In this document: positions 1 to 64,000 of the stretch, in pieces
Layout of the letters: the number at the start of each line of letters is the position of its first letter
Position numbering within the stretch: the first letter of the stretch is position 1
DNA from: Patescibacteria group bacterium
GTDB taxonomy: Bacteria > Patescibacteriota > Patescibacteriia > UBA9934
Assembly (NCBI GenBank): GCA_041660165.1
Contig: JBAZWW010000001.1
Coordinates: 28,009 to 92,008 of the forward strand
DNA: 64,000 nucleotides
Direction of reading: 5' to 3'
Notes under the pieces: generated by a model
Databases searched by the model: none
What the model was told of the DNA's origin: nothing
What the model saw: only the letters and a program-made list of their open reading frames with translations
Program-made: the position numbers and the translations under genes

Positions 1-525
1 CAGGTCTTCTGTAGAAAAACCAAGCTGTTCCAGCGTCAACTGATGCGATTGGCTTGAGAGGAGGCGGAGCACGCCCTTTTCGCCCAGAGCATCAGGCAGG
101 ATGGAAACGCGGACGTCCACATCGCCAAGCGGGGAAGTGAATTTGAATCGGCCGTCTTGCGGGCCGTGGTGTTCATCCGTGCGCATGCGGGTGAGGATTT
201 TGATGCGGGCAATGAGCTGGGTGTGAAGTGCAATGTCCAGCGTGAAGACGTCATGAAGAAGGCCGTCAATGCGGATGCGGATGATGGCGTGATCTTTCCA
301 GGGTTCTAAGTGAACGTCAGAGGCGCGGGCAGCGTGCGCAAAGATCATGACGGTTTCAAAAAGTTTGATGGCTGCGTCAGACGCCGTACCCTTGGTGGCG
401 CGCTCAATCAGTAGTTCAACGTCCTTTTTGGTGGGGAGGCCCTTGGGTTCCATGGCTTTGGTTTTTGGTTCTGGTACTCTGGGCATTTCTTTTTTTGTTC
501 GGGGTGCCGGTTTTTTGGGTTCCAT
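1..525 (-). CDS. pilB: Type IV pilus/type II secretion assembly ATPase, PilB/GspE family. Partial: the N-terminal part is in the window and the gene continues beyond position 1.
   Basis: Hand translation of the - strand from the ATG at 525-523 gives MEPKKPAPRTKKEM...ASDVHLEPWKDHAIIRIRIDGLLHDV...RIKILTRMRTDEHHGPQDGRFKF...VDVRVSILPDALGEKGVLRLL. This matches GspE/PilB motifs (ASDIHxEP, RxRxDGxLHEV, PQDGR, RVSxLPTxxGEK). It is not in the ORF track because it is open at the window edge. Confidence 0.75.
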   Translation of the reverse strand, partial: MEPKKPAPRTKKEMPRVPEPKTKAMEPKGLPTKKDVELLIERATKGTASDAAIKLFETVMIFAHAARASDVHLEPWKDHAIIRIRIDGLLHDVFTLDIALHTQLIARIKILTRMRTDEHHGPQDGRFKFTSPLGDVDVRVSILPDALGEKGVLRLLSSQSHQLTLEQLGFSTEDL

Positions 526-662
526 ATGACCGCTATGATAGTTGATTGATCGTGTTCTTGCAGGGGGTGGGTGTGTATGGGGTTATACACCGCCCGGCCG
601 TTCCTTCACTCTTCATATGAAAGTTTCGGTTATACTACAGCTAACATTAAATATTTTTTCTT

Positions 663-1145
663 ATGAAAAGTAACAAAGGCAGTATAAAAGGGTTTACGCT
701 TATTGAGTTGTTGATTGTTATTGCTATCATCGTGGTGCTCGCGGCGGCGGTGTTCGTGGCTTTGAACCCGGCCAAGCGTTTTGCTGATGCTCGTGATTCG
801 CGCCGGTCAAGCGACGTAACGAACATTATCGCCGCTCTGAAGACATCCCAGGTGGACAGCGGTGGTACCTACATTGCTTCTGTTACAGCCATGACCGCGG
901 CCACGGCATACGTGATTGGTACGGATGCAACGGGCTGTAATACTGGTTGTACCGCCCAGACCACGGCAGCGGCTTGTGTAGACCTCACGGCCCTTCAAAC
1001 GGCAGGATATCTGGGAAGCATTCCTATGGATCCCACCAGCGGAGCCGCTACAAAGACAGACTACTATCTTATCAAAAATGCTTCCGGAACGCTCACGGCC
1101 GGTGCTTGTGATCCGGAGAATGCCCCTATCTCGCTTAGCCGATAA
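663..1145 (+). CDS. Type IV pilin / pseudopilin with a prepilin-type N-terminal cleavage/methylation domain
   Basis: The N-terminus KGFTLIELLIVIAIIVVLAAAVFVALNP is a canonical class III signal (G|FTLIE) followed by a hydrophobic helix. It is divergent from the PilB-like gene. Confidence 0.85.
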   Translation: MKSNKGSIKGFTLIELLIVIAIIVVLAAAVFVALNPAKRFADARDSRRSSDVTNIIAALKTSQVDSGGTYIASVTAMTAATAYVIGTDATGCNTGCTAQTTAAACVDLTALQTAGYLGSIPMDPTSGAATKTDYYLIKNASGTLTAGACDPENAPISLSR

Positions 1146-1160
1146 TTTCTTCAGAGATAA

Positions 1161-1191
1161 AAAGACGGGGCCTCATGGCTCCGTCTTTTTA
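1161..1191 (+). terminator. Rho-independent terminator after the pilin gene
   Basis: aagacggggcc-tcat-ggctccgtctt followed by a T-run. Confidence 0.6.
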
Positions 1192-1214
1192 TCTGTGTTA
1201 ACCTTGGCCTAACT

Positions 1215-3356
1215 ATGCGCGAATTTGTCCTTACGCCAACTCCGGGATCGGCACCAAAGATTGATTATAAGGGCGAGTTGAATGACGAGCAGTATGCGGT
1301 TGTTGAGAATGGCGATGGGCCGTGTTTGGTGCTCGCGGGTGCTGGTTCTGGCAAGACTCGGACTGTTACTTATCGAGTAGCCTGGTTGCTTGAGCATGGC
1401 GTTCCGCCGGATCGAATTCTTCTTTTAACCTTTACGAACAAGGCCGCGCGGGAGATGCTGACGCGCGTTGAGGCCTTGCTCAAAACATTTCCGCAGGGCT
1501 TGTGGACAGGAACATTCCACAGTATCTCTAACAGGCTTCTGCGCATGTACGGAGACAGAACGCCCTTTGGCCGGGACTTTTCGATTCTCGATGAAGAGGA
1601 CGCGAATGATCTGATGAAACTGTGCATCAAGGAGCGAAAGATTGCTGTTACCGGCGAGCGATTCCCGTCCGCTTCGGTGGTGCGATCAGTCGGTTCGTAC
1701 GCGATCAACGCAAGATTGAGCATCGCCGAGGTACTGCAGTCGCGTCATCCGGCCATCGAGATCTGGCAAGACGATATTGTGGCTGTTCTTTCGGCGTACG
1801 GAACTGCGAAGGTGCAACAGAAGGCGATGGACTTCGATGATCTCCTTGTGAAATTGCTCGAGCTCTTAAAAAGCGATGATGATTTACGGCAGAAACTCGG
1901 CAATAAATTTGCGTACGTGCTCGTGGACGAGTTTCAGGACACGAACGTGATCCAGGCTGAGCTGGTGGATTTACTGTCGGGCGTGAACCGGAACCTTTTA
2001 GTAGTTGGAGATGACGCGCAGAGCATTTACTCTTTTCGAGCGGCCGAGATCAAGAACATTCTCGACTTTCCAAAACACTACGAGGGAGCGCAGGTGTTCA
2101 GGCTAGTGGTGAACTATCGCTCGACGCCAGAGATCCTTGCGGTCGCGAATGCCGTCATTAAAAACAACACTGAACAGTTCTCGAAAGACCTGCAGGCGGT
2201 TGTTCCTTCGGGCGATAAGCCACTGATGGTGCCGGCGAGTGATGAACGGCAAGAGGCGCAGTACGTCATGCAACAAATTCTGCAGTTAATGGATGAGGAC
2301 GTGAAGCTCGGAAAGATTGCGGTGTTGTTTCGAGCCGCCTTTCACTCGCAGGCGCTTGAGTTTGAACTCATGCGCAACAACATTCCGTATGAGTATCGAG
2401 GCGGGCTGAAATTTTTCGAGCGCGCGCACGTGAAGGATGCCATTGCCCATTTGCGGATTCTTAGAAATGTAAAAGATGGGATGGCCTGGATGCGGGCCTT
2501 GCAAATCCAGCCGGGCATGGGACTTGCCACTGCGAACAAGACGGCTAACTTTGCTGGCGTCTCGGAAGATGCACAGAGTGCAATCGCGAGTTACCCGGCG
2601 CTTGGCGCCAAAGCTGCGCAAGGCTGGCGCAATACCGTCGAAATACTCGGCGCCATGCTGGTGGCTGGATCGCCAGCGCATACTCTGCGCGCGTTTTCAG
2701 CGAGTGATTCTTATAAAAAATATCTTGAGGCCGAGTATCCGAATGCGCGCGAACGAATCGAGGATCTCGAACAATTCGCCCTGTTCGCTGAACAGTATGA
2801 CAAGCTCGGCGACTTCCTCGATGCTGTAACTCTGACCGGCGACTTTGGCGTCAGGCTCGAAGATCCCGAGCAGACGGGGAGACGCACTGAACAGAATGAG
2901 GACAAGCTCATTCTCTCGACGATCCATCAAGCAAAGGGACTTGAGTGGGACAACGTCTTTATTATTCATCTGGCCGAGGGCGCCTTCCCGCACTCGCGTG
3001 CTTATGCGGAGGCGAACGGCCTGGCCGAAGAACGCCGGCTGTTTTACGTGGCGGCCACTCGCGCTCGTCAACGGCTGTACTTCACCTATCCGGTAACGAC
3101 TGGATTCGAGAACATCGAGATTCGTCAGCCGTCGCAATTCCTGGATGAGATTCCAAGGGAGCTTATAGAGGAAGTCCGTCTCCGAACCTCAATGCCTGCT
3201 TGGTCTGCCTACTCCAGCGCTTCCAGAGTTCCCGCCTATCGCAAACAGCATAATCCCTACGATGACGAGCCAACGATTGTCCTCGATGCCTCCGGCGAAC
3301 CAACGAATCCCAAGCAAATGCCAGCTAGTTTTTTGAGGAATATCGAAGACCTTTAA
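1215..3356 (+). CDS. uvrD: UvrD/PcrA-family ATP-dependent DNA helicase
   Basis: Walker A AGAGSGKT, LVDEFQDTN, VVGDDAQSIYSFRAA and a C-terminal ATRARQRLYF; these are SF1 UvrD motifs. Confidence 0.9.
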   Translation: MREFVLTPTPGSAPKIDYKGELNDEQYAVVENGDGPCLVLAGAGSGKTRTVTYRVAWLLEHGVPPDRILLLTFTNKAAREMLTRVEALLKTFPQGLWTGTFHSISNRLLRMYGDRTPFGRDFSILDEEDANDLMKLCIKERKIAVTGERFPSASVVRSVGSYAINARLSIAEVLQSRHPAIEIWQDDIVAVLSAYGTAKVQQKAMDFDDLLVKLLELLKSDDDLRQKLGNKFAYVLVDEFQDTNVIQAELVDLLSGVNRNLLVVGDDAQSIYSFRAAEIKNILDFPKHYEGAQVFRLVVNYRSTPEILAVANAVIKNNTEQFSKDLQAVVPSGDKPLMVPASDERQEAQYVMQQILQLMDEDVKLGKIAVLFRAAFHSQALEFELMRNNIPYEYRGGLKFFERAHVKDAIAHLRILRNVKDGMAWMRALQIQPGMGLATANKTANFAGVSEDAQSAIASYPALGAKAAQGWRNTVEILGAMLVAGSPAHTLRAFSASDSYKKYLEAEYPNARERIEDLEQFALFAEQYDKLGDFLDAVTLTGDFGVRLEDPEQTGRRTEQNEDKLILSTIHQAKGLEWDNVFIIHLAEGAFPHSRAYAEANGLAEERRLFYVAATRARQRLYFTYPVTTGFENIEIRQPSQFLDEIPRELIEEVRLRTSMPAWSAYSSASRVPAYRKQHNPYDDEPTIVLDASGEPTNPKQMPASFLRNIEDL

Positions 3357-3740
3357 GAGGAGAAGTGAGTCTTTTAAAAGGGGAGGAGAGGAGGAGATCC
3401 TTCTAAAGGAGAGGGCGAGTCAGACCCTGAGCGTAGGCGAAGGGTCTAGAGGTGGTTGCATTGGGCTGTTCGGTCTGGGGAGTATCTCGCTGTCATCGGC
3501 AAATTCTCGACTGTAAACCGTTGAGCTGTGTTAAACCCCGCGGGGCGCCTCGATGAGTTGAGAATAGAACGGAACTAACGCTTTTAGTGGCCTTGAGATA
3601 AAGATTTGATTTTCTGCAAACGGTCCTCCAGGTGTACACTTGCGGTACACCAACTCTGAGGGGTCATAATGAGCATATGGTTCCCCCTTTCGCACCGCAC
3701 TGAAACCCTTCTCATAATAAAAGAATCAGGTTCTTATACT

Positions 3741-3968
3741 ATGGACACTCTCTTTATTGGCATCAAAGAATTTCGTCAGAACATGGCAAAGGTCACTCAA
3801 GATGCTCTTGATAATAAAAGACGCATTATCATTCTCAGGAAAAACGAACCAATTTTCGAGCTCATCCCACTTTCCAAAAAGGAGCGCGAGTGTTGGGCAT
3901 TCGAAATAGACTACAAGGACGAAGGCCGTACTTCCTGGCTGAAACCTCACAAGCCCTCACTTCATTAA
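3741..3968 (+). CDS. Small protein, possibly a Phd/YefM-like antitoxin-fold protein (orphan)
   Basis: MDTLFIGIKEFRQNMAKVTQDALDNKRRIIILRKNEPIFELIPLSKKE resembles the Phd/YefM N-terminus. No toxin partner is seen. I chose the internal ATG; the ORF-track start is 3669. Confidence 0.35.
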   Translation: MDTLFIGIKEFRQNMAKVTQDALDNKRRIIILRKNEPIFELIPLSKKERECWAFEIDYKDEGRTSWLKPHKPSLH

Positions 3969-4082
3969 ATATATACAAGACTCTTATTATATTAGATACT
4001 TATATAATCTGTTTTTTTTCTTCACATTTCTTTCTCATTTTCCTTTCCCTTTCCCATTTCCCCTTTATATTAAAAGCTCACT

Positions 4083-5786
4083 TTACTCTTTCAGAATTAG
4101 CACCGAATATCCATCTTTATCGTACGTCTTGGTGAAATGGTCGGGCGTGAATAACTTCTTACTAATCGGCACAGTTATTTCCTCAATCCCATCAATAATT
4201 TTATTGACGTGAAAAATGAGATAGTAGTTTTCTCGATCGCCATAGAAAATAAACTGGTCAAGTTTTCCGTAGGGGCAATTCTTCACCTTGTTGTAGAGCT
4301 CGTCCGAGGTTTTCGAGTCCGCGAGCGATTGCACATACGTCATCCGCTCGGTGAAGATTGAGGCCGGGTGGTTGTTGTGCTCGTTAAAATAGATGAGGCC
4401 GTCGAGTGGCACGAAAGCTAGTACCTGCGGAACGGTGTGAAGCGTTAGTCTTGAGCTCGATCCTGGTGCGCTCTCAAGATACGCCACCAGCTCCTTCATC
4501 TGCTGGCCCGCTTCTCGCGAGATAGCTCGTTGCGCTTTGATATGCGGGTCGTCAATAAAAAAGCCAAAGATTGACTGCGAGGCAAAGTACAAGATGCCAA
4601 TGACAGCCAAAGTGAACGCGATATTGCGTCTCTCGTACTCGCCGAGTTTGAAATGGTGCCACAATCTTTCGATCCCGTACCCCGCCGAGATGGCCAGGAT
4701 TCCCGGTGCGAGCAGATAGAACCCGCGGAATTCTTGAAAGGGAGTCTTTAGAATGAGCAGATGAGCCATGGCCAAACCCCACCACAAAAAGGCCATGACA
4801 AACAGATAAAGCAACTGTTTGATGAACGTCTCGTTTCTATAATAGATAAGAACGGCCAGGCCGAAGAGCAACACTAGGCAGTTAATACTCGTTAGCTGAA
4901 ACATGGGCATCCACAGGTTTAAACCGTCCGGCGTAAAGTAGGCGGTTTGCCAGTTTTCCATACCGTGCCTGGCGTAGCTCACAGTGAGCGGGACAAGAAA
5001 CGGCGTACTGACAAGGATGGCCACGCCTGCCGTCTTAACGAGTGACATAAAGTACGCGACTCGTTTTCCTTTTTCCTCGAAAATTCCCATGAAGAACAGG
5101 GCCATGGTGGCAAAGATGAGCCACAGATAATACGTCATGAAAATGAGGCCCGCAATCACGCCGTAGACAATCGTCAATTTGTTCGACCATTTGCCTGTCG
5201 AGATCCTAATGGCCATGCTCGCATACCAGAAAATCGCAATCGCCCCCGTAATCACCTCGTAGGGCTTGCCGAAGAATAAATCTTTGTCGAGTACAGCAAT
5301 GAGCAAGAGTGGCGAGAGAAGCGTAAAAACTTTGCCGAGTACTTTTGGCTCTTCGCTCAACCCTTTCGTAAAATATTTTTGCGAGTAATACAGACCGATA
5401 GGGAAGACGAGCAGTGAAATAGTCGAAGCGAACTTGGAAATCATGACGCCGTTCCAGTCCATGGCTCGACCAACCAAACCAAAGATCCAAAAGAAAGCAG
5501 GCGGATAAAATGGAGGTAAAAGGTGATAATTGAAATCCGAAAACAGGCTAACGTGGGCAAACGTGTTGTACATGGCCGCAATGGTCAGTTCATCGCCCTG
5601 CAAGCCCCAAAAAGTGAGCGCCAGGTTGTTAACCAGGAAGTAATATGAGGCCGAGGAAATAACGCCGACGAGTACGAGAAAGTATGCCGGATGCAACCTT
5701 TTATGGAGCAGAAAAATGCTTGCGCCTATAAACACCAGGAGCAAAATCTTGATAATGAGATACATCTGGACATCAAAAAAATCCAT
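4083..5786 (-). CDS. Polytopic membrane protein, putative GT-C-type glycosyltransferase (ArnT/PMT-like)
   Basis: About 12 predicted TM helices plus a C-terminal soluble domain. It is immediately downstream of the GtrA-like gene. Confidence 0.4.
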   Translation of the reverse strand: MDFFDVQMYLIIKILLLVFIGASIFLLHKRLHPAYFLVLVGVISSASYYFLVNNLALTFWGLQGDELTIAAMYNTFAHVSLFSDFNYHLLPPFYPPAFFWIFGLVGRAMDWNGVMISKFASTISLLVFPIGLYYSQKYFTKGLSEEPKVLGKVFTLLSPLLLIAVLDKDLFFGKPYEVITGAIAIFWYASMAIRISTGKWSNKLTIVYGVIAGLIFMTYYLWLIFATMALFFMGIFEEKGKRVAYFMSLVKTAGVAILVSTPFLVPLTVSYARHGMENWQTAYFTPDGLNLWMPMFQLTSINCLVLLFGLAVLIYYRNETFIKQLLYLFVMAFLWWGLAMAHLLILKTPFQEFRGFYLLAPGILAISAGYGIERLWHHFKLGEYERRNIAFTLAVIGILYFASQSIFGFFIDDPHIKAQRAISREAGQQMKELVAYLESAPGSSSRLTLHTVPQVLAFVPLDGLIYFNEHNNHPASIFTERMTYVQSLADSKTSDELYNKVKNCPYGKLDQFIFYGDRENYYLIFHVNKIIDGIEEITVPISKKLFTPDHFTKTYDKDGYSVLILKE

Positions 5787-5787
5787 A

Positions 5788-6168
5788 TTAGTTTTCTTTG
5801 TACACCCAATGCTTGTAAAAGAGGAAATTCACGCACATGAGGAGACCGATGCTTGATACTCGAACAACTACATAATGAATACCGAGTACTTCGTGAAGGG
5901 CATACATGAGCGCGATTGACGCTAAATAGTTGCCCCCAACGAGCACGAGATAACGGCCGAGCTGTTTCGCATGCGCCGACTTCGACTCGAACGACCAGTA
6001 CTTATTTAGAAGGAAGTTGTAGGCCATGACCACCACCTGGTTCATGGCTACCGCCAGAAACGCTCGAACATGCGCCACTTCTTTTAAGAGTACGAGCAAA
6101 CCGATGTCGAGCAGGGCGGAACTTGCTCCTACAGCAAGAAATTTGAGGATCTGTTTTTTAGTACCCAT
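5788..6168 (-). CDS. GtrA-family membrane protein
   Basis: KFLAVGASSALLDIGLLVLLKEV plus 4 TM segments is the GtrA signature. It sits upstream of the GT-C-like gene. Confidence 0.65.
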   Translation of the reverse strand: MGTKKQILKFLAVGASSALLDIGLLVLLKEVAHVRAFLAVAMNQVVVMAYNFLLNKYWSFESKSAHAKQLGRYLVLVGGNYLASIALMYALHEVLGIHYVVVRVSSIGLLMCVNFLFYKHWVYKEN

Positions 6169-6211
6169 AAGCGGTTGGCATTTATTCTATCAGGTGTAAA
6201 CTATTCGCACT

Positions 6212-7369
6212 ATGGAAATTAAAAAGGACTACAACCAGCTTTCACTTTTGGCGCATAAAGAAAAGAGAGGAAAATGGGAGATTGCCTCAAAAATGCCCCT
6301 GGAAACTGTTGATGACCTGTCCATTGCGTACACACCTGGAGTGGCCGAGCCATGCCGGGCAATTGCCGCCAATCCCGAACTCGCTTACGAACTGACCATG
6401 AAAGGAAACTCCGTGGCGGTCGTGAGCGATGGCACCTCGGTCCTTGGTTTGGGCGACATTGGTCCGATGGCCGGTTTGCCGGTCATGGAGGGCAAGGCCG
6501 TTCTCTATAAGAAGTATTCCGGTATCGACGGCGTGCCGATTGTTCTTGCCTCTAAGGACGTCAACGATATTGTGCAGGCGGTGAAGATGATCGCGCCTAC
6601 CTTTGGCGGAATCCACCTTGAAGACATCGCCGCTCCCGCCTGCTTTGAGATCGAGCGCCGGTTGACCGAGGAGCTCGACATCCCCGTCATGCATGATGAT
6701 CAGCACTGCACCGCGATCGTGGTAGTTGCCGGTTTGTATAACGCCCTAAAAGTTGTTGGCAAAGATTTGTCGAGTGTTCGGATCGTGGTGAACGGTGCTG
6801 GCGCTGCTGGGATTGCCATCACCGGCTTGCTCATTGACGCTGGCGCGAAGAGCATTGACCTGCTCGATTCTGTCGGCATCATCGCGCTCGGCCGTGAAAA
6901 GATGAACTCCGAAAAGGATCGCCTCGCCAAAATCATCAATCCGAATGATAAGCGCGGAACGCTCGCTCAAGCACTCGCCGGAGCGGATGTGTTCATCGGC
7001 GTCAGCCGGCCCGGCCTCGTTACCCGCGACATGGTTGCGTCAATGAATTCTCGAGCAATTATTTTCGCCCTCGCCAATCCCACGCCAGAAATTATGCCGG
7101 AAGAAGCGCTGGCCGGTGGAGCTGAGGTGATTGCCACCGGACGCTCGGACTATCCCAATCAAGTGAACAATGTTTTGGTCTATCCGGGGCTTTTCCGGGG
7201 TCTCCTGGATGGCCGAGTTCGTCGTCTGACCTCGAAGATGAAATTAGCCGCTGCACAGGCCCTGGCTGATTCCGTGAAAACGCCAAAAAAACAGTGTATA
7301 CTACCTAGCATCTTGGAGGAGAACCCTGCAGAGTATATTAGGCACGCCATCCTTCAGGCAGTTGTATGA
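6212..7369 (+). CDS. NAD(P)-dependent malic enzyme (short form)
   Basis: [38 protein letters not shown] and ALANPTPEI are malic enzyme motifs. Confidence 0.88.
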
Positions 7370-7938
7370 CCCAACACGTTTATCGGCACACTCGCCGTAG
7401 ACGATCCCACTCATTCCTGCCGAGACTTGTCTCACTGTCGCTCTTTCTCGCCGTTGGCGCTGGTGTTTTTTATGGCTCAATGAATTGGTTCCGTTCGCAT
7501 GCTGGCACGACCGCAGAAATTGTGGCGAAATCTGCTGAAGTAAAAAATGCCATCGCTCCTGAACCAGTGTCCGCCGCTGAATTGACCCCTTCGCGCGCCA
7601 ACCTTGTCTCTGCCTTTGATGGGCAGACCACGGGGGCGGTGAATAGGATGCCGGGTACGCAAAGTACGGATTTTCACCTCCTGGCGTACCTGCCCGGTCT
7701 TGATGCCGGTACAGAATCCTACGCGGTTTGGCTTTTGAAGGATGGTTTAGCGGATGTGAAGCGGGTAGGGGCGCTCACGCCCCGCGCAGACGGCAGTTGG
7801 GTCATGGACTTTACGGCTGGCCCGCAAAATGGTATCTCTCTCCCTGAAACGTATCGGACGCTCGTCATCATGAAGGGCCCGAAAGAGAGCAAGACAGATA
7901 AGGTGCAAGGCACAAAAATGGCTGAAGCGAAGTTTTAG
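7366..7938 (+). CDS. Hypothetical membrane-anchored protein
   Basis: Basic N-terminus followed by one TM helix. The ATGA overlap with the upstream gene suggests translational coupling. Confidence 0.4.
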   Translation: MTQHVYRHTRRRRSHSFLPRLVSLSLFLAVGAGVFYGSMNWFRSHAGTTAEIVAKSAEVKNAIAPEPVSAAELTPSRANLVSAFDGQTTGAVNRMPGTQSTDFHLLAYLPGLDAGTESYAVWLLKDGLADVKRVGALTPRADGSWVMDFTAGPQNGISLPETYRTLVIMKGPKESKTDKVQGTKMAEAKF

Positions 7939-7942
7939 AAAA

Positions 7943-9214
7943 TTGCGTATGAAAGTGACGGTCGTTGGCGCTGGCTGGGTAGGAATTATTTCCGCGGCTA
8001 CGCTTGCCCATTTTGGACACGAGGTTGTTCTGACGGACAATCGTGAAGAGAGGATCATCGCCCTAGCTAGGGGCGATTTGCCGTTTTTTGAGCCCGGGCT
8101 TGATGAACTTTTTCAAGCCGGAATTGCCTCGGGTAAAGTACGGGTTGTTAAAGCGGAGCCAGGCACTATGGCGGACGCTGACATTGTCCTCTGCTCAGTC
8201 GGCACCCCTCCGCTTCCGAACGGGGCGGCTGATCTCTCCGCCGTGTTTGAAGTCGCCCGTGATTTTGGCCGAGGCATTGAACGGTCGAGCGTGTTCGTTG
8301 TCCGATCAACGGTTCCGCCGGGCACCGGCAAGTTTTGCCAAGAAATGATTTCGGAAGAATTGCGGGTTCGGGGATCTTCGGTGGCTTTCTGTATCGGCTC
8401 AAACCCGGAATTCTTGGCTGAGGGAACGGCCATCAGAGACTCGCTTGAGCCTGAGCGAATTATCATCGGTTCGGAAAGCGAAGGGGGGGAGTCTGCCTTG
8501 AAAGAGTTGTACGCGCCACTCCTGGCCAATGGCGTACCGTTGTTATCAACGAATATTCCCACGAGCGAGCTGACAAAGTACGCCGCGAATGCCTTCCTCG
8601 CCACCAAAGTAAGCTTTATCAACGAAATCGCCAACTACGCAGAACTCGTCGGTGCTTCGGCACAGGACATTGCCAAGGGCATGGGCCTGGACAGCCGAAT
8701 CGGTCCGAAGTTTCTGCGCCCCGGCATTGGCTACGGCGGAAGCTGTTTGCCAAAAGACGTGCGGGCGCTGGTAGCCGCCGGCAAAGAAGCTGGCTATCGT
8801 TTTCAGATAATCCCCGAAGTTGACCGCGTGAACGTGGGCCAGCGCGTGCGCATGTATGAAGCATTCGCGGGCGCGCTCGGCAGTGTGCGCGGAAAACGGA
8901 TTGTGCTCTGGGGCGTGTCATACAAACCAGGCACTGATGACACGCGTGAATCACCGGCTTTGTATTTTATTGATCGCCTATTGCGCGAGGGGGCAACCGT
9001 CGTCACTTGTGATCCGAAGGTCGGCTTTAAGATCCGGGTGCAGTTTCCGCAGGTTGAGGTGGCGGTTGACGCCGAATCCTCGCTCAAGGGCGCGGATGCG
9101 CTGGCTCTCCTCACCGAATGGCCAGAGTTTTTGTCCTATACATTGTCTGAACTCCGTACGCGGGTGCGCGAGGGGATAGTCCTTGATGCTCGTGGTGTTT
9201 TGCAGAAGCGGTAG
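7943..9214 (+). CDS. ugd: UDP-glucose 6-dehydrogenase (UDP-glucose/GDP-mannose dehydrogenase family)
   Basis: VTVVGAGWVGIISAATLA Rossmann motif, GGSCLPKDVRAL with the catalytic Cys, and a three-domain length. Confidence 0.88.
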   Translation: MRMKVTVVGAGWVGIISAATLAHFGHEVVLTDNREERIIALARGDLPFFEPGLDELFQAGIASGKVRVVKAEPGTMADADIVLCSVGTPPLPNGAADLSAVFEVARDFGRGIERSSVFVVRSTVPPGTGKFCQEMISEELRVRGSSVAFCIGSNPEFLAEGTAIRDSLEPERIIIGSESEGGESALKELYAPLLANGVPLLSTNIPTSELTKYAANAFLATKVSFINEIANYAELVGASAQDIAKGMGLDSRIGPKFLRPGIGYGGSCLPKDVRALVAAGKEAGYRFQIIPEVDRVNVGQRVRMYEAFAGALGSVRGKRIVLWGVSYKPGTDDTRESPALYFIDRLLREGATVVTCDPKVGFKIRVQFPQVEVAVDAESSLKGADALALLTEWPEFLSYTLSELRTRVREGIVLDARGVLQKR

Positions 9215-9243
9215 GGGGTGTTTTTGTGTTATAATTTCGGCGT

Positions 9244-9993
9244 ATGAATATATTCTCGTCCAAGACGGGAAGCTCTACGCAGAATGGGGACGCCACCGCG
9301 CGCATTCCGCTGACAGAGGAGGAGAAAGTGATGTGCCTGGCTGGAAACAGACCGCCCAAGATGAGTGATATCACTTGGCGGATTTTTCGGATTATGGCGG
9401 AGTTTGTGGAAGGGTTTCAATTCCTTTCTACCACCAAGCGAGAGGTCTCTATCTTTGGCAGTACCAGGATTCCCGTCGGTCATAGATGGTATGAAGAAGC
9501 GGTAAAGCTTGGCCGACTACTCGGTAAAGGCGGATTTACTGTGGTCACGGGCGGAGGCCCGGGCATCATGGAGGGAGCGAACAAGGGCGCGTTTGAAGTT
9601 GGCGCTATGTCTGTCGGCTTGAACATCCAGCTTCCTCGCGAACAACGGATTAATCCTTACGTCACTCACTCGCGCGCTTTTTATTATTTCTTTACGCGTA
9701 AAGTGATGCTGGCGGCTTCGGCCCAGGCCTACGTGTTTTTCCCCGGGGGCTTTGGCACTATGGATGAGTTATTCGAAATCTTGACCTTGATCCAAACGGG
9801 CAAGTCTGAAAAAGTGCCGGTAGTGTTGGTTGGCAAGGCCCATTGGGGTGGTCTGTGGGGCTGGATGAAGGACGAGATGTATGCCAAGATGGACGCCATT
9901 GATCGGGCGGACATGGATTTAGTCAAGATTGTGGATACCGCGGAAGAGGCGTACGCTATTGTCTCCAAGTCTTCTGAACGGAACTTCTTCTAA
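9244..9993 (+). CDS. LOG-family protein (TIGR00730; cytokinin riboside 5'-monophosphate phosphoribohydrolase-like)
   Basis: VTGGGPGIMEGANKGA and FPGGFGTMDELFE. The true start may be an internal ATG. Confidence 0.8.
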   Translation: MNIFSSKTGSSTQNGDATARIPLTEEEKVMCLAGNRPPKMSDITWRIFRIMAEFVEGFQFLSTTKREVSIFGSTRIPVGHRWYEEAVKLGRLLGKGGFTVVTGGGPGIMEGANKGAFEVGAMSVGLNIQLPREQRINPYVTHSRAFYYFFTRKVMLAASAQAYVFFPGGFGTMDELFEILTLIQTGKSEKVPVVLVGKAHWGGLWGWMKDEMYAKMDAIDRADMDLVKIVDTAEEAYAIVSKSSERNFF

Positions 9994-9996
9994 GCT

Positions 9997-11565
9997 ATGC
10001 CCGAACGGCTGAAACGACTGGCCCAGCACCTTGTACCGGAACTGCCTTTTGGCGCTTCGGCCAGCACGGAATTTATTGAGGTCAGCGCCCCGGCTTCCAC
10101 GGCGGCGAGTCTTTATGAAAAGATTCGTAATTCGCTTGAATACCAGGAAGAGCATCTCCTGCGCCGGAACGCTATCTTGCGCATTTTGAAACGGTTCGTG
10201 GGCACGCACTCCACGCTTGAAAGCACGGCCGGCAATTTGTTGCGGGAGCTAGTGTGGGCCAAGTATTTGCCGAATAAAGTAGTGCCGGTTACGTTTGTGC
10301 AACGGATTGCTCCGGTCCTCGCTAAGTATGAGCCCCTGCTGAAAGCGGCCGAGGCATCAGGACCTGAGCAGGATTTTCTTTTTCACTTTGTCCTCGATGT
10401 TCTCGCTACCGAGATCGAATATACGCTCCAACCGCCAAATGTGGATGAGGCGCTGGCCAGTTTCATGTATGAGGAGATGAAGACGCGCACGGAATGGGAT
10501 CCTACGCTGGCTATTTCCGAGGAAGATAGGGATTTGCGTTTTTACGTAGCTGTTCATCGAGCACTCCTGAAATCAACGCCGGCCACTCTGCGTTTTCGAT
10601 TATTTACGCTTTATTATCCAACCTGGAAGGAGACAACGGCTGATGATCCGCTGGTAGCAGAAATTGCTGGTAGTCTTTCTACAGTGGTGTCGGCCATTGA
10701 AGGCCATATCCATCATCCGCTGACGGAGCGATTGACCAGGCTCCTGCGCCGTCGCGCCGGCATTATTCGCGTGCTCGGTGATGTCTTGAAAGGCGCTAAA
10801 GAGGAGACATATGAGGATCCTGAGACGCTTGACCATGCTGTAGCTGAGGCCCTTGATCTTCGTACAAAAGAATTCAGGGTTCGTCTTCGCCGAACGGTCG
10901 TTCGTGCCATCATCTTCCTGGTCATCACTAAAATGTTTTTGGCGCTCTTGCTTGAGGTTCCGTATGACGCGCTTTTCTTCCAGGGCAAAGCTCCGCTCTA
11001 TCCGCTGTTCATTAACATTCTTTTCCACCCCGCATTCTTGGCGGTCCTTTCGCTCACGGTGAAGATTCCGCAAAAGCAGAATGCCGAAGATTATAAGAGT
11101 GCTATTCGCGCGCTGTCCGTGGGTGCTGATCACCCCGCCCTCCATATTCGTGTTCGGCGGGAAACAAGGGGCAGGCGCCAGGTAGTTTTTGATACGATTT
11201 ATGGCGTTCTCTTTTTGGCCGTCTATGGCGCGATTGGTTATGGGTTGCATGCCGGCGGTTTCCATTTGCTATCCGTGGCGCTCTTCCTGTTCTTCATTTC
11301 GCTCGTGACTTTCTTTGCGATTCGCATTCGAACCTCAACCAGAGACATCGTCGCTTCGGATTCCAGGTCCGGTCTTTTTGGCACGATTTTTGACACGCTT
11401 CTCCTGCCGATTGTTCGCGTGGGCGCCTGGTTGAGCGTAAAGGTTTCCAAAATCAACGTCTTCATCTACTTCTTTGACTTCATCATTGAAGCCCCGCTTA
11501 AGGTAGCCATTCAATTCATTGAAGGCTGGCTGGCCTTTGTCCGGGAGAAGCGTGAAGAAATTTAA
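9997..11565 (+). CDS. Hypothetical protein with C-terminal transmembrane helices
   Basis: Long ORF with consistent coding signal. No recognisable motif. Confidence 0.45.
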   Translation: MPERLKRLAQHLVPELPFGASASTEFIEVSAPASTAASLYEKIRNSLEYQEEHLLRRNAILRILKRFVGTHSTLESTAGNLLRELVWAKYLPNKVVPVTFVQRIAPVLAKYEPLLKAAEASGPEQDFLFHFVLDVLATEIEYTLQPPNVDEALASFMYEEMKTRTEWDPTLAISEEDRDLRFYVAVHRALLKSTPATLRFRLFTLYYPTWKETTADDPLVAEIAGSLSTVVSAIEGHIHHPLTERLTRLLRRRAGIIRVLGDVLKGAKEETYEDPETLDHAVAEALDLRTKEFRVRLRRTVVRAIIFLVITKMFLALLLEVPYDALFFQGKAPLYPLFINILFHPAFLAVLSLTVKIPQKQNAEDYKSAIRALSVGADHPALHIRVRRETRGRRQVVFDTIYGVLFLAVYGAIGYGLHAGGFHLLSVALFLFFISLVTFFAIRIRTSTRDIVASDSRSGLFGTIFDTLLLPIVRVGAWLSVKVSKINVFIYFFDFIIEAPLKVAIQFIEGWLAFVREKREEI

Positions 11566-12578
11566 TGTTCAAGCATAAGCGCACACCACTTCGCGTCCTG
11601 CTTGGGGGAGCTGTCTTTCTCCTTCTCTTTTCAACTTCCGTCTACATTGTGGCGGAAGTTTTTGTTCTTCCGCATCCCGTGGTTTTTGGCGTTACCTACT
11701 CGCCTCCGCAGGCTCGCTATCTTGGACTGAACGAGCGTGAAACCTTCTCCAGGATGCTCGACGATTTGCAAGTAAAGTACGTTCGCCTGCCAGTGTATTG
11801 GAACGAAGTACAGAGTGCTCCTGATTGGTTGTACTGGGATGACCTGGATTATTTTATGGCCGAGGCGTCCAAGCGCGGTGTGAACATTACGCTTGTGCTT
11901 GGCCAGAAAGTTCCGCGTTGGCCGGAGTGTCATATCCCCGTTTGGGCGTTGGCCGAGCAGGGAACGCCAAAATATAGCGATGACTTGAATGCGTTCTTGA
12001 AACTTGTCGTCAACCGTTATCAGGACAGCCCCGCGCTGTACCGTTATCAGGTAGAGAACGAACCGCTGTTTCCTTTTGGCAAGTGTCCTTCTCCTGACCT
12101 CGCGCTGTTGAACCAGGAGATTGATACGGTGCGGTCGAGCGATCCAAGCCATCCCGTTCAACTCACGGTCAGCGGTGAACAAGAAGCCTGGCTTGATCTT
12201 GCCCATTCTGCCGATGTCCTTGGCGTTAGCCTCTACCGTGTAGTTTGGAATAGCGCCATTGGCCCCGTGGTCTATCCGCATCCGCCTAGCTGGTACGGCA
12301 TTCAGCGTCTGCTCGTTTTGCCATGGGTGAAGACCGTCATCATTTCCGAATTGCAGGCTGAGCCGTGGTTTGACGGCGGGGTGATACCAACGGATCTAGA
12401 GAAAGCGTATCAGGCTTTTCCCAAGGAGCGCCTGCGGGATCACGTTGCCTTTGCTCGCCGAACCGGCTTCCATGAGGCATACCTGTGGGGCGTGGAATGG
12501 TGGTATTATTTAGAGAAAATGGGCGATGCCCGGCTCTTAAATGAGGCGCGTCGGATCTTTCGCTCCCAGCCGTTATGA
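11565..12578 (+). CDS. Putative glycoside hydrolase (TIM-barrel, GH5/GH113-like), membrane anchored
   Basis: N-terminal TM helix, a VENEP catalytic-like motif and beta/alpha periodicity. Confidence 0.45.
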   Translation: MFKHKRTPLRVLLGGAVFLLLFSTSVYIVAEVFVLPHPVVFGVTYSPPQARYLGLNERETFSRMLDDLQVKYVRLPVYWNEVQSAPDWLYWDDLDYFMAEASKRGVNITLVLGQKVPRWPECHIPVWALAEQGTPKYSDDLNAFLKLVVNRYQDSPALYRYQVENEPLFPFGKCPSPDLALLNQEIDTVRSSDPSHPVQLTVSGEQEAWLDLAHSADVLGVSLYRVVWNSAIGPVVYPHPPSWYGIQRLLVLPWVKTVIISELQAEPWFDGGVIPTDLEKAYQAFPKERLRDHVAFARRTGFHEAYLWGVEWWYYLEKMGDARLLNEARRIFRSQPL

Positions 12579-13957
12579 CCTACGACTTTGAGGTGATCAT
12601 TATTGGCGGAGGCTCGGCTGGCTTAGCGGCCGTGGAGGGCGCCAAGGAAGCTGGCGCCCGGCGGATTGCGGTGATTGAAAACCGTGATCTTGGGGGCGAG
12701 TGTCCCAGACGCGCCTGTGTACCAACGAAAGCTCTGCTCTCGGCCTCGAAGCTGTATCACGCCATGCGGAAAGACTCCGCGCTCATGGGCATTCGGGCCA
12801 GCGGAATCTCGATTGATCTCCAGGCTGTCATGAAGCGGAAGGACGCGGTTGTCTCTACCATCGTTGGCGGTAAAAGGCTGGAAAAAATGCTTCAGCAAAA
12901 AGGCGTTGAGCTTATTCGCGGAACCTCGGCCTTTGAGGATGCGCACACTCTGCGTGCTGGTTCGCGGGTCATAACGGCCTCCGCTTTTGTCATTGCTACT
13001 GGCTCTGTTGACGTGATTCCTGACATTCCAGGCCTCAATAAGGTGGATTATTTGACGTACGAGCATTTGGTCGATCTGCAAAAATTGCCCAGCTCGATTG
13101 CGATAATTGGCGCCGGCCCCGTTGGTTGCGAATTCGCTACGTTCTTTGGCCAGCTAGGCGTCAAAACGTACCTCATTCAAGCGGGCGCGCATATTCTGTC
13201 CCGAGAAGATGAGGAGCTAGCGATTATTGCGGAAGCTCAACTGAAAGCGCTCGGCGTCACGGTCCTTGCCAATACAAAAACGCTGAACGTCAAAGAAGAG
13301 GGGAAGTCTGTGGTCATCACTTATCAAACCGGCCGGCGCCCTCGGGCAAAGCTGAAAGTGGCCGAACTAGCCTTGGCTGTGGGCAAGCGTCCCAACACGG
13401 TCGGGCTCGCGCTCGTTACTGCGGGCATCAAAACTGATGCCAAAGGACGGATTGCCGTGAACAACATGCTTCACACCAATGCTCGGCATATCTTTTTAGC
13501 CGGTGATGTTTCGTCAAGGTTCCTCTTTACGCATACCGCCCATTACGAAGGCTACATTGCAGGTTGGAACGCTGGCCGAGTACTCGATAGAAAATCCCAG
13601 CTGGCCACGGATCTTTTGGTCGTACCTCGCGTCACCTTCATTGACCCGGAACTCGCGAGCGTGGGCCTGACCGCCAAAGAAGCGATTGACGCCGGATTTT
13701 CGATTCGTGTTCTGAAAGCACCCATGCGTTATCTCGGCCGTTCCGCCGTTGATGGCAAGCGCGAGGGCTTGTTCAAGGTTATCCTCGACCAAAAAACCGA
13801 TCTTATTCTCGGTGCGCACATGCTCGGCGAACGCGCGGGGGAGGTCATGCAAGAGCTTGCTTTGGCTATGCGTTCCGGGATACCGTTTAGCGCTGTCCAG
13901 TCTGCTATCCGCGCCTATCCAACGTATTCGGAAATTATCGCGTTGGCGCGGGAATAA
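12575..13957 (+). CDS. FAD-dependent pyridine nucleotide-disulfide oxidoreductase (Lpd/mercuric reductase/glutathione reductase family)
   Basis: IIGGGSAGLAA, redox CxxxxC in GGECPRRACVPTK, a second Rossmann IIGAGPVGCE and a C-terminal dimerisation domain. Confidence 0.85.
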   Translation: MTYDFEVIIIGGGSAGLAAVEGAKEAGARRIAVIENRDLGGECPRRACVPTKALLSASKLYHAMRKDSALMGIRASGISIDLQAVMKRKDAVVSTIVGGKRLEKMLQQKGVELIRGTSAFEDAHTLRAGSRVITASAFVIATGSVDVIPDIPGLNKVDYLTYEHLVDLQKLPSSIAIIGAGPVGCEFATFFGQLGVKTYLIQAGAHILSREDEELAIIAEAQLKALGVTVLANTKTLNVKEEGKSVVITYQTGRRPRAKLKVAELALAVGKRPNTVGLALVTAGIKTDAKGRIAVNNMLHTNARHIFLAGDVSSRFLFTHTAHYEGYIAGWNAGRVLDRKSQLATDLLVVPRVTFIDPELASVGLTAKEAIDAGFSIRVLKAPMRYLGRSAVDGKREGLFKVILDQKTDLILGAHMLGERAGEVMQELALAMRSGIPFSAVQSAIRAYPTYSEIIALARE

Positions 13958-13958
13958 T

Positions 13959-14495
13959 ATGAAAATGAAAATAGAGGAAGAAAAATTGCAAAAACTTAAA
14001 GAACAAAGCGCTAAGTTCTGGCTGACCATCACTCGTACGCGTCCGGCTTGGGGCATGATCCCCGTGCGCATCGTTTTTGGCGTCATGTTGGTTCTTGAGG
14101 GCATCTCGCGCTTCACGTTCGTTAGGCACAACCGTGATTCGCTCATTGCGCAACTGCCTCATGAATGGCAGATCTTATTTATTGTCGTTTTTTCTGTGGT
14201 CGAAATTATTGGCGGGGCCATGGCCGTTCCTGGCGTGATGACGCGGTTTGTTGGCATGGCCATTTTGGTTGAAATGTTTTTTGCGATTATGTTTGAGCGC
14301 ATCCCTTTTGCTTTCACGCATGATCTTCAGGCGCAGATTCTTTTGGTCGGTATCGCCTCCCTTCTCATGTTTTCCGGTCCCGGCAGGTATTCAGTGGACG
14401 GCCTCATCGCTCGAAAGATTTTGAAAAAATACCCCATTGAAAAATGGAAGGTCTACGTCTACGCAGAGACCCCGCTCACGAAATGGTATGAGTAG
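13959..14495 (+). CDS. DoxX-family membrane protein
   Basis: WGMIPVRIVFGVMLVLEGISRF and 4 TM helices. The ATG at 13959 lies directly after the upstream stop; the ORF-track start 13749 lies inside the previous gene. Confidence 0.6.
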   Translation: MKMKIEEEKLQKLKEQSAKFWLTITRTRPAWGMIPVRIVFGVMLVLEGISRFTFVRHNRDSLIAQLPHEWQILFIVVFSVVEIIGGAMAVPGVMTRFVGMAILVEMFFAIMFERIPFAFTHDLQAQILLVGIASLLMFSGPGRYSVDGLIARKILKKYPIEKWKVYVYAETPLTKWYE

Positions 14496-14497
14496 CT

Positions 14498-14560
14498 CCC
14501 ATCCCGAGCCATGCGAGGGATCCGACTTTCTCTGGCGAAGTGGGGATAAGATGGTCTATT
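14498..14560 (+). repeat. Intergenic repeat family (core gagc[ct]atgcga[ag]gg...tccgactttc), copy A, directly after a stop codon
   Basis: ctcccatcccgagccatgcgagggatccgactttc... Confidence 0.55.
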
Positions 14561-14621
14561 ACCCCCCCCATGTTATGCTTCTCATAACTCATAATTCATA
14601 ACTCACTCAGGTCTTTCTCAT

Positions 14622-15389
14622 ATGAAATATCTTCTCTCGGCCTTTCTTCTTGCCTTGTCCTTCGCCCCTCTCGCCGCCCAGGCGGACATCGCTCCGGACC
14701 CCGGCACGCATGAGTGGTCTACGCACGCCATGTTTGATAATCTGGCCGATTACCCAAGGTATGACGTGTACGTGAGTGAAAATTGGCGATTTGGGCCATC
14801 GCTTGTACTAGCGAGTGATGCAGTAGCGCCCACGCCTGAGCAGGCTCTTGGCACTGGTCATCCGTCTTCCGAGGGGACGCCGTTTATTGCTGTTAAACAG
14901 AGCAATCAAGCAAAAATCTTTCATCAAGATGATCCTGGCCAGGAACACGGTGATTTGTGGGACATCCTTCCTGAGAATCAGCAATATTTTATTAAAGCCG
15001 TTGTAACCGGTCAGGGCGCGGACATGTCTAAGGAAACGCTAATGAACGGCTCACTGCCAGATTCAAACCACACCAATTACATTGCCTACGTTTATCACAT
15101 TGATAGTTTGACGGACACGGCTTTCACGGTTCATTTTGTGAGCGAGTCCAGGCTCGATAAAACCGGGGTGCTCATCAGCGGTCCGAATTTAAGCAAAGCT
15201 TCCATCAGCACCGATCAGATCATAGCCGGCGTTCCCGCACTACCAGCGCCCTTTGATAACGGCAATAACGGCCGAGTCATAGTTGCTTCGCCGGCGGTAG
15301 CCATGTCTCCTTTTGCACTCATCTGGATTGTCATCGTTTGCATGGGAGCCATCATCCTAGCTCTGGCCATTAAGACATGGAAGAAATAA
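14622..15389 (+). CDS. Secreted or cell-surface hypothetical protein
   Basis: Signal peptide MKYLLSAFLLALSFAPLAAQA and a C-terminal TM anchor. Confidence 0.5.
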   Translation: MKYLLSAFLLALSFAPLAAQADIAPDPGTHEWSTHAMFDNLADYPRYDVYVSENWRFGPSLVLASDAVAPTPEQALGTGHPSSEGTPFIAVKQSNQAKIFHQDDPGQEHGDLWDILPENQQYFIKAVVTGQGADMSKETLMNGSLPDSNHTNYIAYVYHIDSLTDTAFTVHFVSESRLDKTGVLISGPNLSKASISTDQIIAGVPALPAPFDNGNNGRVIVASPAVAMSPFALIWIVIVCMGAIILALAIKTWKK

Positions 15390-15682
15390 AGTTCCTCATC
15401 TTAACGATCATTGTTGAGCTACCCGTTGCTTTGCTTTTTCTGCGGAAAGAAGACTGGCGGCGGGTGGCTTTTGTGGTTCTCGGCGTCAACATGATTTCGC
15501 ATCCCATTGTGTGGCAGTTGATTTTTTATCATCAGGTAAATTGGTTCATGGCCGAGTTCGGGGTCGCGGTGTTCGAGGGTCTCGTTTTTGCCGTTATTTT
15601 TAGGGATCGTCGAGTCCTCGCTGCCCTTGCGGCCGTTTCGATGAACGTTTTTTCGGCTGCCATCGGATACATTTGTTTCTAA
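15377..15682 (+). CDS. Small hypothetical membrane protein
   Basis: Three hydrophobic helices. It overlaps the upstream gene by 13 nt. Confidence 0.4.
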   Translation: MEEIKFLILTIIVELPVALLFLRKEDWRRVAFVVLGVNMISHPIVWQLIFYHQVNWFMAEFGVAVFEGLVFAVIFRDRRVLAALAAVSMNVFSAAIGYICF

Positions 15683-15683
15683 T

Positions 15684-15800
15684 CCCATCCTGAGCCATGC
15701 GAAGGCTCGCCCGTAGGGCTACGCCCGAGGGATCCGACTTTCCCTGCGAGACGCCGGGAAGGTCGGGCTCTTCGCTCTCGCTCAGAGTGGAGATAACCTG
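15684..15800 (+). repeat. Same intergenic repeat family, copy B, with a 25-bp internal insertion
   Basis: tcccatcctgagccatgcgaagg[gctcgcccgtagggctacgcccga]gggatccgactttc... Confidence 0.55.
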
Positions 15801-15836
15801 ACACCTGTTGGTTCTCTATGCTACCCTGTAAACGCT

Positions 15837-16412
15837 ATGAACAACGAAGTCGTCTTGGACATTGAAACGCAGAATACCTTTGACGAAGTGGGCGGTTATT
15901 TTACGGATAAACTGAAAGTTTCTCTCGTCGGCGTTTATTTTTATGAAACCGATACGTACGAGTCGTTCCTCGAACCAGATCTTCCGAAATTGTTCGCTCG
16001 GCTTGAGAGGTCTGGCCGGATCATTGGCTACAACTCTATAGGCTTTGACATGCCGGTCCTCAATAATTACTACACGGGAAATTTGCTGAATCTGCCCCAG
16101 CTCGACATGCTCGCCCATATCAACAAAGCGCTCGGCTACCGCATCAAGCTTGACGCCGTTGGCCAGGCAACGGTTGGCATCGAAAAGAGCGCGCACGGTT
16201 TGCAGGCGGTGGCCTGGTGGAAGGAGGGTAATATTGAGGCCATTCGCGAGTATTGTCTGCAGGACGTAAAAGTGACTAAGGAAGTGTATGAGTTTGGCCG
16301 AAAGAACGGCTATCTATTATTCGATAACCGTCAGGGCGAGCGTCAGGCCATCCCCATTGACTTCTCCGAAGTAAAGCCATTGACCACCGTCAACATGACG
16401 TTGGGTCTCTAG
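15837..16412 (+). CDS. DEDD-family 3'-5' exonuclease (DnaQ-like)
   Basis: Exo I VLDIETQ, Exo II YNSIGFDMPVL and Exo III YCLQDV. Confidence 0.75.
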   Translation: MNNEVVLDIETQNTFDEVGGYFTDKLKVSLVGVYFYETDTYESFLEPDLPKLFARLERSGRIIGYNSIGFDMPVLNNYYTGNLLNLPQLDMLAHINKALGYRIKLDAVGQATVGIEKSAHGLQAVAWWKEGNIEAIREYCLQDVKVTKEVYEFGRKNGYLLFDNRQGERQAIPIDFSEVKPLTTVNMTLGL

Positions 16413-16451
16413 TCTTGACGGTCAATTAGACATAGAATATTATGTCAGTAT

Positions 16452-16727
16452 ATGAACCCCGTAGCCATTACCTATTCTGTTAGAGACCTTCAGCGCAACT
16501 ATCGAGCGGTTATTGATGATGCGAAACGGACGAAGGACGCTATTGTCCTCATCAATAACAGTGTGCCCGAAGCGGTCTTGCTGGATGTTGAAACATATAA
16601 CGCGCTGGTAGTTGATGACTATCCGTGGGACGTACCATTTACTGAAAAACAGGTGAAGGAGGCTATGGCTTCTAGTAAGGCCGGCAGGGTTCGTCGACTA
16701 AAGTCTGTTAATGATCTCGACAAGTAA
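16452..16727 (+). CDS. Type II antitoxin, Phd/YefM family
   Basis: VRDLQRNYRAVIDDAKRTKDAIVLINNSVPEAVLLDVETYNAL. Confidence 0.75.
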   Translation: MNPVAITYSVRDLQRNYRAVIDDAKRTKDAIVLINNSVPEAVLLDVETYNALVVDDYPWDVPFTEKQVKEAMASSKAGRVRRLKSVNDLDK

Positions 16728-17004
16728 TATGACTCTTGTCCTCGACTCAACGACAGAATTCGATCGAGACTATAAGAAGCTCCAGCGACCATTGCAACTT
16801 TTAACAAAAGAACGACTAAATATTTTTATCGAAGATCCGTTCGCTCGTACGCTTAAGACTCACAAGCTTTCCGGAAATTATCAGGATGTTTGGGCATTTT
16901 CCGTAGATCACCGATATCGGGTATTGTTTTGGTTTTCAAGTAAGGGTGTAGCTGAGCTTCTCCGAGTTGATGACCACTCTGTTTACAGAAAAATGAAAGC
17001 ATAA
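16711..17004 (+). CDS. Type II toxin, RelE/ParE (YoeB-like) family
   Basis: KLSGNYQDVWAFSVDHRYRVLF. It overlaps the antitoxin 3' end. Confidence 0.7.
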   Translation: MISTSNMTLVLDSTTEFDRDYKKLQRPLQLLTKERLNIFIEDPFARTLKTHKLSGNYQDVWAFSVDHRYRVLFWFSSKGVAELLRVDDHSVYRKMKA

Positions 17005-17007
17005 TGT

Positions 17008-17757
17008 ATGCGGAAGGCTTGTTTCTTCATTATCGCTCTTGCTTTCTTGGCTTCATTTGTCGGCGCGGTGTTGCTATTGCGATCAAGGTTGCCCGATGGC
17101 GTAGAACGGCGAGTAACGGCGATCAATGATCGGAAAGTAGCGTTTGATCTCATAAACCTCACGGCGGGCGGATATACGTTTGAGAACGTCCTCGATTCAA
17201 CGAGTCCGAAAAGCGTCCAGTCCTGGCGTGAAAATTTGGGTGCGGATATTGTTTTCAACTCTGCATATTTTAATGGGGCGAATGAACCAACGGGTTACTA
17301 CGCTCTGCCAGCTTCTCCGAGCATTACTCCTTGGCCGAGCGTGAAGGAACAAGCTGATACGGCTAGCTACTCGTTTCTTGTGCAAATTGTCGAGGGGAAA
17401 TTGAGGCTCGGTTACTTGCCCAGCTCGCCAACGACTGAAGCTCCGATGAATGCCTTTCTCTCATTTCCTACACTTCTCGCTGACGGCCAAGTGCTCGTAA
17501 AGTCTGACTCCGGCAGTCTGGCCTCCCGCACCATGCTGGCTCAGGATCCCCGCGGAAATATTTTTCTCATTGTTACCGAGAAAGCCCCCTTGTCTTTGTT
17601 CGAGTCCGCTCAGTGGCTTTCACAACAGCCCGAACACTTCATCTTGGCCGGCAATCTGGATGGCGGTCCCTCAACGGGCCTCTCCATCACTGACGGCAAG
17701 CACGTCCTTAACGAACCATCCGCGCCTATCCCAAACGTGATCGCAGGCTCCCGTTGA
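17008..17757 (+). CDS. Phosphodiester glycosidase family protein (DUF2233-like)
   Basis: N-terminal TM helix and a C-terminal NLDGGPSTGL motif of the NAGPA-like family. Confidence 0.5.
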   Translation: MRKACFFIIALAFLASFVGAVLLLRSRLPDGVERRVTAINDRKVAFDLINLTAGGYTFENVLDSTSPKSVQSWRENLGADIVFNSAYFNGANEPTGYYALPASPSITPWPSVKEQADTASYSFLVQIVEGKLRLGYLPSSPTTEAPMNAFLSFPTLLADGQVLVKSDSGSLASRTMLAQDPRGNIFLIVTEKAPLSLFESAQWLSQQPEHFILAGNLDGGPSTGLSITDGKHVLNEPSAPIPNVIAGSR

Positions 17758-17869
17758 ACTTACTTTTCACGACGCAACGCGCGCCTCGGCGCTCATCTTC
17801 GCGGGGTTTGGGCCTTATCCCCAAGAGACTGACCAACACTACGGGTAGTGGTATACTGATTGGGCAGTC

Positions 17870-17883
17870 CACAACATGTTGTG
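17870..17883. promoter_or_regulatory. Perfect 14-bp palindrome cacaacatgttgtg (NrdR-box-like) overlapping a TATACT -10-like hexamer upstream of nrdB
   Basis: Seen in the sequence. It resembles the NrdR box consensus acaCwAtATaTwGtgt. Confidence 0.4.
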
Positions 17884-18043
17884 TACGGTCGTCAGTGGGG
17901 GAATCCATAGTAAATGGACCCCGTTAGGGTCTTTTTTCATCATTAAGAGCTCCGTCGAGTGAGGAAGGAGAGGTTGGAATATTCTTTAAAGAATTTATTC
18001 AATCCTCTACCTCCTCTCCCTCCTCTGCCGTCTTTTTCTCTTT

Positions 18044-19054
18044 ATGGCTTCCCTCGCTATGTATCAGACCTCGCTCCAGACCTTTGTCACGCCTCAAGCT
18101 GGAAAAACGTCTACGCTTCTGACACCCAGAAAGGTGTACCGGCCATTTGAATACCCGCAGTACTACGAATATTTCCAAAAACAGAACCAGGCGCACTGGC
18201 TTCCTACAGAAGTGCCCATGGAAAGCGATATTGCTGACTATCGTTTTCGGCTTACAAAAGAAGAATCAAACCTCATCATCCAAATTCTTCGTTTCTTCAC
18301 TCAAGGAGACATTGAAGTAAACAATAATTACAACCAGCGCCTGATTCCAGCTTTTCCAAAGCCAGAAATCAAGATGATGCTCTCTGCTTTTGCCGCCATG
18401 GAAAGCGTTCATGTGTGGGCCTACTCGTACTTGAATGACTCCCTCGGCCTTCCAGAAAAAGAGTATTCAGCGTTTCTTGAGTTTGCCTCAATGAAGGCCA
18501 AGTACGACTACATTCAGCAGTTTGACGTGCATAACGTAGAAGAGCTCGCTACGAACCTGGCAGTCTTTGGTGGGTTCATGGAAGGCGTGAGCCTTTTCTC
18601 ATCCTTTGCCATCCTTATGAACTTCCCGCGCATGGGCAAGATGAAGGGCGTGGGCCAGATTGTCACCTGGAGTATTCGAGATGAAAGCTTGCACAGCAAA
18701 GGCGTCTGCCACATGTTCCGGGATTTGATCGCCGAAAATCGTTATCTTTGGACAGACGCTTTCCGCAAACGGCTCGTCAGTGCGTGTGATGACATGGTCA
18801 AGCTCGAAGATAACTTTATCGACACCTGTTTTGACCTGGGTGCTGTGGCCGGGCTCAAGCCGGAAGATGTGAAACAGTACATTCGCTACATTGCCGACCG
18901 CCGGTTGAATGACCTTGGCCTCGACGCCATTTACAATGTGATAAATCCGCTTGAATGGCTGGATACGATGATTAACGCCAAAGAACACACAAACTTCTTT
19001 GAGAATAGGGCGACGGAATATTCTAAAGGTGCGGTCTTAGAAGATTGGACATAA
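18044..19054 (+). CDS. nrdB: Class I ribonucleotide reductase small (beta, R2) subunit
   Basis: Ferritin-like di-iron/tyrosyl-radical fold: LAVFGGFMEGVSLFSSFA and WSIRDESLHSKGVCHMF. I cannot tell Ia from Ib. Confidence 0.85.
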   Translation: MASLAMYQTSLQTFVTPQAGKTSTLLTPRKVYRPFEYPQYYEYFQKQNQAHWLPTEVPMESDIADYRFRLTKEESNLIIQILRFFTQGDIEVNNNYNQRLIPAFPKPEIKMMLSAFAAMESVHVWAYSYLNDSLGLPEKEYSAFLEFASMKAKYDYIQQFDVHNVEELATNLAVFGGFMEGVSLFSSFAILMNFPRMGKMKGVGQIVTWSIRDESLHSKGVCHMFRDLIAENRYLWTDAFRKRLVSACDDMVKLEDNFIDTCFDLGAVAGLKPEDVKQYIRYIADRRLNDLGLDAIYNVINPLEWLDTMINAKEHTNFFENRATEYSKGAVLEDWT

Positions 19055-20958
19055 TTATGAACTACGCCTCAGTCATTGATGCTCTCTCTGCAAACGACCT
19101 TGGTTCGGCGCGGGATTTGTTGCTTGCAGAAATCATGGAACAGACAAAGAACACGCACAGCTCTGACAGTCCGCACTACACGGCGGATCGTTCTATCCAG
19201 GATGGAATCGCGATCAATCATTCTAGAAATTCGAGCACGACGTATTTCGGTCTCGAGGTTTTGAGAGATCGCTATCTCTTGAGAAATGCCGAGGACAAGA
19301 TTGTTGAGAATCCGCAGACGTTCTATGCGCGTGTGGCTACGGGTATGGCCCGTGGGGACAGGGAACATGCACAGAAGCTCTATGACATTCTGAGCAAGGG
19401 CTGGTTTATTTCAGCTACGCCCACGCTCATGAACATTGGGACAAAGAAAGGTTTGCCTATTTCTTGTTTTTTGAACACCGTACCGGATACGCTTGAGGGT
19501 ATTTTCGATATCTATCGCGAGAATGCTTTTCTGTCGAAATACGGCGGAGGCATCGGCACTGACTGGTCCCAGTTGCGCGGTCAGAATGCTCCGCTCAAAG
19601 CCAGCGGTCTGCGTTCTTCCGGCGTGATTCCGTTTCTCAAGATCATGGATTCAGAAACCATCGCCATCTCTCGCAATAGTATGCGCCGGGGCGCGGCGGC
19701 CGCGTATTTGCGCATTGACCACCCTGACATTGAGGACTTCCTTGAGATGCGCAAGCCGGGAGGAGATCAGGATCGCCGGTGCTTGAACATCAATAACGGG
19801 ATTGTGATTACGGACGAGTTCATGAAGGCGGTTGAGGCGGGAACAACGTATAAGCTCATTGACCCGCACTTCAAGACAGTCTCTAAAGAGCTGGACGCCA
19901 TGACCATGTGGCGAAAGATTCTTTCCATGCGCGCAGAAACGGGGGAGCCGTACTTGCTCTTCATTGATACCGTGAACGCCGCTCGTCCTCCGCATCACGT
20001 TGATAAGGGTTTGCTCGTTCGCCAGAGCAACCTGTGTACGGAAATAGTCTTGCCGACTGACGAAACGAGAACGGCTGTGTGTTGTTTGGGCAGTTTGAAC
20101 CTCGAAAAATATGAAGAGTGGAAGGACCAGTGGGAAGACATTGCGTACGCTTGCGTGAAAGCGCTCGACAACAATTTGGAAACGTTCTGTGAGATGGCTG
20201 ACCCGGTTGAGTTTAAGAAGGCTATCAATTCCGTCAGACACGAACGCTCGGTCGGACTGGGCGTCATGGGCTATCACAGCTATCTCATGTTGCGCGGGGT
20301 ACCATTTGAAAGCGTTATGGCTAGGGGCATCAATGTGGAGATTTTCGCAAATCTGCAGAAATACTCGAACCTGGCTTCTGAACGCCTTGGCCGTGAGCGC
20401 GGGCTTCCGCTTGACGGGGGAACTCGCCGGAATAGTTATGTGACGAGTATCCAGCCGACTGCTTCGACTGCGTTCCTTTGTGGCGAGGCTAGTCCATGCG
20501 TCGAACCGATCGCCGGCAACGCCTATCTGCAGAAAACGTTGTCCGGCAGTTTCCTCGTAAAGAACAAGCACCTCGAACATTTGCTAGAGACCAAGGGTAA
20601 GAATACTGCAGACACCTGGAAGATTGTGGTGGCGGAGAAGGGAAGTGTGATAAATCTGGATTGCTTGACCCCGGAAGAAAAGGCCGTTTTCCGGACCGCC
20701 TATGAAATGAACATGCGGGAGATTGTCGAGCAAGCCGCGGCCCGTCAGAAGTACATTGATCAGGCGCAGTCCCTGAACCTCTTCTTCCAGACCCCCATCA
20801 GCGGAAAATACCTCAATGAGGTTCATATGATGGCCTGGAAGCTGGGCGTGAAGAGCCTGTACTACATTCGTTCAGCCTCGCCCATCCAGGCAGATAGCAT
20901 TGCGATCCAGTCCCAAAAGCGGGATGTTTCCACGGAGGAATGCGCCGTTTGCCAGTAG
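19045..20958 (+). CDS. nrdA: Class I ribonucleotide reductase large (alpha, R1) subunit, short form
   Basis: Active site SNLCTEIVLP and a C-terminal CAVCQ redox pair. It overlaps nrdB by 10 nt. Confidence 0.88.
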   Translation: MDIIMNYASVIDALSANDLGSARDLLLAEIMEQTKNTHSSDSPHYTADRSIQDGIAINHSRNSSTTYFGLEVLRDRYLLRNAEDKIVENPQTFYARVATGMARGDREHAQKLYDILSKGWFISATPTLMNIGTKKGLPISCFLNTVPDTLEGIFDIYRENAFLSKYGGGIGTDWSQLRGQNAPLKASGLRSSGVIPFLKIMDSETIAISRNSMRRGAAAAYLRIDHPDIEDFLEMRKPGGDQDRRCLNINNGIVITDEFMKAVEAGTTYKLIDPHFKTVSKELDAMTMWRKILSMRAETGEPYLLFIDTVNAARPPHHVDKGLLVRQSNLCTEIVLPTDETRTAVCCLGSLNLEKYEEWKDQWEDIAYACVKALDNNLETFCEMADPVEFKKAINSVRHERSVGLGVMGYHSYLMLRGVPFESVMARGINVEIFANLQKYSNLASERLGRERGLPLDGGTRRNSYVTSIQPTASTAFLCGEASPCVEPIAGNAYLQKTLSGSFLVKNKHLEHLLETKGKNTADTWKIVVAEKGSVINLDCLTPEEKAVFRTAYEMNMREIVEQAAARQKYIDQAQSLNLFFQTPISGKYLNEVHMMAWKLGVKSLYYIRSASPIQADSIAIQSQKRDVSTEECAVCQ

Positions 20959-21056
20959 GGGTTTGGCTAGGGTGTGGAAAAGAAGTTTGCCAAGAAGAGA
21001 TGATGGGTATAATCAGGCCGTTATCTCTTTTTGTTTTTATTCGAGATCTTAAATAT

Positions 21057-21485
21057 ATGGAAATTACCAAAGCGCTTTCGGCCTTGCAAAATGACGAACC
21101 TATCGTTATTCGTGATAAGACATTCAAGCCCCGTAAGGTTGAAGCCGTTTCATTGGAGACGGGAGAAAAGGTGTATTGGATCACCAGCCGGGACAGCGTT
21201 TGGCTGTCATTGGATCCGGAAGGGGAGGAAATCATCCTTTTTGAAGACATTGATGAGGAATTGGAGCCGGAGGATGACATCGTGGTTCACGGTGGAGAGG
21301 ATTACGAATTCTCCTATGAGGGCGTAGCCACTATGAGTCAGGAGGAGGGCGGAAAAGTGGTTTCATTTAAGGAGTACGCTTCCGCTGATGGCGAGATCAT
21401 CCGCATCATGGAAGAGGAATCCACTGGTGAAAAGTCCGGAGCCTTTGGCGTGAAGCTGACGGAGGAGGATTTGCAAATGGCCTAA
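21057..21485 (+). CDS. Acidic hypothetical protein
   Basis: Glu/Asp-rich. I chose the internal ATG at 21057 because the ORF-track start 20940 overlaps the nrdA end. Confidence 0.4.
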   Translation: MEITKALSALQNDEPIVIRDKTFKPRKVEAVSLETGEKVYWITSRDSVWLSLDPEGEEIILFEDIDEELEPEDDIVVHGGEDYEFSYEGVATMSQEEGGKVVSFKEYASADGEIIRIMEEESTGEKSGAFGVKLTEEDLQMA

Positions 21486-21496
21486 AGGGGCGGGCT

Positions 21497-23419
21497 ATGG
21501 TCAAAAAAATCGGAAAGAAAGCCTCGCGACTCTGGTTCGTTCGGCTTTTCTTTTTGGTGTTTGCCGGCGTCATTGGTTTCCGTTTGGCCTATCTGCAGAT
21601 TTATCAGGCAGGCTATTGGCACGCGGTTTCTGACGGAAAAAATTCTCTCTATGAAGCGCTGAATCCGCGCCGGGGAAAAATTCTCGTGCGCGATTATGGA
21701 GATCCAACGGAATATCCCGTAGCCACCGTCACGCAGAGAGGATTTGTGCTAGCTGATCCGCGGTTAGTGAAGGATCCGGAACAGCTTGGCAAAGCCATTG
21801 CGAAAATTTTGAATTTTGACGGCCAAGATGAGTTTGACTCCTTGATGCTCATCAAAAATCTTGAGGCCGGAAAACGCTTCACGGAAGCGAATGACATGAA
21901 GCGCGCGGTGCTTGTGGCCAGAAAAGTGATTGAACTGCCTGTCGTGATTCCGCAGGATGATGTCCCGCTTGAGGAACCGCTAGTTCAGCCTGAGGTGGAC
22001 GTTTCAAGCATGTTTGAGCAAGAGCTAACTGATCATCCAAACTTGATTGCTCGTCTCATTGCCAGGCTGTCCAAGAAGGATGATCCGTCAGAGCCTGTGG
22101 CGCGCGGAGTTTCTGAGGAACAGCTTGAGCTGATCAAAGGTCTGAATGATCCGGCCATTTCCTATGAGCTGGAGGATGGCAGAGCATATCCGGAGGACGG
22201 TTTTGACGGCCACGTTATTGGATTCTTGGGAAAAGATGATGCGGGCACGGCTAAAGGATTTTATGGGATTGAAGGGTATTTCCAGGATTTCCTTGCCGGA
22301 CAACTTGGTTCGCTCTACTCGCAAGGATTTGGCAAGAAACAATTTACCCCCGCCATTGACGGAGGCGATGTCGTTTTGACCATTGACCGAACGCTTGAGG
22401 TGAAGACGTGCGAGATTTTGCAGACAGCGGTAGACAAATATTCTGCCAAGGGCGGGAGCGTGGTCATCATGGAGCCAAAGACAGGGAGAATTCTGGCCAT
22501 GTGCGGGGTCCCTACCTTTCAGCCGGCAACTTATAATAAGGAAACGGATTTTTCCGTCTATAACAATCCGTCCATTTATACTGCGTATGAGCCAGGATCT
22601 ATCATCAAGCCTCTCACCATGGCGGCCGCGCTTGATATTGGGGCAGTAAAACCAGAGAGTACGTTTACGGATTCCGGCACTGTTAAAGTTGACGACATCA
22701 CTATCCATAACGCGAATGATAAAATTTTCGGCACGGTTTCTATGATTGAAGTGCTAGAAGAATCTATTAACACCGGCATGGTGTGGGTTGAACGGCACAT
22801 GGGTTCGCCGGCCCTAAAGGAATATTTCGAGCGTTTTGGTTTTGGCGCGCTCACGGGCGTTGAATTAAAAAGCGAGGCTTCTGGCACGGTAGCTTCGCTC
22901 AATAATTCCGCTGAGGTGTATTCCGCCACCGCTGCTTTTGGCCAGGGTGTGACTATGACGCCGATTCAAATCGCGTCAGCCTATTCTGCGTTAGCCAATG
23001 GGGGCGAGTATATGAAGCCCCACATCGTAGACGAGCTCAGATATCCGGATGGCACCGTGGACAAAATTTTGCCAGAGGTGGTTCGCCAAGTGGTTTCAGA
23101 AAAGACGGCCACCACCATCGGGGCTATGATGGTGTCTGTGGTTGAGTACGGCCACGGTAAAAAAGCCGGCGTAGCGGGCTATTATGTAGCCGGTAAAACG
23201 GGCACCGCCCAGGTGGCGGATGACCGCGGTAAATACTCGGAAACGGCCTTCAACGGTTCCTTTGCCGGCTATGCTCCAGTGAAAGATCCCCGTTTTGTCA
23301 TGGTCGTCAAAATTGAAGAGCCCAAGGACGTGCTTTTTGCTGAGGTCACCGCCGCTCCAGTTTTCCACGATATCGCCAGTTTCCTCTTGAAATACTACGG
23401 AGTAGCGCCTGAGAGATAG
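21497..23419 (+). CDS. Class B penicillin-binding protein (PBP2/FtsI transpeptidase)
   Basis: N-terminal TM helix, SxxK (SIIK), SxN (SIN) and KTGT. Confidence 0.88.
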   Translation: MVKKIGKKASRLWFVRLFFLVFAGVIGFRLAYLQIYQAGYWHAVSDGKNSLYEALNPRRGKILVRDYGDPTEYPVATVTQRGFVLADPRLVKDPEQLGKAIAKILNFDGQDEFDSLMLIKNLEAGKRFTEANDMKRAVLVARKVIELPVVIPQDDVPLEEPLVQPEVDVSSMFEQELTDHPNLIARLIARLSKKDDPSEPVARGVSEEQLELIKGLNDPAISYELEDGRAYPEDGFDGHVIGFLGKDDAGTAKGFYGIEGYFQDFLAGQLGSLYSQGFGKKQFTPAIDGGDVVLTIDRTLEVKTCEILQTAVDKYSAKGGSVVIMEPKTGRILAMCGVPTFQPATYNKETDFSVYNNPSIYTAYEPGSIIKPLTMAAALDIGAVKPESTFTDSGTVKVDDITIHNANDKIFGTVSMIEVLEESINTGMVWVERHMGSPALKEYFERFGFGALTGVELKSEASGTVASLNNSAEVYSATAAFGQGVTMTPIQIASAYSALANGGEYMKPHIVDELRYPDGTVDKILPEVVRQVVSEKTATTIGAMMVSVVEYGHGKKAGVAGYYVAGKTGTAQVADDRGKYSETAFNGSFAGYAPVKDPRFVMVVKIEEPKDVLFAEVTAAPVFHDIASFLLKYYGVAPER

Positions 23420-23603
23420 GATGTGGGTTATCGAGTGGGTTAGACCCTGACGTGAGGAAGCCCGTCCGACCGGATCGTCCGGGCGGGGGTCTAGAGGTGG
23501 CGGCTATGGGTTTCGAAGGGATTTATAGTATGCTTACTGTGTTGTCGAGTAGAACTTAACCCACCCCGAGGCGACGAGGGGTAGGGCGGGAAGGAAAAAC
23601 ATT

Positions 23604-24893
23604 ATGAAAAAGCTCGTCCAGAAAATCATTGCGAATGTAGCCAAGCGCAAACTCGCCAAATTTCACCCGACCGTGATTGCGGTCACGGGATCAGTGGGCA
23701 AGACCTCGACTAGGAACGCTATTACGATCGCGCTTGAGGCAAGATATCGCGTCCGCTCGCCAGAGAAAAATTACAATAATGAATTCGGTTTGCCGTTAGC
23801 TATTCTCGGTGAAAAGAGCCCAGGGCGTGATGCGTGGGAATGGCTGAAGCTCTGGAAGCGCGCGGTGAGCATGAAAGACATGCCGGAATATCTGGCGCTT
23901 GAATACGGCGCGGATAAGCCAGGGGACATTGCGTATCTTGCATCAGTTGCCGTGCCGAAGATTGCGGTCATCACGGCCGTCTCGCCCGTGCACTTGGCGA
24001 ATTATCCGAGCATCGAATCTTTGATCGATGAGAAGGCCTCGCTTGGCGATTATGTGCAAAACGGCGGGCTCGTTCTCCTAAACGCCAATGATGACGTGGT
24101 GAAGATGCTCACCGCCCGCTACCCGAATGCTGAGGTGATGACGTACGGTATTGAAACGGGGGACGTTCGTGCCGAGAATGTGAGGATCGAAACAAAGCTT
24201 GAGGAGAGTTTTGATCCCGGTGAAGTTTTTTCGATACTCCATGCTACGGTTAGAACAAAAAACGACTCGATAGATATTGCGTTGACCAACTGTCTCTCGC
24301 CGTCCGCGTTGTCCTCCGCACTCGCGGGTATCGCCGTTGCTGGGCGTGCTGGCGTTCCATTGTCTGATGCCGTGAGAGCCCTCGAAAAATATTTGCGTCC
24401 CGTCCCAGGCCGATTAAACCCTATCCCTGGTATTAAGGGGGCGCTGGTACTTGATGATACGTACAACGCGGCGCCTGCTTCCATGCGCTCGGCACTTGAT
24501 GCCTTGTTACGCTTTACGCCAGGAGAGGAGCGCGACCGGCGCATCGCTGTCCTCGGCGATATGGCCGAACTCGGACCTCGAACAGAATCAGAGCATCGAG
24601 CACTCGGTCGTCACGCCTCCCGCGCCTGCGACCTGTTCATTGCTGTTGGCCCAAACATGGCGCTCGCCGCAGAAGAAGCTGTACTCGCCGGTATGCCTAG
24701 GGATAAGGTTGAGCGTTTTAACACCTCCATTGAAGCCGGACGCTATTTAGATAAAACGATTGAAAAAGGCGATGTGGTTTTGCTTAAGGGCTCTCAGTCC
24801 ATGCGGATGGAACGTGCGGTGAAGGATATTATGGCAGAACCTTTGAAGGCGCCTGAGTTGCTTGTCCGTCAAGAAAAAGCTTGGTTGGAATAA
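23604..24893 (+). CDS. murF: UDP-N-acetylmuramoyl-tripeptide--D-alanyl-D-alanine ligase (MurF), short N-terminus
   Basis: P-loop TGSVGKTSTRNA, NYNNEFGLPLAIL (MurF-specific) and a Mur ligase C-terminal domain. Confidence 0.75.
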   Translation: MKKLVQKIIANVAKRKLAKFHPTVIAVTGSVGKTSTRNAITIALEARYRVRSPEKNYNNEFGLPLAILGEKSPGRDAWEWLKLWKRAVSMKDMPEYLALEYGADKPGDIAYLASVAVPKIAVITAVSPVHLANYPSIESLIDEKASLGDYVQNGGLVLLNANDDVVKMLTARYPNAEVMTYGIETGDVRAENVRIETKLEESFDPGEVFSILHATVRTKNDSIDIALTNCLSPSALSSALAGIAVAGRAGVPLSDAVRALEKYLRPVPGRLNPIPGIKGALVLDDTYNAAPASMRSALDALLRFTPGEERDRRIAVLGDMAELGPRTESEHRALGRHASRACDLFIAVGPNMALAAEEAVLAGMPRDKVERFNTSIEAGRYLDKTIEKGDVVLLKGSQSMRMERAVKDIMAEPLKAPELLVRQEKAWLE

Positions 24894-25157
24894 GAGGTTG
24901 ACTTGGCCAAATTTTGCGTGTATACTTGCCCACGGTCTTGCTGTGGTTGGTGCTGTGTTTGCGCCAATTCCGCAGGCAGGAAAGCGAGCCGTACAGCGTT
25001 CCTTAGCGGGGGAGCGGAGGGCTTTGTTGGCAGGGGCGAGGCCAGCAGGCTGCGAATTGTTACGGTTTGCCTACGGCCGGGCGCGAGTGCGTCATCAACC
25101 CGGCAGGACCACCTTTTTCTTGTGACTTGGGACTCACGTCCCGTCTTCGTCTCTGCG

Positions 25158-25187
25158 AACCCCGTACAGTCTTTACTGTACGGGGTT
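25158..25187. terminator. Strong bidirectional terminator hairpin between convergent murF and glmS
   Basis: aaccccgtacagt-cttt-actgtacggggtt, a 13-bp perfect stem. Confidence 0.7.
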
Positions 25188-25206
25188 TCCAATTTCCGTC
25201 AGTTGC

Positions 25207-25288
25207 GAATTCCTCTCCCTACCAGGGAGAGGCCAAGGTGAGGGCACGAATTCCTCTCCCATCCTGGGAGAGGCCAAGGTGAGGGCCT
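25207..25288. repeat. Two tandem copies of a 41-bp hairpin-containing repeat
   Basis: gaattcctctccc[tacc/atcc][a/t]gggagaggccaaggtgagggc twice. Each carries a cctctccc/gggagagg stem. The second copy overlaps the glmS stop codon. Confidence 0.7.
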
Positions 25289-27116
25289 AGTCCACCGTCA
25301 CCGCTTTCGCCAGGTTCCTTGGCTTGTCCGGGTTAATGCCTTTCAGGACAGCCAGTTCATAGGCAATAAATTGGAGCGGAACGGTGGCGAGCAGGCCAGT
25401 TAGTACTCCGTCGGGTGGAATGACAATGACATCGTTTGGGTCTGCAATGCCTTTAGTGAACGCGGGGGTATCGGTGATGATGATGTTCCTAGCCCCGCGA
25501 GCGCGAACTTCTTCGCCCGCCGTTTTCATGAGGCCGGAATGCTTGTCATTCAGAATGAGCAGGATGACCGGCGTTCCCTCGGTGATCAGCGCAAACGGTC
25601 CATGCTTGAGCGCTCCGCCTGGGTAACCCTCAGCATGCAGGTAAGCAATTTCTTTTATTTTGAGCGCTCCCTCCCGCGCAATGGGCTCGCCCACGCCTTT
25701 GCCAAGGACAAACATGTGATCTGCTTTCATGAGCGTGCTGGCAATGGCTTGGCACTGCGCTCTGACGGAGAAGGCCATTTGAATATTCGTCGGCAGTCGG
25801 CGCAAGTCCTCGATTAACGTCCGGCGTCGGTTTACCTCCATATCGCGCTTGTCCGCAAACCAGATAGCTACAAGTTCGAGGGCAGTCACCTGCGTGACAA
25901 AGGCTTTCGTTGAAGCAACCGCATGCTCGCGCCCGGCATTCAGATACACTCCGCATTTGGTCGAGCGGGCAATGAGTGAGCCAACGGCGTTCACGATCGA
26001 AAACGACGGGATTCCGGCATTCTCGGCTATCATCACTGCACGATGAACATCTTTCGTCTCGCCCGATTGCGAGATGACAAGGAGGCCGGCTCCCTGCGAG
26101 GGAAAGTGATGTGGCGTGAGTTCGGAAGCATCGACGACCTGAACGGTATCGAATGATTTCATGGCTCGCATCGCGAGTGCGCCATAGAGCCCCGCGTGAT
26201 AACTCGTCCCGCAAGCAGCGATGACGAGATGTTTGATCGAGAGTAATTCTTCGGATCGAGACTCAAGTCCGCCAAGTTTCACGCTGGTATCGTTCTTGAT
26301 GCGAGCACCGTGGTTGAGCGTCCGTTTTACCGCTTCTGGTTGTTCGAGTATTTCTTTGATCGTCCAGTGCGGAAACGGCGCGGGGGAGGCGGAAATAATG
26401 TCATCCGGCGCTTTTTCAATTCTGGTCAGGTCGAGGCCTGAACCGTCCGCTCGCACAAAAGCCATCTCACCGTTTTGGAGCGAAATAAAATCGCGCGTAG
26501 CCATGCCAAAGGCGGCGGGTTCAGACGCAATGAACGCTTTGCCGGGAGCTAGGCCAATGACAATCGGACTGCCGTTTCTGGCGGTGATAATCGTATCCGG
26601 TAAAAGCGGGGAGAGGACGCCTATACCCCAGGTGCCTTCCAGTTTTTGCAGGGTTGATTTGACGGCCTCCGGCAGTTTCAGCCCGTCGTCGAGGAATTTG
26701 CCGATGAGTTGGGCAACGACTTCCGTGTCCGTTTCCGAAGTGAAGTGAACGCCATGAGACTGGAGGTCGCTTCTGAGATCCTGGTAATTTTCAATCACGC
26801 CGTTATGAACTACGGCCACGCGGTTTTTGGCATCCACGTGGGGATGCGCGTTGGCGTCCGTTTTCCCGCCGTGCGTGGCCCAGCGCGTGTGGCCTATGCC
26901 AATGGTATGTCCGGCATGTGCGCCGGCGTGTTCCTTGAGCGTGGTTATAGCGTCAGATGTCCCACGGCTGGCAAACTTTGAAACGTAGAGTTTTTTATCT
27001 GGTCCAATCGTAGCTATGCCGGCCGAGTCATAGCCCCGGTTCTCCAATATTGACAGGCCGTCAATCAAATAGTTGACACTATCCTCACTCCCAACAAAGC
27101 CGATAATGCCACACAT
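25287..27116 (-). CDS. glmS: Glutamine--fructose-6-phosphate aminotransferase
   Basis: N-terminal MCGIIG with the Ntn Cys2, two SIS domains and a C-terminal KAVTVD. Confidence 0.92.
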   Translation of the reverse strand: MCGIIGFVGSEDSVNYLIDGLSILENRGYDSAGIATIGPDKKLYVSKFASRGTSDAITTLKEHAGAHAGHTIGIGHTRWATHGGKTDANAHPHVDAKNRVAVVHNGVIENYQDLRSDLQSHGVHFTSETDTEVVAQLIGKFLDDGLKLPEAVKSTLQKLEGTWGIGVLSPLLPDTIITARNGSPIVIGLAPGKAFIASEPAAFGMATRDFISLQNGEMAFVRADGSGLDLTRIEKAPDDIISASPAPFPHWTIKEILEQPEAVKRTLNHGARIKNDTSVKLGGLESRSEELLSIKHLVIAACGTSYHAGLYGALAMRAMKSFDTVQVVDASELTPHHFPSQGAGLLVISQSGETKDVHRAVMIAENAGIPSFSIVNAVGSLIARSTKCGVYLNAGREHAVASTKAFVTQVTALELVAIWFADKRDMEVNRRRTLIEDLRRLPTNIQMAFSVRAQCQAIASTLMKADHMFVLGKGVGEPIAREGALKIKEIAYLHAEGYPGGALKHGPFALITEGTPVILLILNDKHSGLMKTAGEEVRARGARNIIITDTPAFTKGIADPNDVIVIPPDGVLTGLLATVPLQFIAYELAVLKGINPDKPRNLAKAVTVD

Positions 27117-27411
27117 AGGCGTTTATGATGAAAAGTGACAGGACATATATTGTCATGTTTTCATTGGACAGTGCAAGCCGGGCGTGTTAATATCTTGCCC
27201 GTTGTGTTCCGTGCTCGCCCATGAGTACTTGCGTCTCCTCCATTATCCGTCGGTTCGACAGCCGGCGGAGCGGTCTCGTGGAGATTGAGCCTGGAATACC
27301 TCCCATCCGTTGTCTCGCTTGGTTCTGACAGTATCTCTGTGCGGAATCCTCCGTCACGCAGTCCGCGGCCGGGCCCCCCAGGTTCATCGCGTTCTCCGTG
27401 AAAAACACTGA
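27117..27411 (-). promoter_or_regulatory. Roughly 295-nt leader upstream of glmS. It may be a structured cis-regulatory RNA; a glmS-ribozyme-like element is not established.
   Basis: The leader is long and GC-rich, with segments such as acggataatggaggagacg that loosely resemble ribozyme core strings. The order and identity of core elements are not confirmed. Confidence 0.25.
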
Positions 27412-28755
27412 GTGCTGTCAGAACCTTCCCTTCGCCGTCCGTTGAGCTTTCCCGCTCCGGACGGTGTTTTCGTTTTATGTTATGAAAACGCTAGATTATT
27501 GACTAACGATAGGTTGGAATGTATTCTTTTCTGTCGCCTCGCGACAAAGCTCTTTCGTGAGTTTTCAACCCTTTCACCTTCTGGAGGACCAATGTCCGCA
27601 GAGCGTATCAATCAGGCGTTGACGTACTGGGAAGACGTGTGCGCGCTCGAGCGCTACCTTGTCATGTTGGCAGACCTGCAAGCTGACAGGAAGTTCAATC
27701 CCAAGGGACCGCTCAAGTATCTCGGACTTCGCGACGCGTTGACGTGCGGTGCGGGTTGGAGCAATGAATATATCTACGAAGGGAACCGTCCTTCGTTGTT
27801 GGCCATGAGGATGCTGCCGGTGATGCTTTACGGCTGGGTGGAGTCATCGAAGCGCATCTTCCGAGTATCGACGGAAACGCTGGACGAGCTTCTTCGGGGA
27901 GAGCATCGACCGCCTCCGGCCACCTGGGAAAAGTTTCCCTGGCCATTCGAGTCATTCGCTGTTTCGTTCGAGACGCCACTGAAGTGGGCGCCGAGCAATG
28001 AAACGTACGATACGGTGCTTGTGGTTAACGTGACGCGGGAAGGTCGCTCCTCCACACTGATCCAATGGCTTCCGGCGCGCCTCGCGGAATATATCCCGCT
28101 CCCCGAGAAGGAGATTATGGGCCTGTGCGAGGATATAAGCGAAGATATTCGTAACGCTCGAGCGAGGATTCGTGGGATGTTGCCCCGCAAGGTACGCAGA
28201 GACATGAAGAAGTACAAGATTTCGTTGCCGTCAGTAGAACAGTTGTATGCACAGCATAATGCTGGCGCGGAAAGGTTAGCGGAGGAAGCTCGAAAGGCCA
28301 TTGAGATGATGAGCCTTCCGTACTATCTCATGGATAAGGCCTACTACGCCGAAATGCACGACTGCCAGGATCAGATTGAGAGCAGCTCTTTCATCTACGC
28401 CTTCTGCAACCTCATCGCGAGAGGTGTGCGCTCGGTTGGCGGGCACTACGGCTCTCCGAAGACGGGGGAGCAGCAAGCGGAAAGTATCGCGGACGGCGCT
28501 CAGCTGTTTGAAGTTGGCTCTCGAGCTCAGTTTGCGACCGGCGAACGAACTCGGAATGACCCCACCGAACCGTCGGGCAAAACGGTGCGACCACATTCGC
28601 GCCGTGGTCACTACAGGCGTATTCGTGGGAGCGGACCCGATGCTCCAAAGTCCCAGTGGGTTAATTCCACCTGGATTCACGAAGAAGAGGCGAAGGTTAA
28701 GGGTTTGATTCCCGTCAGCGAGACCGCGGTCGATACGGACCGTAACGAACCCTGA
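27412..28755 (+). CDS. Hypothetical protein, no family recognised. The start is possibly at 27592.
   Basis: Long ORF. GC content appears higher than in neighbouring genes. Confidence 0.45.
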   Translation: MLSEPSLRRPLSFPAPDGVFVLCYENARLLTNDRLECILFCRLATKLFREFSTLSPSGGPMSAERINQALTYWEDVCALERYLVMLADLQADRKFNPKGPLKYLGLRDALTCGAGWSNEYIYEGNRPSLLAMRMLPVMLYGWVESSKRIFRVSTETLDELLRGEHRPPPATWEKFPWPFESFAVSFETPLKWAPSNETYDTVLVVNVTREGRSSTLIQWLPARLAEYIPLPEKEIMGLCEDISEDIRNARARIRGMLPRKVRRDMKKYKISLPSVEQLYAQHNAGAERLAEEARKAIEMMSLPYYLMDKAYYAEMHDCQDQIESSSFIYAFCNLIARGVRSVGGHYGSPKTGEQQAESIADGAQLFEVGSRAQFATGERTRNDPTEPSGKTVRPHSRRGHYRRIRGSGPDAPKSQWVNSTWIHEEEAKVKGLIPVSETAVDTDRNEP

Positions 28756-28830
28756 GCCTGCGTGTCTCTCGTTCTGATGCCCCGATTGTCTGGAACAGAC
28801 GTCGGGGCGTTTTATTTGCCAAAACAAAAA

Positions 28831-28853
28831 ACCTCTTCATGGCTGAAGTGGTT
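28831..28853. terminator. Bidirectional terminator hairpin, copy 1 of the ccacttcatggctgaagtgg palindrome family
   Basis: aacctcttcatggctgaagtggttt lies between convergent genes, with A-runs and T-runs on both sides. Confidence 0.6.
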
Positions 28854-28869
28854 TTTGTTGAACCGAAAG

Positions 28870-29511
28870 CTAAATCCAACCGGCGCTCACTAAAGCCTCA
28901 CGGACGGCTTCAAAAAGCATTGCGTGTCCTGCATCATTGGGATGCACGCCGTCTTTCAAGAGATGCGTGAAGTCTCCGGATGAAAGAACAGGAAGAACGT
29001 CAACGAAGGAGATGCTCTCGTCTTTGCAAACCCCTTGAATCAAGGCATCGAACTTAGTTACGTGTTCATTGATATAAGCCTTCTCTGGTGACCATGGGAT
29101 GGGATTCACCTTTGCATCATCAACGGGTGATAGCCCCACAAAGATAATTTTGTCTGTATATTTCCTTGCCTTGGTAATCAATGTTGAAATGTTTGCAGTA
29201 AATTTTTCTTGTGGTGTTTTGTTTTCTTGGGTAGCAAAAATAAATTGGCTGTCATTTGTACCAATTGCAAAAACCACGGCGCAGTCTTTTTCCTTTAGAA
29301 GGCGAGCATCCACTTCCGCCTGGAAACGGTCGAGCACACTTGTAGAAGTATCTCCCGAAATGCCAAGATTATAGATGTAATGATAGTAATTTTCATCTTC
29401 GGGCGTAGAAATAATCTTATTATCAACAAATTTTCGTAGCCGCGAAATCCATCCGCCCTCTCTATCCCAAGCGCCGTAGGCAATGCTATCTCCGAAGATA
29501 AGAATGTTCAT
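28870..29511 (-). CDS. SGNH/GDSL hydrolase family protein
   Basis: Block I IFGDSIAYG and block V DGVHPNDAGH. Confidence 0.85.
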   Translation of the reverse strand: MNILIFGDSIAYGAWDREGGWISRLRKFVDNKIISTPEDENYYHYIYNLGISGDTSTSVLDRFQAEVDARLLKEKDCAVVFAIGTNDSQFIFATQENKTPQEKFTANISTLITKARKYTDKIIFVGLSPVDDAKVNPIPWSPEKAYINEHVTKFDALIQGVCKDESISFVDVLPVLSSGDFTHLLKDGVHPNDAGHAMLFEAVREALVSAGWI

Positions 29512-29635
29512 AGAATATTTGATGGAAGCATCGTCTCATACATGTTTAGAAAATGAAATATACACTTTTGTGCAAAAACGCCTGATCCGCGGGGACCAGG
29601 CGTGCACGATTTCTGATTTCTTCGGAACGTGCGGG

Positions 29636-30730
29636 TTACGGAGCCGGGATCTTGAGCTTGAGCAGGAACCGCCCGCTCTGCGCCCAGTAGTACCAATCTC
29701 CATTGTCCTCGTGGGGCGCGGTGACGGCGTCAAACGCTCCGGGGAGGAGATCTTCTTCTTTGCAGTTGATCTGGCTACTGACCACTACGCTTACCTTGCC
29801 GTGTGGCCGTTTCACCTCAATGAACTGCCGGGCCTTTCCACCATGTTTGAAGGTGGTGTAGATGTGCCCAAGGCTATAGCGACGTGGCAGAGTGAACTCA
29901 GGACCAAGCCTTCCGCGCCCCTCGTGTTGTCGGACGGAGCTGCCCAACTGGGTGAGCATCATGATCGGCTCGTCAACCTTATGGACAGTGTTGAACGCGA
30001 CATGATCAAAGGAGCGGACGTTGTAATACCTGCTCTCACCCTCCTCGATGACGTGCATCGCCCCGGACTTGCTTTCAAGGACTCCCACGAGTCCGATTTT
30101 GGTCTGCACGAGCTGATTGTGGGTGCAGTCGGAGCACAGCACGGTACTTTTTTTAGTTGATGGATCGAAGGCGAACACGCGGTTCACGTTGCGATGCCCA
30201 TCCCACGCCGATTCGTCACAGATCACGCATCCTTCCTCGTTGATGAAGAAGGCGCGCAGTTCCTTACCCATGAGTACGGGCTGGTCGTAGGCGATCAGAG
30301 TTCGCTCATCCGTTCGTTGCGCAGTCTTGCCCGTATTCTGCCACCAGTAATACGGGCGGTGATGATCATGACCAACGTACTGAACCGTGTTGCGGTCGAT
30401 TTCATGGTCGGGCACGGTCGCAATTACGTTCACGAGCGGTCGGATGATGGTGCTACGGCCGTAGCTCCTCTTGTCGAAGTATGAGCAACAGATCGAGATG
30501 TTCCCGTCGCCCGCTGACTTCGTGTACTGAGTGACCGGCTCGTTATTATGAACGCCCACAAGCGACCAATCAAGCCACGTGTCCGACACCGCATTCACGG
30601 AGACGGTGTGCGCCGGCAGGATCGGGCCGTCAGGCGCTTGCCCGATGGCGGAGATTTCCTTCTCCGTCACTTCTGCGCTGGCGAATTGCTGAGCCAGCCA
30701 GCTGAGCTGATTCCAATCATTCCTATTCAT
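29636..30730 (-). CDS. Hypothetical protein. A metallophosphoesterase-like VGHDHH motif is a very weak hint.
   Basis: Long ORF with no signal peptide. It is Cys/His-rich. Confidence 0.35.
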   Translation of the reverse strand: MNRNDWNQLSWLAQQFASAEVTEKEISAIGQAPDGPILPAHTVSVNAVSDTWLDWSLVGVHNNEPVTQYTKSAGDGNISICCSYFDKRSYGRSTIIRPLVNVIATVPDHEIDRNTVQYVGHDHHRPYYWWQNTGKTAQRTDERTLIAYDQPVLMGKELRAFFINEEGCVICDESAWDGHRNVNRVFAFDPSTKKSTVLCSDCTHNQLVQTKIGLVGVLESKSGAMHVIEEGESRYYNVRSFDHVAFNTVHKVDEPIMMLTQLGSSVRQHEGRGRLGPEFTLPRRYSLGHIYTTFKHGGKARQFIEVKRPHGKVSVVVSSQINCKEEDLLPGAFDAVTAPHEDNGDWYYWAQSGRFLLKLKIPAP

Positions 30731-30877
30731 CTCTCACCTCTCCCTTTGATACCCGCCACGTTCCGCTCTTTGCTTTGGCCAGTGGGCCGAGGCTGAGCCT
30801 GGATACCGTCTTGGAACCAAGGATACGCCCGTGATTGGGCCGGCCAATTACGACACAAAAAGTTTCTAAAGTAAAGC

Positions 30878-30956
30878 AAAACAAAGAGCGCACCAACGGG
30901 CTACGCTCTCTGCAACGATTAAACGTTGAGGACACGTGGCCGCGCTAGTGCGCGAG
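30878..30956. repeat. Conserved ~80-bp 3'-flank element, copy 1, containing a terminator hairpin (agagcg/cgctct stem)
   Basis: About 95% identical to 32888-32966. It lies immediately downstream of the stop of the - strand gene. Confidence 0.7.
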
Positions 30957-31892
30957 CTAATGACTGAGGTTGGACACGTCTCCCGTGAGGTTGTTGATGT
31001 TACCTTCAAGGCGACTGACGTCGCCCGTGATGTCCGTGACGTTGCCATTGATGTAGGTGACGTTACCCGTGATGTTCGTCGCATCACCGTAGATACCCGT
31101 CACGAAGCCTGAGATGTTCGTCACGTCGCCCCGCAGGTTGCTGATGTCGCCACTGAGGTCGCTGACGTTGCCCGTGATATCCGTAGCGACGCCTTTGATG
31201 TTGCTGACGTCGCCCGTAATGTCCGTCGCGTCACCGTAGATGCCCGTCACGAAGCCTGAGATGTTCGTCACGTTGCCCCGCAGGTTGCTGACGTCGCCAC
31301 TGAGGTCCTTGACGTCGCCCATGACGTCCGTGACGTTGCCGGTGAGATTGCTGACGTCGCCCGTGATGTTAGTCACGTCTCCGTAAATAGTACCCGCGTT
31401 GCCAGAGATGTTAGTCACGTTGCCCCGCAGGTAATCAATTCTGCCTTTGAGATCGCTGACGTCGCCCGCGATATCCGTAGCGACGCCTTTGATGTTGCTG
31501 ACGTCGCCCGTGATGTCCGTCGCATCGCCGTAGATATTGCTCGCATCGCCCGAGATATTCGTCACGTTGCCCCGCAGGTATTCAACACTGCCTTTGAGAT
31601 CACTGACGTCGCCCGTGATGTTCGTGACATTCCCGCTGAGGTTGCTGACGTCGCCCGTGATGTTAGTCACGTCTCCGTAGATACTGCCTGCGTTTCCACA
31701 GACGTTGGACATGTTACCGCGGATGTTGGGTGAGACCCCGCGAAGTGTACAAGCCTCGGCGGACGTAGCCGGCGCGGACGGGGTGGCAACCGTGACCGCG
31801 GGCATGTTGCTCGCGGGCGCAGAGGCCACCTTCGGCGTCTCGCCCTCACAGGCCACGAGCGAAAGGAGAAACAACAGGGTGAAGGAACGCAT
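30957..31892 (-). CDS. Lipoprotein composed of about 35 tandem octapeptide repeats (consensus x-[ST]-[ND]-[IL]-x-G-[DN]-[VA])
   Basis: Signal peptide and lipobox LLSLVAC, followed by GDVSNLSGNVTNITGDVSDLKG... The DNA shows 24-bp tandem periodicity from roughly 30990 to 31700. Confidence 0.75.
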   Translation of the reverse strand: MRSFTLLFLLSLVACEGETPKVASAPASNMPAVTVATPSAPATSAEACTLRGVSPNIRGNMSNVCGNAGSIYGDVTNITGDVSNLSGNVTNITGDVSDLKGSVEYLRGNVTNISGDASNIYGDATDITGDVSNIKGVATDIAGDVSDLKGRIDYLRGNVTNISGNAGTIYGDVTNITGDVSNLTGNVTDVMGDVKDLSGDVSNLRGNVTNISGFVTGIYGDATDITGDVSNIKGVATDITGNVSDLSGDISNLRGDVTNISGFVTGIYGDATNITGNVTYINGNVTDITGDVSRLEGNINNLTGDVSNLSH

Positions 31893-32035
31893 GAAACCTC
31901 CCTAAAAGGGTGAACGAATGGCACCGAATGTGGCGCCGTTCGACCAACCAAAATATCAGAAAATTTGCATTTCGTCAACGTAGGATGTCTTAAAACGCGT
32001 AAAAATATGGTCATTTTGTTAAATCATCATTACAA

Positions 32036-32061
32036 AAAACCACTTCATGGCTGAAGTGGTT
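32036..32061. terminator. Terminator hairpin, copy 2 of the palindrome family
   Basis: aaaccacttcatggctgaagtggttt, a perfect 11-bp stem. Confidence 0.6.
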
Positions 32062-32076
32062 TCTTGATGTTTTTCC

Positions 32077-32769
32077 TTACACACGAATTACGTCGTATCG
32101 AAGGTGGAGATATGAATTCTTCAACGGCGTAGCGCTTACAAGTTTCGCTGTCTTTAGATATTTGAGATCGTCGAGTGCGTGAAGTGACTCGCCATCTACA
32201 AGAGTCGGGGTTGCTTTGCCACCGACTAAGAGCGGTGCGATCACGAGAGAGAGGTGGTCGATTAAGCCACTTCGTAAAAGCGTGGCGTTCAATGTGCCTC
32301 CCGACTGCACGGTTATTCGATCAGTGTTGTATTTCTGGTATAACTTCTTCAAGAGATCGGGGAAATTAACAGCACCTTCGTATGGCAGGACGATGACATT
32401 TTCATGATTCGAACTAACCGCGGGATGAGCCGGGTTTGTCGTTATAAGGTAAAGCGTCGTCACCCACTTGGAGAGGTATTCAACGCCCTGTGCGGTGAGA
32501 TGTGGCTCATTGTCTACGATCACGAAACTCACTGGAATTTTACTTGGTGGTTCCGTCCGATCATTGACACCAATTTTTGCCATGACACGTCCTGTATTGA
32601 GGGAGACAAGATCGGTCTGCTGTTCCAGATCGTAATACTGTTGAAGCCCATCTTTCACGCCAGATATCAGTTTTAGATCGTGGTCAAAATCCATGGCATC
32701 CGTATCACCGGTAGAGATTTTACCGTCGATCGACATGAGCATGAAGAGGGTTGTTTTGGGGCGGTTCAT
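32077..32769 (-). CDS. Dihydrofolate reductase-like / RibD C-terminal domain reductase family protein
   Basis: LFMLMSIDGKISTGD and a C-terminal ITVQSGGTLNATLLRSGLIDHLSLVIAPLLVGG. Confidence 0.75.
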   Translation of the reverse strand: MNRPKTTLFMLMSIDGKISTGDTDAMDFDHDLKLISGVKDGLQQYYDLEQQTDLVSLNTGRVMAKIGVNDRTEPPSKIPVSFVIVDNEPHLTAQGVEYLSKWVTTLYLITTNPAHPAVSSNHENVIVLPYEGAVNFPDLLKKLYQKYNTDRITVQSGGTLNATLLRSGLIDHLSLVIAPLLVGGKATPTLVDGESLHALDDLKYLKTAKLVSATPLKNSYLHLRYDVIRV

Positions 32770-32823
32770 AGAGCTTGGTTGCTTATATGTAGACTAGTTC
32801 ATTTTCTGTGCATCGACAACAAC

Positions 32824-32848
32824 AAACCACTTCATGGTTGAAGTGGTT
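32824..32848. terminator. Terminator hairpin, copy 3 of the palindrome family
   Basis: aaaccacttcatggttgaagtggtt. Confidence 0.55.
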
Positions 32849-32887
32849 GGCTGAAAACAACCGCTCGCAAGGCGGTCGTTTCATGTT

Positions 32888-32966
32888 GAAAACAAAGAGC
32901 GCACCAACGGGCTACGCTCTCTGCAACGATTTAACGTTGAGGTACGCGGCCGCGCTAGTGCGCGAG
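32888..32966. repeat. Conserved ~80-bp 3'-flank element, copy 2
   Basis: aaacaaagagcgcaccaacgggctacgctctctgcaacgat[ta]aacgttgagg...gccgcgctagtgcgcgag is shared with copy 1. Confidence 0.7.
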
Positions 32967-32967
32967 A

Positions 32968-33348
32968 TTAGGGGGTCGTCCAGCCACAGCCGAGGGTCCC
33001 AAGCCCTGGCGTGTACCAGTACTTGTAGCCCCTCGCAAAGCTTCCGCCCACCTGTACGAGGATGAGGCCGATTTTCGCCACGGCGATGCCGAAGAAGATG
33101 GCGAAGTAGTAGTAGTCGGCGACCTGACCGGGGATCTCGTAGCCGTAGGCGACTAGTGTGACGTTGGGAACGTGCCCACCGAACTGACCGATTCCCACCA
33201 TGCTACCGGTGAACAGGTCGACCCACGGAAGGACGGCGGCTACCCAGCATCCGATCAGCAACATGCCGACGGTGTAGACGGCCCACCACGATTTGTGTCC
33301 GCTGGTGTGGTTGTACGAGACAAGCAAGTTCTGAAACCACGTGATCAT
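32968..33348 (-). CDS. Small hypothetical membrane protein
   Basis: Three hydrophobic segments, rich in Gly, Tyr and Trp. It shares its 3' flank with the repeat lipoprotein gene. Confidence 0.45.
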   Translation of the reverse strand: MITWFQNLLVSYNHTSGHKSWWAVYTVGMLLIGCWVAAVLPWVDLFTGSMVGIGQFGGHVPNVTLVAYGYEIPGQVADYYYFAIFFGIAVAKIGLILVQVGGSFARGYKYWYTPGLGTLGCGWTTP

Positions 33349-33457
33349 GGTGTCCTCCTAGGACAGTCGAGAGCAATTCTACGTTGCTACTCGGTCGAGA
33401 TACGACGTTGAAAGATACCACAAAACAGGCCATTCGTCAATCACGACAAGGCCTTTT

Positions 33458-33730
33458 TTAGTGTTTGTGTTTGTAGTCAATTTTATGAAACTCGTGTTGG
33501 TGTTGCTTTTTCATCTGTTTATGTCCGGCTCCGCTTTTCAGATATATCTCTCGAGCTTTTGCATCCTTTTTGTTTCGGTAGCACTCATAATAAATGAGTT
33601 CAACTGGACGGCGATGTTTTGTAGATTTTGCGCCACCGGCTTGGTGTGTTTCGATTCTCTGTTTTAGGTTCTCTGAATAGCCGATGTACAAATTTTGATC
33701 CGCGCAAAAGAGAACATAAACATAATACAT
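33458..33730 (-). CDS. GIY-YIG nuclease family protein (UPF0213/YhbQ-like)
   Basis: YYVYVLFCADQNLYIGYSENLKQRIETHQAGGAKSTKHRRPVELIYYECY. Confidence 0.8.
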   Translation of the reverse strand: MYYVYVLFCADQNLYIGYSENLKQRIETHQAGGAKSTKHRRPVELIYYECYRNKKDAKAREIYLKSGAGHKQMKKQHQHEFHKIDYKHKH

Positions 33731-33915
33731 ATTTGAAAGTGTAGCACCGTTTCGTCTGATGTGGAGACCAGCCACGTCCGACGTGGCTGGTGGTACAAAC
33801 ATGATGAAAGATGCTGCCCGTCAAACGGGCCCCAGGCCTTCTATAACAAAACTCCCAGTTAGTACTGAGAGTGTTGTTTGGTTCTGTCGAATTGGCTTTA
33901 GGCCGTTCGACGGCC

Positions 33916-33990
33916 TGGTGACCTCACCGGGAATCGAACCCGGATCTACACCGTGAGAGGGTGCCGTCCTAACCGTTAGACGATGAGGCC
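33916..33990 (-). tRNA. tRNA-Glu (anticodon CUC) with encoded CCA
   Basis: Manual fold: acceptor GGCCTCA/TGAGGTC, D-arm GTCT-AACGGTTA-GGAC, anticodon stem GCACC/GGTGT with loop CTCTCAC, and T-arm CCGGG-TTCGATT-CCCGG. Confidence 0.8.
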
Positions 33991-34085
33991 GTAATGGCAA
34001 AATGCGGGAAAAGCGTAGCAGATGAAAGCGTTCGCGTCAAAAGAAGTCATCTAAACGCGGAAAGCCGGCAGATTACTCCGCCGGC

Positions 34086-34574
34086 CTACGAATCGTTGTA
34101 CTCGTCCTTTGTTCTAAAGTGTCTGGCCAAGCGCTTCACTGGTTCAGCGAAGCAGAGCGAGGAGAGGAACGTCACTAGGACGCCGTACGTGCTGATGAGA
34201 TCACTATCTCCCTGGAGCGCGCACACCAGCACGAAGGCTATGGTGTGGTACACCGCGTAGAAGAGGCTGATGAGGATAAGCCGTGGCCAGTACCCTTTGT
34301 ACCGTCCTTCTATTCTCGCCTCGACCACCTTCAAGTAGTAGAGGCCAAGGATGAACTGGGCCGTGGCTAGCGGAAGGCTTATCTTGAGCGAGTGCCAGAT
34401 GGCCGGAGCGCTTAGCTCTTCTATGATAAGCAGATTCTTGGCCAGCATGGCGGGCAAGGCCAGGACACCGTTCAGGGCCCCGCTGGCCAGGTCTTGACGG
34501 CGGAGGCCGTGAGACGCCTGTTCGGGCATGGGAACTCCTGTGGTGGCGCCAGACAGTAGCGCTTTTTCCCGCAT
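34086..34574 (-). CDS. Hypothetical membrane protein
   Basis: Hydrophobic helices. No motif recognised. Confidence 0.4.
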   Translation of the reverse strand: MREKALLSGATTGVPMPEQASHGLRRQDLASGALNGVLALPAMLAKNLLIIEELSAPAIWHSLKISLPLATAQFILGLYYLKVVEARIEGRYKGYWPRLILISLFYAVYHTIAFVLVCALQGDSDLISTYGVLVTFLSSLCFAEPVKRLARHFRTKDEYNDS

Positions 34575-34610
34575 TCCGTAAAGGGGGAGGGCTTGCTATG
34601 ATAGCCCTAT

Positions 34611-35177
34611 ATGCACTTGTCCAAAAAAACGGTTTTGCTAGCGCTCGGTCTCCTCTTATTCACCTTTGTGCTTGATGCCGTGGCGGTCAGAACCGGCTTT
34701 CCCTACGGCTACTTCTGGTATGGCCAGAACGTCCAGCCGATCGTGTCTGGCGTCCCGCTCGTTTTCATTCTTGGTTTCCCGGTTCTCTATTTAGCGTCGA
34801 GCGCTGTCGTCAACCGTTTGGCGGTTCCAAGGGGCGTACCGTGGATGATGGCGGTGGCGATTGTCATGACGGCGGTTGCACTCGTGGTCGAACCCGTGGC
34901 CGTAGCCAAGGGGCTTTGGTCTTTCAGAAACGGCGGGCTATATTTTGGTGTGCCGTCGAGTGACGTGATCGGCTGGCTGTTCACGGGATCGCTCGCCGGT
35001 TTTCTTTTTCCGAATGAACTGCGGAGCGAAAAGCTTGTTGGCGTGCTCATGCTCATTATCGCGGTCGCCAGCGTTGAAGCAGTAATCCGAGGACTCGGCG
35101 TGCCGGCAGTCATCGGCGTACTCCTATTTTCCTCAGTGGCCTTCTTTGATCTGAAAAAGCACGGTTGGAAAGCCTAA
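34611..35177 (+). CDS. Hypothetical polytopic membrane protein
   Basis: 5-6 TM helices. Confidence 0.45.
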   Translation: MHLSKKTVLLALGLLLFTFVLDAVAVRTGFPYGYFWYGQNVQPIVSGVPLVFILGFPVLYLASSAVVNRLAVPRGVPWMMAVAIVMTAVALVVEPVAVAKGLWSFRNGGLYFGVPSSDVIGWLFTGSLAGFLFPNELRSEKLVGVLMLIIAVASVEAVIRGLGVPAVIGVLLFSSVAFFDLKKHGWKA

Positions 35178-35178
35178 T

Positions 35179-35760
35179 GTGACCAAATCAGAACAAAAGA
35201 AATTAGTTGGCGCGATTATCAGTTTGCTCGTCATTGTTCTTGGCGCTTGGCAGGCCAGCCAACAGCCAACCGTCCCAATCACGAGCGCCTCTACAGATAA
35301 TCGAGATTCAGCCGTAGCTCCATTGGTCGTGCCAGAGGGTTTCGTTGCTTTGAATCGAGTTGTTGACGGAGACACCATTGAGGTCGCCGTTGGGAGCGAG
35401 AAGCATAAGGTTCGAATTATCGGTATCAACTCGCCAGAAAGCGTGGACCCTCGCAAAGCCGTTGAATGTTTTGGCTTGGAGGCAAGTGCGCACATGAAGG
35501 AGCTGTTGAACGCGCCGTATGTTCGACTAGAAACGGATTCATCACAGGCGGGGGAGGACAAATACGGCCGGTGGCTTCGTTATGCATACTCGCAGGCTGG
35601 ACTTGATGTCGGACTGCAGATGATTAAGGATGGTTACGCGCACGAATACACGTATGACGCGCCCTATACGTATCAAACTGTTTATCGAACAGCGCAAAGA
35701 GAGGCGCAAACAGCTAGGCGCGGATTATGGTCAGCGGACACATGCAACGGAAAACCGTAA
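35179..35760 (+). CDS. Thermonuclease / staphylococcal nuclease (SNase) family protein, membrane anchored
   Basis: VVDGDTIEVAVG...VRIIGINSPE, GRWLRYAY and MIKDGYAHEY. Confidence 0.85.
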   Translation: MTKSEQKKLVGAIISLLVIVLGAWQASQQPTVPITSASTDNRDSAVAPLVVPEGFVALNRVVDGDTIEVAVGSEKHKVRIIGINSPESVDPRKAVECFGLEASAHMKELLNAPYVRLETDSSQAGEDKYGRWLRYAYSQAGLDVGLQMIKDGYAHEYTYDAPYTYQTVYRTAQREAQTARRGLWSADTCNGKP

Positions 35761-35795
35761 CGTCAAGATTCATGTGCACATGTGCATGAATCGTC

Positions 35796-36323
35796 TTGTC
35801 GCTTGCTACGCACACAAACTATCATGCGAGACGTATGCGCATTTCTTCTCCCGCTTTTAAGAACGGTGATAGGATCCCATCCCAATATACGTGCGACGGT
35901 GATGATGTGAATCCCGAACTTCGCATTGATGCGGTTCCGGCGGTTGCGAAGAGTTTAGTGCTCATGGTTGATGACCCAGATTCGCCAGCCGGCAACTGGC
36001 TTCACTGGTCTGTCTGGAACATGTCGCCGGATACGCGGGTGATGAAAGAAGACAGCCTGCCCGCCGGCGCGCGGGAGGGAGAAACGGATTTTTCTGAAGT
36101 CGGCTACGGCGGTCCCTGCCCGGGTTACGGCGAGCATGAGTATCGTTTCGCTGTTTATGCGTTGGATACCATTCTTGACGTTGCAAACGGCGCGCCTCGG
36201 CCCATTGTGGAAAAGGCCTTTGAAGGCCATATCATTAGTTCTGCTTTTTTAACCGGTAGGTATCAACGCATTAAGAAAGAAGCGCGGACAGCAAAGACCG
36301 CTAAGGCTGCGGTAAAGGTATGA
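35796..36323 (+). CDS. YbhB/YbcL-family PEBP (Raf kinase inhibitor-like) protein
   Basis: LVLMVDDPDSPAGNWLHWSVWN and GYGGPCPGYGEHEYRFAVYALD. Confidence 0.85.
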   Translation: MSLATHTNYHARRMRISSPAFKNGDRIPSQYTCDGDDVNPELRIDAVPAVAKSLVLMVDDPDSPAGNWLHWSVWNMSPDTRVMKEDSLPAGAREGETDFSEVGYGGPCPGYGEHEYRFAVYALDTILDVANGAPRPIVEKAFEGHIISSAFLTGRYQRIKKEARTAKTAKAAVKV

Positions 36324-36832
36324 GCACCATGGATAGGGATTCGTTTGGAGGTAAGGGACCAAAAAGACAAATGTTTGAGATACAAAGAAAACCTGAACAT
36401 ACTGAGAAGGCCATGCTGAAAGCGCTTGAAGAGGCTAACCCCGGGTTTGCAGATGCGGAGACGCTCCAGCAATTCAACACCGCCATGGAATTACTTTCTG
36501 ATGATGAGCTCAGCCACATGAGCAGTAGACAGTTAGCGGAGATGAATGAGAAATTCGTGGCATTTTATTCTGAAGCCCACAAGCCAAAGCCGGGGGAGGA
36601 ATTGCATCAGCGGTCATTCATGATGTATGTACCGCGGGTGAAACAGGAACAAGACCGCCGAGCGGAACAGCGTTCGCATGATGAGCGCCAGGCAACTGCG
36701 CTGAAAGCAAATCTCAAAGCGGGGACGCCAAAGATCATGCCAAATCCTCTGAACGTAGAACCCATTCGTTCGGCCACGCCTATAGAGAAACCTGAGAAAG
36801 GCTTTTTTGCCAGATTGTTCGGGAGAGAATAA
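36320..36832 (+). CDS. Hypothetical protein, paralog A, with a conserved C-terminal EKPEKGFFARLFGRE tail
   Basis: Paralogous to the next gene; shares the SDDELSHMSSRQLAEMNEKF region. Confidence 0.5.
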   Translation: MSTMDRDSFGGKGPKRQMFEIQRKPEHTEKAMLKALEEANPGFADAETLQQFNTAMELLSDDELSHMSSRQLAEMNEKFVAFYSEAHKPKPGEELHQRSFMMYVPRVKQEQDRRAEQRSHDERQATALKANLKAGTPKIMPNPLNVEPIRSATPIEKPEKGFFARLFGRE

Positions 36833-36852
36833 CTAGTAACGATACCAGCATT

Positions 36853-37329
36853 ATGTTGAAAGAAGCGGTAAGGGATAGAAGTGGTGTTCGTATTGAATCG
36901 TCGAGCGGTCGAGAGAGTGTTGTGCGTTTGGCGGAATTGGCTAGAGAAATGCCGGCGCGTGGCGCTGATTTGAAATCGGAGTTTACGGAAGTTTCCGATG
37001 AACAATTGTCCGCTATGTCTGCTAAGGAAATCACGATGCTGATCAATAAATATTTTAAAAGTCGAGAGGAGGACTTTAACGTCTCAGAAAAACAGGGCAT
37101 CAAGATGATGCCTCTTCCTTCAAAGAGGCTTGAAGATGCTCTTCGCAATGCGAAACGGCGCGAACAGGGGGAGCGTGCTAAAAAAGAGGAGGTCCGGGCT
37201 CATCGGAACAAGGCGTTAACGGCAGAGATGATTTCCGCAAGACCCGCTGTTCTCGGTTCAAATGTTTTTGCTCCGCCCGCTGAGAAACCCGAGAAAGGCT
37301 TTTTTGCCAGATTGTTCGGCGGAGAATAA
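36853..37329 (+). CDS. Hypothetical protein, paralog B, with a conserved C-terminal EKPEKGFFARLFGGE tail
   Basis: The last ~48 nt are nearly identical to the paralog A 3' end. Confidence 0.5.
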   Translation: MLKEAVRDRSGVRIESSSGRESVVRLAELAREMPARGADLKSEFTEVSDEQLSAMSAKEITMLINKYFKSREEDFNVSEKQGIKMMPLPSKRLEDALRNAKRREQGERAKKEEVRAHRNKALTAEMISARPAVLGSNVFAPPAEKPEKGFFARLFGGE

Positions 37330-37697
37330 TTTTGAAAATAAAATGAATCGTCCCGGGCGCGAGAACCGCGGGACGACTCGACGATGATTTCGGGATACTC
37401 CCCGTAGGGATTCCCTATGTGATTGATGGGCAAAACTGCCCTTGGTCTTACTCGCTCAACCACGGGCGTGAGTGTTGGCGGCCGGGCGTTTTACGCGCAG
37501 GCTTCGGTGTCGACTCTAGTGCCCCGCCACGTTGGACGTGGCCTCGGCAACTCACGACGGCCCTTAACCCTGTCCCAAGAGGGGACTTGCAAGTGGCAGT
37601 CCGCATAGCCACCTCGGGTGCGAATACACTAGCATGATGATGCTGGAGAGTAAATGACCATATTGACCATTTTGACCATTGACCCCACCATGCTCAC

Positions 37698-39587
37698 ATG
37701 GACCCCAAAGAGGAAATAAAGCAAAAGCTCGATGTTGCGGAAGTTATTGCCGAGTATGTGACGCTCAAGCCCGCGGGTTCGGGCGCTTTTAAGGGTTTGT
37801 GCCCGTTTCATTCGGAGCGCACGCCAAGCTTTCATGTGTCGAGGGAACGGCAGATTTTTAAGTGCTTTGGATGCGATAAGGGAGGAGATGTTTTTTCTTT
37901 TGTCATGGAGATGGAAGGACTGAATTTTGTCGAGGCCTTAAAAATGCTCGCCAAGCGGGCGGGTGTTGAACTGCCCGAATACAAACCAACGCCCGGAGGG
38001 AATAGGGCGGACGTTCTGCTTGAGATTCATGAAGCCGCGGCCAAGTTTTACGAAATTGTTTTGCACGAGTGGCCTCGCTCGGTCTCAGCCCGCGAGTACA
38101 TTGCCAAACGAAAGTTGAGCGATGCCATGGTCCTGAAATTCCGTCTCGGCGCTTCACCGGATGATTGGGATTCGCTCGCCCTCCATTTGAAGAAGAAGGG
38201 GTATAGCGAGGAGTTGCTCGTAGAGAGCGGTTTGTGCTTGAAGCGCAAAAGCGGGAGCGGAGTGATCGATAGATTCAGAAATCGCATCATGGTCCCGCTC
38301 TGTGATCCCAACGGGCATGTGGTCGGGTTCACTGCTCGAATTCTGCCGGGAGCGGGGGATGAGGAAGCGAAGTACATTAACTCGCCAGAGACACCGATCT
38401 ATCATAAGGGAGCGGTGCTTTATGGTTTGCATCTCGGCAAGAGCGGGATTCGGAAAGCGGGGGAGGTGATTGTTGTCGAGGGCAACCTTGACGTCATCGC
38501 TTCGCATTCGGCGGGTGTTGAGAACGTTGTGGCAAGCTCGGGAACCGCTCTGACCGAGGCGCAATTACGCACACTTTTCCGTTACACCAAACGGCTCGTT
38601 TTTTGCCTTGACGATGACGCTGCCGGATTTGCAGCGGCCAAGCGAGTCTTTGCGCTGGCACTGGAACTGCAGACGAAGGATCCGTCCCTCGACGTGTCCT
38701 TGCGATGCATTGTGATCCCTTCGGGAGCGGGGAAGGATCCGGACGATGTGGTCCAGAAGGATCCCGAGCTCTGGAGAAAGATCGCCGTTCACTCGACGGA
38801 AATAGTCGAGTACTATTTCGAAAAGACTTTGCGTTCGTTTGATGAGAAAACAGACTCGAGCATGGAAGCTAGGCGAAAGCTGGTTGACGAACTTTTGCCC
38901 GAAGTTGCCAAACTTGTCCGCGAAGACGAACGGCATTTGTATTTGCTCAGGCTTGCTGACGCCACGCACGTCAGCGTGGATATCTTGCGGACCATGATGA
39001 CGAAAATTGTTTTGCCGAAAAAAATTGGAGCGTCGAATTCATCCGTTCCCCTTCGCCGTACGGGCGATGCTCGTATTGCCCCAATCGCCCCCTCAGAATC
39101 CGCCTCCCCAGAGACCCAGCGAACAAGAGCCTCCGCCTTTCTTTTAGGTGTTGCCCTCAAGTACGAAAAGGCTGCCGGCGAGGTTTTGAAACGGGTGCCA
39201 CTCGACGTTTTGGAGGATCCGTGGAAAACGCTTTACAGGGAACTCGGAGTGGTTTACAATGCCGGTCAAACGCAACCAAGCACCGCCCCACAGCAATCGC
39301 TATTTTTACGACTACGCGCCCATCTCGATGGGCAAGGCTCGCCACGATTTATTTCCGTGGTTGATGCCCTTGCTCTCAGAATTGACGAGATGCTGGCCCG
39401 TCTGTCGCCAAAGGACGTGCGTGCAGAAGTTGATCGTCACTTAATTCTCTTTACAAGGGAACGTCAGCAAGAGCGGAGAAAAGACTTAGAATCAAAGATT
39501 CGCCAGGCAGAAATTGCTGGTGATCACGTTCTGCTTTCTTCCCTCATGGACGAATATAACCATCTGCTACAGGACAAAGAGGTTTAG
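37698..39587 (+). CDS. dnaG: DNA primase
   Basis: CHC2 zinc finger [13 protein letters not shown]...CFGC, followed by a TOPRIM domain. Confidence 0.9.
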
Positions 39588-39610
39588 GCCTCTTCTCCCG
39601 CGGCGTTTTT

Positions 39611-40897
39611 ATGGCGAAGAAATCAATGTCAGGTAGGGGTCGACCCGTGCGTCAACCCTCGAGCAAACCCGTTAAACCCGCAAAATCCGGCAAAGCCGGA
39701 TCCGGTTCCGCCGGAAAGGTTCTCACAAAGAAACCGGTCAAACAAACCAAGCCTGTGCAGGCAAATAAACCGCCTGTCCATTTGGTTGTTGATAAGAAAA
39801 GTCCTCCGCCGTCAGAAGAAACCATGAACCGCTTGATTGAACGCGGAATGACGCGCGGTTTTGTGACGGAAAGCGAAGTGTCTTTCGCCTTTAACTATGT
39901 TGAGGATCACCTTGAACTATTCGAGGAGTTTCTCGAAAGACTTGAGAAGAAGGGTCTGCACTTTATTGAGATGCAGGGCGGACTGCTCGGTGGCGGAAAG
40001 TCTCGCGATGACGTGTATGAGAAACTGCGCATGACCGTGGACAAAAAGAACGATAGCGTTCTGTCTGCTGAACTGACGCAGGACAGCATCCAGATGTATT
40101 TGCGGGAGATCGGTAAGATTCCCTTGTTGAATGCGGAAGAAGAAGTTGCGCTAGCCAAGAGAAAAGAACGCAATGAGAAGGAAGCTGAGCGTCGGCTTAT
40201 CGAAGCCAACCTTCGTCTTGTGGTTTCAATTGCCAAGAAATTTGTGGGCAAGCAATTGTCCTTGCTTGATCTTATTCAGGAAGGAAACGTCGGACTTTTC
40301 CGAGCCGTAAAAAAGTTCGAGTACCGGAAAGGCTACAAGTTTTCAACGTATGCCACGTGGTGGATCCGCCAAGCAATTACCAGAGCTCTGGCCGACCAGT
40401 CACGAACCATCCGTATTCCGGTCCACATGGTGGAGACGATCAACCGTTACAAGCAGGTTGAGCGCCGTTTGATTCAAGACCTTGGACGCGAACCGTTGCT
40501 TGAAGAATTAGCCGCGGAAATGGGCATGGCCTTGGAAAAGGTTCAGCACATTCAGAAAATTTCGCAGGAAACTGTTTCGCTTGACACCTCAGTCGGCGAT
40601 GATGATGACGATTCCACGCTCGGTGATTTCGTTGTCGATGTCAAAAACATTGCCCCGGACAAAGCCGCTGCCCGCCAGCTCCTGCGCGACTACGTGCTTG
40701 AAGCGATGCGTGATCTCACTCCGCGCGAACAGAAAATACTGGAAATGCGTTTCGGCCTTGAGGATGGCGTCTCCCACACACTCGAGGAAGTGGGCCGAGA
40801 GTTTGACGTTACCCGCGAGCGCATCCGCCAAATTGAAGCCAAAGCCCTCGAAAAAATCCAACAGAAAGAAATTATTCAGAAGTTGAGAGACTACTAA
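39611..40897 (+). CDS. rpoD: RNA polymerase primary sigma factor (sigma-70)
   Basis: Regions 1.2 to 4 are present: [41 protein letters not shown] and a region 4 HTH. Confidence 0.92.
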
Positions 40898-41040
40898 TGG
40901 TTAGGCTCGAGGGAGTATTGCTGACGCCCGCTCGGAATAAAGGCTCCCAGGAGGTCGCCTCCATCGTATTTTCAGTAATAGGTTAGACCGACTAGAGCCG
41001 GCCGAGCCAGTCAGTAATACTCCCGAGAGCAACGATCCAT

Positions 41041-41616
41041 ATGAAATTAATCCTCGGCTCAAGCTCCAAATATCGCCAGCAGGTTTTACGGGAGGCGGGG
41101 ATTGTGTTTGAGGTGATGAAGCCGGAAATTGATGAGAAGGCCATTCGGTTTGCGGATCCCGATCAGCTCGTACTCGCCGTTGCGAATGCTAAAGCTGATG
41201 CGCTCCTCGCAAAGATTAAAGAGCCGGCGATTCTCATTACTTCGGATCAAGTTGTTTTGTGCGAGGGTAAAATTCGGGAAAAGGCGGAGAGCAGGGAAGA
41301 GGCGGAGAGATTTTTGAAATCGTATATCACGCACCCCCTTGAGGTGGCGAACGGCATTGTGGTGGTGAACACTGCCACAGGCAAGCGCGTACAAACGGTT
41401 CATCGCGAAAGCATTTCCTATGACGCAGGTTTTGCGGAGGTCATTCCCGAATTGCTTGAGGCGCCGGACACCATGCACTGCGCTGGCGCCATCATGACGG
41501 AGCATCCGCTGGCCAGAAAACACATAGCCATGATGACAGGCACGCAGGCCGGTTTCATGGGCATGCCTCTTGACGTAGTGCGTGGCTTGATTAAAAATGT
41601 TGAGGAGGTTTGTTAA
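41041..41616 (+). CDS. maf: Maf-like nucleoside triphosphate pyrophosphatase
   Basis: LILGSSSKYRQQVLREAG... Confidence 0.8.
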   Translation: MKLILGSSSKYRQQVLREAGIVFEVMKPEIDEKAIRFADPDQLVLAVANAKADALLAKIKEPAILITSDQVVLCEGKIREKAESREEAERFLKSYITHPLEVANGIVVVNTATGKRVQTVHRESISYDAGFAEVIPELLEAPDTMHCAGAIMTEHPLARKHIAMMTGTQAGFMGMPLDVVRGLIKNVEEVC

Positions 41617-42082
41617 AGTATTCTTTAACGTTCTTGGTATGTGTTCCATGAAATATTCGCGTGAATGCGGTGCGGTCTTGATTGGAGCGGGAATACTGTT
41701 TGGCATTATTGCCTTGAGTTTCCTGGCGCAAAACATTCGTCTTGCGCGCGTGGGTCACGCGGATGTTGGTACGTACGCCATTGACGGCCAGCGTCCTAAT
41801 GCTGTGAAGTCAGCGGGTATTCCGGGTTTCAAAACGTATTACGTGGACTACGTGTATTTTGGAAAACAGTTTGAAGAGAAACTTTCCGGCAGTGCTCGCG
41901 CCTCTGCGCCTCTCCCCGGCCACGGCGTAGAAATCATGGTGGATGATGAGCATCCGGACCGCGTGTACAGCGGGCAATATGTAAACAATGGGGCGATGCG
42001 GTTAATTGCATCCTTGGTGTTTTCTTTTGTTGCTTTTGCGCTCGGTGGTGTCTGTTTAGCGAAGGGGCGGAAAACCGTTTAA
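41597..42082 (+). CDS. Hypothetical membrane protein (two TM helices flanking a soluble domain, DUF3592-like)
   Basis: Topology only. Confidence 0.4.
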   Translation: MLRRFVKVFFNVLGMCSMKYSRECGAVLIGAGILFGIIALSFLAQNIRLARVGHADVGTYAIDGQRPNAVKSAGIPGFKTYYVDYVYFGKQFEEKLSGSARASAPLPGHGVEIMVDDEHPDRVYSGQYVNNGAMRLIASLVFSFVAFALGGVCLAKGRKTV

Positions 42083-42101
42083 GTACGACTTTTCTCAAGA
42101 T

Positions 42102-42767
42102 GTGAATCAGACCCTGTATATTTTTATTGATGAGTCGGGAAATTTTGATTTTAGCCCGAAGGGTACGAAATTTTTTGTTTTGACCGCTGTTTCAACAACG
42201 GAGCCATCCTTTTGCCGTGAACAATTTCTCGATGCGAAATATGAGCTGTTAAAAGAGGGTTTATGCGGGGAGGAGTTTCATGCCACAGAGGACTCCCAGC
42301 GAGTTCGCAACATCATGTTTGGACACATTGAGCGTATCGGACGTTTGTCGATCGATTCGGTCATAGCGCAGAAGAATAAGGCGAATCCCGCTCTTTATCC
42401 ACCAGAGATCTTTTATAAATTGATTTCTCAAACTCTGCTCAAATATATTTTTCAGCGTTATCGCGAGCACGAACAGATCGATCAGATTGTGATTGTACTC
42501 GGATCGATATTTAACTCGACGAAACAAGGTTATATCCTAAAGAGTTTGAAACAGTATCTGAAGAATACGTTCGCTAAACCGTTCCGTATTTATTTTCATC
42601 AAGCCTGTTCAGACATCAATTGTCAGATTGCCGATTACTGCGGGTGGGCGATCTATGTAAACATGACAAGAAACGAGCCTCGTCCGTTGTTCGTGATACG
42701 TCCGTATGTACAGAGTATGTTCGAAATTTTTGAATCCGGAGTAACGGAGTTCTATGAAAATAAATGA
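42102..42767 (+). CDS. DUF3800-family protein
   Basis: N-terminal LYIFIDESGNFDF is the DUF3800 signature. The gene is AT-rich. Confidence 0.6.
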   Translation: MNQTLYIFIDESGNFDFSPKGTKFFVLTAVSTTEPSFCREQFLDAKYELLKEGLCGEEFHATEDSQRVRNIMFGHIERIGRLSIDSVIAQKNKANPALYPPEIFYKLISQTLLKYIFQRYREHEQIDQIVIVLGSIFNSTKQGYILKSLKQYLKNTFAKPFRIYFHQACSDINCQIADYCGWAIYVNMTRNEPRPLFVIRPYVQSMFEIFESGVTEFYENK

Positions 42768-42918
42768 CCACCCAGCCTATCCCTTTCAGGAAGAGCCCGG
42801 GGGCTCGTGTCAGCAAGGTGGAACCTTTGAATCGAGTATACACGAACAGAATGAATTGTGACAGGTAGCGATAGATGCCAACAGAAAAACCGCCAGTTTA
42901 GGCGGTTTTCTTTGTCTC

Positions 42919-44730
42919 TTAAACATCGTTTGGCTTGGCCCGGTCTGCGCGCTTGCGGTCGTTTTCGTTCAGGTACTTCTTGCGCATGCGGACGTTTTGC
43001 GGGGTGACTTCCACGTATTCGTCGTTGTCGATGTACTCGAGGGCGCGTTCAAGGTTCATGTCAATGGCTGGCGTGATGACCACAATGTGATCAGCGGAAG
43101 AAGCGCGCATGTTCGTCAGTTGCTTTTCCTTCACGGCGTTCACGGTCATGGTTTCCTTAGCGCTTTCGCCAATGACCATGCCCTCATAAATTTCTGTGCC
43201 CGGAGCCACGAACATCGCCCCGCGCTCTTGGATCATGGCCAAGGCGTAGGGCGTGGTCTTGCCCATATCACCGGAAATGATAGAGCCGGCAACACGACGG
43301 CTGATTTCGCCCTTATGCGGGGCATAGCCGGAGAAGATATGAGAGAACGTTCCCTGACCCTTGGTGCTGGTCATGAATTCCGTTCGGAAGCCCAAGATAC
43401 CGCGGGTAGGCATGGTGTATTCAAGTCTGGTCGAGCCGTTTTCGCTCATCATGTTTGTCATCTCGCCCTTGCGCTTGCCAAGTTTTTCAATGATTGCTCC
43501 GGAGAATTCGTCGGGGACATCAATCACTACAGATTCCATTGGTTCCATTTTGACACCGTTTTCGGTTTTCAAAATAACCTGTGGCTGGGAAACCTGAAGC
43601 TCAAATCCTTCACGGCGCATCTGCTCGATCAAAATAGCCAGGTGCATTTCGCCACGGCCGGACACGCGGAACTCACCATCGCTGTCTGGGAAGTCAACAT
43701 GCAGTCCCACGTTGATCTCCAGCTCGCGCTCAAGACGTTCGCGGATTTGACGTGACGTTACGAGCGAACCCTCGCGTCCCGCAAACGGGGAAGAGTTCGG
43801 CATGAAGTTCATGGTCAGCGTCGGGCCGTCAATCGCCAGGGTTGGCAAGGCTTCCGCCTCCGGTGACTCGGCAATCGTTTCGCCTACATAAATGTCCGGG
43901 AAACCAGCCACCTGCACAATGTCTCCTGACACGGCTTCATTCACCTCAACCTTGGTGAGCCCCTGGTGGGTGTACAGTTTGGTAATTTTTCCGGTGTAGC
44001 GCGTGCCGTCTTGTTTGATCACGGTTACAGTGGAGTTCATCTTCACAATGCCTTCCACAATACGACCAACAGCAATACGACCAACGTAGTTGTCGTATTT
44101 CAGGTTCGCCACCTGCATGCGCATGGGTTTTTCCGTTTCACTTTTTGCGGGCGGAACGGTTTTCAAAATGAGGTCAAAGAGCGGACGGAGGTCCTTGCTC
44201 TCATCCGTCAGCTCCAGCTTGGCGATGCCTTGCTTGCCAATAGAGTAGATGTGCTTGAAGTCGAGTTGTGCATCCGTGGCTCCGAGCTCAACGAACAGAT
44301 CAAAGATCTGGTTCAACACCCAATCAGGGCGAGCGGTCGGCTTGTCAATCTTGTTGATCACCACAATCGGTTTGAGGCCAAGGGCGAGCGACTTGCGCAG
44401 GACGAACTTCGTTTGAGGCATTGGGCCCTCGTACGCATCAACAAGTAGAAGAACAGAGTCCACCATGCGGAGTACTCGCTCAACTTCACTGCCAAAGTCT
44501 GCGTGTCCCGGGGTATCAACAATGTTGATTTTGACCCCGTCAACCACAATAGCCGTGTTCTTGGCGTAAATGGTAATCCCGCGCTCGCGTTCGAGTTCGT
44601 TAGAATCCATGACGCAATCCTGAATAATGTCACGGTCATTAAACGTGCCAGACTGTTTGAGCATGGCATCCACTAAAGTGGTCTTACCGTGGTCAACGTG
44701 GGCAATGATAGCGATGTTGCGGAATTCCAT
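42919..44730 (-). CDS. typA: Translational GTPase TypA/BipA
   Basis: [16 protein letters not shown]1 motif with EF-G-like domains. The ORF-track start 44796 is probably too early. Confidence 0.9.
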
Positions 44731-44989
44731 AAGTGGCGGAAGTATAGAGGAGAGTCTGGGAACTGTCAACGAATAGATGTGTACTTTTTTAGCCAAAGTA
44801 AGCCAAGTAATAAGCCTTTAGTCAGGATTATCCGTCCTCATCACCCCGTTTTTTGACAAACCTTAGCGATTTAAGTAGGATCCCGGGTCCGTCCTCTCCC
44901 TCACGGGGATGATTGGACGGTGCGACTTGAGTGCAGTGATGACAGTGACGATAGAGTTTGCCGGCGGATTCCCCGCCACGGAGGCAATA

Positions 44990-47632
44990 ATGGATACCAG
45001 TTCGGTTTTCAAGGCGGTAATGCGCTTCGCAACGATGAGCTTCGTGCTCCTCGCGGCGTGTGGAACGAAGGACGGCCTCCCGTCCGGGGCAACCCGGATC
45101 AACAACGAAGCCGAAATGCGTACGTGTGCGAATGAGCAGCGGTTGTTGGCCGGACAGGACCTCGACCGCGACGGTGTGGGCGGGCCGATCCAGTGGTGCC
45201 TGGACCCGCTGGCAGTCGTTCCGCACCTCAGCACGTCCACCGGCGACTGCAATGATGAAAACCCTGCCGTGTTTCCGGGCGCCGTCGAGATCGCGAACAA
45301 GATCGACGACGACTGCGACGGCTTGGTGGACGACAGCTCGATTACGTCCGTCATGGACTGTAAGTCGAATCTGGACGGCGACAACTACGCCTCCACGCTC
45401 GGCGTCATGCACAGCGAGGATTTGGACTGCCTGGATGCGGGGGAAGCCCCGGCGTCCACGCAGGGTGGCGACTGTGATGACACGCAGGCGGGCATCTACC
45501 CGTTCGCACCTGAGACGTGCAACGGTAAGGATGATGGTTGCGATGATATCATCGACAACGCCCTGGGGTACACCGATTTCCACGCGGACAAGGACGCGGA
45601 CAGCTTCGGTTCTGCCACGGACATCGTGAACTCGTGCGCCCAACCCGCGAACTACGTGAACAACCAGAACGGCGTGGACTGTGACGACGCTCACGCGTCT
45701 GCGCACCCCGGCGGGACGGAAGTCTGCGACGCCCTCGACAACAACTGCAACGGCACCGCGGACGAGGGGTTGGGCTGTAACGCGTTCTACTTCACGGACG
45801 CGGACAAGGACAGCTACGGCAATCCCGTCACGGCTCACACCATCGCGGTAGCTGGCGACGTCACGAACGGTCTGGACTGCGACGACGCGAACGTGCTCCG
45901 CAATCCCGGCAAGGTCGAAGTCCAGGGCAACGGCCTCGACGACGACTGCGACGACGGTACGTCGGACAACCCGGGCAAGTTCTGCCGGGACTTCGACAAC
46001 GACGGCGTGGGCGACGAGCTCTACGGAACGCGCACTACGGCGCAGGCCGGGTACGTGGCGTCGTGCGACGACTGTCGCGACGACTTGAACCCTGTCCATC
46101 CGGGCGCGATCGAGGTCATCGGCGACGAGGTCGACAACGACTGCAACCCCGTCACGAAGGATACGGTCACGACCGGCACGTACTACGCGGACAAGGACGG
46201 GGACACCTACGGCGACAAGTCCGTGGTGGTCACCGTGGCCACGCCCGGGTACGTGGTGGACAGCACCGACTGCAACGACAACGACAAGACGGCTCACCCC
46301 GGCGCCACGGAAGTGGTGGGCGACGGCGTGGACCAGGACTGCAGCGGGTTCGAGGTCTGCTTCCTCGACAACGATAGCGATAAGTTCCGTGACACCTCGG
46401 GACAGCTCTACAACTCCAACGACCTCGACTGCGTGGATACGCGCGAGGCCGGAATCGGGGTCCCGACCACGGACTGCGATGACAACGACCCCACCATCAA
46501 CCCGAACGTCACGGAGGTGATCGGCGACCAGAAGGACCAGAACTGTGATGGGAAAGAGGTCTGCTACCTCGACATCGACCAGGACGGCTTCCGGTTCATC
46601 GGAAGCCCGAACGATACGTACGACAGCAATACCGATGTGGACTGTCTCGACAAGTTCGAGGCCTCGGCCGCGACTCCGGCAACGGACTGCGCCGAAATCG
46701 ACAAAAACATTCACCCCGGCGCGATGGAGATCCCGGCCGACGGGATCGACCAGAACTGCGACGGCAAGGAGGTCTGCTGGCGGGACGTGGACGACGACGA
46801 TTACCGGAAGGACACCACTTCCACGATCGACTCGTCGGACATGGACTGCGTGGATACGCAGGAAGCGGTGGCCACCACCGTGGACTGCAACGACAAGAAC
46901 GATACGGTTCACCCCAACGCGACGGAGACGTGTAACAGCGTCGACGACAACTGCGACGGCAAGGTGGACGAGAACGCCACGGGCACCACGTGGTACGCAG
47001 ATACGGACAAGGACGGTTACGGGAACGGTTCCGTGACCGCCGTCGGATGCACGGCCCCCACGGGCTTCGTGTCGGACAAGACCGACTGCGACGACGCGCA
47101 CGCGTTGAGTTACCCTGGCAAGGTCGAGGTCTGCGATGCCCTGGACAACAACTGCGACGGGCTCGTGGACAACGGTCTCACGTGCTCGAACAATCCCCCG
47201 CCTCCCCAGGGGATCTGCCCCACGGGCCAGCGGAGGTACACCGGCACGTTCCAGGTCGGGAGCGCGATCGAGGGCCCGAACATCCTCGACGTGTACGGTA
47301 GCGTGACTGGCGGAGGCGTGAACGAGTTCCCCGCTGGCAGCTGGACCAACGTGGCGCGGTTCCACGTGACCAGGCGCGGAGGCACGGCCACGTTCACGGA
47401 CGAGTCCTGTGTGGCGGATGGCGCCACGGTCCTGTTCTCGGTCTATCTCAAGGACCGCAACGGCCAGGACCACTGGAGCGCGGAAGGTGGTCGCAACGGC
47501 TGTAGCGTGACCGGGGATACTATGGCCCTGGCGAACAGTGCCACGCTCGCGCACGCGTGGATTCCCACCACGCCCGTGTGGAACGGCTACACGGACATTC
47601 GCGAGGGCTGTAACATCAAGTGGCCCTTCTAG
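44990..47632 (+). CDS. GC-rich lipoprotein with about 10 Cys/Asp-rich repeats (MopE-like putative metal-binding motif) and DxDxDG calcium-type motifs
   Basis: RBS GGAGG lies 7 nt upstream of the ATG. Signal peptide and lipobox LLAAC. Repeats of the form DCDD...HPGAxExCDxxDNDCDG and DKDGDTYGD. The opposite strand carries a 908-aa stop-free shadow ORF. Confidence 0.8.
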   Translation: MDTSSVFKAVMRFATMSFVLLAACGTKDGLPSGATRINNEAEMRTCANEQRLLAGQDLDRDGVGGPIQWCLDPLAVVPHLSTSTGDCNDENPAVFPGAVEIANKIDDDCDGLVDDSSITSVMDCKSNLDGDNYASTLGVMHSEDLDCLDAGEAPASTQGGDCDDTQAGIYPFAPETCNGKDDGCDDIIDNALGYTDFHADKDADSFGSATDIVNSCAQPANYVNNQNGVDCDDAHASAHPGGTEVCDALDNNCNGTADEGLGCNAFYFTDADKDSYGNPVTAHTIAVAGDVTNGLDCDDANVLRNPGKVEVQGNGLDDDCDDGTSDNPGKFCRDFDNDGVGDELYGTRTTAQAGYVASCDDCRDDLNPVHPGAIEVIGDEVDNDCNPVTKDTVTTGTYYADKDGDTYGDKSVVVTVATPGYVVDSTDCNDNDKTAHPGATEVVGDGVDQDCSGFEVCFLDNDSDKFRDTSGQLYNSNDLDCVDTREAGIGVPTTDCDDNDPTINPNVTEVIGDQKDQNCDGKEVCYLDIDQDGFRFIGSPNDTYDSNTDVDCLDKFEASAATPATDCAEIDKNIHPGAMEIPADGIDQNCDGKEVCWRDVDDDDYRKDTTSTIDSSDMDCVDTQEAVATTVDCNDKNDTVHPNATETCNSVDDNCDGKVDENATGTTWYADTDKDGYGNGSVTAVGCTAPTGFVSDKTDCDDAHALSYPGKVEVCDALDNNCDGLVDNGLTCSNNPPPPQGICPTGQRRYTGTFQVGSAIEGPNILDVYGSVTGGGVNEFPAGSWTNVARFHVTRRGGTATFTDESCVADGATVLFSVYLKDRNGQDHWSAEGGRNGCSVTGDTMALANSATLAHAWIPTTPVWNGYTDIREGCNIKWPF

Positions 47633-47744
47633 GGAGCCAGCGGACGACGGCCATCAGGTGACACATTCGGGAGCGTAATCCCGATTCGGAAGGGCGGCAC
47701 CGCGTGTGCCGCCCTTTTTCTATTTGTGATAAAGTGTCGGGGAT

Positions 47745-48947
47745 ATGCCCAAACCATTTTTGCCAGCGTTTGCTGACCTCTCGCAGGATATTGCGGGGGA
47801 GATACCCGTGGGAATAATCGAAGACTGGATTCAGAGTGACGGCAGTGCTGAGGCGCACGCCAGGATACTCGCCTCTTTTGAACGGCGGGGAACATTTGTG
47901 TCATCTGACTCGGCGGGACTGTCGAAATTAGCGCTCGGTAAATCTTTGATCGAGGTGATGAAGCTGGTTAGTCAGCCGAAGGAAATTATTCACGCGCTTG
48001 GCACGGCCATTGGCGGGCAGGCAGTGGGCATTTGGATCGCTGACAACACGCAGATGTTTTACCCGTCGAGCGTTCCTGTTGAGCACGTTGTTCGTCAGAT
48101 GCTCGCCGTTCAAAACGAGGCCTCGAAATGTTTAGTGAAAGTCGGCCTTGGTATTCATGTTGGCGTGGTGTATGAAATTGGCGGGGGATTGTATGGCGCT
48201 GATGCGGATGATGTTGAGCATGCCACTGAGGAAGAGTCTAAGGCGGGGGAGGTGATGGTGTCAAAGGCCGTTAAAGGAATAATTGGCGAATCATTCACGG
48301 TTGATAATGAGCGCGCGGGCTATGACATCCTCAAGCGCTCGCCTGGTGACTCGCCGATCAAACATGGTACAAACAATCGTTACCCCGCGCCGTTTGATGC
48401 CAAGTTTTTTGACGAGCTTCAGATGCTCGATCTCACGAATAAGGAATCGGTCGCTGAACTTGAACGTGCTCGTCTCCAAGCTCGAACCGTTGTTCTTCTT
48501 CGAGTATTTCATGCGCCCGAAGAATTGCTTTTGAACACGCTCACTAAGGGAGTCTCGACTAACTCGCTTATGAATAATGTGCTCAAGCGCTATGACTGTA
48601 ACCTCATTAACATGAACGGCAGTTTGATGATCGTGACCCTCGAAAAACCGGCCGAGGCAGTTGATTTGGCCCTCGCTCTCCATGAAACAGCGCGCGAGAA
48701 TGAGCTTACTGCGAACGTAGGCGTCGTAGCTGGCGACGTTCTCATCTTTGACCTTGGCCACGGCAAAGAACAAATTGCCGGCTCGCCCGTGAACGTTGCG
48801 TCAAAGCTTGCCGAGGACACAGACGAGCGTAACGCGGTTTTTCTTGAATCCTCAGTTGCTGAGCATGCTCCCCAGCATGGACTGACCTCTGCCTTCACTG
48901 TTTCTAAGTCCGGCGTTGAGCTGACGGGAATTCGTGTATCATTCTAA
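47745..48947 (+). CDS. Protein with two tandem class III nucleotidyl cyclase homology (CHD)-like domains
   Basis: FVSSDSAGLSKLAL, GIHVGVVYEIGGGLYGADADDVEHATE and NVGVVAGDVLIFDLGHGKEQIAGSPVNVASKLAE. Confidence 0.5.
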   Translation: MPKPFLPAFADLSQDIAGEIPVGIIEDWIQSDGSAEAHARILASFERRGTFVSSDSAGLSKLALGKSLIEVMKLVSQPKEIIHALGTAIGGQAVGIWIADNTQMFYPSSVPVEHVVRQMLAVQNEASKCLVKVGLGIHVGVVYEIGGGLYGADADDVEHATEEESKAGEVMVSKAVKGIIGESFTVDNERAGYDILKRSPGDSPIKHGTNNRYPAPFDAKFFDELQMLDLTNKESVAELERARLQARTVVLLRVFHAPEELLLNTLTKGVSTNSLMNNVLKRYDCNLINMNGSLMIVTLEKPAEAVDLALALHETARENELTANVGVVAGDVLIFDLGHGKEQIAGSPVNVASKLAEDTDERNAVFLESSVAEHAPQHGLTSAFTVSKSGVELTGIRVSF

Positions 48948-48949
48948 TG

Positions 48950-49030
48950 TCTCCACCCTGAGCTATGCGAAGGGTCCGACTTTCACCGGTGAGGGTCGGA
49001 TCCTTCACTGTCGTTCAGGATGGGATGGGC
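48950..49030 (+). repeat. Same intergenic repeat family, copy C, with inverted termini
   Basis: ccaccctgagctatgcgaagggtccgactttcaccggtgagggtcggatcc...caggatgggatgg. Confidence 0.55.
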
Positions 49031-49046
49031 TGAAACCTGATTTTCT

Positions 49047-49550
49047 ATGCGAGTACCGATACGTCGATCTGAAACACTGAAAAAAACCGAACCGCCGGAT
49101 AGATTTGTGACGCAAGAAACGCTCGACAGCATGAAACGGACAGTTGAACGCCTCGTGAAAATTGAACGTCCTCTGGCACTAGCTGAAGTTCAACGGCTGG
49201 CAGAAATGGGGGACTTGTCAGAAAACTTTGGGTACTACGTAGCCAAGACTGCGCTCCGTTCCATGGACGGAAAAATTGAAAACTTGAAAGACAAAATAAA
49301 CACCGCCGTGGTGATTGAATCCGGCTTACTCGACGGCAAAGTCCACGTGGGTTCAACCGTCACCTTGCTTCTCAATGGTTCGCCCATGACCGTCACTATC
49401 CTTGGCTCTACCGAATCCGCGCCAGGCAAAGGCCGAATCTCCCGTGGCTCTCCCCTCGGCGCCGCCCTCCTTGGTCACAGCATTGGCGACGTATATGAAA
49501 AGTACATTGGGAATGCGGAGGCAAGGATTGAGATTCAGTCGGTTGCGTAA
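49047..49550 (+). CDS. greA: Transcription elongation factor GreA
   Basis: GDLSENFGYYVAKTA and a C-terminal FKBP-like SRGSPLGAALLGHSIGDV. Confidence 0.85.
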   Translation: MRVPIRRSETLKKTEPPDRFVTQETLDSMKRTVERLVKIERPLALAEVQRLAEMGDLSENFGYYVAKTALRSMDGKIENLKDKINTAVVIESGLLDGKVHVGSTVTLLLNGSPMTVTILGSTESAPGKGRISRGSPLGAALLGHSIGDVYEKYIGNAEARIEIQSVA

Positions 49551-49555
49551 ACATT

Positions 49556-50023
49556 TTACGCTGAATGCTTGTAAGACCCACGATGTTTTCCTCCTAAGTT
49601 AAGGGGAATGTTCAGTAGCCCGCAAAATAGGACCCATCCAGTAGCGACAGCGATCAAAGGCGCCAATGTGGCAAGACTTTGCATGGCCTCCTCAGATCCG
49701 TCGGCCGTTCCTACCAGGGCGATGGCCGGTACTATGACAAACATAACAGGAGCGAAGACTGACAAAATGAGTGTTTGCGAGCGGTACTCGCTATACGAAC
49801 AATGGAGCTGGGAGTGTCTTCCGCTACAAACGTACGGTTCCTGAGGAGTCCAGTAATCGCCCTTGCCCCAATCGATTGGCTCCCTATTTACTAATGAGTC
49901 CGGCTGTCCATTTGGACCAAGGAATTGGTAGGCGATAAATTCAAGCGGCGACAGTAGGATAAGGCTAGCCAGTCCCAAGAGACATCCCATCAGAAATTTA
50001 GTGAGGAACAATTTATTTGTCAT
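49556..50023 (-). CDS. Hypothetical membrane protein
   Basis: Hydrophobic helices. Confidence 0.4.
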   Translation of the reverse strand: MTNKLFLTKFLMGCLLGLASLILLSPLEFIAYQFLGPNGQPDSLVNREPIDWGKGDYWTPQEPYVCSGRHSQLHCSYSEYRSQTLILSVFAPVMFVIVPAIALVGTADGSEEAMQSLATLAPLIAVATGWVLFCGLLNIPLNLGGKHRGSYKHSA

Positions 50024-50402
50024 AGGACGCAGAGTGCTTAGAAAACAAGAGGTTGAAAACTCCCATTACCGACGTTGAACCAAGATAAACGAGAATATCC
50101 AACGGGTCAAACGTACCGCCAAGCACCAACGTTGAGAATGTCGAATGGGGGAGCGAGAGAAATGCTTGGAGGAATTCAATGCTTAGAGCTAGCGTGAATA
50201 CTCCAACGGCTGTTAAAACGGGTTTTGGGCGAAGTATGAGTACGGCGAGCGAGTAGAGGAAAGTAATCGCCACAATATCGCCACCGTAGTTGCGTAGAAA
50301 TCCGCCGTGAAAGAAGAGGAAAATGAGTAAGCCGGAAACAAGGCTGAACAACGCCAGAAGTCCGAATAATCTCCGCTCGCGAGTTAATGAATATTCTCGC
50401 AT
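50013..50402 (-). CDS. Hypothetical membrane protein (DUF2809-like)
   Basis: Four TM segments. Tail TFDPLDILVYLGS. Confidence 0.4.
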   Translation of the reverse strand: MREYSLTRERRLFGLLALFSLVSGLLIFLFFHGGFLRNYGGDIVAITFLYSLAVLILRPKPVLTAVGVFTLALSIEFLQAFLSLPHSTFSTLVLGGTFDPLDILVYLGSTSVMGVFNLLFSKHSASYDK

Positions 50403-50959
50403 ATTGCTTTTTGATATTCGGTGTGGCTGATGGCATGCGGGGCATTTTGTACGATAATGATTTTGCTTTTCGGCAAATGCTTGGCAATAGATTCAATGCG
50501 AGGTTTGATGGCGGGGAAGAGTTTAGCCTCCACTGATCCATAGAAGAAGGTTGCTGGCGCGCTTATTTGTTTGGCGATCTGAAGCGCTCTGAACTGCTTA
50601 AAGTCTTGCATACGCCTAGTCCCTAAAATTGTTTTCCACCAAGGTTTTAGCGTGTTGAGGTCTTCAGAAAAATAGGGGCTCAATGAACAAAGAATAAGCC
50701 GGTTCGGTTTCAGCGCCGGTGCGGATATAAACGCGATCATTGCGCCAAAAGAAAAGCCTAATACGGTGTTGTTTTCTGTTTTGTACTTCTTGTACTGTTG
50801 TTCAAATTCCGCCACGTAGTCGCTCATCACGCGCCTATTCCATTTGATGGGAACAACCACAACCCGGTACCCCTTTTGTTGAAAATGGGTTTTAAGTCTT
50901 TGGTATCCCGTTCTCTCAGGTAGTTGCGTAAACCCCGGGATAATGAAAAGCGTCTTCAT
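50384..50959 (-). CDS. Alpha/beta hydrolase fold protein
   Basis: Nucleophile elbow GFSFGA (GxSxG). Confidence 0.6.
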   Translation of the reverse strand: MKTLFIIPGFTQLPERTGYQRLKTHFQQKGYRVVVVPIKWNRRVMSDYVAEFEQQYKKYKTENNTVLGFSFGAMIAFISAPALKPNRLILCSLSPYFSEDLNTLKPWWKTILGTRRMQDFKQFRALQIAKQISAPATFFYGSVEAKLFPAIKPRIESIAKHLPKSKIIIVQNAPHAISHTEYQKAICENIH

Positions 50960-51139
50960 ATCCCTGATCGTAGCACGGGCATTCCCGCCTTGCCATTCAA
51001 AAGCCTATTTGATAAAGTACCCCCGGTTTGAAGGATGTTCCGTATTGTTCGGGGGTAGCTTCCGCCTTCGCTCGATTACGAGCTACGGCGGATAAACAGT
51101 GGCACATGGCCACTTCGCTACTTCAGGACAAAGATATGT

Positions 51140-51214
51140 TCGGGGGTAGCTCAGTGGCAGAGCAAGGGACTGTTAATCCCTGGGTCGTGGGTTCGAGCCC
51201 CACCCCCCGAGCCA
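51140..51214 (+). tRNA. tRNA-Asn (anticodon GUU) with encoded CCA
   Basis: Manual fold: acceptor TCGGGGG/CCCCCGA, D-arm GCTC-AGTGGCA-GAGC, anticodon arm AGGGA-CTGTTAA-TCCCT, and T-arm GTGGG-TTCGAGC-CCCAC. Confidence 0.85.
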
Positions 51215-52842
51215 GAATGCACATCTTGCGTTGCAAGGTGTGTTTTCTTTTTGTCGTGCCTTGAAAAGAGGGCAGAATAGCCGTCTTTTGCGATAAACGA
51301 GAATTCATTGTTAGAAAAACGGAGTTCGGTAAACACCTGGGCGATGATCTGATGCTTTTCTATGTCTAGCGCGTATTTGTAGTACAAACCCGCCCTTTTA
51401 ACGAGTTCGGAAAAGGTTAGGATGTATTTGAGCATTTCGTGTTCAGATTGGTGAATCTCCCCCAAAGAAGCCTGAACCTCACGGTACTCGTTTTCTAGGC
51501 GCGTTACATCTGTCGCGTAATCCTCGGGACTGATAGCTTTAGTGCGGAGGAGCGTGATCTTCTCGTTTTTCAAATAGTCGAGATCTGCATAGATCCGATC
51601 GACATGTCTTTGGAGTTCATGGCGTTTCTTGTCGCGCTCGTCAGCGACCTTATTGAGCCCTGTGCGCGTTTTGGCCTCGATCTCGGATAACTCTTCGTCT
51701 GAGAATGCAATCTTCCCCAGTAGGCCCCCGATATACTCATGTACCTTCTCATTGCTCAGGTTTGGATTCGGATTCGTGCAACCCTCTTTGCACTTTGCGC
51801 GAAAATAGAGCTGACCCTTCTGTTCGTAGGGGGAGTAGGATCGACCGCACGAACACTTGATGACCCCACGGTAGGTTACGAATAATTTATCGGGGTAATG
51901 GACGCCAGTGGCACGTTGTGCTAGCGCGGCCTGAACCTTATAAAAGAGACCAGCTTCAACGAGGACGGGGTGGATGCCATTAATCACGCTTCCTCGATTT
52001 TTCAACTTACCAATATAGAACGGATTATTCAGTATATTTTCAATGGATTTAGTATTTACGGGGCGCGATATTTTTGGAGCAAAGTTATCGTTCCCAGAGA
52101 GAATTTCTTCTTTAGTACGTTTTGGTCGAATCGGTTTGGTTGTGAGTCCTTGTTTATTTGCCCATTTTGCGAGTTGGCTAAAGCTCCACTCACCAGTCGC
52201 GTATAGTTCAAATATCCGTTTTACAGTTGGAGCGCGATCGGGATCGAGTACCTTGTTATCCGACCCATTGTCTAAATAACCGATAGGGGAAACGTACGAA
52301 CAATATCCTTTCGCTCTAATCTTTTCTAAGCCCGCACGTGTTTTCTGGCTGATATCTCGCGAAAAGTGTTCAGAAAATGTTCCATCAATATCGCGGTGTA
52401 AGGCACCTGCCGCTGTTTGTTCATACTGTGCCTGTACAAACCGAATATCAACACGCGAATCATCAATCATTCGTTTGATGACCATTGCATCCTGTTCGTT
52501 TCGGCTGAGTCTATCCCAACATAGGACGATCACCCCCTTGAATTTGGATTGCTTGAGATCCTGCATCAATCTCAGGAATTTTGGCCTGCCTATATCGAAG
52601 ACGATTTGTCCTTTCGTATTAAAATCTATTCCTGCTGTTTTATATGCCGAATGTTTTTCTCGGATGATCCCGTCCGTGTAGTAACCGTCGATTGATCCTT
52701 TTACGACAGGCAATCCGAGCGATTTAGCGTGACTCAAATTGGCTCCCTCCTGATAGTCGAGTGAGTTTTTTTGGTTATTGGCTTCGTCTGTACTTTTGCG
52801 AGTGTAGACGAGGTATTCCTGACTGTGATCGGATTCTTTCAT
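51151..52842 (-). mobile_element. Large serine recombinase (integrase). Its 3' end overlaps the tRNA-Asn 3' half on the opposite strand.
   Basis: Resolvase catalytic domain YTRKSTDE with the Ser nucleophile, followed by recombinase and zinc-ribbon/coiled-coil domains. 563 aa. Confidence 0.85.
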
Positions 52843-53036
52843 AGTGGGTTCAAGTTAGACGATACTGCACTTTTCGTAATCTTTGGAGGAGTGACGGTCA
52901 TACCTTCAAATTCATAGCCCTCGAACTCTAAACGCCTATGAATACGCTCAAGGATCGCTGAGAACGCCAAGAACCCGCCGATCTCATTCTCGGAGAATGT
53001 TTGGTTGTGGGGTTGGGACTCTTGGGGTTCAATCAC
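52839..53036 (-). CDS. Small island protein, translationally coupled to the integrase (ATGA overlap). It may be an excisionase or regulator.
   Basis: 65 aa. Its stop overlaps the integrase start. Confidence 0.35.
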   Translation of the reverse strand: MIEPQESQPHNQTFSENEIGGFLAFSAILERIHRRLEFEGYEFEGMTVTPPKITKSAVSSNLNPL

Positions 53037-53043
53037 AAATTAT

Positions 53044-53241
53044 TTACTTCGTTCCGTAGATCTTTCTGCGTTCATCAATCGAAAGCATCTTTTTAGGTAT
53101 CCATGCCCTATAGCCGCATGATGGTTTGCGTGCACAGAAGAACTGCACTGCTCGTTTGATTGCGTAGAAGCCGATGTAGCTTTGGTAGCACCACGGACAG
53201 GACGTCATTTTGAGAGTTCCCCGTTTTTTGAAGTTAGACAT
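53044..53241 (-). CDS. Small zinc-ribbon protein
   Basis: CPWC...CARKPSC is a four-Cys motif. 65 aa. Confidence 0.4.
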   Translation of the reverse strand: MSNFKKRGTLKMTSCPWCYQSYIGFYAIKRAVQFFCARKPSCGYRAWIPKKMLSIDERRKIYGTK

Positions 53242-53505
53242 AACTTTTTCTCTCCCTCGGGTTACGGGGGAGTCTTCTTGGAAGGTTTAACGGTTCGTGG
53301 TCACGGGGTAGAACCCGAGCACACTGGGATGACATCTCTGTCAGTTCTTCAGCTTCGGGCGTGGTTCGTGACCACGAAACAATGAATGAGGGTATCGTCT
53401 GGGTTTAACGTCTTCTCCGATACGTCAGACAGTTGAACGAGAGATACTTTCTATAAAACCAAAAAGCATCCCGAAGGATGCCTAGTGGTGAAGAATGTGA
53501 ATATT

Positions 53506-54378
53506 CTAAATAAAGGAGGGGGGTCTATTTGCGAAAACGATTTTTCGTTTCATTCGGTTTACAATTGAAGAAATCGCTCCACTTTCTACTGAAATTCCGT
53601 CTGCTTTTAGATCATTAGCTGTACTTAGTTCGAGGTAACCGCTCGAACTCGATCTTTGGGAAGGCGGTGTAGCTCTGTTTTTAATGTATGCGTTATATAT
53701 TCTTACATCCTCAGGGAATCGAGTATAAGCTTTCTTTCTCTTAGTCGATTGGGTATCCAGTATTTTTCTTTGTATTATTTTTACGGATTTCCAATTATTA
53801 TTTATGTAATCTAGCACTTCGGCTTTACTTGTACCAGCCATAAATTCAAACCTGATCTTTCGTTCTATTTTCTGTGGGTGTTCGTCGTAATGAACGCTAC
53901 CAACCTCACACCCGAGCATGAATATATTGGACATTATGATGTATTCGGTAGCAATGATTCTGGCGCTTGTCATACTGAAAATATCCTCGTAGATTCTGAG
54001 CGTGCCACGCGTTTTGTCTTCGGGGTCGGTAATTACCAAGGGAACGATATGTTTAACATATTCATATACCTCGTCATCAAGTTGTTCGCCGATGGAAAAT
54101 CTGGCGGGGTACAGGTTACCGTCTGCAATATAGCCCTCTTTTAGATATCTCATTGACTCATCCGATAAATGGTAGATGTCATGGGTTTCGGGCGTATTTC
54201 CAGAGATGCCCATCTGTTTACGGATTCGGGCAACGAATAATTTGAAATCCTTTTTGAGTAGGAGTAGCTGAAAGATTTCCGCCCCTCGTTTTTTTAGCGC
54301 GTCGCCACAATAGAGCGAGTTGAGGATTTGTTCGTCACGTTCGGAGAAGAAAATCTCCGTATAATCGTATTTATACAT
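53506..54378 (-). CDS. Hypothetical island protein
   Basis: 290 aa. No motif recognised. Confidence 0.45.
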   Translation of the reverse strand: MYKYDYTEIFFSERDEQILNSLYCGDALKKRGAEIFQLLLLKKDFKLFVARIRKQMGISGNTPETHDIYHLSDESMRYLKEGYIADGNLYPARFSIGEQLDDEVYEYVKHIVPLVITDPEDKTRGTLRIYEDIFSMTSARIIATEYIIMSNIFMLGCEVGSVHYDEHPQKIERKIRFEFMAGTSKAEVLDYINNNWKSVKIIQRKILDTQSTKRKKAYTRFPEDVRIYNAYIKNRATPPSQRSSSSGYLELSTANDLKADGISVESGAISSIVNRMKRKIVFANRPPSFI

Positions 54379-54566
54379 AGCGCGAACGTGTGAATCAGTG
54401 GAGGTGGATTTCGGTATTGCCGAGCGAATTAACCTAATAACCTAGCTGATATATTTAACTATAACCGAATAACCGATTTTGTATTTCCCCAGTGTTAGCC
54501 GTTTTATCAAGTAATGGCTCGATCGAGCAAGAATTTGCAAAATTGCTGGCTCATGGTATCGTTTTT

Positions 54567-54705
54567 GCCATCTACCTACTGTTTTCGCCGCACAAGGCGT
54601 TGTCTTTTTCTAACCGATTGCGGATAGAGATGGGCAGCTGCCTCCACAATCGGACAGCCTTGTGCTGACCGAAAACAGTGGGTAGATAGGTGGCTGTCCT
54701 TTTTT
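54567..54705 (+). ncRNA. Candidate structured small RNA with a terminal Rho-independent terminator
   Basis: Nested inverted repeats: gccatctacctactgttttcg paired with cgaaaacagtgggtagatagg, and cacaagg paired with ccttgtg. It ends in ggacagcc...ggctgtcc followed by tttttt. Confidence 0.3.
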
Positions 54706-54760
54706 GATACTCGGACAGTTACCTGGAGATTAATTAACTAATTACCCATATCATCTACGT

Positions 54761-55285
54761 ATGGACAAGGATGCAGCCAAAGAAACGATCAAGAAACCGA
54801 TATATAGGCGTTGGTGGTTTTGGTTGTTGGCATTTTTAGCATTCGTTATGATCGTGGGACCATTTTTGCCAGAATCGACAACGACCCCATCTCCCGTTGT
54901 GGTTTCTTCTGGGACAGGTTCTGACACGATAAACGTTGACAAGCCAACACCCGCCCCTGAGCCAGAGAAAGTAGTAGCGACCACGAGTGCTGTGAAATTT
55001 TATCAGGATTATACGACTAACAATATAGCCGCTGAGCAAAAATATAACGGTCATTTGGTGAAACTCACTGGCGTAATTTCAAGTATCGGCAGGGATATTC
55101 TTGGGAAAGCGTACATTGTGTTGAAGGGTGATCAGTATGGTTTTAAGGGAATTCAGTGCATGTTGGACGATTCATCGATGGCGAAGGTGGCTGAGGTCAG
55201 CATTGGCGACTCGGTCACTCTGACTGGCAGGGTTAAGGATAATGTTCTTACAAATATTCTTATTGACGGTTGTTTGATCGACTGA
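54761..55285 (+). CDS. Membrane-anchored OB-fold (tRNA_anti-like) protein
   Basis: TM helix, then KYNGHLVKLTGVISSIGRDILGKAYIVLKGDQYGFKGIQCML. Confidence 0.5.
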   Translation: MDKDAAKETIKKPIYRRWWFWLLAFLAFVMIVGPFLPESTTTPSPVVVSSGTGSDTINVDKPTPAPEPEKVVATTSAVKFYQDYTTNNIAAEQKYNGHLVKLTGVISSIGRDILGKAYIVLKGDQYGFKGIQCMLDDSSMAKVAEVSIGDSVTLTGRVKDNVLTNILIDGCLID

Positions 55286-58200
55286 ACCTAACTGATGCCC
55301 CAAACTCATTCCACCACCACTCCATAATCGAACGTGGGGCAATACAGGGGCACACGGCTCTTGTCGGTGGCGTGAACAGGCGGTCGAGTATCAGACTTAA
55401 CCAACAGAAGGCCATATCTCGGATGTGGCCTTTTTGTAATTTCCGAAATGTGAGAGTATCAGATGAATCTATGTTCTTAGAGCCACGCATCAAACGTTGC
55501 GAATCACTAAAGGATCTTCTCGACTCCCCCGAGGATCCAGGTTTTTTTGACGAGGATAGCGATGGTATCGACACGGTTCTTCGGTCACAGAGAGCTTTTT
55601 TGATTAGTGAGCCTGGATATGGAAAATCGAGTGTATTGCTGCAGATTATTGAGAAGAGCCAAAAGGCAAATGAATCCTGCATTTATATCGATCTCAAAAC
55701 AATTACAAACAAGTCATTGTGCGCTTTAATTAAAGATAACGAGGAAGTTTACACATCGCAGGGAGCGATTGACGACTTTTCTCGTAAACCCATTTTCCAA
55801 ACAAGCAAATTTAGAGCCAAAAATTCAAGAGAGGTAATTTTTTGTTTAGATGCCCTTGATGAGGTTAGACAGGAGTATTTTTCTGAAACGGTAGATGAAA
55901 TTAAGCGCTTTATCGCAAAGTACGATAAGGCAACCATCATCCTGACTTGTCGTAAGAATTATCTGGCAAAATGGCAACATCTTTTTGCGGATCAATCTCT
56001 GGAGTTTTTTAGTCTGCTCTGTTTTAACTCAGATCAAATTCGTTCTTATTTGGTGGCCGAGGGAATCGCTGAGGAAACGGTTGAAATTGTTTTAGAGAAG
56101 ATGAACTTCAGAAATCGGCTGCCGATTCTCCGTGTACCTCGTTATCTTGGTATGTTAGCAAGATTCGTAAAAAAGGAAGGAGCTGAGGCGCTTATTGGTA
56201 TTACTCGAGGTAGGCTATTTGATTTTTTTATTGATGAGAATTTGAGGAACGAACAGGAAAAGGTAGATTTGAATAAAAACGCGATTATTAAGAAGGTTCT
56301 TGAGAAATTGGCCTTAGTAATGGAAATCTATCAAACAAGCCAAATCAGTAAAAATGAGTTGATGGAATTTTTTGATGATGTTCAGTCCAATCTCAGTATT
56401 AGTTTTTTGAACCAGGTTCCGATCGAGATTCTTTATGAAAGATCCTTACTTAAGGAAAACCCTGAAACCGTTGAATTTGTTAACACCGAGTTTCAGGAAT
56501 ATTTGGCCGCAAAGGAGATTTGCAGGCTCGGAAAGACCGACCAAGTAGTTTTCGATTTGATGGTAATAAAAGAGTTACACGAGATACACCCATCATGGAT
56601 TAATACGCTGTCTTTCTTACTGGAAGAGGATATTTCGTTGTTACCAGACATAATTAAATATATTGCCAAAAAATCCAGCCTCGAGAACTACCACGCGTTA
56701 TTGCCCATCACTGGGGTAGATAAGCTTACGATCCTTGCCAAAGGGAAGATCTTCCAAAGTATACTAACCAATTATTGCGATAACGGTCATTGGATCGATC
56801 ACAATGTTGCGAGAAACCTTAGTTGGTACTTCGATAGTACCCAGCACAAATTTCTCGACTCATTATTCTCTTCAAAGAATAATGATGAAACTTTTGGTGA
56901 GGTTATAAAAGCGAACGTTTTATTATTGATAGGATACATCTCCGAGAGGGGCTTGTTGAGCGTGAAGCAGTCGGGAGTTTGGCAACAACGAATTATCGAC
57001 ACAATCGGTTCACCCTATCAGAACGAGGTGCTGTTAAGATTCTCAATCACTGCTCTGGGAGCCTTTAAGAATCCGACGCTTTTTTCAACCAGGTTGGCTG
57101 ATATTATTTTTGCCACCAAGGAGGACACGATTATCTCTGGCCTTATATACGCAATTGAAGATTCCGATTCGCTAACTAGTGATGCCATCAATTGTATTCT
57201 GAGAGGGATAGAGATGGGTAATATTTCTGCCAGATTACTTTTACCAAGAATTACTGATAAACCCGCAATTAACAATGTGGTAGATTCGTTGATTACAAAC
57301 GAAAAATTATTGGTGGAATTTTTGGATCACGAAAGTATTCACGTGAGAGACACAGAAAAGATCCTTAAGAACCTCGAAAAAGTCACCGATGAACATCTAC
57401 TTGTAAAGCTTAAGAAATTATTTAACAGATTTTTTTCTGACAGCACGTATTTTGATGCCCAACATTCTAAATTTGTTCTTGGTCTGGCAGTTTTGATAGA
57501 CAAGAAATCACCAGGCTTTATTTTTGAACTAATAGCAACGTACAAGGACACCGATTTTTTGCACGCCCTACCTAGCATATTTGCAGCCTTGCTGAAGGCC
57601 GATGACGTGAAGGAGTTTTCCGAGCAGATGTCTAAGCATAGATGGATCGCGTTTAATACAGTCTACATAGCGGCTTCTGCCCAAACTGATGTCGCAAAGG
57701 GTATAGAGGCTGAGGGACGAAAATGCATGAATGATGAGTTCACGTCATCAGATAAATCGCAGGTGAAGACGACGCATATCGATGCGAAGAGGGAGCGAGA
57801 CGTGTATCAATTATTTAAATACAAACTTGAACCAGAACAGAAGAAATATTCCCTTGATTTATTCCAGTACTATCGAGGGCAAGAGAATATTATTGAAAAA
57901 TACATTTCCACTGAAGAAAAAGAACGGCTAATATATCTTGTTATTGATGCATTGCAGGTTTTTGATCCAGGGACACAAAAGTTGACTATTACAAATAGAG
58001 CCGAGGGTTCGTCACAGTACACGACAAACCAGTTCATCCATGTATTCGGCGATGCTCTCAGTGTGGCTGCAGATCTGAACGTAAATGTTTCTCACCTGAG
58101 ACAACACATAGTCAACTATATACCGTTTTCATACAGTGAACACCTGAAGGCGATATTTCACTTGGTGAAGCGGCCGACTAAGGATGAGATCGTGCTATTA

Positions 58201-59472
58201 CTAAAGATTTATAAAAATAGAGCCGATGATTTGCGAGAATTCATGCCCAGTAGCCTTATTGAATTCGTTCAGGTTCATCAGTTATCGGAAGCTGTAATGA
58301 TTCTAAAGTCATTCGTAAATTCTGAGAAAGTTTCGAGCTTCGATCGTTGTGCGGCATTCAATACAATCGTTGGATTAGATGGAGAGACCAAGCTATATGC
58401 TCGGTTAATATTCAATAAGTATAGGAACAGTCGTAAACCCGCGGAGATATTGTTGCGAGATTCTGCAAATGCTCATCTGATAGAAAAGTATTCAGTTTCC
58501 GATGCAGTTAACTGGAGGATTGAAAAGCTTATTGAGAAAGCTGAGCCGTTTAAAAGGGTAAAAGGAGTCCATGCAGTTGGAAAATTGGAGGGGGAGTTGA
58601 TGGATAAGAATTTCGCAAAACCATTATATGCGCTAAAAGGTTCGGCATATCGGAAGTTATTTCTTGACCTAATAGAGAGGGCTTTGGAAGTACATGGGAA
58701 GAGTGAGGAATATCATGATTACGCTTCGTATCTTTGGTCTATCAGCATTGAATATTTTAGGAATCTAAAGCAAGCTAAAAGCTACGAATCATTACATGAT
58801 ATCGAGGAGCTTATTGAACGAAATAAGGAGCAGTCAGGTATCAATTGGTTTCTATATACCTATCAGAATCTCAAGAGAGAGTATGCAATATTTATAGGGA
58901 AACCAAACAATATCGCGGATTGCATAAAGCAATATAATTACTTTAAGACAAGTTCATATCTTGTGGTGAGTACATCCGACGATCTATTTAGGATCATCAT
59001 GGGGGCGTGCAATGATAAGATCAGATCATGGGTAGAGAGCGAGGGCGCATATCATTTGATTAGAACTTATCCAAAGGCCGAGGATCTAATTCAGAAAACA
59101 ATAAAGACACAGCTAACTAATTGCTTACTTGAAGCTGGATTACGCAAGGAAGAGATCCAGGTTCAACGAGAATCGCAGTTGCTCGATGATAAGCGCACCG
59201 ATTTTCTCGTCTACTACGGTTTCATAGGCCCCATTCTGATTGAGGTAAAACTCTCGGACAATCCTGAGATAACAAACGGTGGCAAACGTTTGCAGTATAG
59301 AAAAAAGCTTCTCCAATATCTCGATGGTACGGCCTCACATCGAGGTATCTATTTGGTGTTTCTCCTCAAATCAGAGGATCTTCGTTTTGACACAATACTG
59401 AAGAATCAGTACAAGAATGACCGTATTGAGGTGGTGTCATTAATCTGCAAACCCAAAAGTATCATCGGGTAG
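55270..59472 (+). CDS. NACHT-family STAND NTPase (1400 aa) with a long helical C-terminal region and a C-terminal PD-(D/E)xK-like motif
   Basis: Walker A SEPGYGKSS, Walker B IFCLDALDEV, sensor TIILTCRKN and the winged-helix FQEYLAAKEI hallmark. The C-terminus has TDFLVYY...ILIEVK. The true start may be an internal ATG near 55423. Confidence 0.8.
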   Translation: MFDRLNLTDAPNSFHHHSIIERGAIQGHTALVGGVNRRSSIRLNQQKAISRMWPFCNFRNVRVSDESMFLEPRIKRCESLKDLLDSPEDPGFFDEDSDGIDTVLRSQRAFLISEPGYGKSSVLLQIIEKSQKANESCIYIDLKTITNKSLCALIKDNEEVYTSQGAIDDFSRKPIFQTSKFRAKNSREVIFCLDALDEVRQEYFSETVDEIKRFIAKYDKATIILTCRKNYLAKWQHLFADQSLEFFSLLCFNSDQIRSYLVAEGIAEETVEIVLEKMNFRNRLPILRVPRYLGMLARFVKKEGAEALIGITRGRLFDFFIDENLRNEQEKVDLNKNAIIKKVLEKLALVMEIYQTSQISKNELMEFFDDVQSNLSISFLNQVPIEILYERSLLKENPETVEFVNTEFQEYLAAKEICRLGKTDQVVFDLMVIKELHEIHPSWINTLSFLLEEDISLLPDIIKYIAKKSSLENYHALLPITGVDKLTILAKGKIFQSILTNYCDNGHWIDHNVARNLSWYFDSTQHKFLDSLFSSKNNDETFGEVIKANVLLLIGYISERGLLSVKQSGVWQQRIIDTIGSPYQNEVLLRFSITALGAFKNPTLFSTRLADIIFATKEDTIISGLIYAIEDSDSLTSDAINCILRGIEMGNISARLLLPRITDKPAINNVVDSLITNEKLLVEFLDHESIHVRDTEKILKNLEKVTDEHLLVKLKKLFNRFFSDSTYFDAQHSKFVLGLAVLIDKKSPGFIFELIATYKDTDFLHALPSIFAALLKADDVKEFSEQMSKHRWIAFNTVYIAASAQTDVAKGIEAEGRKCMNDEFTSSDKSQVKTTHIDAKRERDVYQLFKYKLEPEQKKYSLDLFQYYRGQENIIEKYISTEEKERLIYLVIDALQVFDPGTQKLTITNRAEGSSQYTTNQFIHVFGDALSVAADLNVNVSHLRQHIVNYIPFSYSEHLKAIFHLVKRPTKDEIVLLLKIYKNRADDLREFMPSSLIEFVQVHQLSEAVMILKSFVNSEKVSSFDRCAAFNTIVGLDGETKLYARLIFNKYRNSRKPAEILLRDSANAHLIEKYSVSDAVNWRIEKLIEKAEPFKRVKGVHAVGKLEGELMDKNFAKPLYALKGSAYRKLFLDLIERALEVHGKSEEYHDYASYLWSISIEYFRNLKQAKSYESLHDIEELIERNKEQSGINWFLYTYQNLKREYAIFIGKPNNIADCIKQYNYFKTSSYLVVSTSDDLFRIIMGACNDKIRSWVESEGAYHLIRTYPKAEDLIQKTIKTQLTNCLLEAGLRKEEIQVQRESQLLDDKRTDFLVYYGFIGPILIEVKLSDNPEITNGGKRLQYRKKLLQYLDGTASHRGIYLVFLLKSEDLRFDTILKNQYKNDRIEVVSLICKPKSIIG

Positions 59473-59490
59473 CCTCATTGTTTTCGTCAT

Positions 59491-60303
59491 ATGGATCCGA
59501 AAAGCTTCACAGAGCAATTGTTGTTTTCGACAGTTCTTATCAGGATGCTTGATGTAAAGATGCAACCATTTGGACACGGAACTGGCTTCTTATATTTATT
59601 GGACCTTGCACCAGGTGGGGGCCAGCAAAAGATCTTGCTAGTATCAAATAAACACGTGTTAAACAAATGCAGGGCGATCAGTATTGATTTCCACGCGCAA
59701 CAGAATAATCTACCGATTTTAGATAATGTAATAACAGTTCAGCTGCGCTATGATGATGTCTGGCACCATGATACGGCTGATGTTGCGTGCATCGACATAA
59801 CTGAAAGCGTTAAGGAGTTTCAAGAGCGAATTTATATAAGGTGTGTTGGTGAAGACTCATTACTAGATAGTTCCGATGAACTTCTCGACGTTCACCAGGA
59901 CATTTTCTTTGTAGGATATCCGTTACGTATTTACGATAAGAAGAATTATTTGCCCATCGTCAGGTCAGGAATCACTGCATCACATCCGAATATTCCTTTT
60001 AATGGCAAACCTGAATTTATTATTGATGCATCTGTGTACGAGGGCTCAAGCGGTAGCCCTGTATTTCTTGATTTGTTAAAACCAAACCTAGCTTTAGGGA
60101 AGCTAGCAATGGGTGCAGCGCCTAAATGCATCGGGATTATTTCGACTAACTTTAACGTTCTTTCGGAGTTGAAGGAGGTTTCGCTCCCTAGTGAAAAACT
60201 TGCCTCTTCCCAGGTAGTTGGTCTGGCAACGGTCTGTAATAGCCAGACCATCAGGGAGGTCGTTGGGCAGGTATCGGCTAGTTACAAATTGCGAAATCCC
60301 TGA
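59491..60303 (+). CDS. Cytoplasmic trypsin-like serine peptidase (Trypsin_2/S1-like)
   Basis: Catalytic triad His (SNKHVLN), Asp (DVACIDI) and Ser (GSSGSPVF). No signal peptide. It lies 18 bp after the NACHT gene. Confidence 0.75.
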   Translation: MDPKSFTEQLLFSTVLIRMLDVKMQPFGHGTGFLYLLDLAPGGGQQKILLVSNKHVLNKCRAISIDFHAQQNNLPILDNVITVQLRYDDVWHHDTADVACIDITESVKEFQERIYIRCVGEDSLLDSSDELLDVHQDIFFVGYPLRIYDKKNYLPIVRSGITASHPNIPFNGKPEFIIDASVYEGSSGSPVFLDLLKPNLALGKLAMGAAPKCIGIISTNFNVLSELKEVSLPSEKLASSQVVGLATVCNSQTIREVVGQVSASYKLRNP

Positions 60304-60699
60304 CTTCGATCGCCTTGAGTCTTTCTGCACTAAACTTAACTGCTTGATAAATTGTTGATAGTTCAGAAAACAGGTACTCTGGGGAGCCATAAAAATATGA
60401 CATCTTGGTGTCATATTTTTAATTTACGGGCAGGAGAGCAAGCAAATACTTTGGCGTACGTTAGGGCGAGAACGGCGGTGTGGTGTTTCGTTACCAGATA
60501 GAACCGCGAGATGGTGGATTGTCGTGGGGAGCGGTGTTGAGCCGAGAGCCGAAGCCGAGTCCCACCACCTGAGTCATTAGCGGGTGTGTGGGATGTCCAT
60601 GTGCCTGATCAACAACAAGCCAAGCAATCCGCTGGCTTTTCATATTTTCATTTATCATGCTATACCATTTATGCTCAACGAAATGTTCGAAAAACAAAC

Positions 60700-61728
60700 A
60701 TGACCTACGACGAGCTCGTAAAGTTCATTCAGGGCCATTTCACCGATGGGTTGGTTTTGGTATTGGGCTCAGGGCTATCCGCGGCCGAGGGAATTCCTGA
60801 TATGCCTGCCCTTGCTACATACCTTTCAGAACAAGCGATTGAGCTGACCGGTGCTGATAAGGCGGCCTGGTTAAACATAAAAACAGTGCTTGATACGGGA
60901 GAAGGACTTGAAGCGGCTCTGCTAAGACATGCTCCGTCTTCGACTTTGGAAGCGTGGATTGTTCGAAAGACCTGCGAGCTGTTGATGCCGATAGAACGCA
61001 AGATCATGAGCGCTATGTTCAGGGGCGACACGACACTCCGTTTGAGCAAGTTTCTTTCTAAGATTCTCAAGCCGACGGAAGGATTACCCATTCTAACGAC
61101 AAATTATGATCGGTTGATCGAGATTGCCTGTGAGATGGAGGGATTCCATGTTGATACAGCAGCGGTTGGAAATTACGCAGGTACATTTGATCATGAGCGC
61201 AGCCTCATGGGATCAAGCAAAAGAATAGCAACTCGTGGAAAAACACCTTTCCTTGAGCATTACCCGCGAGCCGTCGTTCTTAAGCCGCACGGTAGTTTTG
61301 ATTGGTACAGATCAGGGGATTCTGCGAGGCGGTGTGGTTTTGATCTGGTGGGTGTGGAAAGACTGATAATCACCCCCGGAACCAACAAGTATAAGGCCGG
61401 GTACGAAGCACCATTCGATAAACACAGAGATTTGGCAAATTCCTATATTGATAAAGCGGCGAAACTATTTGTAGTAGGCTATGGTTTTAATGACGATCAT
61501 CTGCAGACTCACCTGATTAAAAAAATTAATGATGGCCTACCGACATTGATCTTAAGCCGCTCTGAAAACCCTAAAATTCAAAAGCTGGCAAAGGAGGCGC
61601 TGCGTTGTGTAGCACTCTCTAAATTAAACACGGGTACAGGTGTTTCTGTTACAACGAAGGATACCCACTTCGAACACCCTGGTGACGATCTATGGGATTT
61701 AGGCGTTTTAACTAAAGAACTTCTATAG
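60700..61728 (+). CDS. SIR2-like (SIR2_2) NAD-utilising defence protein
   Basis: LVLVLGSGLSAAEGIP, ILTTNYDRLIE and VLKPHGSFDW. I chose the ATG at 60700; the ORF-track start is 60586. Confidence 0.85.
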   Translation: MTYDELVKFIQGHFTDGLVLVLGSGLSAAEGIPDMPALATYLSEQAIELTGADKAAWLNIKTVLDTGEGLEAALLRHAPSSTLEAWIVRKTCELLMPIERKIMSAMFRGDTTLRLSKFLSKILKPTEGLPILTTNYDRLIEIACEMEGFHVDTAAVGNYAGTFDHERSLMGSSKRIATRGKTPFLEHYPRAVVLKPHGSFDWYRSGDSARRCGFDLVGVERLIITPGTNKYKAGYEAPFDKHRDLANSYIDKAAKLFVVGYGFNDDHLQTHLIKKINDGLPTLILSRSENPKIQKLAKEALRCVALSKLNTGTGVSVTTKDTHFEHPGDDLWDLGVLTKELL

Positions 61729-61729
61729 T

Positions 61730-63499
61730 ATGACTGACATTACAAGTTTGAGTTTTGAAGATGTAAGTCAGCTCGGCAAGGTGGTGGGGGTTGATACCAG
61801 TCGAGTGCTTATTGCGGTGGATAATGCGACACTCTTGCCTCGTGCAGCTGTCGGTAGCCTTGTCGCAATTCAAGGCAGCACGGCTCAAGAGTTTCTAATC
61901 GGCATGACAGAACGGGTGACTCGCCAGCTTCGTGAACAGACGGCTCAGCCTGATTCTATGACCCCCACCGTGCTTTCAGTCGAAGTAGTTCCGGATGACG
62001 CTATTCGTGTTGTATTGCTCGGGACCTATCGTACGGTTGATGGAGCAGTTCGTAATCGGTTTAAGCGTGGTGCCGATTCATTTCCACAGATTGATCGCCA
62101 TTGTTTTTTGATCGAGGGGCAGAATCTTCAGCTGTTCATGGGTTTGCTGGGAAAGGACCTGGGGCCGGAGCAACGACTTGAGCTCGGCCACTTCGTGTTA
62201 GATAGTTCCGCTACGGCTATTGCGAACGGAGACAAGTTTTTTCAGCGTCATGCGGCTATCCTCGGTAGTACCGGTTCCGGTAAGAGCTATGCAGTATCAC
62301 TAATTTTAGAGCGTGCTAATGCACGCAAGTATCCGAACATTATCGTTTTTGACATGCATGGAGAGTATGCATCATTGGCTAATCCGCCGGTGCAGACAAA
62401 CGGGACTCCGAGGACTGCGATCGCTACCGCTTTTAAAATAGCTGGTCCAGGAGATTTGGATTTACCAAAACCCAACACGATCTTTCTTCCATATTGGCTC
62501 TTAAATCGCGACGAGATGCTGTCCATGATTCTTGATCGCAGTGATCAGAATGCCCCCAACCAGGCTTCTCGATTTACTCAGCATGTGAGGGATCTTAAGG
62601 GAGCGGCTGTTGCGAGTAAGCCTAGTGTACAAGCTACGTTTACCGTTGATTCCCCAATCCCATATAATCTTCCAGATCTACTGCAGAAATTACAGCACGA
62701 TGATACCGCTAAGGGGACCGGCGTTAGCGGAAAAGAGGTAAAAGGTGACTGGGAAGGTAAATTGACTCGTTTTATTTCTCGACTGGAAACGAAGTCAGCT
62801 GATCGGAGGTATGGGTTTATGTTCAAGCCACCGAGCGCGGCTCTTGAGTATGACTGGCTTGCGACGCAAATTTTACAACTCCTGACTCCAGGCAAAGATA
62901 AGCACGGCATAAAAATTGTCGATTTTTCGGAAGTACCACCAGACGTGCTTCCGGTAGTCACCGCTATCTTCGCAAGACTTCTTTATGATGTCCAGTTTTG
63001 GATGGATCCTGACAAGCGTACGCCCTTTGTCTTTGTTTGTGACGAAGCGCATCTTTATTTACCAGTTAAAGATGATGCAGACGCCGTCGAGAAGCAGGCG
63101 CTCTATTGTTTCGAACGCATTTCTAAGGAGGGTCGCAAGTACGGAGTTTCGCTGCTCGTAGTTAGTCAGCGCCCATCCGATGTCAGCCGAACTATTCTCA
63201 GTCAGTGCAACAATTTTCTTGTTTTAAGACTTACAAATGATCAAGATCAAAATGTGGTTCGTCGACTGGTTCCCGACTCCATGGCAGGCATCCTTGATGG
63301 ATTACCACTACTCGATACCGGAGAAGCATTATTGCTGGGCGATGCGATTTTGTTGCCTGCTAGATTGAAGCTCAAGCTGCCCATGATCGAACCGTTGAGC
63401 CAAACACGGAATTTCTGGCAGGAATGGGAAACTAAAGTACCTAACTCAGATGCCATCTCTCTTGCTGTGGAGGCTCTTCGTCGCCAATCTCGTACATAA
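61730..63499 (+). CDS. HerA-like (FtsK/HerA superfamily) ATPase partner of SIR2
   Basis: Walker A ILGSTGSGKSY, Walker B FVFVCDEAH and VVSQRPSDV. It directly abuts the SIR2 gene. Confidence 0.85.
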   Translation: MTDITSLSFEDVSQLGKVVGVDTSRVLIAVDNATLLPRAAVGSLVAIQGSTAQEFLIGMTERVTRQLREQTAQPDSMTPTVLSVEVVPDDAIRVVLLGTYRTVDGAVRNRFKRGADSFPQIDRHCFLIEGQNLQLFMGLLGKDLGPEQRLELGHFVLDSSATAIANGDKFFQRHAAILGSTGSGKSYAVSLILERANARKYPNIIVFDMHGEYASLANPPVQTNGTPRTAIATAFKIAGPGDLDLPKPNTIFLPYWLLNRDEMLSMILDRSDQNAPNQASRFTQHVRDLKGAAVASKPSVQATFTVDSPIPYNLPDLLQKLQHDDTAKGTGVSGKEVKGDWEGKLTRFISRLETKSADRRYGFMFKPPSAALEYDWLATQILQLLTPGKDKHGIKIVDFSEVPPDVLPVVTAIFARLLYDVQFWMDPDKRTPFVFVCDEAHLYLPVKDDADAVEKQALYCFERISKEGRKYGVSLLVVSQRPSDVSRTILSQCNNFLVLRLTNDQDQNVVRRLVPDSMAGILDGLPLLDTGEALLLGDAILLPARLKLKLPMIEPLSQTRNFWQEWETKVPNSDAISLAVEALRRQSRT

Positions 63500-64000
63500 G
63501 GATGGTGCGGTAGATGCATTTTGATTTTAAGATCACGCGCCTCTCATTGAGAGCCAACTCGGACTTTAGCTTGTCGAGTAGATCGCGCGTTTTTTTTCGT
63601 GTGTCCTTCTTGAAAATATATTTTGTACACGTGTATACGTCTATGCCGGGCATCATTTCGGCAATTTTTCCGATAACGGCATAGCCACCTAGGTCGGAGA
63701 ACAGGGTTGCTAGTTTTTCCCGTTAGAACCATACTGTGGATATTATCAATTACCATTTGAATCTATGTTCCTTATCCCTGGGCAGTTATTAACGATGATA
63801 ACGTTTCCTGGCGTTTTGACCTATGAGTTATTGTATCTTGCGTTTTCCAGATCCGCCCATTTACAGGGAACTCCCAATACAAAAAAATTGCCGACTAATT
63901 TTCAACAAGCAGCCACGGTAATTGCGGGTCCATTTGTTATTAGTTCGATGCTCTGTTTTATTTTTGCGTTTATCGCCGGTGTCGGTAATTTTCAGGACGT

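Follow-up and report, generated by a model that had tools for sequence, protein, structure and literature searches.

A heptad-repeat protein with a candidate lipoprotein signal from Patescibacteria: gene, relatives and possible folds

Introduction

Braun's lipoprotein Lpp (PF04728, 'lipoprotein leucine-zipper') is a trimeric envelope spacer of the Gram-negative outer membrane, in which a mature chain of about 58 residues bears an N-terminal lipobox and lipid anchor, forms a headless heptad coiled coil and ends in a lysine for peptidoglycan cross-linking. Trimeric fibres with heptads of the form G/T/N-x-[VI]-[ST]-x-[LA]-x are parts of virions: P22 gp26, the tail needle (2POH/4LIN; phrog_1219), which has a portal-plug tip, a triple beta-helix and inverted coiled-coil domains, and T4 fibritin (1AA0/1AVY), which has a foldon. 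The stalks of trimeric autotransporter adhesins, or TAAs (Hia 3EMO, SadA 2WPR, UspA1) are surface fibres of tens of near-identical heptads, which occur together with head domains, frequent N@d core layers and a C-terminal, 12-stranded beta-barrel anchor (YadA_anchor) in the outer membrane. In trimeric surface stalks, 40-52 consecutive near-identical heptads have been reported (PMC13580157). SlaB (8QOX; NF040788) is a membrane-anchored trimeric stalk that holds the Sulfolobus S-layer at a fixed distance from the membrane; the coiled coil in 8qox was itself obtained by fitting an AlphaFold model into a sub-tomogram map (PMC10903991). Lpp, the P22 tail needle, T4 fibritin, the TAA stalks and SlaB share a heptad signature of the type small-[DN]-V-[ST]-x-L-x.

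Short repeats are also the building units of beta-solenoids, such as the hexapeptide left-handed beta-helix, the pentapeptide repeats, the beta-roll of the Lolium perenne ice-binding protein (motif XXNXVXG) and the triple beta-helix of T4 gp5C (an octapeptide, Gly then Asn/Asp). Gly-Asp/Asn is a classic tight-turn dipeptide. We know of no described heptapeptide solenoid family with the consensus G-[DN]-V-[ST]-[ND]-[IL]-x.

Patescibacteria (CPR) are tiny, many are episymbiotic, and their cell-surface biology is almost unknown; to our knowledge, they have no outer membrane. Here we analyse a gene from a Patescibacteria MAG, located in a stretch of 64 kb of DNA (hereafter the window), whose product has precisely this heptad consensus.

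Gene organization and signals

The gene is a complete coding sequence of 311 aa on the minus strand, at 30957..31892 (ATG at 31892-31890, TAG at 30959-30957), and the ORF list contains no competing long ORF in the other frames of this interval. The reading frame given in an earlier note on this DNA is correct. The same gene is called in the source assembly (ENA ERZ27249449, contig k141_257999); the source samples are recorded as ERZ27249449, SRR6484324 and SRR18595301, and NCBI proteins MFA5945339.1 and MFA6590788.1 represent the neighbouring gene. The exact 311-aa sequence was absent from the clustered protein collection that we searched by sequence.

In the N-terminus, MRSFTLLFLLSLVAC, a single basic residue is followed by a hydrophobic core and then by the lipobox L-V-A-C. 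The cysteine of the lipobox is Cys15, encoded by TGT at 31848-31850. A lipobox was accepted when the pattern [LVI][ASTVI][GAS]C followed a basic n-region and a hydrophobic h-region, within about 15-35 residues. The segment MRSFTLLFLLSLVA-C15 matches this pattern, which only two ORFs of at least 80 aa in the 64-kb window do. Based on sequence reading and this match, residues 1-15 (31848..31892, minus strand) are a candidate type II (lipoprotein) signal peptide, with MRSFTLLFLLSLVA preceding the cysteine, and the protein is a lipoprotein-type ORF that is probably lipidated. Residues 16-51 (EGETPKVASAPASNMPAVTVATPSAPATSAEACTLR; 31740..31847, minus strand) compose a linker rich in Pro, Ala, Thr and Ser, which contains Cys48 and is predicted to be disordered, with pLDDT below 50 in both AlphaFold runs. 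The lipoprotein signal LVAC and the Pro/Ala/Thr-rich linker described in the earlier note are thus both retained.

Upstream of the gene, a Shine-Dalgarno-like AGGGAGG was read 4 nt before the ATG (31897..31903, minus strand), and about 55 nt ahead of the start codon a consensus scan located a promoter-like TTGACG-17-TATTTT with a TG extension (31950..31978, minus strand). The number of promoter-like sites in the region is not above chance, and the assignment of this site as the promoter of the gene is only suggestive. With its own promoter-like site, Shine-Dalgarno sequence and terminator (see below), the gene has a monocistronic layout.

The heptad array

Residues 52-310 (259 residues; 30963..31739, minus strand) are an array of 37 uninterrupted heptads with the consensus G-[DN]-V-[ST]-[ND]-[IL]-x, as defined by TRF, register, autocorrelation and positional composition. 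The array had been described as octapeptides encoded by 24-bp DNA repeats. TRF does find a tandem array, at 31014-31706, but its periods are 21, 42, 147 and 294 bp, and 24 is not among them. When the protein is compared with itself, the identity is 0.40 for a lag of 7 (z=16.8 versus shuffles) and 0.02 for a lag of 8 (z=-4.0). For the DNA, a lag of 21 gives an identity of 0.575 (z=20.2), and a lag of 24 gives 0.28, which is not significant (z=1.6). TRF and both autocorrelations thus rule out the octapeptide period in favour of 7 residues and 21 bp, and octapeptides quoted as examples, such as GDVSNLSG, each join a heptad to the residue that opens the following unit. The number of units, given previously as about 35 in an almost pure array, was correct: residues 66-310 comprise 35 heptads whose register is broken by no indel, and two degenerate heptads ahead of residue 66, GVSPNIR and GNMSNVC, bring the total to 37.

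A higher-order repeat of 49 aa (147 bp), or seven heptads, is superimposed on the basic unit, with a lag-49 identity of 0.66 (z=28). The last 35 heptads make up five such blocks, of which block 1 resembles block 3 and block 2 resembles block 4, giving the 294-bp period.

The glycine is invariant (37/37), position a is V, A or I in 35 of the 37 heptads, and position d is I, L or V in all of them. Hydrophobic residues are confined to heptad positions 3 and 6, with the spacing of a and d, and elsewhere the array is polar; the array as a whole conforms to the unbroken seven-residue periodicity with hydrophobic a and d that characterises coiled coils. The array contains no Gln, 2 Glu and 9 Ala, and its mean helix-propensity cost is 0.605 kcal/mol/residue, versus 0.48 for SlaB and 0.44 for gp26. 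There are 21 N-x-S/T sequons (6.6 ± 2.2 in shuffles), and the Campylobacter-type N-glycosylation sequon, D/E-x-N-x-S/T, does not occur in the protein.

Sequence matches and comparison with known fibres

All Pfam matches are to coiled-coil families, and LPP (PF04728), Baculo_PEP_C, DUF1664 and Laminin_II score above their cut-offs. The LPP match scores 53.9 bits (cut-off 29.1) and aligns residues 88-124 to model positions 1-37; it is unspecific, with at least three unrelated coiled-coil models also above their cut-offs, and shows heptad likeness rather than orthology because it is one of many equally good coiled-coil matches. NCBIfam returned SlaB (NF040788) and, weakly, the major outer membrane lipoprotein. 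Both collections reach the array through generic coiled-coil models, and none of these is specific to the repeat. No Pfam match to YadA_anchor, YadA_head or YadA_stalk was found in the protein, and neither Pfam nor NCBIfam gave a match at E<=1 to the models for Hexapep (PF00132), Pentapeptide (PF00805), RTX, bactofilin or ice-binding beta-rolls.

In a sequence search of the PDB, SlaB was the best match (8qox, E=3.9e-7), P22 gp26 was found at E=4e-4 (4lin), and the stalks of TAAs and of reovirus sigma-1 were also matched. The 8qox and 4lin alignments are in heptad register, placing V of our protein on their a positions, S/T on b, I/L on d and G on f. We also searched the PDB with a family profile built from 85 polar six-heptad segments, which retrieved exclusively trimeric fibre coiled coils (gp26, T4 fibritin KGNISSLQGDVQA, Hia VTNLAGQVNNLEGKVN and SlaB), at non-significant E of 0.15-0.8, and zero beta-solenoids. 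Among PHROGs, the matches include a tail needle protein (phrog_1219, E=1.4e-11; residues 140-202 on profile positions 79-141 of 233, the coiled-coil part only), a minor head protein (2e-16) and virion structural proteins.

These matches allow a comparison with each of the known fibres. The protein resembles Lpp in its N-terminal lipobox, in its headless run of heptads and in the signature x-D-V-x-x-L-x, but the mature chain has 296 residues instead of 58, making it five times longer, contains an additional 36-residue disordered linker and a Gly in every heptad, and ends in ...GDVSNLSH, without the terminal Lys. It aligns in register with gp26 and fibritin, and two consecutive units of the latter, G-N-I-S-S-L-Q and G-D-V-Q-A-L-Q, fit the consensus of our array. 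In contrast to these virion parts, which are rich in Ala, Gln and Glu, have Gly in some heptads only and bear tip, beta-helix or foldon domains, the protein is cellular, apparently lipid-anchored, headless and far more polar; it has none of the other gp26 domains, and its N-terminus is a lipoprotein signal. SlaB shares the Ser/Thr/Asn-rich character of the heptads (I-[ST]-[SN]-L-x-[GSQ]-x), but is archaeal and has a coiled coil of 132 residues. TAA stalks give weak in-register matches, whereas the beta-barrel anchor, head domains, N@d layers and outer membrane are all absent here, and the protein ends within the heptad array. The likeness to beta-solenoids lies in the short repeat, the invariant Gly followed by Asp/Asn and the potential strands, beta-branched and rich in Ser, Thr and Asn; there is no sequence match, no confident model and no significant structural neighbour, and the 3/4 spacing of the hydrophobic residues misfits a regular strand.

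Relatives of the array

The protein matches 3150 metagenomic cluster representatives at E<=1e-3 and 471 at E<=1e-10, counts that also take in more conventional coiled-coil fibres. The Gly-invariant polar heptad is thus present in many metagenomic protein clusters; the pattern is conserved across hundreds of distant proteins, and proteins that share it, phage-like ones and others, are common. Text searches of the literature, with the motif strings and for heptapeptide beta-helices, turned up no account of this repeat. In one relative (P0138) the heptads lie between a TM anchor and a trypsin-like protease, and another (P0110) is a lipoprotein with heptads. The array is likely used as a stalk in relatives, because it is placed between a membrane anchor and a functional domain.

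In the relatives, Gly is the commonest residue at position 5 (21%), whereas the Asn that provides most sequons in our array is not conserved there, and in some arrays a heptad contains two or three Gly (GGVSGLQ). Irregular units are most often of 8 residues (33 cases, several with Pro, as in GKVSPTLS), followed by 8 cases of 6 residues; stammers and stutters of 10/11 residues, the usual irregularities of coiled coils, occur in only 3 and 2 cases. By eye, a conserved start motif, N-[LI]-T-G-D-x-S-x-I-[WY]-G-D-A (9 regex matches), is also present in many relatives, and so is a C-terminal motif of about 25 residues, of the type NLDxCGLTxxDRxxGVDIxDLV, seen on visual inspection and absent from our protein.

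Proposed fold and role

We consider that the protein is most likely a lipid-anchored, parallel, probably trimeric, alpha-helical coiled-coil rod with a spacer or fibril role, a reading to which we give about an even chance. Cleavage by signal peptidase II would leave an acylated Cys15 that anchors the protein in the outer leaflet of the cytoplasmic membrane, and the disordered linker of about 36 residues would then lead into the 37 heptads, with Val at a and Ile/Leu at d. The resulting rod would be about 38 nm long (255 residues × 0.148 nm), without a head domain and with an acidic surface rich in Asn, Asp, Ser and Thr. By analogy with the fibres described above, the rod itself would be the functional part, a passive and probably surface-exposed stalk, spacer or fibril that spans or projects from the envelope and acts neither as an enzyme nor as a receptor; the protein contains no head or ligand domain that points to a function.

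This reading is favoured by the period of 7, which runs without a phase break over 37 units with hydrophobic residues at a/d spacing, and by the profile matches, as every one that reaches a characterised family or solved structure is to an alpha-helical, mostly trimeric, coiled coil. In addition, AlphaFold2 run on the single sequence gives one helix over residues 55-309 (255 residues, pLDDT about 85-90). Against it, a coiled coil has no need of a Gly at the solvent-exposed position f in 37 of 37 heptads, the helix propensity is very low, and the relatives have extra Gly, Pro-containing 8-residue units and few stammers or stutters. Furthermore, AlphaFold2 with a 34-sequence alignment predicts, instead of the helix, 5-residue strands with period 7 (positions 3-7) separated by 2-residue G-D turns (positions 1-2).

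The same observations argue for a beta-solenoid or beta-roll of heptapeptides, in which a V-S-N-I-x strand and a G-[DN] turn would build a compact fibre of about 6-9 nm, in the form of a penta-/hexapeptide-like helix, a beta-roll as in the Lolium ice-binding protein or an intertwined triple beta-helix like that of T4 gp5C. We regard this as possible, although on balance unlikely. In its favour are the Gly followed by Asp/Asn, a composition rich in beta and turn formers, and indels of +1/-1 rather than +3/+4 in the relatives, whose start and C-terminal motifs are reminiscent of solenoid caps. The beta model, which has strands and turns throughout the array, is nevertheless irregular and of low confidence (mean pLDDT 57.7, 70-76 for residues 220-300, no residue at 90 or above). 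Its only fold matches in Foldseek are beta-helices (AlgE4, polygalacturonases, tailspikes, MfpA), all weak and none significant (PDB: best E=3e-3, TM <=0.27; BFVD: best E=9e-4, TM <=0.28); since the helix model has zero structural neighbours in BFVD, the fold searches are uninformative as an arbiter between alpha and beta.

Other features fit a solenoid poorly. The conserved V (position 3) and I/L (position 6) are three residues apart and would lie on opposite faces of a regular strand, and therefore one conserved hydrophobic ladder would be exposed. Sequence and profile searches retrieve four solved or modelled trimeric coiled coils and no solved solenoid. The variable positions of 29-46 family arrays show no stacking periodicity at lags of 2, 3 or 4 heptads, a flat profile that fits a coiled coil and is also compatible with an equal-sided solenoid. 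The C-terminal motif of the relatives, which our protein lacks, could equally be a trimerisation knob like the foldon of fibritin. The beta-solenoid fibres proposed in the earlier note, with a beta-helix prediction as the check, have mixed support, weaker than that for the coiled coil: the period-7 strands and the invariant Gly agree with them, whereas the helix from the single sequence and the coiled-coil matches in the families and the PDB do not.

A broader proposal is that G-[DN]-[VAC]-[ST]-x-[IL]-x units are an undescribed class of heptapeptide-repeat fold, with a start motif (N-L-T-G-D-x-S-x-I-W-G-D-A) and a C-terminal cap (N-L-D-x-C-G-L-T-x-x-D-R-x-x-G-V-D-I-x-D-L) of its own, which would be either a beta-solenoid or beta-roll or a sequence on the border between coiled coil and beta fibre, and would serve as a modular rod in phage proteins, kinases, recombinases, proteases and this CPR surface lipoprotein. 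We find this rather doubtful. Because the G-D turns are acidic, a beta-solenoid or beta-roll of this kind might depend on Ca2+ in an RTX-like manner.

If the coiled-coil rod is correct, CPR cells would have in this headless, lipid-anchored rod of about 38 nm a simple candidate envelope spacer or surface fibril, although as a mere coiled coil it would be ordinary, an extreme case of a design already known. As AlphaFold predicts all-alpha or all-beta structures depending on the input, the repeat is a useful test case at the boundary between coiled coil and beta fibre.

Alternative roles

Tandem arrays can also serve rapid changes in repeat number, and the protein might be a phase- or length-variable surface antigen involved in immune or phage evasion, which we judge improbable. 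The array extends over 693-777 bp, its 147/294-bp super-repeats are 77-80% identical, it has exact repeats of up to 42 bp (the longest at a spacing of 294 bp), and with all units in frame, the loss or gain of a block would keep the frame. However, the 21-bp units match at only about 63% (TRF), whereas contingency loci have near-perfect, short tandem DNA repeats. Between the 49-aa blocks, 18-46% of the identical residues use different codons, and Gly is encoded by four codons in the array, which indicates that the duplications are old and held by selection on the protein. Slipped-strand length variation of the classical kind, which had been suggested for this gene, is unlikely because the units have diverged at the DNA level, and block-level recombination, in which 49 or 98 aa are lost or gained, is the sole plausible length change. 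Several blocks of the assembly collection list, by position, a 311-aa product identical to this one, which speaks against rapid variation. No orthologue sharing the N-terminal region of the lipoprotein was found in JGI metagenome contigs, where 17 matches cover the heptads only. In two independent Logan short-read assemblies that contain the neighbouring gene, the contigs end immediately 3' of the lipoprotein gene, breaks that would fit a variable locus but are explicable by the two-copy 80-nt element described below and by the repeats themselves.

A phage-derived module turned against phages, with the heptad rod displayed as a decoy or superinfection-exclusion factor, is quite improbable. Llp of T5 and Ltp of TP-J34 are lipoproteins of analogous layout, the PHROG matches are to virion proteins, and the closest relatives are encoded on phage-like or mobile contigs, one (L002) with PhageMetallopep and Peptidase_M15 and another (L003) with YopX and a TnpB-like gene. 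The surroundings of our gene have a mosaic GC content and include genes for a tRNA, an AcrVA2-like protein and a GIY-YIG protein. On the other hand, genes for phage structural proteins, integrases or defence are absent from the vicinity, searches of the neighbours against PHROG and PADLOC gave no match that would indicate a prophage or defence island, housekeeping genes are present on both sides, and the similarity is limited to the repeat itself and may be convergent. Least probable is an extended, unfolded and possibly glycosylated, mucin-like tether with a periodicity that merely reflects recent duplication, as, despite the very low helix propensity and the excess of sequons, positions 3 and 6 and Gly 1 are strictly conserved amid many synonymous and non-synonymous changes elsewhere, the pattern is kept in hundreds of distant proteins, the D/E-x-N-x-S/T sequon is missing and the sequon-making Asn 5 is not conserved in the family.

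Repeated terminator elements

The gene is flanked by repeated terminator elements, as the earlier note had recognised, and these are of two kinds. A palindromic 24-nt hairpin, AACCACTTCATGGCTGAAGTGGTT, identified by repeat search and terminator scan at 32038..32061, is the terminator of the upstream RibD_C gene and bounds the promoter region of the lipoprotein gene. The hairpin sequence AACCNCTTCATGGNTGAAGTGGTT is present at 28830-28853, 32038-32061 and 32825-32848, three matches where 0 are expected. Rfam gave no RNA family in the region, the only matches in the 64-kb window being two tRNAs.

The second element, of 80 nt, directly follows the lipoprotein stop codon (30878..30956, minus strand) and consists of a long imperfect hairpin and then UCUUUGUUUU, resembling an intrinsic terminator. 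A copy with 98% identity lies at 32889-32966, directly after the stop codon of a 126-aa ORF (two copies versus 0 expected). In the pairwise alignment of the two, identity begins at the stop codon and ends at the T-run, and the folded RNA has an energy of -39.6 kcal/mol (z=-4.07).

Repeat period and array anatomy

The lipoprotein ORF (window 30957-31892, minus strand) encodes 311 aa with exactly these boundaries in the window ORF list, and the identical gene was called on contig k141_257999 (142.7 kb) of the source assembly, ENA ERZ27249449. Its N-terminus is MRSFTLLFLLSLVAC, in which a basic residue and a hydrophobic core precede the lipobox L-V-A-C. A 36-residue Pro/Ala/Thr/Ser-rich segment follows the lipobox, and the remainder is a nearly pure tandem array, so that the ORF, lipoprotein signal, linker and array described in an earlier note are all present. 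The whole protein is acidic (34 Asp+Glu versus 15 Lys+Arg). Besides Cys15, the predicted lipidation site (codon 31848-31850, minus strand), the mature protein has just two cysteines, Cys48 (31749-31751, minus) and Cys65 (31698-31700, minus), 17 residues from each other, where the linker meets the array. These two could pair as a disulfide; a single continuous helix would make that impossible, whereas separate chains or a beta fold would allow it.

The repeat unit was found to be seven residues long. Tandem Repeats Finder gave array periods of 21, 42, 147 and 294 bp, and reported no 24-bp period in the gene. At lag 7 the protein reaches a self-identity of 0.40 (z = 16.8 relative to composition-preserving shuffles), which drops to 0.02 (z = -4.0) when the lag is 8; the DNA gives 0.575 (z = 20.2) for a lag of 21 and 0.28 (z = 1.6) for one of 24. 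Both analyses contradict the octapeptide and 24-bp period read earlier from the sequence, in which each "octapeptide" was a heptad extended by the Gly or Asp that opens the following unit. Residues 66-310 form 35 heptads in perfect register, preceded by two degenerate ones, which makes 37 units with no indels. The 35 regular heptads are organized as five 49-residue blocks (lag-49 identity 0.66, z = 28), with block 1 resembling block 3 and block 2 resembling block 4, which explains the 147- and 294-bp DNA periods.

Counted over all 37 units, position 1 is invariably Gly (37/37), position 2 is mostly Asp (18) or Asn (12), position 3 Val (24), Ala (8) or Ile (3), position 4 Thr (17) or Ser (13), position 5 Asn (19) or Asp (10), and position 6 Ile (22), Leu (13) or Val (2), whereas position 7 is variable (Thr, Ser, Arg, Tyr, Lys). 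The array is itself acidic, and contains two Glu and no Gln. The two hydrophobic positions have the 3 + 4 spacing of the coiled-coil a/d pattern, so that, with these two as a and d, Gly falls on f and Asp/Asn on g.

Fold of the array

We favour, with modest confidence, an alpha-helical coiled coil. All sequence matches to families or structures are to coiled coils, most of them trimeric fibres: in Pfam, LPP (53.9 bits, cut-off 29.1), Baculo_PEP_C, DUF1664 and Laminin_II; in NCBIfam, SlaB; in PHROGs, a tail needle (1.4e-11); and in the PDB, SlaB (8qox, E = 3.9e-7), P22 gp26 (4lin, E = 4e-4), and the stalks of TAAs and sigma-1. The matched sequences align heptad by heptad, so that Val of the lipoprotein meets their a positions, Ser/Thr their b, Ile/Leu their d and Gly their f positions. 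From a single sequence, AlphaFold2 predicted one helix spanning residues 55-309 (pLDDT ~85-90), and arrays of 40-52 near-identical heptads are documented in trimeric surface stalks (PMC13580157). A profile made from polar six-heptad segments alone finds gp26, T4 fibritin (KGNISSLQGDVQA), Hia (VTNLAGQVNNLEGKVN) and SlaB, all at non-significant E values of 0.15-0.8, and retrieved no beta-solenoid.

The array might instead form a beta-solenoid, as the earlier note had it, or a triple beta-helix, although we consider this rather unlikely. When supplied with a 34-sequence alignment, AlphaFold2 does produce five-residue strands (positions 3-7) joined by G-D turns, but this model is irregular and of low confidence (mean pLDDT 57.7), and its structure search gave no significant neighbour; the exclusively coiled-coil sequence matches also speak against it. 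Val3 and Ile6 would point to opposite faces of any regular strand, and no stacking periodicity of 2, 3 or 4 heptads is detectable in the family arrays. On the other hand, the invariant Gly occupies a position exposed in a coiled coil, and the helix-propensity cost of the array averages 0.605 kcal/mol/residue, compared with 0.44-0.48 in the gp26 and SlaB segments. In the family arrays Gly is the commonest residue at position 5 too (21%), and most irregular units have 8 residues (33 cases, among them several with Pro) or 6 (8 cases), whereas units of 10 and 11 residues, typical of coiled coils, number just 3 and 2. Moreover, the stalk of SlaB in 8qox was obtained by fitting an AlphaFold model to a tomogram. 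This alpha/beta ambiguity is of some structural interest.

As a coiled coil, the 37 heptads would form a headless acidic rod of ~38 nm, probably a parallel trimer. Processing by signal peptidase II and acylation of Cys15 would anchor it on the outer side of the cytoplasmic membrane, with the predicted disordered linker providing reach and flexibility. By analogy with Lpp and SlaB-type stalks, of which it may be an elongated version, the rod could act as a passive envelope spacer, stalk or fibril. Its heptads follow the sequence style of coiled coils in phage fibres. The protein lacks the other features that define the Lpp, gp26 and TAA families, and we therefore rejected its membership of them. 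For a phage-related decoy or a glycan carrier the case is circumstantial: the decoy draws on relatives on phage-like contigs and the tail-needle match, and the glycan carrier on the 21 N-x-S/T sequons of the array against 6.6 ± 2.2 expected, none of them of the D/E-x-N-x-S/T type.

Relatives and length variation

No orthologue sharing the N-terminal region was found in JGI metagenome contigs. A word-indexed search returned 46 relatives of the array, and an exhaustive one 3150 cluster representatives at E ≤ 1e-3 and 471 at E ≤ 1e-10. The nearest, polar subfamily shares the consensus G-[DN]-[VAC]-[ST]-x-[IL]-x in very different architectures: in proteins of phage-like contigs, on the C-terminal side of Ser/Thr kinases (P0016, P0018), on the N-terminal side of a serine recombinase (P0041), as the segment linking a TM anchor with a trypsin-like protease (P0138), and in another lipoprotein (P0110). 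The array of many members starts with N-[LI]-T-G-D-x-S-x-I-[WY]-G-D-A. Many of the relatives P0001-P0046 and P0085 also end, as judged by eye, in a motif of ~25 residues, (N/D)-(L/I)-D-x-C-(G)-(L/I)-T-x-x-D-R-x-x-G-(V/I)-(D/N)-I-x-D-L, which is absent from the window lipoprotein, could not be matched to a described motif, and might act as a foldon-like trimerisation knob or cap a solenoid. Pfam has no repeat-specific model, the relatives matching generic coiled-coil families or nothing, and the curated libraries hold none for the subfamily.

Slipped-strand length variation, also proposed in the earlier note, does not fit the array, and we rejected a contingency locus of this kind since the 21-bp units are diverged (63% matches in Tandem Repeats Finder), exact repeats reach at most 42 bp, with the copies 294 bp apart, and 18-46% of identical residues use different codons between blocks, with four codons for Gly. 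Judged by its sequence, the array is old and maintained by selection on the protein. In-frame gain or loss of 49- or 98-residue blocks by recombination is possible. The identical product is recorded in several assembly blocks. Two Logan contigs, L102 (SRR6484324) and L103 (SRR18595301), carry the identical downstream neighbour and stop 177 and 61 bp upstream of this neighbour, which puts both breaks at the 3' end of the lipoprotein gene or slightly beyond it; assembly from short reads evidently breaks down here, as expected from the repeats.

Gene organization and neighbourhood

A sigma-70-like site (TTGACG-17-TATTTT, a type not over-represented in the region) lies ~55 nt upstream of the gene, and AGGGAGG lies 4 nt ahead of its ATG. 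An 80-nt element starts exactly at the stop codon (30878-30956, minus), and a second copy, 98% identical and 2 kb away, starts exactly at that of an unrelated 126-aa membrane-like ORF (32889-32966, minus). It folds as a long imperfect hairpin ending in a U-run (-39.6 kcal/mol, z = -4.07), has no Rfam match, and may be either a mobile terminator cassette or a regulatory element common to the two 3'-UTRs. A second type of hairpin, a 24-nt palindrome (AACCNCTTCATGGNTGAAGTGGTT) with A-runs and T-runs on its flanks, occurs behind neighbouring genes at 28830-28853, 32038-32061 and 32825-32848 (three copies versus none expected by chance) and resembles an intrinsic terminator that works in both directions and is used repeatedly along the locus. 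Both elements bear out the repeated terminators noted before, and with the promoter-like site and AGGGAGG they make the gene look monocistronic.

The RpoD of the window is nearest to those of Patescibacteria MAGs (Falkowbacteria, Saccharibacteria, Moraniibacteriota; identity at most 65%). Housekeeping genes (maf, rpoD, dnaG, glmS, Mur ligase, transpeptidase) lie on both sides. Next to the lipoprotein gene itself are small lineage-specific genes for RibD_C, a GDSL lipase, an orphan of 364 aa and an AcrVA2-like protein, which have no PHROG or PADLOC matches. The GDSL-lipase and RibD_C genes (28870-29511 and 32077-32769) have a GC of 0.42 and 0.46-0.49 against 0.54-0.58 around them, which suggests a mosaic neighbourhood, possibly horizontally acquired. 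A tRNA-Glu (33916-33990) and a GIY-YIG nuclease gene (33458-33802) are nearby.

The orphan (29636-30730, minus), directly downstream, is Cys/His/Trp-rich and matches nothing in Pfam, NCBIfam, PHROG or PADLOC. Identical proteins occur in two NCBI Patescibacteria MAGs (MFA5945339.1, named "Patescibacteria group bacterium" protein, and MFA6590788.1), and the other members of its 90% cluster are 42-47-aa fragments. The AcrVA2-like gene (27412-28755, plus), two genes away, was called as 387 aa in L001 (13138-14301); its product, which lacks PHROG and PADLOC matches, has a precomputed Pfam match to PF26125, an anti-CRISPR-related family.

Further along the window, two ORFs of ~907 aa overlap almost completely on opposite strands (44828-47554, minus; 44909-47632, plus). 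From an internal Met (44990-47632) the plus-strand ORF has a lipobox-type N-terminus, …MRFATMSFVLLAAC, the second lipobox ORF in the window, and is for this reason probably the real gene of the two, encoding another large lipoprotein.

Follow-up and report, generated by a model that had tools for sequence, protein, structure and literature searches.

The window, by which we mean the whole 64,000-nt stretch of DNA analysed, contains on its forward strand a gene of atypical composition encoding a predicted lipoprotein of 880 residues, whose identical protein is named 'putative metal-binding motif-containing protein [Patescibacteria group bacterium]' at NCBI. Around it lie TypA, GreA and a 400-aa ORF that matches no Pfam family, and for TypA, RpoD, DnaG, Maf and GreA of the surrounding region the best matches are Uhrbacteria or other Patescibacteria MAGs. 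The features are listed below by window position; boundaries of the repeat units U1 to U10 were drawn by eye and with phmmer, and divergence values refer to the orthologue in a sister species, L076.

44828..47554, minus strand: 908-codon antisense open frame, a shadow in codon-aligned register with the sense frame
44853..44881, plus strand: sigma-70-like promoter match (TTGACA-17-TAGGAT), 109 nt 5' of the ATG; 10/12 in a consensus scan, a pattern match only
44980..44984, plus strand: ribosome-binding site GGAGG, 5-nt spacer before the ATG, read from the sequence
44990..47632, plus strand: coding sequence (ORF) of the 880-aa predicted lipoprotein, stop codon 47630-47632
44990..45061, plus strand: predicted signal peptide and lipobox L-A-A-C (Cys24, nt 45050-45061); residues 1-24 are MDTSSVFKAVMRFATMSFVLLAAC
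45143..45334, plus strand: PF11617 unit U1 (aa 52-115), from Pfam
45335..45559, plus strand: unit U2 (aa 116-190), diverged (aa identity 0.50, dS 1.17)
45560..45766, plus strand: unit U3 (aa 191-259), Pfam and phmmer
45767..45964, plus strand: unit U4 (aa 260-325), without unit cysteines 1 and 3
45965..46159, plus strand: unit U5 (aa 326-390), Pfam and phmmer
46160..46351, plus strand: unit U6 (aa 391-454), the segment nearest to L076 (aa identity 0.89, dS 0.08, nt identity 0.93, GC3 0.953)
46352..46555, plus strand: unit U7 (aa 455-522), 'EVC...DLDC' subtype, dS 1.11
46556..46768, plus strand: unit U8 (aa 523-593), 'EVC...DLDC' subtype, aligning with MopE* residues 3-47
46769..46972, plus strand: unit U9 (aa 594-661), modelled with U10 by AF2 (mean pLDDT 85.7)
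46973..47173, plus strand: unit U10 (aa 662-728), canonical 'WYADTDKDGYG...DCDD...PG..E.CD..DNNCDG', dS 0.14
47174..47629, plus strand: non-repeat 'head' (aa 729-880), beta-rich and nearly orphan, no Pfam match
47688..47718, plus strand: predicted intrinsic-terminator-like hairpin of 13 pairs, 8 of them G-C, with a T run after it

The open frame spans 44909..47632(+), but GGAGG precedes the ATG at 44990 and the L076 orthologue likewise begins MDT. The N-terminal sequence MDTSSVFKAVMRFATMSFVLLAAC has positive charges at K8 and R12, a hydrophobic core and L-A-A-C24, which fits the lipobox pattern [LVI][ASTVI][GAS]C. The ribosome-binding site, signal peptide and lipobox claimed in an earlier note on this DNA are thus present. 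L076 keeps the signal and lipobox region (MDTKAFECAMRLAVMSFVLLAAC), and in a second sister species, L001, a lipobox LMGSC stands at the matching position.

The bulk of the protein consists of repeats. The Pfam model PF11617 (Cu-binding_MopE) matches in ten stretches (277.2 bits against a cut-off of 27, E 3e-84), in line with the roughly ten MopE-motif repeats proposed earlier, and also in the orthologues, with nine stretches in L076 and seven in L001. The calcium-type Asp loops said to be interleaved with them are visible in the units as loops of DxDxDG type, the classical Ca2+ loop. The protein has 45 cysteines, 44 of them besides that of the lipobox, and in U4 and U6 cysteines have been lost in pairs; the paired loss in U4 would fit a disulfide between cysteines 1 and 3. 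AF2 is confident on the repeat units (pLDDT 76-96), for which no structural match was found. At the DNA level the copies are 61-89% identical to each other, mostly 61-75%, and form no tandem array, so that recent unit duplication or concerted evolution was rejected.

The C-terminal head is of a different character. An exhaustive phmmer search over 1.84 billion representatives returned a single match beyond the protein's own cluster below E 1e-5, namely P0121 (E 6e-22), and a metagenome scan a single short contig, so that beyond its own cluster the head is known from the typA slot of the close relative L076 and from that contig. In the L001 orthologue the C-terminus is homologous to it. The AF2 model shows beta strands at low confidence (pLDDT 27-70) and Foldseek found no match in the PDB better than E 0.25; a resemblance to C2 or Ig-like beta sandwiches is accordingly weak and was set aside.

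The GC-richness estimated by eye in the earlier note (about 65% against about 50%) is borne out by computation. The gene has GC 0.636 and GC3 0.864, while the 47 other ORFs of the window average 0.506 (sd 0.045) and 0.558 (sd 0.080), giving z-scores of 2.9 and 3.8, respectively. In 1-kb windows GC is 0.63, 0.63 and 0.615 within the gene against about 0.50-0.52 on both sides, and the GC3 excess begins and ends exactly at the start and stop codons. G/C-ending codons are favoured for every amino acid, as had been noticed (for example, GAC 0.82 against 0.43, AAG 0.93 against 0.49 and TTC 0.96 against 0.40), and the same protein written in host codon usage would have a GC3 of 0.551. At 13 GC points above its genome, the gene would be called foreign by any composition-based detector. 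The 908-codon frame on the complementary strand was rightly described as a shadow: a stop there needs a sense TTA, CTA or TCA, of which the gene has none. It has no Pfam match and was rejected as a gene, being a by-product of sense codon bias; L001 has a comparable antisense shadow of 714 aa. Secretion alone was also rejected as the correlate of high GC3, since a pilin-like ORF (663-1145) and a signal-peptide ORF (14622-15389) in the window have ordinary values. Nor does the repeat itself force high GC3, as PF11617 genes of Bacteroidota have values of 0.26-0.57, similar to or below those of their hosts.

Comparison covered three syntenic genomes (the window, L076 and L001) and two further Patescibacterial loci. 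In L076 the gene order is Maf, a 161-aa gene, TypA, P0121 and the orthologue, and in L001 a homologue of w47745, the orthologue and TypA. Close relatives carry a gene of the same architecture in the same slot, an outcome of the kind that the earlier note had named as refuting its reading. The orthologues share 65% (L076) and about 34-39% (L001, where lipobox and head align) amino acid identity with the window protein, whereas TypA is 96-97% and 93-94% identical, respectively, and the flanking genes 80-97% overall. Against L076 the dN of the gene is 0.275, compared with 0.02-0.12 in the flanks. The typA-adjacent locus has thus been inherited within the clade, and has changed at a far higher rate than the genes around it. 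Throughout, GC3 has stayed within 0.86-0.89 (0.889 in L076 and 0.884 in L001).

This constancy stands against a background of extensive synonymous change. In the flanks, comparison with L076 gives a dS of 0.70-0.88, and with L001 one that is at least 1.5 or saturated, so that a GC signal older than those splits should have largely decayed, which it has not. A back-projection, in a crude two-state model with flank 4-fold sites taken as neutral, would require an ancestral GC4 of 1.03-1.04 at the L076 split and 1.4-1.7 at the L001 split, background GC4 differing between the window (0.62) and L001 (0.46). Since neutrality demands an ancestral GC above 100%, the composition is not a relic of the state before the splits. 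It is, moreover, found elsewhere: in L071, another Patescibacterium, four adjacent lipoprotein genes have GC of 0.60-0.64 with spacers of 0.42-0.47, host-like values, so that these genes are not a foreign island. Extreme GC3 is a persistent, gene-specific trait both here and in other Patescibacterial lipoprotein genes.

Within the gene, dS against L076 varies from 0.08 to 1.17 per unit. Segments of such different age point to allelic recombination, a pattern shared with adhesins and further contact proteins. The low dS of some units could reflect recent allele replacement from an unsampled GC-rich pool, not maintenance in place. A DGR was rejected as the source of hypervariability, no template repeat of at least 40 nt joining the gene to other sites in the 64-kb window.

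Taken together, these observations make it probable that the gene encodes a resident, fast-diversifying and recombining cell-surface lipoprotein of a lineage of the ultra-small Candidatus Uhrbacteria (Patescibacteria, or CPR), with an adhesin-like stalk and head. After Sec export, the predicted lipidation of Cys24 would anchor the protein in the membrane. Its ten PF11617 units of 64-75 aa would form an extended stalk of small, mostly irregular modules, each apparently held by disulfides, and the DxDxDG-type loops most likely bind Ca2+. The stalk would display the beta-rich head of about 150 aa, which probably binds the ligand or host. Adhesin function, calcium binding and disulfides are each suggested by the sequence. 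As to the codons, the choice is whether high GC3 is kept by selection on G/C-ending codons or by GC-biased conversion linked to recombination.

A sub-variant of this explanation gives the second process the leading part: repeated replacement of alleles or segments from a GC-rich Uhrbacteria pool, with GC-biased gene conversion as the cause of high GC3. Unit dS values lying on both sides of the flank range show recent segment exchange, Uhrbacteria of high GC do exist (L070, at 60%), and GC3 rises as segment dS falls (Spearman rho -0.74, p 0.01, n=11). This correlation is, however, in part circular, since measured dS drops as codon bias strengthens, and it was not relied on as proof of biased conversion. 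Conversion tracts spanning the L071 spacers should have enriched them in GC, which is not seen, and the degree of divergence among the units gives no sign of homogenisation between them. Furthermore, in a conditional codon log-likelihood the window's own background is ahead of that of the 60%-GC Uhrbacterium by about 15 units. We give the sub-variant a fairly low chance of being correct.

The earlier note had drawn from the composition a different conclusion, horizontal acquisition from a high-GC donor. On that reading the gene would be a recent arrival, for example from Myxococcota, its GC being un-ameliorated donor composition. The gap in GC3 to the other ORFs is what such an import predicts, a Myxococcus background (taken from P0020) has a GC3 of about 0.90, near that of the gene, and Myxococcota proteins, at 33-39% identity, are among the top-scoring matches that lie outside its own cluster. 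Yet the Myxococcota proteins score highly by summing repeat matches, with identity reaching 39% at most. Matches outside the clade at this level come from mixed phyla, Patescibacteria among them, and repeat proteins yield no reliable tree. Among G/C-ending codons, the gene's choice fits the host better than Myxococcus, by about 12 log-likelihood units. An imported gene would hardly occupy the same slot in two sister species, with a head found almost nowhere else, nor be equally GC3-rich in all three without amelioration despite flank synonymous turnover that is substantial to saturated. The host-like spacers of L071 also argue against it, and no integrase, transposase or tRNA borders the gene, the nearest tRNA lying at 51140. 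Recent import thus appears unlikely. More distant Uhrbacteria lack such a gene beside typA, a point in favour of import that also makes an older acquisition, into the clade, possible. What survives of the proposed horizontal origin is the exchange of segments among related lineages that the mosaic dS pattern indicates, not a recent import from a donor. Nor is the idea that such a protein would be unusual in this host supported, for PF11617 lipoproteins recur among other Patescibacteria.

The note also suggested copper binding, and a MopE- or CorA-like role in binding or acquiring copper at the surface might be read from the Pfam family name, 'Cu-binding_MopE', and from the His preceding the Pro-Gly or Pro-Asn motif in five of the ten units. 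The first 24 residues of MopE* have, in addition, been implicated in weak Cu(II) binding (PMC3423442), which counts for this reading. However, the motif His varies from unit to unit, and a phmmer search against the PDB aligned only residues 3-47 of 2vov_A with residues 551-596 of the query, leaving the MopE* core unmatched; for L001 the alignment with MopE is uncertain. The high-affinity Cu(I) site of MopE*, formed by two His and a Trp-derived kynurenine, lies within the crystallised part, which is without the N-terminal 46 residues (PMC3423442), so that the aligned segment is apart from that site and the PF11617 motif has neither an experimental structure nor a proven metal site. MopE* is stabilised by calcium (PMC3423442). 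Among the neighbours scanned on both sides, from DnaG to GreA and beyond, no copper-handling genes were found. A copper protein would, on this evidence, be highly improbable, and 'Cu-binding' in the name of PF11617 is not to be taken as a function.

Finally, mis-joining of a high-GC fragment from another organism into a CPR contig is excluded as the source of the abrupt change of composition at the gene borders, given that the change coincides with the start and stop codons, that a predicted host-like promoter and terminator flank the gene, that NCBI, JGI and Logan assemblies all contain members of the protein's cluster at 90% identity or more, and that a GC-rich orthologue sits in the same slot in two other assemblies.

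CPR bacteria are generally regarded as organisms that attach to other cells and, to our knowledge, the proteins that make this contact are largely unknown; a search of the literature turned up no work on PF11617 proteins from this group. A fast-evolving, mosaic and predicted lipid-anchored stalk-and-head protein at a conserved locus thus offers a concrete, testable candidate for a contact protein. It is possible, and we suggest it tentatively, that Patescibacteria hold a class of surface lipoproteins, including those with PF11617 stalks, at a GC3 of 0.75-0.89 in genomes of about 45-50% GC through a gene-specific force on synonymous sites. Such a force would act through selection at the level of mRNA or translation, or else through GC-biased conversion coupled to recombination at mosaic contact-protein loci. 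In that case, foreign-gene signals drawn from composition would be systematically misleading in CPR genomes, and GC-rich loci would instead point to those proteins of episymbionts that contact host or substrate and evolve fast. Should maintenance of the bias hold across CPR, it would represent an unrecognised synonymous-site constraint, or biased conversion, in very small genomes.

Among comparable systems, the PF11617 lipoproteins of L071 share the lipobox and the repeat array of PF11617 type, and end in a non-repeat domain that varies; both their cluster and the PF11617 locus of the L070 Uhrbacteria have GC3 above that of their neighbours. The proteins of these two loci differ in their heads, in lying by glycosyltransferase or Wzy genes and in being only about 33-34% identical. 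Myxococcota 'MopE-related' proteins have long arrays of the same two-part unit, with their 33-39% identity extending over about 75% of the query, and are likewise extracytoplasmic; they include members with RCC1 domains or with MYXO-CTERM as a sorting tag. Their partner domains (RCC1, lectin C, FG-GAP and others) and anchoring are different, however, their GC3 resembles that of their high-GC hosts (0.88 against 0.90) and the head is absent from all of them. In Bacteroidota, for example Flexithrix dorotheae, the repeat also serves as spacer or stalk in a surface protein, but one that has a C-terminal T9SS sorting domain (Por_Secre_tail or CHU_C), not an N-terminal lipobox. MopE and MopE* of Methylococcus capsulatus (PDB 2VOV) and CorA of Methylomicrobium album contain the PF11617 motif, D-C-x-D...P-G-A-x-E...D-x-N-C-D-G, once, and are surface-associated or secreted, a placement that for the window protein is predicted. 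In MopE, however, the single motif precedes a copper-binding core of about 290 aa, whereas the window protein has ten units and no core. Eukaryotic Ca2+-binding repeats rich in Cys and Asp, among them thrombospondin type 3 repeats and the Cys-rich motif of teneurins, resemble the stretch C-x-D-x-x-D-N-D-x-D-G-x-x-D, and the PF11617 consensus has been aligned to the teneurin motif (PMC3278476).

The lipoprotein gene beside typA lies in an open frame that spans 44909 to 47632 on the forward strand. A GGAGG sequence (44980-44984) is separated by five nucleotides from the ATG at 44990, and the start residues are the same in the closest orthologue.

Features of the gene and its flanks (window coordinates)
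42919-44796: TypA, divergent from the lipoprotein gene
44853-44881: promoter-like TTGACA-17-TAGGAT (pattern match only)
44990-47632, forward: lipoprotein gene
residues 1-24: signal peptide ending in an L-A-A-C lipobox, MDTSSVFKAVMRFATMSFVLLAAC
residues 52-728: ten repeat units (U1-U10) of 64-75 residues each
residues 729-880: non-repeat domain (head)
44828-47554, reverse: 908-codon antisense open frame in codon-aligned register
47688-47718: 13-bp hairpin with T run (pattern match only)

The 880-residue product is encoded with a GC content of 0.636 and a third-position value (GC3) of 0.864, compared with means of 0.506 (s.d. 0.045) and 0.558 (s.d. 0.080) for the 47 other long ORFs of the window. 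GC was profiled along the window in 1-kb windows and GC3 in 30-codon steps; the GC3 excess is confined to the stretch from start codon to stop. G/C-ending codons are favoured for every amino acid, and under the codon usage of the window the same protein would have a GC3 of 0.551. An antisense stop in the codon-aligned register needs a sense TTA, CTA or TCA, of which the gene has none; the 908-codon antisense frame has no Pfam match and is a shadow. As pattern matches only, the promoter-like sequence and the hairpin may bound a single-gene unit.

Pfam finds ten matches to PF11617 (277 bits, cut-off 27), while NCBIfam has no match for the protein. The N-terminal half of every unit bears a DxDxDG-type loop, for example WYADTDKDGYG, and the C-terminal half reads DCDDx6PGxxExCDxxDNDCDG. 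There are 45 cysteines, 44 without that of the lipobox. The first and third cysteines of the unit are missing together in U4 and in U6, and a different pair is gained by units of the 'EVC...DLDC' subtype (U7-U9); this would fit disulfide pairs and hence an extracytoplasmic location. The units are 61-89% identical to each other in DNA, mostly 61-75%, and no tandem array is found within the gene at that level, which means that the repeats are old and have not been homogenised. In AlphaFold models the units are mostly irregular with short hairpins (pLDDT 76-96 in one model, 85.7 in another) and the head has β-strands at low confidence (27-70); no solved structure resembling either was found. The description in the earlier note, of a GC-rich gene with a ribosome-binding site, a stop-free shadow, a signal peptide with lipobox and about ten Cys/Asp-rich repeats with DxDxDG-type loops, is thus borne out.

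The neighbouring genes encode DnaG, RpoD, Maf, a DUF3800 protein, TypA, a 400-residue ORF without Pfam match and GreA. The TypA is 80-94% identical to those from MAGs labelled as Candidatus Uhrbacteria or Patescibacteria group. Three contigs titled 'uncultured Gammaproteobacteria bacterium' (L002, L007 and L014) encode TypA 70-92% identical to it and are probably mislabelled bins. One of these (L002, CAYGEQ010000024.1; TypA 92% identical) ends 40 nt upstream of typA, at the expected position of the lipoprotein gene, which may be an assembly break at a repeat-rich, GC-rich locus. NCBI holds the exact protein as 'putative metal-binding motif-containing protein [Patescibacteria group bacterium]', and members of its cluster (at least 90% identity) come from NCBI, JGI and Logan assemblies. 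These, together with synteny in relatives, rule out a mis-join, so that the chimeric assembly considered earlier can be set aside.

Comparison of loci, covering few genomes, finds the gene in the same slot in three related ones: the window and two sister species, L076 and L001.

Loci of the sister species
L076: TypA 96-97% identical; flank dS 0.70-0.88; orthologue 65% identical (amino acids), GC3 0.889; neighbours (Maf, 161-aa gene, TypA) GC3 0.57-0.65
L076, 3742-4251, forward: gene for the 169-aa protein P0121, between typA and the lipoprotein gene
L001: TypA 93-94% identical (amino acids); orthologue about 34-39%, GC3 0.884; neighbours GC3 0.45-0.52; flank dS 1.5 for TypA, saturated for RpoD and w47745 (the gene adjoining the lipoprotein gene in the window)

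The order in L076 is Maf, 161-aa gene, TypA, P0121 and lipoprotein, all ten units of the last being collinear with ours and the gene being cut by the contig end. In L001 it is w47745 homologue, PF11617 lipoprotein and TypA; PF11617 matches this lipoprotein seven times, it has an LMGSC lipobox, and its C-terminal domain can be aligned to the head; its gene, too, casts an antisense shadow, of 714 aa. In Uhrbacteria that are more distant, other genes lie beside typA, none of them GC-rich. When the head was searched exhaustively with phmmer against 1.84 billion representatives, P0121 (44% identity, E 6e-22) was the one hit under E 1e-5 that did not belong to the cluster of the protein itself; P0121, a transmembrane helix plus the head alone, is encoded in the typA slot of L076. 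Another six hits, all weaker (E 2e-5 to 9e-4), are unrelated repeat proteins, scanning metagenomes yielded one further short contig, and the window has no P0121-like gene. The head is thus almost unique, and the gene is resident in the clade.

High GC3 is not intrinsic to the repeat, since PF11617 genes in three Bacteroidota have values of 0.26-0.57, near those of their neighbours. It does recur in Patescibacteria. In a 60%-GC Uhrbacterium (L070) PF11617 genes have GC3 of 0.82-0.87 versus 0.66-0.80 in most neighbours. In another Patescibacterium (L071) a row of four genes (713-9758) for lipoproteins or signal-peptide proteins, adjoining Wzy and glycosyltransferase genes, has 0.75-0.86 against 0.44-0.51 in the neighbours; three of the four contain PF11617, with differing C-terminal domains, and one of the four (2596-3255) encodes an Asp-rich lipoprotein without Pfam match. 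The excess is tied to the gene and not the domain, the head having a GC3 of 0.862 in the lipoprotein gene and a host-like 0.624 in the stand-alone P0121.

The repeat module may have entered the CPR by an ancient import. The probable acquisition from a high-GC donor proposed in the earlier note is not supported: the orthologues in sister species share the typA slot, the rare head and the GC-richness, GC3 has not decayed, and codon choice is host-like. A crude two-state model (G/C versus A/T), calibrated on four-fold sites of flanking genes, puts the decay factor per lineage at 0.61 for the time since the L076 split and at 0.32 for that since L001 split off. Back-projection of the present GC4 of 0.82-0.91 gives ancestral values of 1.03-1.04 (L076) and 1.4-1.7 (L001, where the alignment is uncertain), and an ancestor at 0.95 would today stand at 0.84 and 0.67, respectively. 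Crude as the model is, the direction is clear. In the choice among G/C-ending codons, window genes fit the gene better than Myxococcus genes by about 12 log-likelihood units and better than the 60%-GC Uhrbacterium by about 15; CTC exceeds CTG, TTG is kept, and the GTC share of 0.42 equals that of the host, versus 0.23 in Myxococcus. In L071 the spacers of 446-606 nt have GC of 0.42-0.47 versus 0.60-0.64 in the GC-rich genes on either side, so that GC-richness is limited to coding sequence. Neutral decay would have lowered spacers and third positions together, and an imported 9-kb high-GC island would have brought GC-rich spacers. It is not credible that a distant phylum supplied the gene several times independently, each time to this slot and with this rare head. 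The high GC of the gene is not a relic, and it does not mark a foreign island.

The resident gene evolves fast. Against L076 its dN is 0.275 and dN/dS 0.56, compared with 0.02-0.12 and 0.03-0.17 in the flanks, and divergence per unit spans about 15-fold: dS is 0.08 in U6 (nucleotide identity 0.93) and 0.14 in U10 but 1.17 in U2 and 1.11 in U7, with dN following dS from unit to unit. Some segments are thus much younger than the housekeeping genes on either side, and they adjoin segments older than those genes, which indicates recombination among alleles at the locus. No DGR-type template repeat is present in the window. Across the units GC3 is negatively correlated with dS (rho -0.74, p 0.01, n = 11), but this correlation is partly circular and so was not used to choose between selection and biased conversion. 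What we find most interesting is that the excess of GC3 persists and is specific to the gene, at a CPR surface-protein locus that recombines; our literature searches turned up nothing on PF11617 proteins from CPR.

Only two lipobox ORFs were found in the window. The second (30957-31892, reverse; MRSFTLLFLLSLVAC) consists almost entirely of 7-aa-based repeats (GDVSNLSGNVTNITGDVSDLKG...), with periods in the DNA that are multiples of 21 nt, weak Pfam matches (coiled-coil/LPP only) and the second highest GC3 in the window (0.785). A 54-nt direct repeat, 98% identical (30878-30931 and 32889-32942), flanks a 2-kb segment with this gene and a RibD_C-domain gene; its copies may be insertion scars, or else a terminator or a regulatory element that was duplicated. 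Two ORFs lying side by side, 36320-36832 and 36853-37329, end in 48 nt (36785-36832 and 37282-37329) that are 94% identical, which points to tandem paralogues whose C-terminal tail is conserved. The low-GC stretch 51140-64000 (0.39-0.48) looks like an integrated defence island.

Features of the low-GC stretch
51140-51214: tRNA-Asn
51151-52842, reverse: large serine recombinase, abutting tRNA-Asn; 89% identical in L001
55270-59472: 1400-aa NACHT-like NTPase, followed by a trypsin-like peptidase
60586-63499: SIR2-like gene and HerA helicase

PF11617 is a known repeat family that occurs in surface proteins of many phyla, and our protein is one of its variants, specific to the lineage. It may form a membrane-anchored stalk, disulfide-braced and stiffened by Ca2+, on which a binding head is presented; it may act in contact with a host cell or substrate, which would fit the episymbiotic lifestyle proposed for CPR. 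DxDxDG loops are taken as Ca2+-binding, and these, with a teneurin-type motif and the behaviour of MopE* of Methylococcus capsulatus, suggest Ca2+ binding here. C-x-D-x-x-D-N-D-C-D-G resembles the teneurin-type motif (PMC3278476), and MopE* is stabilised by Ca2+ (PMC3423442). The copper function proposed earlier is not supported, and the Pfam name of PF11617 is misleading for this protein. The high-affinity Cu(I) site of MopE*, two His and a kynurenine, lies in the crystallised part, which is without the N-terminal 46 residues (PMC3423442). Only residues 3-47 of MopE* (2VOV) align with our protein, at U8; the core with the Cu(I) site has no counterpart in it, so that the two share MopE*'s N-terminal part, not its copper-binding core.

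Follow-up and report, generated by a model that had tools for sequence, protein, structure and literature searches.

Bacterial NACHT proteins are the closest described systems to the locus studied here. Their effectors may stand at the C-terminus, after the repeats, and REase domains are a listed effector type that is found also in this position; trypsin-type peptidases are known as effectors fused to the NACHT protein (Kibby et al., bioRxiv 10.1101/2022.07.19.500537). One of them, bNACHT25, is a single-gene STAND protein of defence or mobile islands that couples its NACHT switch to helical repeats and to a REase-fold effector. Two NCBIfam families of 1430 and 1318 profile positions, HyoA (NF058534) and EruA (NF058535), bear the name 'NACHT domain-containing antiphage protein', and a search of the literature for the source publication of the names HyoA and EruA gave no result. 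Avs proteins such as Avs4 (PDB 8dgf) are likewise single polypeptides, in which the STAND NTPase is accompanied by a repeat sensor and a nuclease effector of the PD-(D/E)xK type; once a phage protein is bound, they oligomerise and cleave DNA. A separately encoded trypsin-like protease accompanies an NLR-like NTPase in the CARD–NLR–protease–gasdermin operons (type II bacterial gasdermin), which need CARD-like adaptors on both partners and a gasdermin gene. Trypsin_2-type domains are also present in the PADLOC systems RT-Protease_XI and LmuA, which fuse the protease to a partner, either a sensor or an enzyme.

We analysed a 64,000-nucleotide stretch of DNA (the window) for which a NACHT NTPase with a nuclease-like C-terminus and an adjacent trypsin-like protease had been proposed to form an undescribed defence pair. 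We consider it likely that the two genes are instead independent single-gene defence modules that lie side by side and are co-transcribed within a defence island integrated at a tRNA-Asn gene. The integration site is the tRNA-Asn (GTT) at 51140..51214 on the forward strand, as located by ARAGORN. It adjoins the island integrase, a large serine recombinase on the reverse strand (51151..52842; Pfam Resolvase 1.3e-16, Recombinase 1.8e-14). The cargo includes a 290-aa ORF on the reverse strand (53506..54378) that is conserved in the closest relative of the island, a locus of 93% identity (L001), and that matched nothing in Pfam, PADLOC, NCBIfam or PHROGs. All further cargo genes described here are on the forward strand. 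At 54761..55285 lies a candidate for Sie-like superinfection exclusion, an OB-fold protein anchored to the membrane by an N-terminal TM helix (Pfam tRNA_anti-like 4e-20; phrog_8545 'superinfection exclusion Sie-like' 1.9e-16). The NACHT gene and the protease gene follow, and downstream of them a separate neighbouring system, SIR2–HerA, is encoded at 60700..61728 (PADLOC SIR2 4.8e-110; gene call of 342 aa) and 61730..63499 (PADLOC HerA 5.8e-221; Pfam DUF87 7.9e-29). The GC content of the NACHT and protease genes is 0.397 and 0.427, compared to 0.524 in the remaining window. The original prediction had the setting right in all these respects: the linkage to tRNA-Asn, the SIR2–HerA neighbour, the AT-richness of both genes and the clustering of defence genes around them. 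In L001 the junction of tRNA and recombinase is identical in kind.

The extent of the NACHT gene required a correction. An ORF of 1400 codons with a TTG start is present at 55270..59472 as had been described. Its first ~60–67 codons, however, overlap the upstream gene and the intrinsic-terminator hairpin that ends this gene (55406..55434 on the forward strand, found by a terminator scan; folding energy −18.5 kcal/mol, z = −5.4). In the gene calls of two independent assemblies the start is placed at the GTG at 55450, which yields a protein of 1340 aa. A protein of this length that is 100% identical to the one in the window (P0001) and at least 265 homologues of ~1340 aa were found. The gene most likely extends from 55450, or from the ATG at 55471, to 59472 and encodes 1340 or 1333 aa rather than 1400 aa. 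With such a start only ~45–52 aa precede the Walker A motif, not the ~90 aa assumed before, and an N-terminal effector domain is absent as had been stated. The stop codon is separated by 18 nt from the start of the protease gene on the same strand. Folding of this intergenic region provided no structure (z = +0.2), and an AT-rich hairpin with a T-run, the likely terminator of the unit, follows the protease gene (60390..60421 on the forward strand, −13.5 kcal/mol, z = −4.9). Due to the short gap, the lack of a terminator between the genes and the strong flanking hairpins, both genes are probably transcribed together in the window, an arrangement with which a functional link at this locus would agree.

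The NACHT module (NBD–HD1–WHD–HD2) spans 55471..56910 and is supported by AF2, Foldseek, Pfam and invariant motifs. It contains all the elements that had been predicted: Walker A (G49–S53, 55615–55629, in EPGYGKSS), Walker B (D127–E131, 55849–55863, in CLDALDEV), the T-C-R sensor (R161, 55951–55953, in ILTCRKN) and FQEYLA of the FQEYLAA motif (56491–56508). Comparison of 30–51 homologues, the most distant with 29% identity, showed little or no variation in these elements, and G49, G51, K52, D127, D130 and E131 are invariant among the homologues compared. An AF2 model of the first 480 aa had a pLDDT of 84 and a pTM of 0.84. When the modelled module was compared to the PDB using Foldseek, the top 40 matches were all NLRs, among them NLRC4 (1.4e-12), NLRP3, NOD2 and NAIP5, while Avs4 followed further down (6e-6). 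From this order of matches the NTPase appears closer to NLR-type NACHT than to Avs. Pfam NACHT (PF05729) scored 22.8 bits against a gathering threshold (GA) of 26.7 and NPHP3_N 27.3 bits against a GA of 24.8; precomputed PF05729 matches exist on many homologues. Judged by its modelled fold, the protein truly belongs to the NACHT clade of STAND NTPases. The module is followed by the long helical region that had been anticipated, ~700 aa of all-helical HEAT-like repeats (56911..59067) which presumably act as the sensor.

The last ~130 aa (59068..59448) correspond to Pfam DUF8371 and were modelled as a restriction-endonuclease-like (PD-(D/E)xK) domain. The model has an αβββαβ topology (H164–182, E190–194, E206–210, E213–222, H231–247, E252–259 in model numbering) and places E1204 (59080–59082) on a helix, D1244 (59200–59202) at the start of β2, and E1258 (59242–59244) together with K1260 (59248–59250) as an E-x-K motif on β3. 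None of these candidate catalytic residues varies among 51 sequences, of which the most distant have ~29% identity. The motif arrangement given in the original prediction is present, but with a spacing of D-x13-E-V-K rather than x12. As for the predicted nuclease fold, the αβββαβ core and the invariant residues were found, whereas the expected structural match was not: neither Foldseek of the model against the PDB nor a profile search of PDB sequences returned a significant hit, and none of the Pfam PD-(D/E)xK models reached its threshold (weak hints of PDDEXK_3 and SfsA-RE). In 310 representative clusters DUF8371 always forms the very C-terminal end, either of proteins of ~1310–1400 aa or of shorter fragments. 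Based on the modelled core and the positions of the D and (D/E)xK residues, we consider the domain a candidate restriction-endonuclease-fold nuclease.

Inactive PD-(D/E)xK folds that serve as binding modules exist, and DUF8371 could be such a module, which would bind DNA or a ligand or support oligomerisation and leave the output to another activity. The missing significant nuclease match in the structure and sequence searches fits this idea. However, the invariance of E, D and ExK over such a range of sequence divergence would be unexpected for a decayed site, and the protein contains no other effector domain. We therefore regard a loss of DNase activity as unlikely and favour an active nuclease.

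How does a sensor of this composition relate to the described ones? It shares its set of parts with bNACHT25 but differs in their order, since the Mrr-like REase of bNACHT25 is N-terminal, whereas the window protein has a ~45-aa N-terminal stub and carries DUF8371 at its C-terminus. Compared to Avs proteins, its nuclease lies at the opposite end. None of the PADLOC models, Avs1–5 included, matched the window protein. Among 30 family members only weak matches to mad8, PDC-M54A and Avs2 were obtained, the latter in a single member (~1e-4). PADLOC v2.0, as we assume, includes the bNACHT models. A defence role is therefore assigned to the NACHT protein by analogy only. HyoA and EruA, which are of similar size, aligned in part: residues 1152–1299 with HyoA positions 1237–1379 (7e-12), and the NTPase region with EruA (5e-14). 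Such partial matches to HyoA and EruA were seen in 26 and 15 of the 30 members, respectively. With scores of 51.3 bits for EruA (cut-off 1000) and 43.8 bits for HyoA (cut-off 1200) the window protein belongs to neither family, and none of 37 relatives scanned reached either cut-off. The gene represents a new family within a type that has been described before, the bacterial NLR-like sensors with built-in nuclease.

By analogy to bNACHT and Avs proteins, this ~1340-aa protein with its short stub, NACHT switch, HEAT-like repeats and C-terminal DUF8371 most likely responds to a phage cue by forming oligomers that cleave DNA. The repeats would detect either a phage protein or some change brought about by infection. 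Recognition would release autoinhibition, such that the NACHT module could oligomerise in an NTP-dependent manner and thereby gather the C-terminal nuclease domains. The activated nuclease may then cut DNA indiscriminately, such that the phage can no longer replicate but the cell is sacrificed. We infer the antiphage function of this gene and of the protease gene, as well as the trigger and the oligomerisation-dependent activation of the nuclease, from such comparisons.

A family of this kind could also serve another purpose, such as anti-plasmid activity, addiction of the mobile element or regulation, with its location in an island being incidental. The poor PADLOC results described above would agree with such a role, as would the ordinary metabolic genes that make up many of the neighbours in other genomes. 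The immediate surroundings argue against it: the island is densely occupied by the Sie-like gene, PDC-S45 (the protease, see below) and SIR2–HerA, and L001 adds a type III R-M system. In 80 species-level loci of the NACHT family no conserved neighbour was found, in keeping with a gene that acts alone. Recombinases, R-M genes, Schlafen/AlbA_2 proteins and transposases recur beside its members, with a serine recombinase as the most frequent neighbour (9 of the 80 loci). In addition, all nuclease-bearing NACHT and Avs proteins of bacteria that have been studied act against phages, and the two most similar NCBIfam families, EruA and HyoA, are named accordingly. A purpose other than phage defence thus appears improbable.

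The gene downstream of the NACHT gene (59491..60303) encodes a stand-alone trypsin-like serine protease of 270 aa. As predicted, it matches Pfam Trypsin_2 with a score of 36.4 bits, which exceeds the GA (27.6), and has an intact triad of H55 (59653–59655), D97 (59779–59781) and S187 (60049–60051), which is invariant in 25 homologues. Comparison of homologues shows that its N-terminal part is conserved and belongs to the protease fold. The protein is already represented in the catalogues: residues 1–263 of 270 align with positions 11–285 of the 293 positions of PADLOC candidate PDC-S45 (PDLC05022, 5.4e-51), and phrog_7688 is matched as well (5.6e-40). The matches to RT-Protease_XI (2.3e-7) and LmuA (9.5e-5) are weak, and unlike the fused proteases of these systems the window protease is a bare catalytic domain. 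The 'S' series of PADLOC presumably comprises single-gene candidates; in the literature no validation of a defence function of PDC-S45 was found. We consider the protease a predicted cytoplasmic, mobile and often prophage-borne member of PDC-S45/phrog_7688 and a candidate for single-gene defence.

Do the two genes nevertheless form a single system, in which the protease would act as second effector or process the NACHT protein? The arrangement within the window speaks for this, with both genes on the same strand at a distance of 18 nt, no hairpin between them but strong ones on either side, and a composition that is AT-rich relative to the genome. Trypsin-type peptidases are known in fusion with bacterial NACHT proteins, and the adjacency of the genes already existed before the window and L001 diverged. 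Beyond this lineage the adjacency was not found. Many of the loci compared lie on short contigs from MAGs or metagenomes. The protease was absent from all 63 well-flanked loci of the NACHT family when searched by tblastn and profile, and the NACHT family from all 91 well-flanked protease loci. None of 82 NACHT-family loci contained the protease, even by the family profile, and none of 160 protease loci contained the NACHT family. Already the closest NACHT homologues (47–49% identity) stand without the protease, and the protease family is widespread without NACHT partners, prophages included. In L001 the NACHT ORF is intact, while a deletion has removed the protease gene except for its start codon and ~25 codons at its end. 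Among the loci compared the two genes thus stand side by side in the window lineage alone, and L001 preserves a deletion remnant of this arrangement. A hairpin equivalent to that at 60390..60421 follows the remnant. In addition, the protease is a bare catalytic domain and the NACHT stub measures ~45 aa, and neither protein has an adaptor (CARD, EAD, Death-like) by which they could be linked. In contrast to type II gasdermin operons, Pfam detected no CARD-like adaptor on either protein, no gasdermin gene was found among the neighbours, and the pairing is not conserved. The catalogue entry of the protease in the 'S' series, presumably that of single-gene candidates, points in the same direction.

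Therefore, the two genes are island neighbours and not a conserved pair. The original prediction of a defence pair fails at this point, and likewise its claim of novelty, since C-terminal effectors including REase are already described for bacterial NACHT proteins and the protease is already listed as PDC-S45. A two-gene system is very unlikely on this evidence, and we infer that the genes function independently. An even slighter chance is left to a recent two-effector unit of sensor and PDC-S45 protease that would be confined to the window lineage and work without adaptors. In such a unit the protease might be a free enzyme that an activated NACHT oligomer turns on, or it might itself prime the sensor. 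A weaker version of this idea is that the DUF8371 family represents a candidate single-gene antiphage system with a C-terminal nuclease effector. A functional link of the protease to SIR2–HerA is least plausible of all: its gene does share a strand with its neighbours, the NACHT gene on one side and SIR2–HerA on the other, but a strong hairpin with T-run and a ~400-nt gap precede SIR2, L001 retains a protease remnant with different downstream cargo (a TPR protein and the type III R-M system) in place of SIR2–HerA, and the 80 metagenome protease loci have no universal neighbour, each recurrent neighbour cluster being common to at most 7 of them.

Returning to two independent modules, nothing distinguishes the protease within PDC-S45, with other members of which it shares 31–40% identity, and it happens to follow a NACHT gene here. 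Its relatives are ~265-aa stand-alone proteins that are often located in prophages, and more than 100 viral contigs in IMG/VR carry them.

In the window the large open reading frame does extend over 1400 codons on the forward strand (55270..59472), as originally described, but the gene itself is most likely shorter. Gene callers in independent assemblies place its start at a GTG at 55450, corresponding to 1340 aa, with one call slightly further upstream; an alternative ATG at 55471 would yield 1333 aa. The first ~60–67 codons of the mechanical frame run across the 3' end of the preceding gene (54761–55285) and a strong terminator hairpin at 55406–55434 (−18.5 kcal/mol, z = −5.4). Since the real start is most likely 55450 or 55471 and not 55270, only ~45–52 residues precede the P-loop, instead of the ~90 aa that had been counted ahead of the NACHT module. 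Residue numbers of the NACHT protein are counted here from the ATG at 55471. The protease frame (59491..60303, +, 270 codons) begins 18 nt past the NACHT stop on the same strand, exactly as predicted. All motifs quoted for the two proteins were found in their frames: EPGYGKSS, CLDALDEV, ILTCRKN, FQEYLAA and TDFLVYYGFIGPILIEVK in the NACHT protein, and SNKHV, DVACID and GSSGSPVF in the protease. Proteins identical to both products exist in public assemblies. One source assigns the identical protease to a Patescibacteria-group MAG, and the same island occurs in two independent assemblies.

The Pfam signal for NACHT/NPHP3_N is weak in the window protein. This question was settled by an AlphaFold2 model of residues 1–480 obtained from 51 sequences (pLDDT 84, pTM 0.84), because its best PDB matches in a Foldseek search were animal NLR NACHT modules throughout (NLRC4 at 1.4e-12, NLRP3, NOD2, NAIP5), with bacterial Avs4 ranking after them. 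Across 30 and 51 homologues the Walker A residues G49, G51 and K52 and the Walker B residues D127, D130 and E131 are invariant, and the sensor R161 is nearly so. The FQEYLA motif of the winged helix has three invariant positions (Y344, L345 and A346) and three nearly invariant ones (F341, Q342 and E343). By its motifs and predicted fold the large protein thus belongs to the NACHT clade, as had been proposed. The middle region is all-helical and less conserved than the winged-helix and C-terminal domains; a comparison with the family profile links residues 515–620 to HEAT-like alphaRep proteins. At least 265 full-length homologues of ~1340 aa with 29–49% identity were found. A scan of one genome per species provided 91 loci from Patescibacteria/Saccharibacteria, Bacteroidota, Nitrospirota, Planctomycetota, Acidobacteriota and other phyla. 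Some members carry extra domains: an N-terminal excisionase/MerR-type HTH is seen in two homologues (P0088 and P0097), and a C-terminal HAD-type phosphatase beyond the nuclease domain in a third (P0109).

The C-terminal segment had been suggested to be a PD-(D/E)xK nuclease. A model of residues 1040–1333 (pLDDT 87) ends in an α-β-β-β-α-β-α-β domain, in which the first helix carries E1204, the second strand opens with D1244, and the third strand bears E1258-x-K1260. In this predicted structure the placement of the four residues is the canonical PD-(D/E)xK layout. Together with E1234 they are invariant in 30 and 51 sequences. The spacing in the sequence reads D-x13-E-x-K rather than the D-x12-E-V-K of the original prediction. 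The Foldseek comparison with the PDB, a check that had been proposed, gave nothing significant, although several of the weak matches were PD-(D/E)xK nucleases. A profile search of PDB sequences with the domain gave no significant hit either, and the Pfam hints (PDDEXK_3 and SfsA-RE) were both below threshold. The nuclease assignment is therefore supported at the level of predicted fold and motif. Newer Pfam releases list it among the domains of unknown function as DUF8371 (PF28130). A survey of 1.84 billion representative proteins found it in 310 clusters (at 50% identity), and in each case it formed the very C-terminal end of a ~1310–1400-aa protein or of a shorter fragment. A profile search with the domain retrieved nothing but short pieces of this family, without any new architecture, and a literature search found no paper mentioning DUF8371 or PF28130.

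Going beyond the folds and the conserved catalytic residues, which are shown by the models and alignments, we infer a mechanism by analogy with bNACHT and Avs proteins. The HEAT-like region would bind a phage-derived cue, upon which the NACHT switch would exchange or bind NTP and oligomerise. The oligomer would gather the C-terminal nuclease domains, such that DNA is cut and the infection aborted. The protein would in this way act as the nuclease-armed STAND sensors bNACHT25 and Avs3/Avs4 do. REase domains are among the listed effectors of bacterial NACHT proteins, and curved repeats have been argued to place a C-terminal effector where an N-terminal one sits (Kibby et al., bioRxiv 10.1101/2022.07.19.500537).

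For the second gene, the assignment as a trypsin-like protease with an intact triad was borne out by a Pfam Trypsin_2 match above the gathering threshold and by the invariance of H55, D97 and S187 in 25 homologues. The search for homologues found 385 of ~265 aa. PADLOC matched the protein end to end to the phage-defence candidate PDC-S45 (5.4e-51), with weaker matches to RT-Protease_XI and LmuA in their protease portions; in PHROGs it matched phrog_7688, annotated as 'unknown function' (5.6e-40). By these profile matches the protease is a member of PDC-S45 and as such already catalogued. It consists of the catalytic domain alone, without an adaptor or sensor domain, and probably acts alone as a candidate abortive-infection or exclusion protease. 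Viral contigs of IMG/VR, mostly prophage-sized, contain relatives in more than 100 cases, and PDC-S45 was reported in a Sinorhizobium prophage (PMC12429752). In the IMG/VR loci (L163–L242) the gene often lies within a few kb of the end of its contig, where prophage accessory ('moron') genes are expected.

Within the window the NACHT and protease genes almost certainly form one transcript, since the gap between them is unstructured (z = +0.2) while strong hairpins precede the NACHT gene and follow the protease gene. The idea of a conserved NACHT–protease pair was nevertheless rejected. In 80 species-level loci of the NACHT family the protease was found neither by tblastn, even with the E cut-off relaxed to 10, nor by an HMM of the protease family. 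It was also absent from the loci of the two closest NACHT homologues, i.e. from 82 loci in all when six-frame ORFs were searched with the HMM. In 63 of the searched loci a near-full-length NACHT gene was followed by at least 1.2 kb of downstream sequence. Conversely, the NACHT-family HMM found no member when run on the ORFs of 80 metagenomic and 80 viral protease loci (160 together); in 91 of these the sequence upstream extends over 4.2 kb or more. Clustering of neighbours provided no conserved partner of the NACHT gene (all neighbours within 4 kb) or of the protease gene, nor did a PADLOC and Pfam scan of the 139 nearest NACHT-family neighbours. The recurring neighbours are recombinases, restriction–modification genes, Schlafen/AlbA_2 proteins and transposases, with serine recombinases and restriction–modification genes being the commonest. 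Same-strand downstream ORFs of similar size in four loci (L008, 268 aa; L162, 316 aa; L062, 259 aa; L039, 289 aa) are not proteases; one is PhzF-like and one PDC-S26/PDDEXK_4. The latter (L039 11090-11956, Lewinellaceae) lies directly 3' of the NACHT homologue and is another PADLOC candidate adjoining this family.

The nearest relative of the island, locus L001 from a Candidatus Uhrbacteria MAG, carries the same tRNA–recombinase–OB–NACHT arrangement with 93% nucleotide identity up to window position 59493. Similarity picks up again at 60236. In the stretch of L001 (10996-11110) that corresponds to window 59473-60303 the protease is reduced to its start codon and last ~25 codons, a remnant left by an internal deletion of ~740 bp. 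The NACHT frame of L001 is intact (97% amino-acid identity) and stops 7 codons earlier at a TAA. Since the two genes do not co-occur in the other loci searched and L001 keeps its NACHT gene after the protease deletion, the adjacency is lineage-specific and not needed for the NACHT gene to be kept. Such a pattern is as expected of independent modules in a variable defence island. The undescribed defence pair of the original prediction is hence not supported on its own terms, as neither family has the other in the well-flanked loci searched, while its annotations of the single components were largely right.

What remains is a new candidate family within a kind already known, bacterial NLR-like sensors with a nuclease at the C-terminus (here the putative nuclease DUF8371), and beside it a candidate protease that is already catalogued. 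No PADLOC v2.0 model matched the window NACHT protein in the proposed check, and 30 family members gave weak matches only, to mad8 (10), PDC-M54A (1) and Avs2 (1). The protein is not a member of the NCBIfam families EruA and HyoA, to which it has partial similarity (44–51 bits vs cut-offs of 1000–1200). Since the likeness to HyoA falls on the C-terminal domain, it suggests a related architecture for HyoA; a literature search found no publication behind either name. A 2026 preprint classified 589 STAND clades, 198 of them defence-associated, and the NACHT–DUF8371 family may well be among these clades. If our best reading is true, DUF8371 obtains a function hypothesis as nuclease effector of a widespread ~1340-aa bacterial NLR-like family, which is absent from PADLOC v2.0 and could join the defence-system catalogues. 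It would also provide a clean natural case in which the effector follows the sensor repeats, helping to ask how NLR oligomerisation activates a distal effector. The NACHT-plus-protease architecture would then be an accident of island packing and not a new kind of system.

The island setting was confirmed: the tRNA-Asn gene (51140–51214) adjoins a large serine recombinase, SIR2–HerA lies downstream of the two genes, and the island is AT-rich, with a GC content of 39.7% for the NACHT gene and 42.7% for the protease gene compared to 52.4% for the rest of the window. A direct repeat of the tRNA-Asn 3' end (attL/attR) was not found within 51000–64000, and the distal island boundary is therefore probably located past the window end. 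Downstream of its NACHT gene L001 encodes a TPR protein (434 aa), a 538-aa protein and a type III restriction–modification system (11209-17922) where the window has SIR2–HerA, i.e. cargo was swapped at a fixed tRNA-Asn island. The gene just upstream of the NACHT gene (54761-55285, +) encodes a 174-aa protein that combines an N-terminal transmembrane helix with a tRNA_anti-like OB fold. The match of its product to phrog_8545, 'superinfection exclusion Sie-like' (1.9e-16), makes it a probable additional defence gene of the island; it is kept in L001, yet does not generally accompany the NACHT family. A 290-aa island ORF (53506-54378, −) had no match in Pfam, PADLOC, NCBIfam or PHROGs and is conserved in L001. 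E. coli genomes provided no DNA match. Outside these genes, a stretch of ~3 kb at 44800-47700 has a GC content of 63% compared to ~52% nearby. Here a long ORF on the + strand (907 aa) overlaps one on the − strand (908 aa), and the matches of the 907-aa product were confined to weak ones to repeat proteins in the PDB.

What the first reader, a model, noticed from the sequence alone, without database searches (positions are those of the whole stretch)
60586..63499. SIR2–HerA anti-phage operon
A SIR2_2-type protein carries the GSGxS, TTNYD and catalytic His (KPHGS) motifs. It is immediately followed (stop and start adjacent) by a HerA/FtsK-like ATPase with Walker A GSTGSGKS, Walker B DEAH and a QRPS motif. 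This pair is the established SIR2–HerA NAD+-depleting abortive-infection system. A ~400-bp AT-rich promoter region with TATA-like hexamers separates it from the upstream protease gene, so it is its own transcription unit. Finding it in what looks like a reduced-genome bacterium is noteworthy.
Basis: partly seen in the sequence, partly recalled or inferred. Interest (0 to 1): 0.55.

Follow-up and report, generated by a model that had tools for sequence, protein, structure and literature searches.

The report
SIR2–HerA phage-defence operon in CPR bacterium
This is an intact two-gene SIR2–HerA anti-phage system of an already catalogued but untested subtype, carried on a small mobile island in a tiny-genome Patescibacteria bacterium; it is a correct but fairly ordinary identification.

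Summary
The two genes are real and intact. SIR2 is 342 aa and most likely starts at ATG 60700, not GTG 60586. HerA (589 aa, 61730-63499) starts 1 nt after the SIR2 stop. PADLOC's SIR2 and HerA models match over their full length (E 4.8e-110 and 5.8e-221). N135 and H197 of SIR2 align with the catalytic N226 and H287 of S. aureus Sir2. They are invariant in the family, as are HerA's Walker A, Walker B and QRP motifs. HerA directly follows SIR2 in 78 of 80 related genomic loci; in the other two the contig ends. No third gene recurs and no T4SS genes are nearby. The host is a Patescibacteria (Uhrbacteria-like) bacterium, so the "reduced genome" remark holds. The operon lies in a low-GC island beside tRNA-Asn. 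The island also carries a serine integrase, a Sie-like gene and a NACHT plus protease pair. This subtype differs from the characterised systems. Its SIR2 is short and only weakly similar to the solved ones. Its HerA is closer to the HerA of DUF4297–HerA systems. The "AT-rich promoter" detail is not supported. Verdict: new member of a known kind, with modest interest.

The parts
60700..61728 (+). SIR2_2-family gene, the predicted NADase effector (342 aa). The maximal ORF starts at GTG 60586. Catalytic residues N135, D137 and H197; NAD-binding loop GSGLS 23-27.
   Evidence: PADLOC SIR2 PDLC04082 E 4.8e-110, covering profile positions 1-343 of 345. Pfam SIR2_2 E 1.7e-09. Family alignment invariants. 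The profile hits only the SIR2 subunits of SIR2-HerA structures in the PDB.
61730..63499 (+). HerA-type hexameric ATPase gene (589 aa). Walker A K185, Walker B D438/E439, Q480-R481-P482.
   Evidence: PADLOC HerA PDLC04105 E 5.8e-221, profile positions 3-574 of 576. Pfam DUF87/HerA central domain E 7.9e-29. PDB hits to HerA of defence systems. Motifs conserved in 66-67 of 67 homologues.
61726..61732 (+). Gene junction: SIR2 stop TAG, one nucleotide, then HerA ATG. This suggests co-transcription and probably translational coupling.
   Evidence: Sequence read directly. The same tight junction occurs in nearly all 78 related loci.
60390..60421 (+). Perfect 14-bp palindromic hairpin flanked by A and T runs, 87 nt after the protease stop. 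Terminator-like; it probably ends the NACHT-protease unit.
   Evidence: RNA fold dG -15.6 kcal/mol, z -4.12, 0 of 200 shuffles as stable. The function is inferred.
60422..60699 (+). Region upstream of SIR2 that presumably holds the operon's promoter and 5' UTR. It contains an unexplained GC-rich core at 60454-60603.
   Evidence: Composition. No sigma-70 consensus site. No Rfam match. Not conserved in 80 related loci. The promoter role is inferred only.
63584..63663 (+). Two terminator-like hairpins with T runs, 85-165 nt after the HerA stop. They mark the likely end of the operon.
   Evidence: Terminator pattern scan. The count is not above shuffle expectation, so this is weak evidence.
51140..52842 (.). 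Left edge of the carrier island: tRNA-Asn (51140-51214, + strand) and a large serine integrase (51151-52842, - strand).
   Evidence: ARAGORN and Rfam tRNA. Pfam Resolvase + Recombinase and phrog_95 integrase E 1e-58. GC falls from 52.5% to 43.6% from this point on.

Best explanation
A functional two-gene SIR2-HerA abortive-infection module. Shown here: a SIR2_2 protein with an intact Asn/Asp/His active site, and a HerA ATPase with intact Walker A, Walker B and QRP motifs. The two are encoded as a tightly joined pair that is conserved across phyla. Here the pair sits in a horizontally acquired, integrase-bearing defence island beside tRNA-Asn in a Patescibacteria (Uhrbacteria-like) genome. Inferred from characterised relatives: HerA forms a hexamer whose N-terminal domain docks a ring of SIR2 subunits. 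A phage cue then activates the complex, SIR2 hydrolyses NAD+, and the infected cell stops growing before the phage completes its cycle. The cue could be a phage protein or DNA ends; this is unknown here. HerA's ATPase activity, and possibly DNA-directed activities, would gate that step. The subtype is distinct from the studied ones: it has a short 342-aa SIR2 and a HerA whose ATPase core is closest to the HerA that partners the DUF4297 nuclease. This suggests effector swapping on a common HerA chassis.
For: 1. Full-length PADLOC matches to SIR2 and HerA.
2. The SIR2 family profile hits only the SIR2 subunits of the three structurally studied SIR2-HerA systems: 8yhx 5.3e-14, 8j4u 4.5e-07, 8w9l 4.7e-03.
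3. N135 and H197 align with SaSir2 N226 and H287, which are required for NADase activity.
4. GSGLS, NYD and KPHGS are invariant in the family, including a 43%-identical E. coli member.
5. HerA Walker A is conserved in 67/67 sequences, and CDEAH and QRP in 66/66.
6. HerA directly follows SIR2 in 78 of 80 loci from many phyla; the other two loci run off the contig end.
7. No third conserved gene.
8. Defence-island context: PDC-S45 protease 5.4e-51, a NACHT protein, a Sie-like protein and a serine integrase.
9. Low GC relative to the host.
10. Host identity from TypA relatives and from the NCBI names of the identical proteins.
11. HerA PDB ranking: 9c1m 235 bits and 8xau 219 bits (both DUF4297 partners), above 8wiv 175, 8j4u 118 and 8yho 92 bits (all SIR2 partners).
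Against: 1. No member of this exact subtype was shown to be experimentally tested in anything I could read.
2. Scores against NCBIfam's curated anti-phage SIR2 and HerA equivalogs are far below their cut-offs: 29.5 vs 500 bits and 288 vs 850 bits. Mechanistic details may therefore not transfer.
3. Characterised subtypes already differ from each other in stoichiometry, ATPase activity, and helicase versus nickase function.
4. No promoter could be identified.
5. The AlphaFold model of the SIR2 was too poor to use (pLDDT 55.6), so the fold-level comparison is missing.
6. Expression and activity in a CPR cell are untested.
Confidence: 0.85

Rival explanations
1. The HerA-like gene is a conjugation/T4SS or FtsK-type DNA-translocation ATPase belonging to the mobile element, and the SIR2 gene is an unrelated neighbour.
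For: There are weak Pfam and NCBIfam hits around the Walker A only: TrwB_AAD_bind 6.6e-06, FtsK_SpoIIIE 3.8e-04, VirB4 models at 25-32 bits. The locus is on an integrase-bearing island.
Against: Those hits cover only about 40 residues and fall far below their cut-offs. The HerA defence models match the full length at 733 bits. No T4SS, relaxase or coupling-protein genes occur within 10 kb on either side. SIR2 and HerA are adjacent in 78 of 78 testable loci.
Confidence: 0.02
2. SIR2-HerA works together with the upstream NACHT NTPase and trypsin-like protease as one four-gene system. For example, NACHT could sense the phage and the protease could activate SIR2-HerA.
For: All four genes are co-oriented and contiguous in one low-GC island. 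No promoter was detected in the spacer.
Against: No NACHT or protease homologue occurs in any of the 80 related SIR2-HerA loci, and no third gene family recurs. A strong hairpin sits between the protease and SIR2 genes. The protease matches a separate PADLOC candidate system, PDC-S45.
Confidence: 0.05
3. The module is a SIR2-HerA relative, but its main killing activity is not NAD+ depletion. It could be DNA nicking or degradation driven by HerA, as in DUF4297-HerA or the E. coli type III nickase, with SIR2 serving mainly as a regulator or scaffold.
For: The HerA core is closest to the HerA of nuclease-partnered systems. In E. coli type III Sir2-HerA, a HerA nickase is required for defence. HerA is more conserved (61-84% identity) than SIR2 (41-68%) across the clade.
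Against: The SIR2 catalytic Asn, Asp and His and the NAD-binding loop are invariant across 17 aligned members down to 43% identity. That argues for selection on NADase catalysis. No nuclease domain was detected in either protein.
Confidence: 0.08

Closest known systems
Staphylococcus aureus Sir2-HerA (PDB 8YHX/8YHO; PMC11514289)
   Same: It is the best PDB match for the SIR2 (profile E 5.3e-14). The catalytic N226 and H287 align with N135 and H197. It has the same two-gene SIR2 + HerA architecture.
   Different: SaSir2 is 428 aa versus 342 aa here, and only the C-terminal catalytic half (about 150 residues) aligns. SaHerA is a weak match to this HerA (91.9 bits). SaHerA is reported to lack ATPase activity, whereas all ATPase motifs are intact here.
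E. coli Sir2-HerA 'Nezha' (PDB 8J4U, 8SU9 and others)
   Same: It has the same gene pair and the same domain families. The SIR2 profile hits 8j4u_A (4.5e-07) and HerA hits 8j4u_M (2.4e-33).
   Different: The sequences are strongly diverged. NCBIfam equivalogs built around this type score far below cut-off: 29.5/500 and 158/800 bits. Nezha SIR2 is 415 aa and has a C-terminal oligomerisation helix. No equivalent could be tested here.
Paenibacillus sp. 453MF SIR2-HerA (PDB 8WIV/8W9L; PMC11472057)
   Same: Among SIR2-partnered HerAs with structures, this is the closest to the window's HerA (1.7e-50). Its SIR2 is detectable with the family profile (4.7e-03).
   Different: Its HerA is 696 aa versus 589 aa here. 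The SIR2 similarity is marginal.
HerA-DUF4297 systems (PDB 9C1M, 8XAU; bioRxiv 10.1101/2024.10.24.620088; PMC11291478)
   Same: Their HerA is the closest solved relative of this HerA (1.3e-68 and 7.5e-64), and the lengths are similar (585 and 571 aa). NCBIfam HerA_antiphage_2 and PADLOC PDLC02188 outscore the models that rank with the Nezha type.
   Different: The partner here is a SIR2 NADase, not a Cap4-like DUF4297 nuclease. The similarity is concentrated in the ATPase core: residues 326-568 score 174 bits, residues 110-319 score 56 bits, and residues 1-109 do not match. The unmatched N-terminal part is where the effector-binding HAS domain lies in those systems.
E. coli EC416 SIR2 family protein / ATP-binding protein pair (WP_074387873.1 / WP_064173247.1, NZ_AP027404.1)
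   Same: It belongs to the same subtype: SIR2 345 aa and 43% identical, HerA 582 aa and 66% identical, with overlapping genes.
   Different: It is uncharacterised and rare: it was found in 2 of 5426 complete E. coli genomes by DNA search. It sits in a different genomic context, next to a DEAD/DEAH helicase.

Membership tests
SIR2-HerA anti-phage system | A SIR2_2 (PF13289) family protein with the catalytic Asn and His of NADase SIR2 domains | tested here: met
   Pfam SIR2_2 at 38.4 bits, above the 24.5 cut-off. PADLOC SIR2 E 4.8e-110. N135, D137 and H197 are invariant and align with SaSir2 N226 and H287.
SIR2-HerA anti-phage system | A HerA-clade ATPase with intact Walker A and Walker B motifs | tested here: met
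   Pfam DUF87 (HerA central domain) at 101.8 bits and HerA_C at 28.7 bits. PADLOC HerA E 5.8e-221. K185 and D438/E439 are conserved in 66-67 of 67 homologues.
SIR2-HerA anti-phage system | The two genes are adjacent, co-oriented and conserved as a pair across genomes | tested here: met
   There is a 1-nt gap in the window. HerA lies immediately downstream of SIR2 in 78 of 80 loci, and the other 2 are truncated by the contig end. There is no third conserved gene.
SIR2-HerA anti-phage system | Location among other defence or mobile-element genes (a defence island) | tested here: met
   Neighbours are a PDC-S45 protease, a NACHT NTPase, a Sie-like protein and a serine integrase beside tRNA-Asn, and GC is lower than in the host.
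SIR2-HerA anti-phage system | SIR2 and HerA assemble into a supramolecular complex (about 12 SIR2 : 6 HerA) | not testable with these tools
   No complex prediction was available, and the monomer model of SIR2 was poor (pLDDT 55.6).
SIR2-HerA anti-phage system | Phage-triggered NAD+ depletion and protection by abortive infection | not testable with these tools
   This needs phage challenge and NAD+ measurement. No experimental report for this subtype was found in the papers read.
NCBIfam 'SIR2_antiphage' / 'HerA_antiphage' equivalogs (Nezha-type) | Score above the curated equivalog cut-off | tested here: not met
   SIR2 scores 29.5 bits against a 500 cut-off. HerA scores 157.7 against 800 (NF042943) and 288.1 against 850 (NF042944). 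The locus is therefore in the same system class but a different subtype.
E. coli type III Sir2-HerA (PMC13434337) | Sir2 with catalytic N238; HerA with K188 and nickase D218 | tested here: not met
   The catalytic Asn here is N135 in a 342-aa protein, so this is a much shorter SIR2. Types I and II could not be compared because their sequences are not in the held text.
DUF4297-HerA system | The partner of HerA is a DUF4297 (Cap4-like nuclease) protein | tested here: not met
   The partner matches only SIR2 models in PADLOC and Pfam. Only the HerA resembles this system.
T4SS / conjugative coupling or VirB4 ATPase | Full-length match to VirB4, VirD4 or TraG models, with T4SS genes nearby | tested here: not met
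   There are only about 40-residue Walker A hits, far below cut-offs. No T4SS genes lie within 10 kb.
Other SIR2 defence proteins (Thoeris ThsA, DSR1/2, SIR2-pAgo) | SIR2 fused or paired with SLOG, a long C-terminal sensor, or APAZ/Argonaute | tested here: not met
   The protein is a single-domain 342-aa SIR2 paired with HerA. The PADLOC Aga_SIR2 hits are weak (6.7e-08 and 1.2e-06) compared with 4.8e-110 for the top SIR2 model. The family profile hits no ThsA or DSR structure at E <= 0.01.

The most novel reading that the evidence does not exclude
The short-SIR2 / DUF4297-type-HerA lineage is a mechanistically distinct and uncharacterised SIR2-HerA subtype. It comprises at least 134 clusters at 50% identity and 221 species genomes. 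It would have arisen by swapping the effector on a HerA chassis, and would have its own stoichiometry and trigger logic. Its presence on an integrase-borne island in a Patescibacteria episymbiont would show that NAD+-depleting suicide defence is deployed even in ultra-small cells that depend on a host cell for metabolites.
Probability: 0.25. Interest if true: 0.45.

Novelty: new member of a known kind. Interest (0 to 1): 0.28.

Why it matters
It adds a concrete, intact example of an abortive-infection NADase system to the sparse defence inventory of CPR/Patescibacteria, and shows how it got there: on a small serine-integrase island beside a tRNA gene that carries several defence modules. It also points to a widespread SIR2-HerA subtype that I could not find tested. 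Its HerA is nearer to nuclease-partnered HerAs, which is useful for studying how HerA chassis exchange effectors. Public records label the HerA gene only as 'ATP-binding protein', so the system is under-annotated. None of this changes current understanding of SIR2-HerA systems.

Tried and rejected
1. AlphaFold2 model of the SIR2 from a 20-sequence alignment. Mean pLDDT was 55.6 with the catalytic core below 50. The alignment was too shallow (63-70% identity), so no fold search was run.
2. Empty-site comparison. The closest relative with a long contig (TypA 91% identical, GCA_018062825.1, L084) is not syntenic past TypA and has no tRNA-Asn within 10 kb. The island insertion therefore could not be shown directly.
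3. Right-hand att site. No copy of the tRNA-Asn 3' end lies within 10 kb downstream of HerA. The right boundary is only estimated from the GC rise about 1-2 kb past the window end.
4. Assignment to E. coli Sir2-HerA types I and II. The paper's sequences and supplements are not held. Only type III could be excluded, from its residue numbering.
5. Sigma-70 promoter search in the spacer found no site. CPR promoters may differ, so this is uninformative rather than negative.
6. Rfam scan of 50-64 kb found only the tRNA. BLAST of the spacer against 80 related loci found nothing.
7. A near-identity search of the E. coli genomes found no match.
8. Considered and rejected: a T4SS ATPase, a sirtuin deacetylase, and a four-gene NACHT-protease-SIR2-HerA system (see the rival explanations and membership tests).
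Full report
**Observation**

The ORF list shows a 380-aa ORF at 60586-61728 (GTG start) and a 589-aa ORF at 61730-63499, both on the + strand.
- SIR2 (342-aa numbering): GSGLS 23-27, TTNYD 133-137, KPHGS 195-199.
- HerA: GSTGSGKS 179-186, DEAH 438-441, QRPS 480-483.

The SIR2 stop (TAG, 61726-61728) and the HerA ATG (61730) are separated by a single nucleotide.

The start coordinate needs correcting:
- The PADLOC SIR2 model aligns from residue 39 of the long ORF.
- Most homologues are about 342 aa and begin at the aligned Met.
- Gene callers disagree, giving 342, 375 or 380 aa.
- ATG 60700 is the best-supported start.

**What the two proteins are**

PADLOC's SIR2 (PDLC04082, E 4.8e-110) and HerA (PDLC04105, E 5.8e-221) models match over essentially their full lengths. 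Pfam gives SIR2_2 for the first protein. For the second it gives DUF87 (HerA central domain) plus HerA_C, both above their gathering scores.

A profile of 17 family members, including a 43%-identical E. coli protein, hits only three things in the PDB. All three are SIR2 subunits of structurally studied SIR2-HerA systems:
- S. aureus 8yhx, E 5.3e-14
- E. coli Nezha 8j4u, E 4.5e-07
- Paenibacillus 8w9l, E 4.7e-03

In the alignment to 8yhx_G, N135 and H197 of the window protein fall on N226 and H287. These form the catalytic dyad of SaSir2, and mutating H287 abolishes its NADase activity (PMC11514289). GSGLS, N135-Y-D137, K195-P-H197-G-S and GYGFNDDH are invariant in the family alignment.

For HerA I aligned 67 homologues translated from related loci:
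- Walker A, including K185: 67 of 67.
- CDEAH: 66 of 66 full-length sequences.
- Q480-R481-P482: 66 of 66.

Both genes are therefore intact and under the constraint expected of active enzymes.

**Is the pair a system?**

A scan of one genome per species (185,579 species) with the SIR2 alignment found 221 genomes encoding a relative. The best 80 were fetched.
- In 78 of them a HerA homologue (61-84% identical) lies immediately downstream on the same strand. In most, only the stop codon separates the genes.
- In the other two the contig ends 2 bases after SIR2.
- Clustering all flanking ORFs shows no third recurrent gene. After SIR2, HerA and their antisense shadow ORFs, the next family occurs in at most 10 loci.
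- The upstream NACHT and protease genes of the window never appear next to SIR2-HerA elsewhere.

No T4SS or relaxase genes lie within 10 kb on either side in the extended metagenomic contig. The VirB4, TrwB and FtsK hits cover only the Walker A region and are far below cut-off.

**Transcription unit**

The spacer between the protease stop (60303) and ATG 60700 is 396 bp and 45.7% GC. Its ends are AT-rich (32-40% GC) and its core at 60454-60603 is GC-rich (54-64%), so it is not simply AT-rich. The sigma-70 consensus scan finds nothing in it. Rfam finds nothing. The spacer is not conserved in related loci.

It does contain a perfect 14-bp hairpin flanked by A and T runs at 60390-60421 (dG -15.6 kcal/mol, z -4.1). 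This is consistent with a terminator for the upstream NACHT-protease unit. Together with the independence of the two modules across genomes, a separate SIR2-HerA transcription unit is likely. It is inferred, not shown.

**Host and carrier**

NCBI holds the identical SIR2, HerA and protease proteins in two MAG records, both labelled 'Patescibacteria group bacterium'. The records call them 'SIR2 family protein', 'ATP-binding protein' and 'serine protease'.

As an independent check, the window's TypA has named relatives at 70-91% identity. Nearly all are Patescibacteria or Candidatus Uhrbacteria (a few only 'bacterium'), and their longest contigs reach at most about 1.1 Mb. The 'reduced-genome bacterium' remark is therefore correct, even though the window is 51% GC and carries ordinary housekeeping genes such as PcrA, NrdA, PBP2, GlmS, DnaG, RpoD and TypA.

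The operon lies in a segment whose GC falls from 52.5% to 43.6%. That segment starts at tRNA-Asn (51140-51214) and contains:
- a large serine integrase (phrog_95, E 1e-58);
- a Sie-like OB-fold protein (phrog_8545, E 1.9e-16);
- a 1340-1400-aa NACHT NTPase;
- a trypsin-like protease matching PADLOC candidate PDC-S45 (E 5.4e-51).

None of the 80 best SIR2 loci is from Patescibacteria. The nearest (about 68% identity) come from Burkholderiales, Syntrophales, Bifidobacteriaceae, Pirellulaceae, Acidobacteriota and Nitrospirota. Horizontal acquisition on a small integrative defence island is the most likely history.

I could not define the right boundary or show an empty site.

**Comparison with known systems**

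The locus belongs to the SIR2-HerA class but not to any studied subtype.
- NCBIfam's curated anti-phage equivalogs score far below cut-off: SIR2 29.5 vs 500 bits, HerA 288 vs 850 and 158 vs 800 bits.
- The SIR2 is short (342 aa versus 415-428 aa), and only its catalytic half aligns with solved SIR2s.
- The HerA's best solved relatives are HerAs that partner the DUF4297 nuclease: 9c1m at 235 bits and 8xau at 219 bits (identities confirmed).
- These rank above the SIR2-partnered HerAs of Paenibacillus (175 bits), E. coli Nezha (118) and S. aureus (92).
- The similarity is concentrated in the ATPase core (residues 326-568), and residues 1-109 have no match. In HerA-DUF4297 the N-terminal HAS domain is the effector-binding part.

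This pattern fits effector exchange on a conserved HerA motor. That is an inference.

A 2026 paper shows that E. coli alone has eight Sir2-HerA clusters. Three additional types were validated, they share only 13-22% identity with each other, and they differ mechanistically: type III uses a HerA nickase and an ATP checkpoint (PMC13434337). The window's subtype is not type III, going by residue numbering. Whether it equals type I, type II or an unvalidated cluster could not be determined.

An orthologous pair exists in E. coli EC416, with SIR2 43% and HerA 66% identical, but it is rare and uncharacterised. The short-SIR2 family comprises 134 clusters at 50% identity with E <= 1e-30.

**Mechanism**

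Shown here: intact catalytic and ATPase motifs, an obligate gene pairing, and a defence-island context.

Inferred from characterised relatives:
1. A HerA hexamer docks a ring of SIR2 subunits through its N-terminal domain.
2. A phage cue activates the complex.
3. SIR2 hydrolyses NAD+, and the infected cell arrests before the phage completes its cycle.

Unknown for this subtype: the trigger, the stoichiometry, and whether HerA has helicase or nickase activity.

**Verdict**

The finding is a new member of a known kind that PADLOC-type tools would call automatically. Defence systems in CPR bacteria have already been surveyed at scale (PMC12259885). The host is therefore only mildly noteworthy, and interest is modest (0.28).

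Noticed in passing
window 55270-60303 (+): A NACHT NTPase of 1340-1400 aa, depending on the start chosen, with weak NCBIfam EruA/HyoA hits. It is followed 18 nt later by a trypsin-like serine protease matching PADLOC candidate system PDC-S45 (E 5.4e-51). This is a probable second, independent defence pair in the same island.
   Followed up: partly
window 54761-55285 (+): A 174-aa tRNA_anti-like OB-fold protein matching PHROG 8545, 'superinfection exclusion Sie-like' (E 1.9e-16). It sits between the integrase region and the NACHT gene.
   Followed up: partly
window 51046-52842: The last ~20 codons of the large serine integrase (51151-52842, - strand) are antisense to tRNA-Asn (51140-51214). A 15-nt copy of the tRNA 5' end (TGTTCGGGGGTAGCT) is repeated at 51046-51060 and 51137-51151. 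This may be a footprint of integration at this tRNA. No tRNA 3'-end copy was found within 10 kb beyond HerA.
   Followed up: partly
window 44909-47632 (+): A 907-aa protein with nine MopE-type putative metal-binding repeats (Pfam E 4.7e-84), in a 63% GC stretch of a 52% GC genome. An equally long antisense ORF (44828-47554) has no family match and is probably a shadow ORF.
   Followed up: partly
window 60454-60603: An unexplained GC-rich core (54-64% GC) inside the otherwise AT-rich spacer upstream of SIR2. It has no Rfam match and no similarity in 80 related loci.
   Followed up: partly
window 60586 / 60601 / 60700: Public annotation pipelines disagree on the SIR2 start: 380 aa at JGI, 375 aa at NCBI, and 342 aa at ENA and Logan. 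The family alignment supports the shortest form.
   Followed up: yes
L066 6972-8308; L058 6585-7027: In two related loci the SIR2-HerA junction is disturbed. L066 (Sedimentisphaerales MAG) has about 1.3 kb inserted between the genes. In L058 (Nitrospira MAG) the SIR2 match is broken. These may be insertions or decay.
   Followed up: no
window 63441-63656 (-) and L001 12036-12521 (+): Gene callers place a 71-aa ORF antisense to the HerA 3' end, and a 161-aa hydrophobic protein just downstream that is cut by the window end. Neither has a family match.
   Followed up: no
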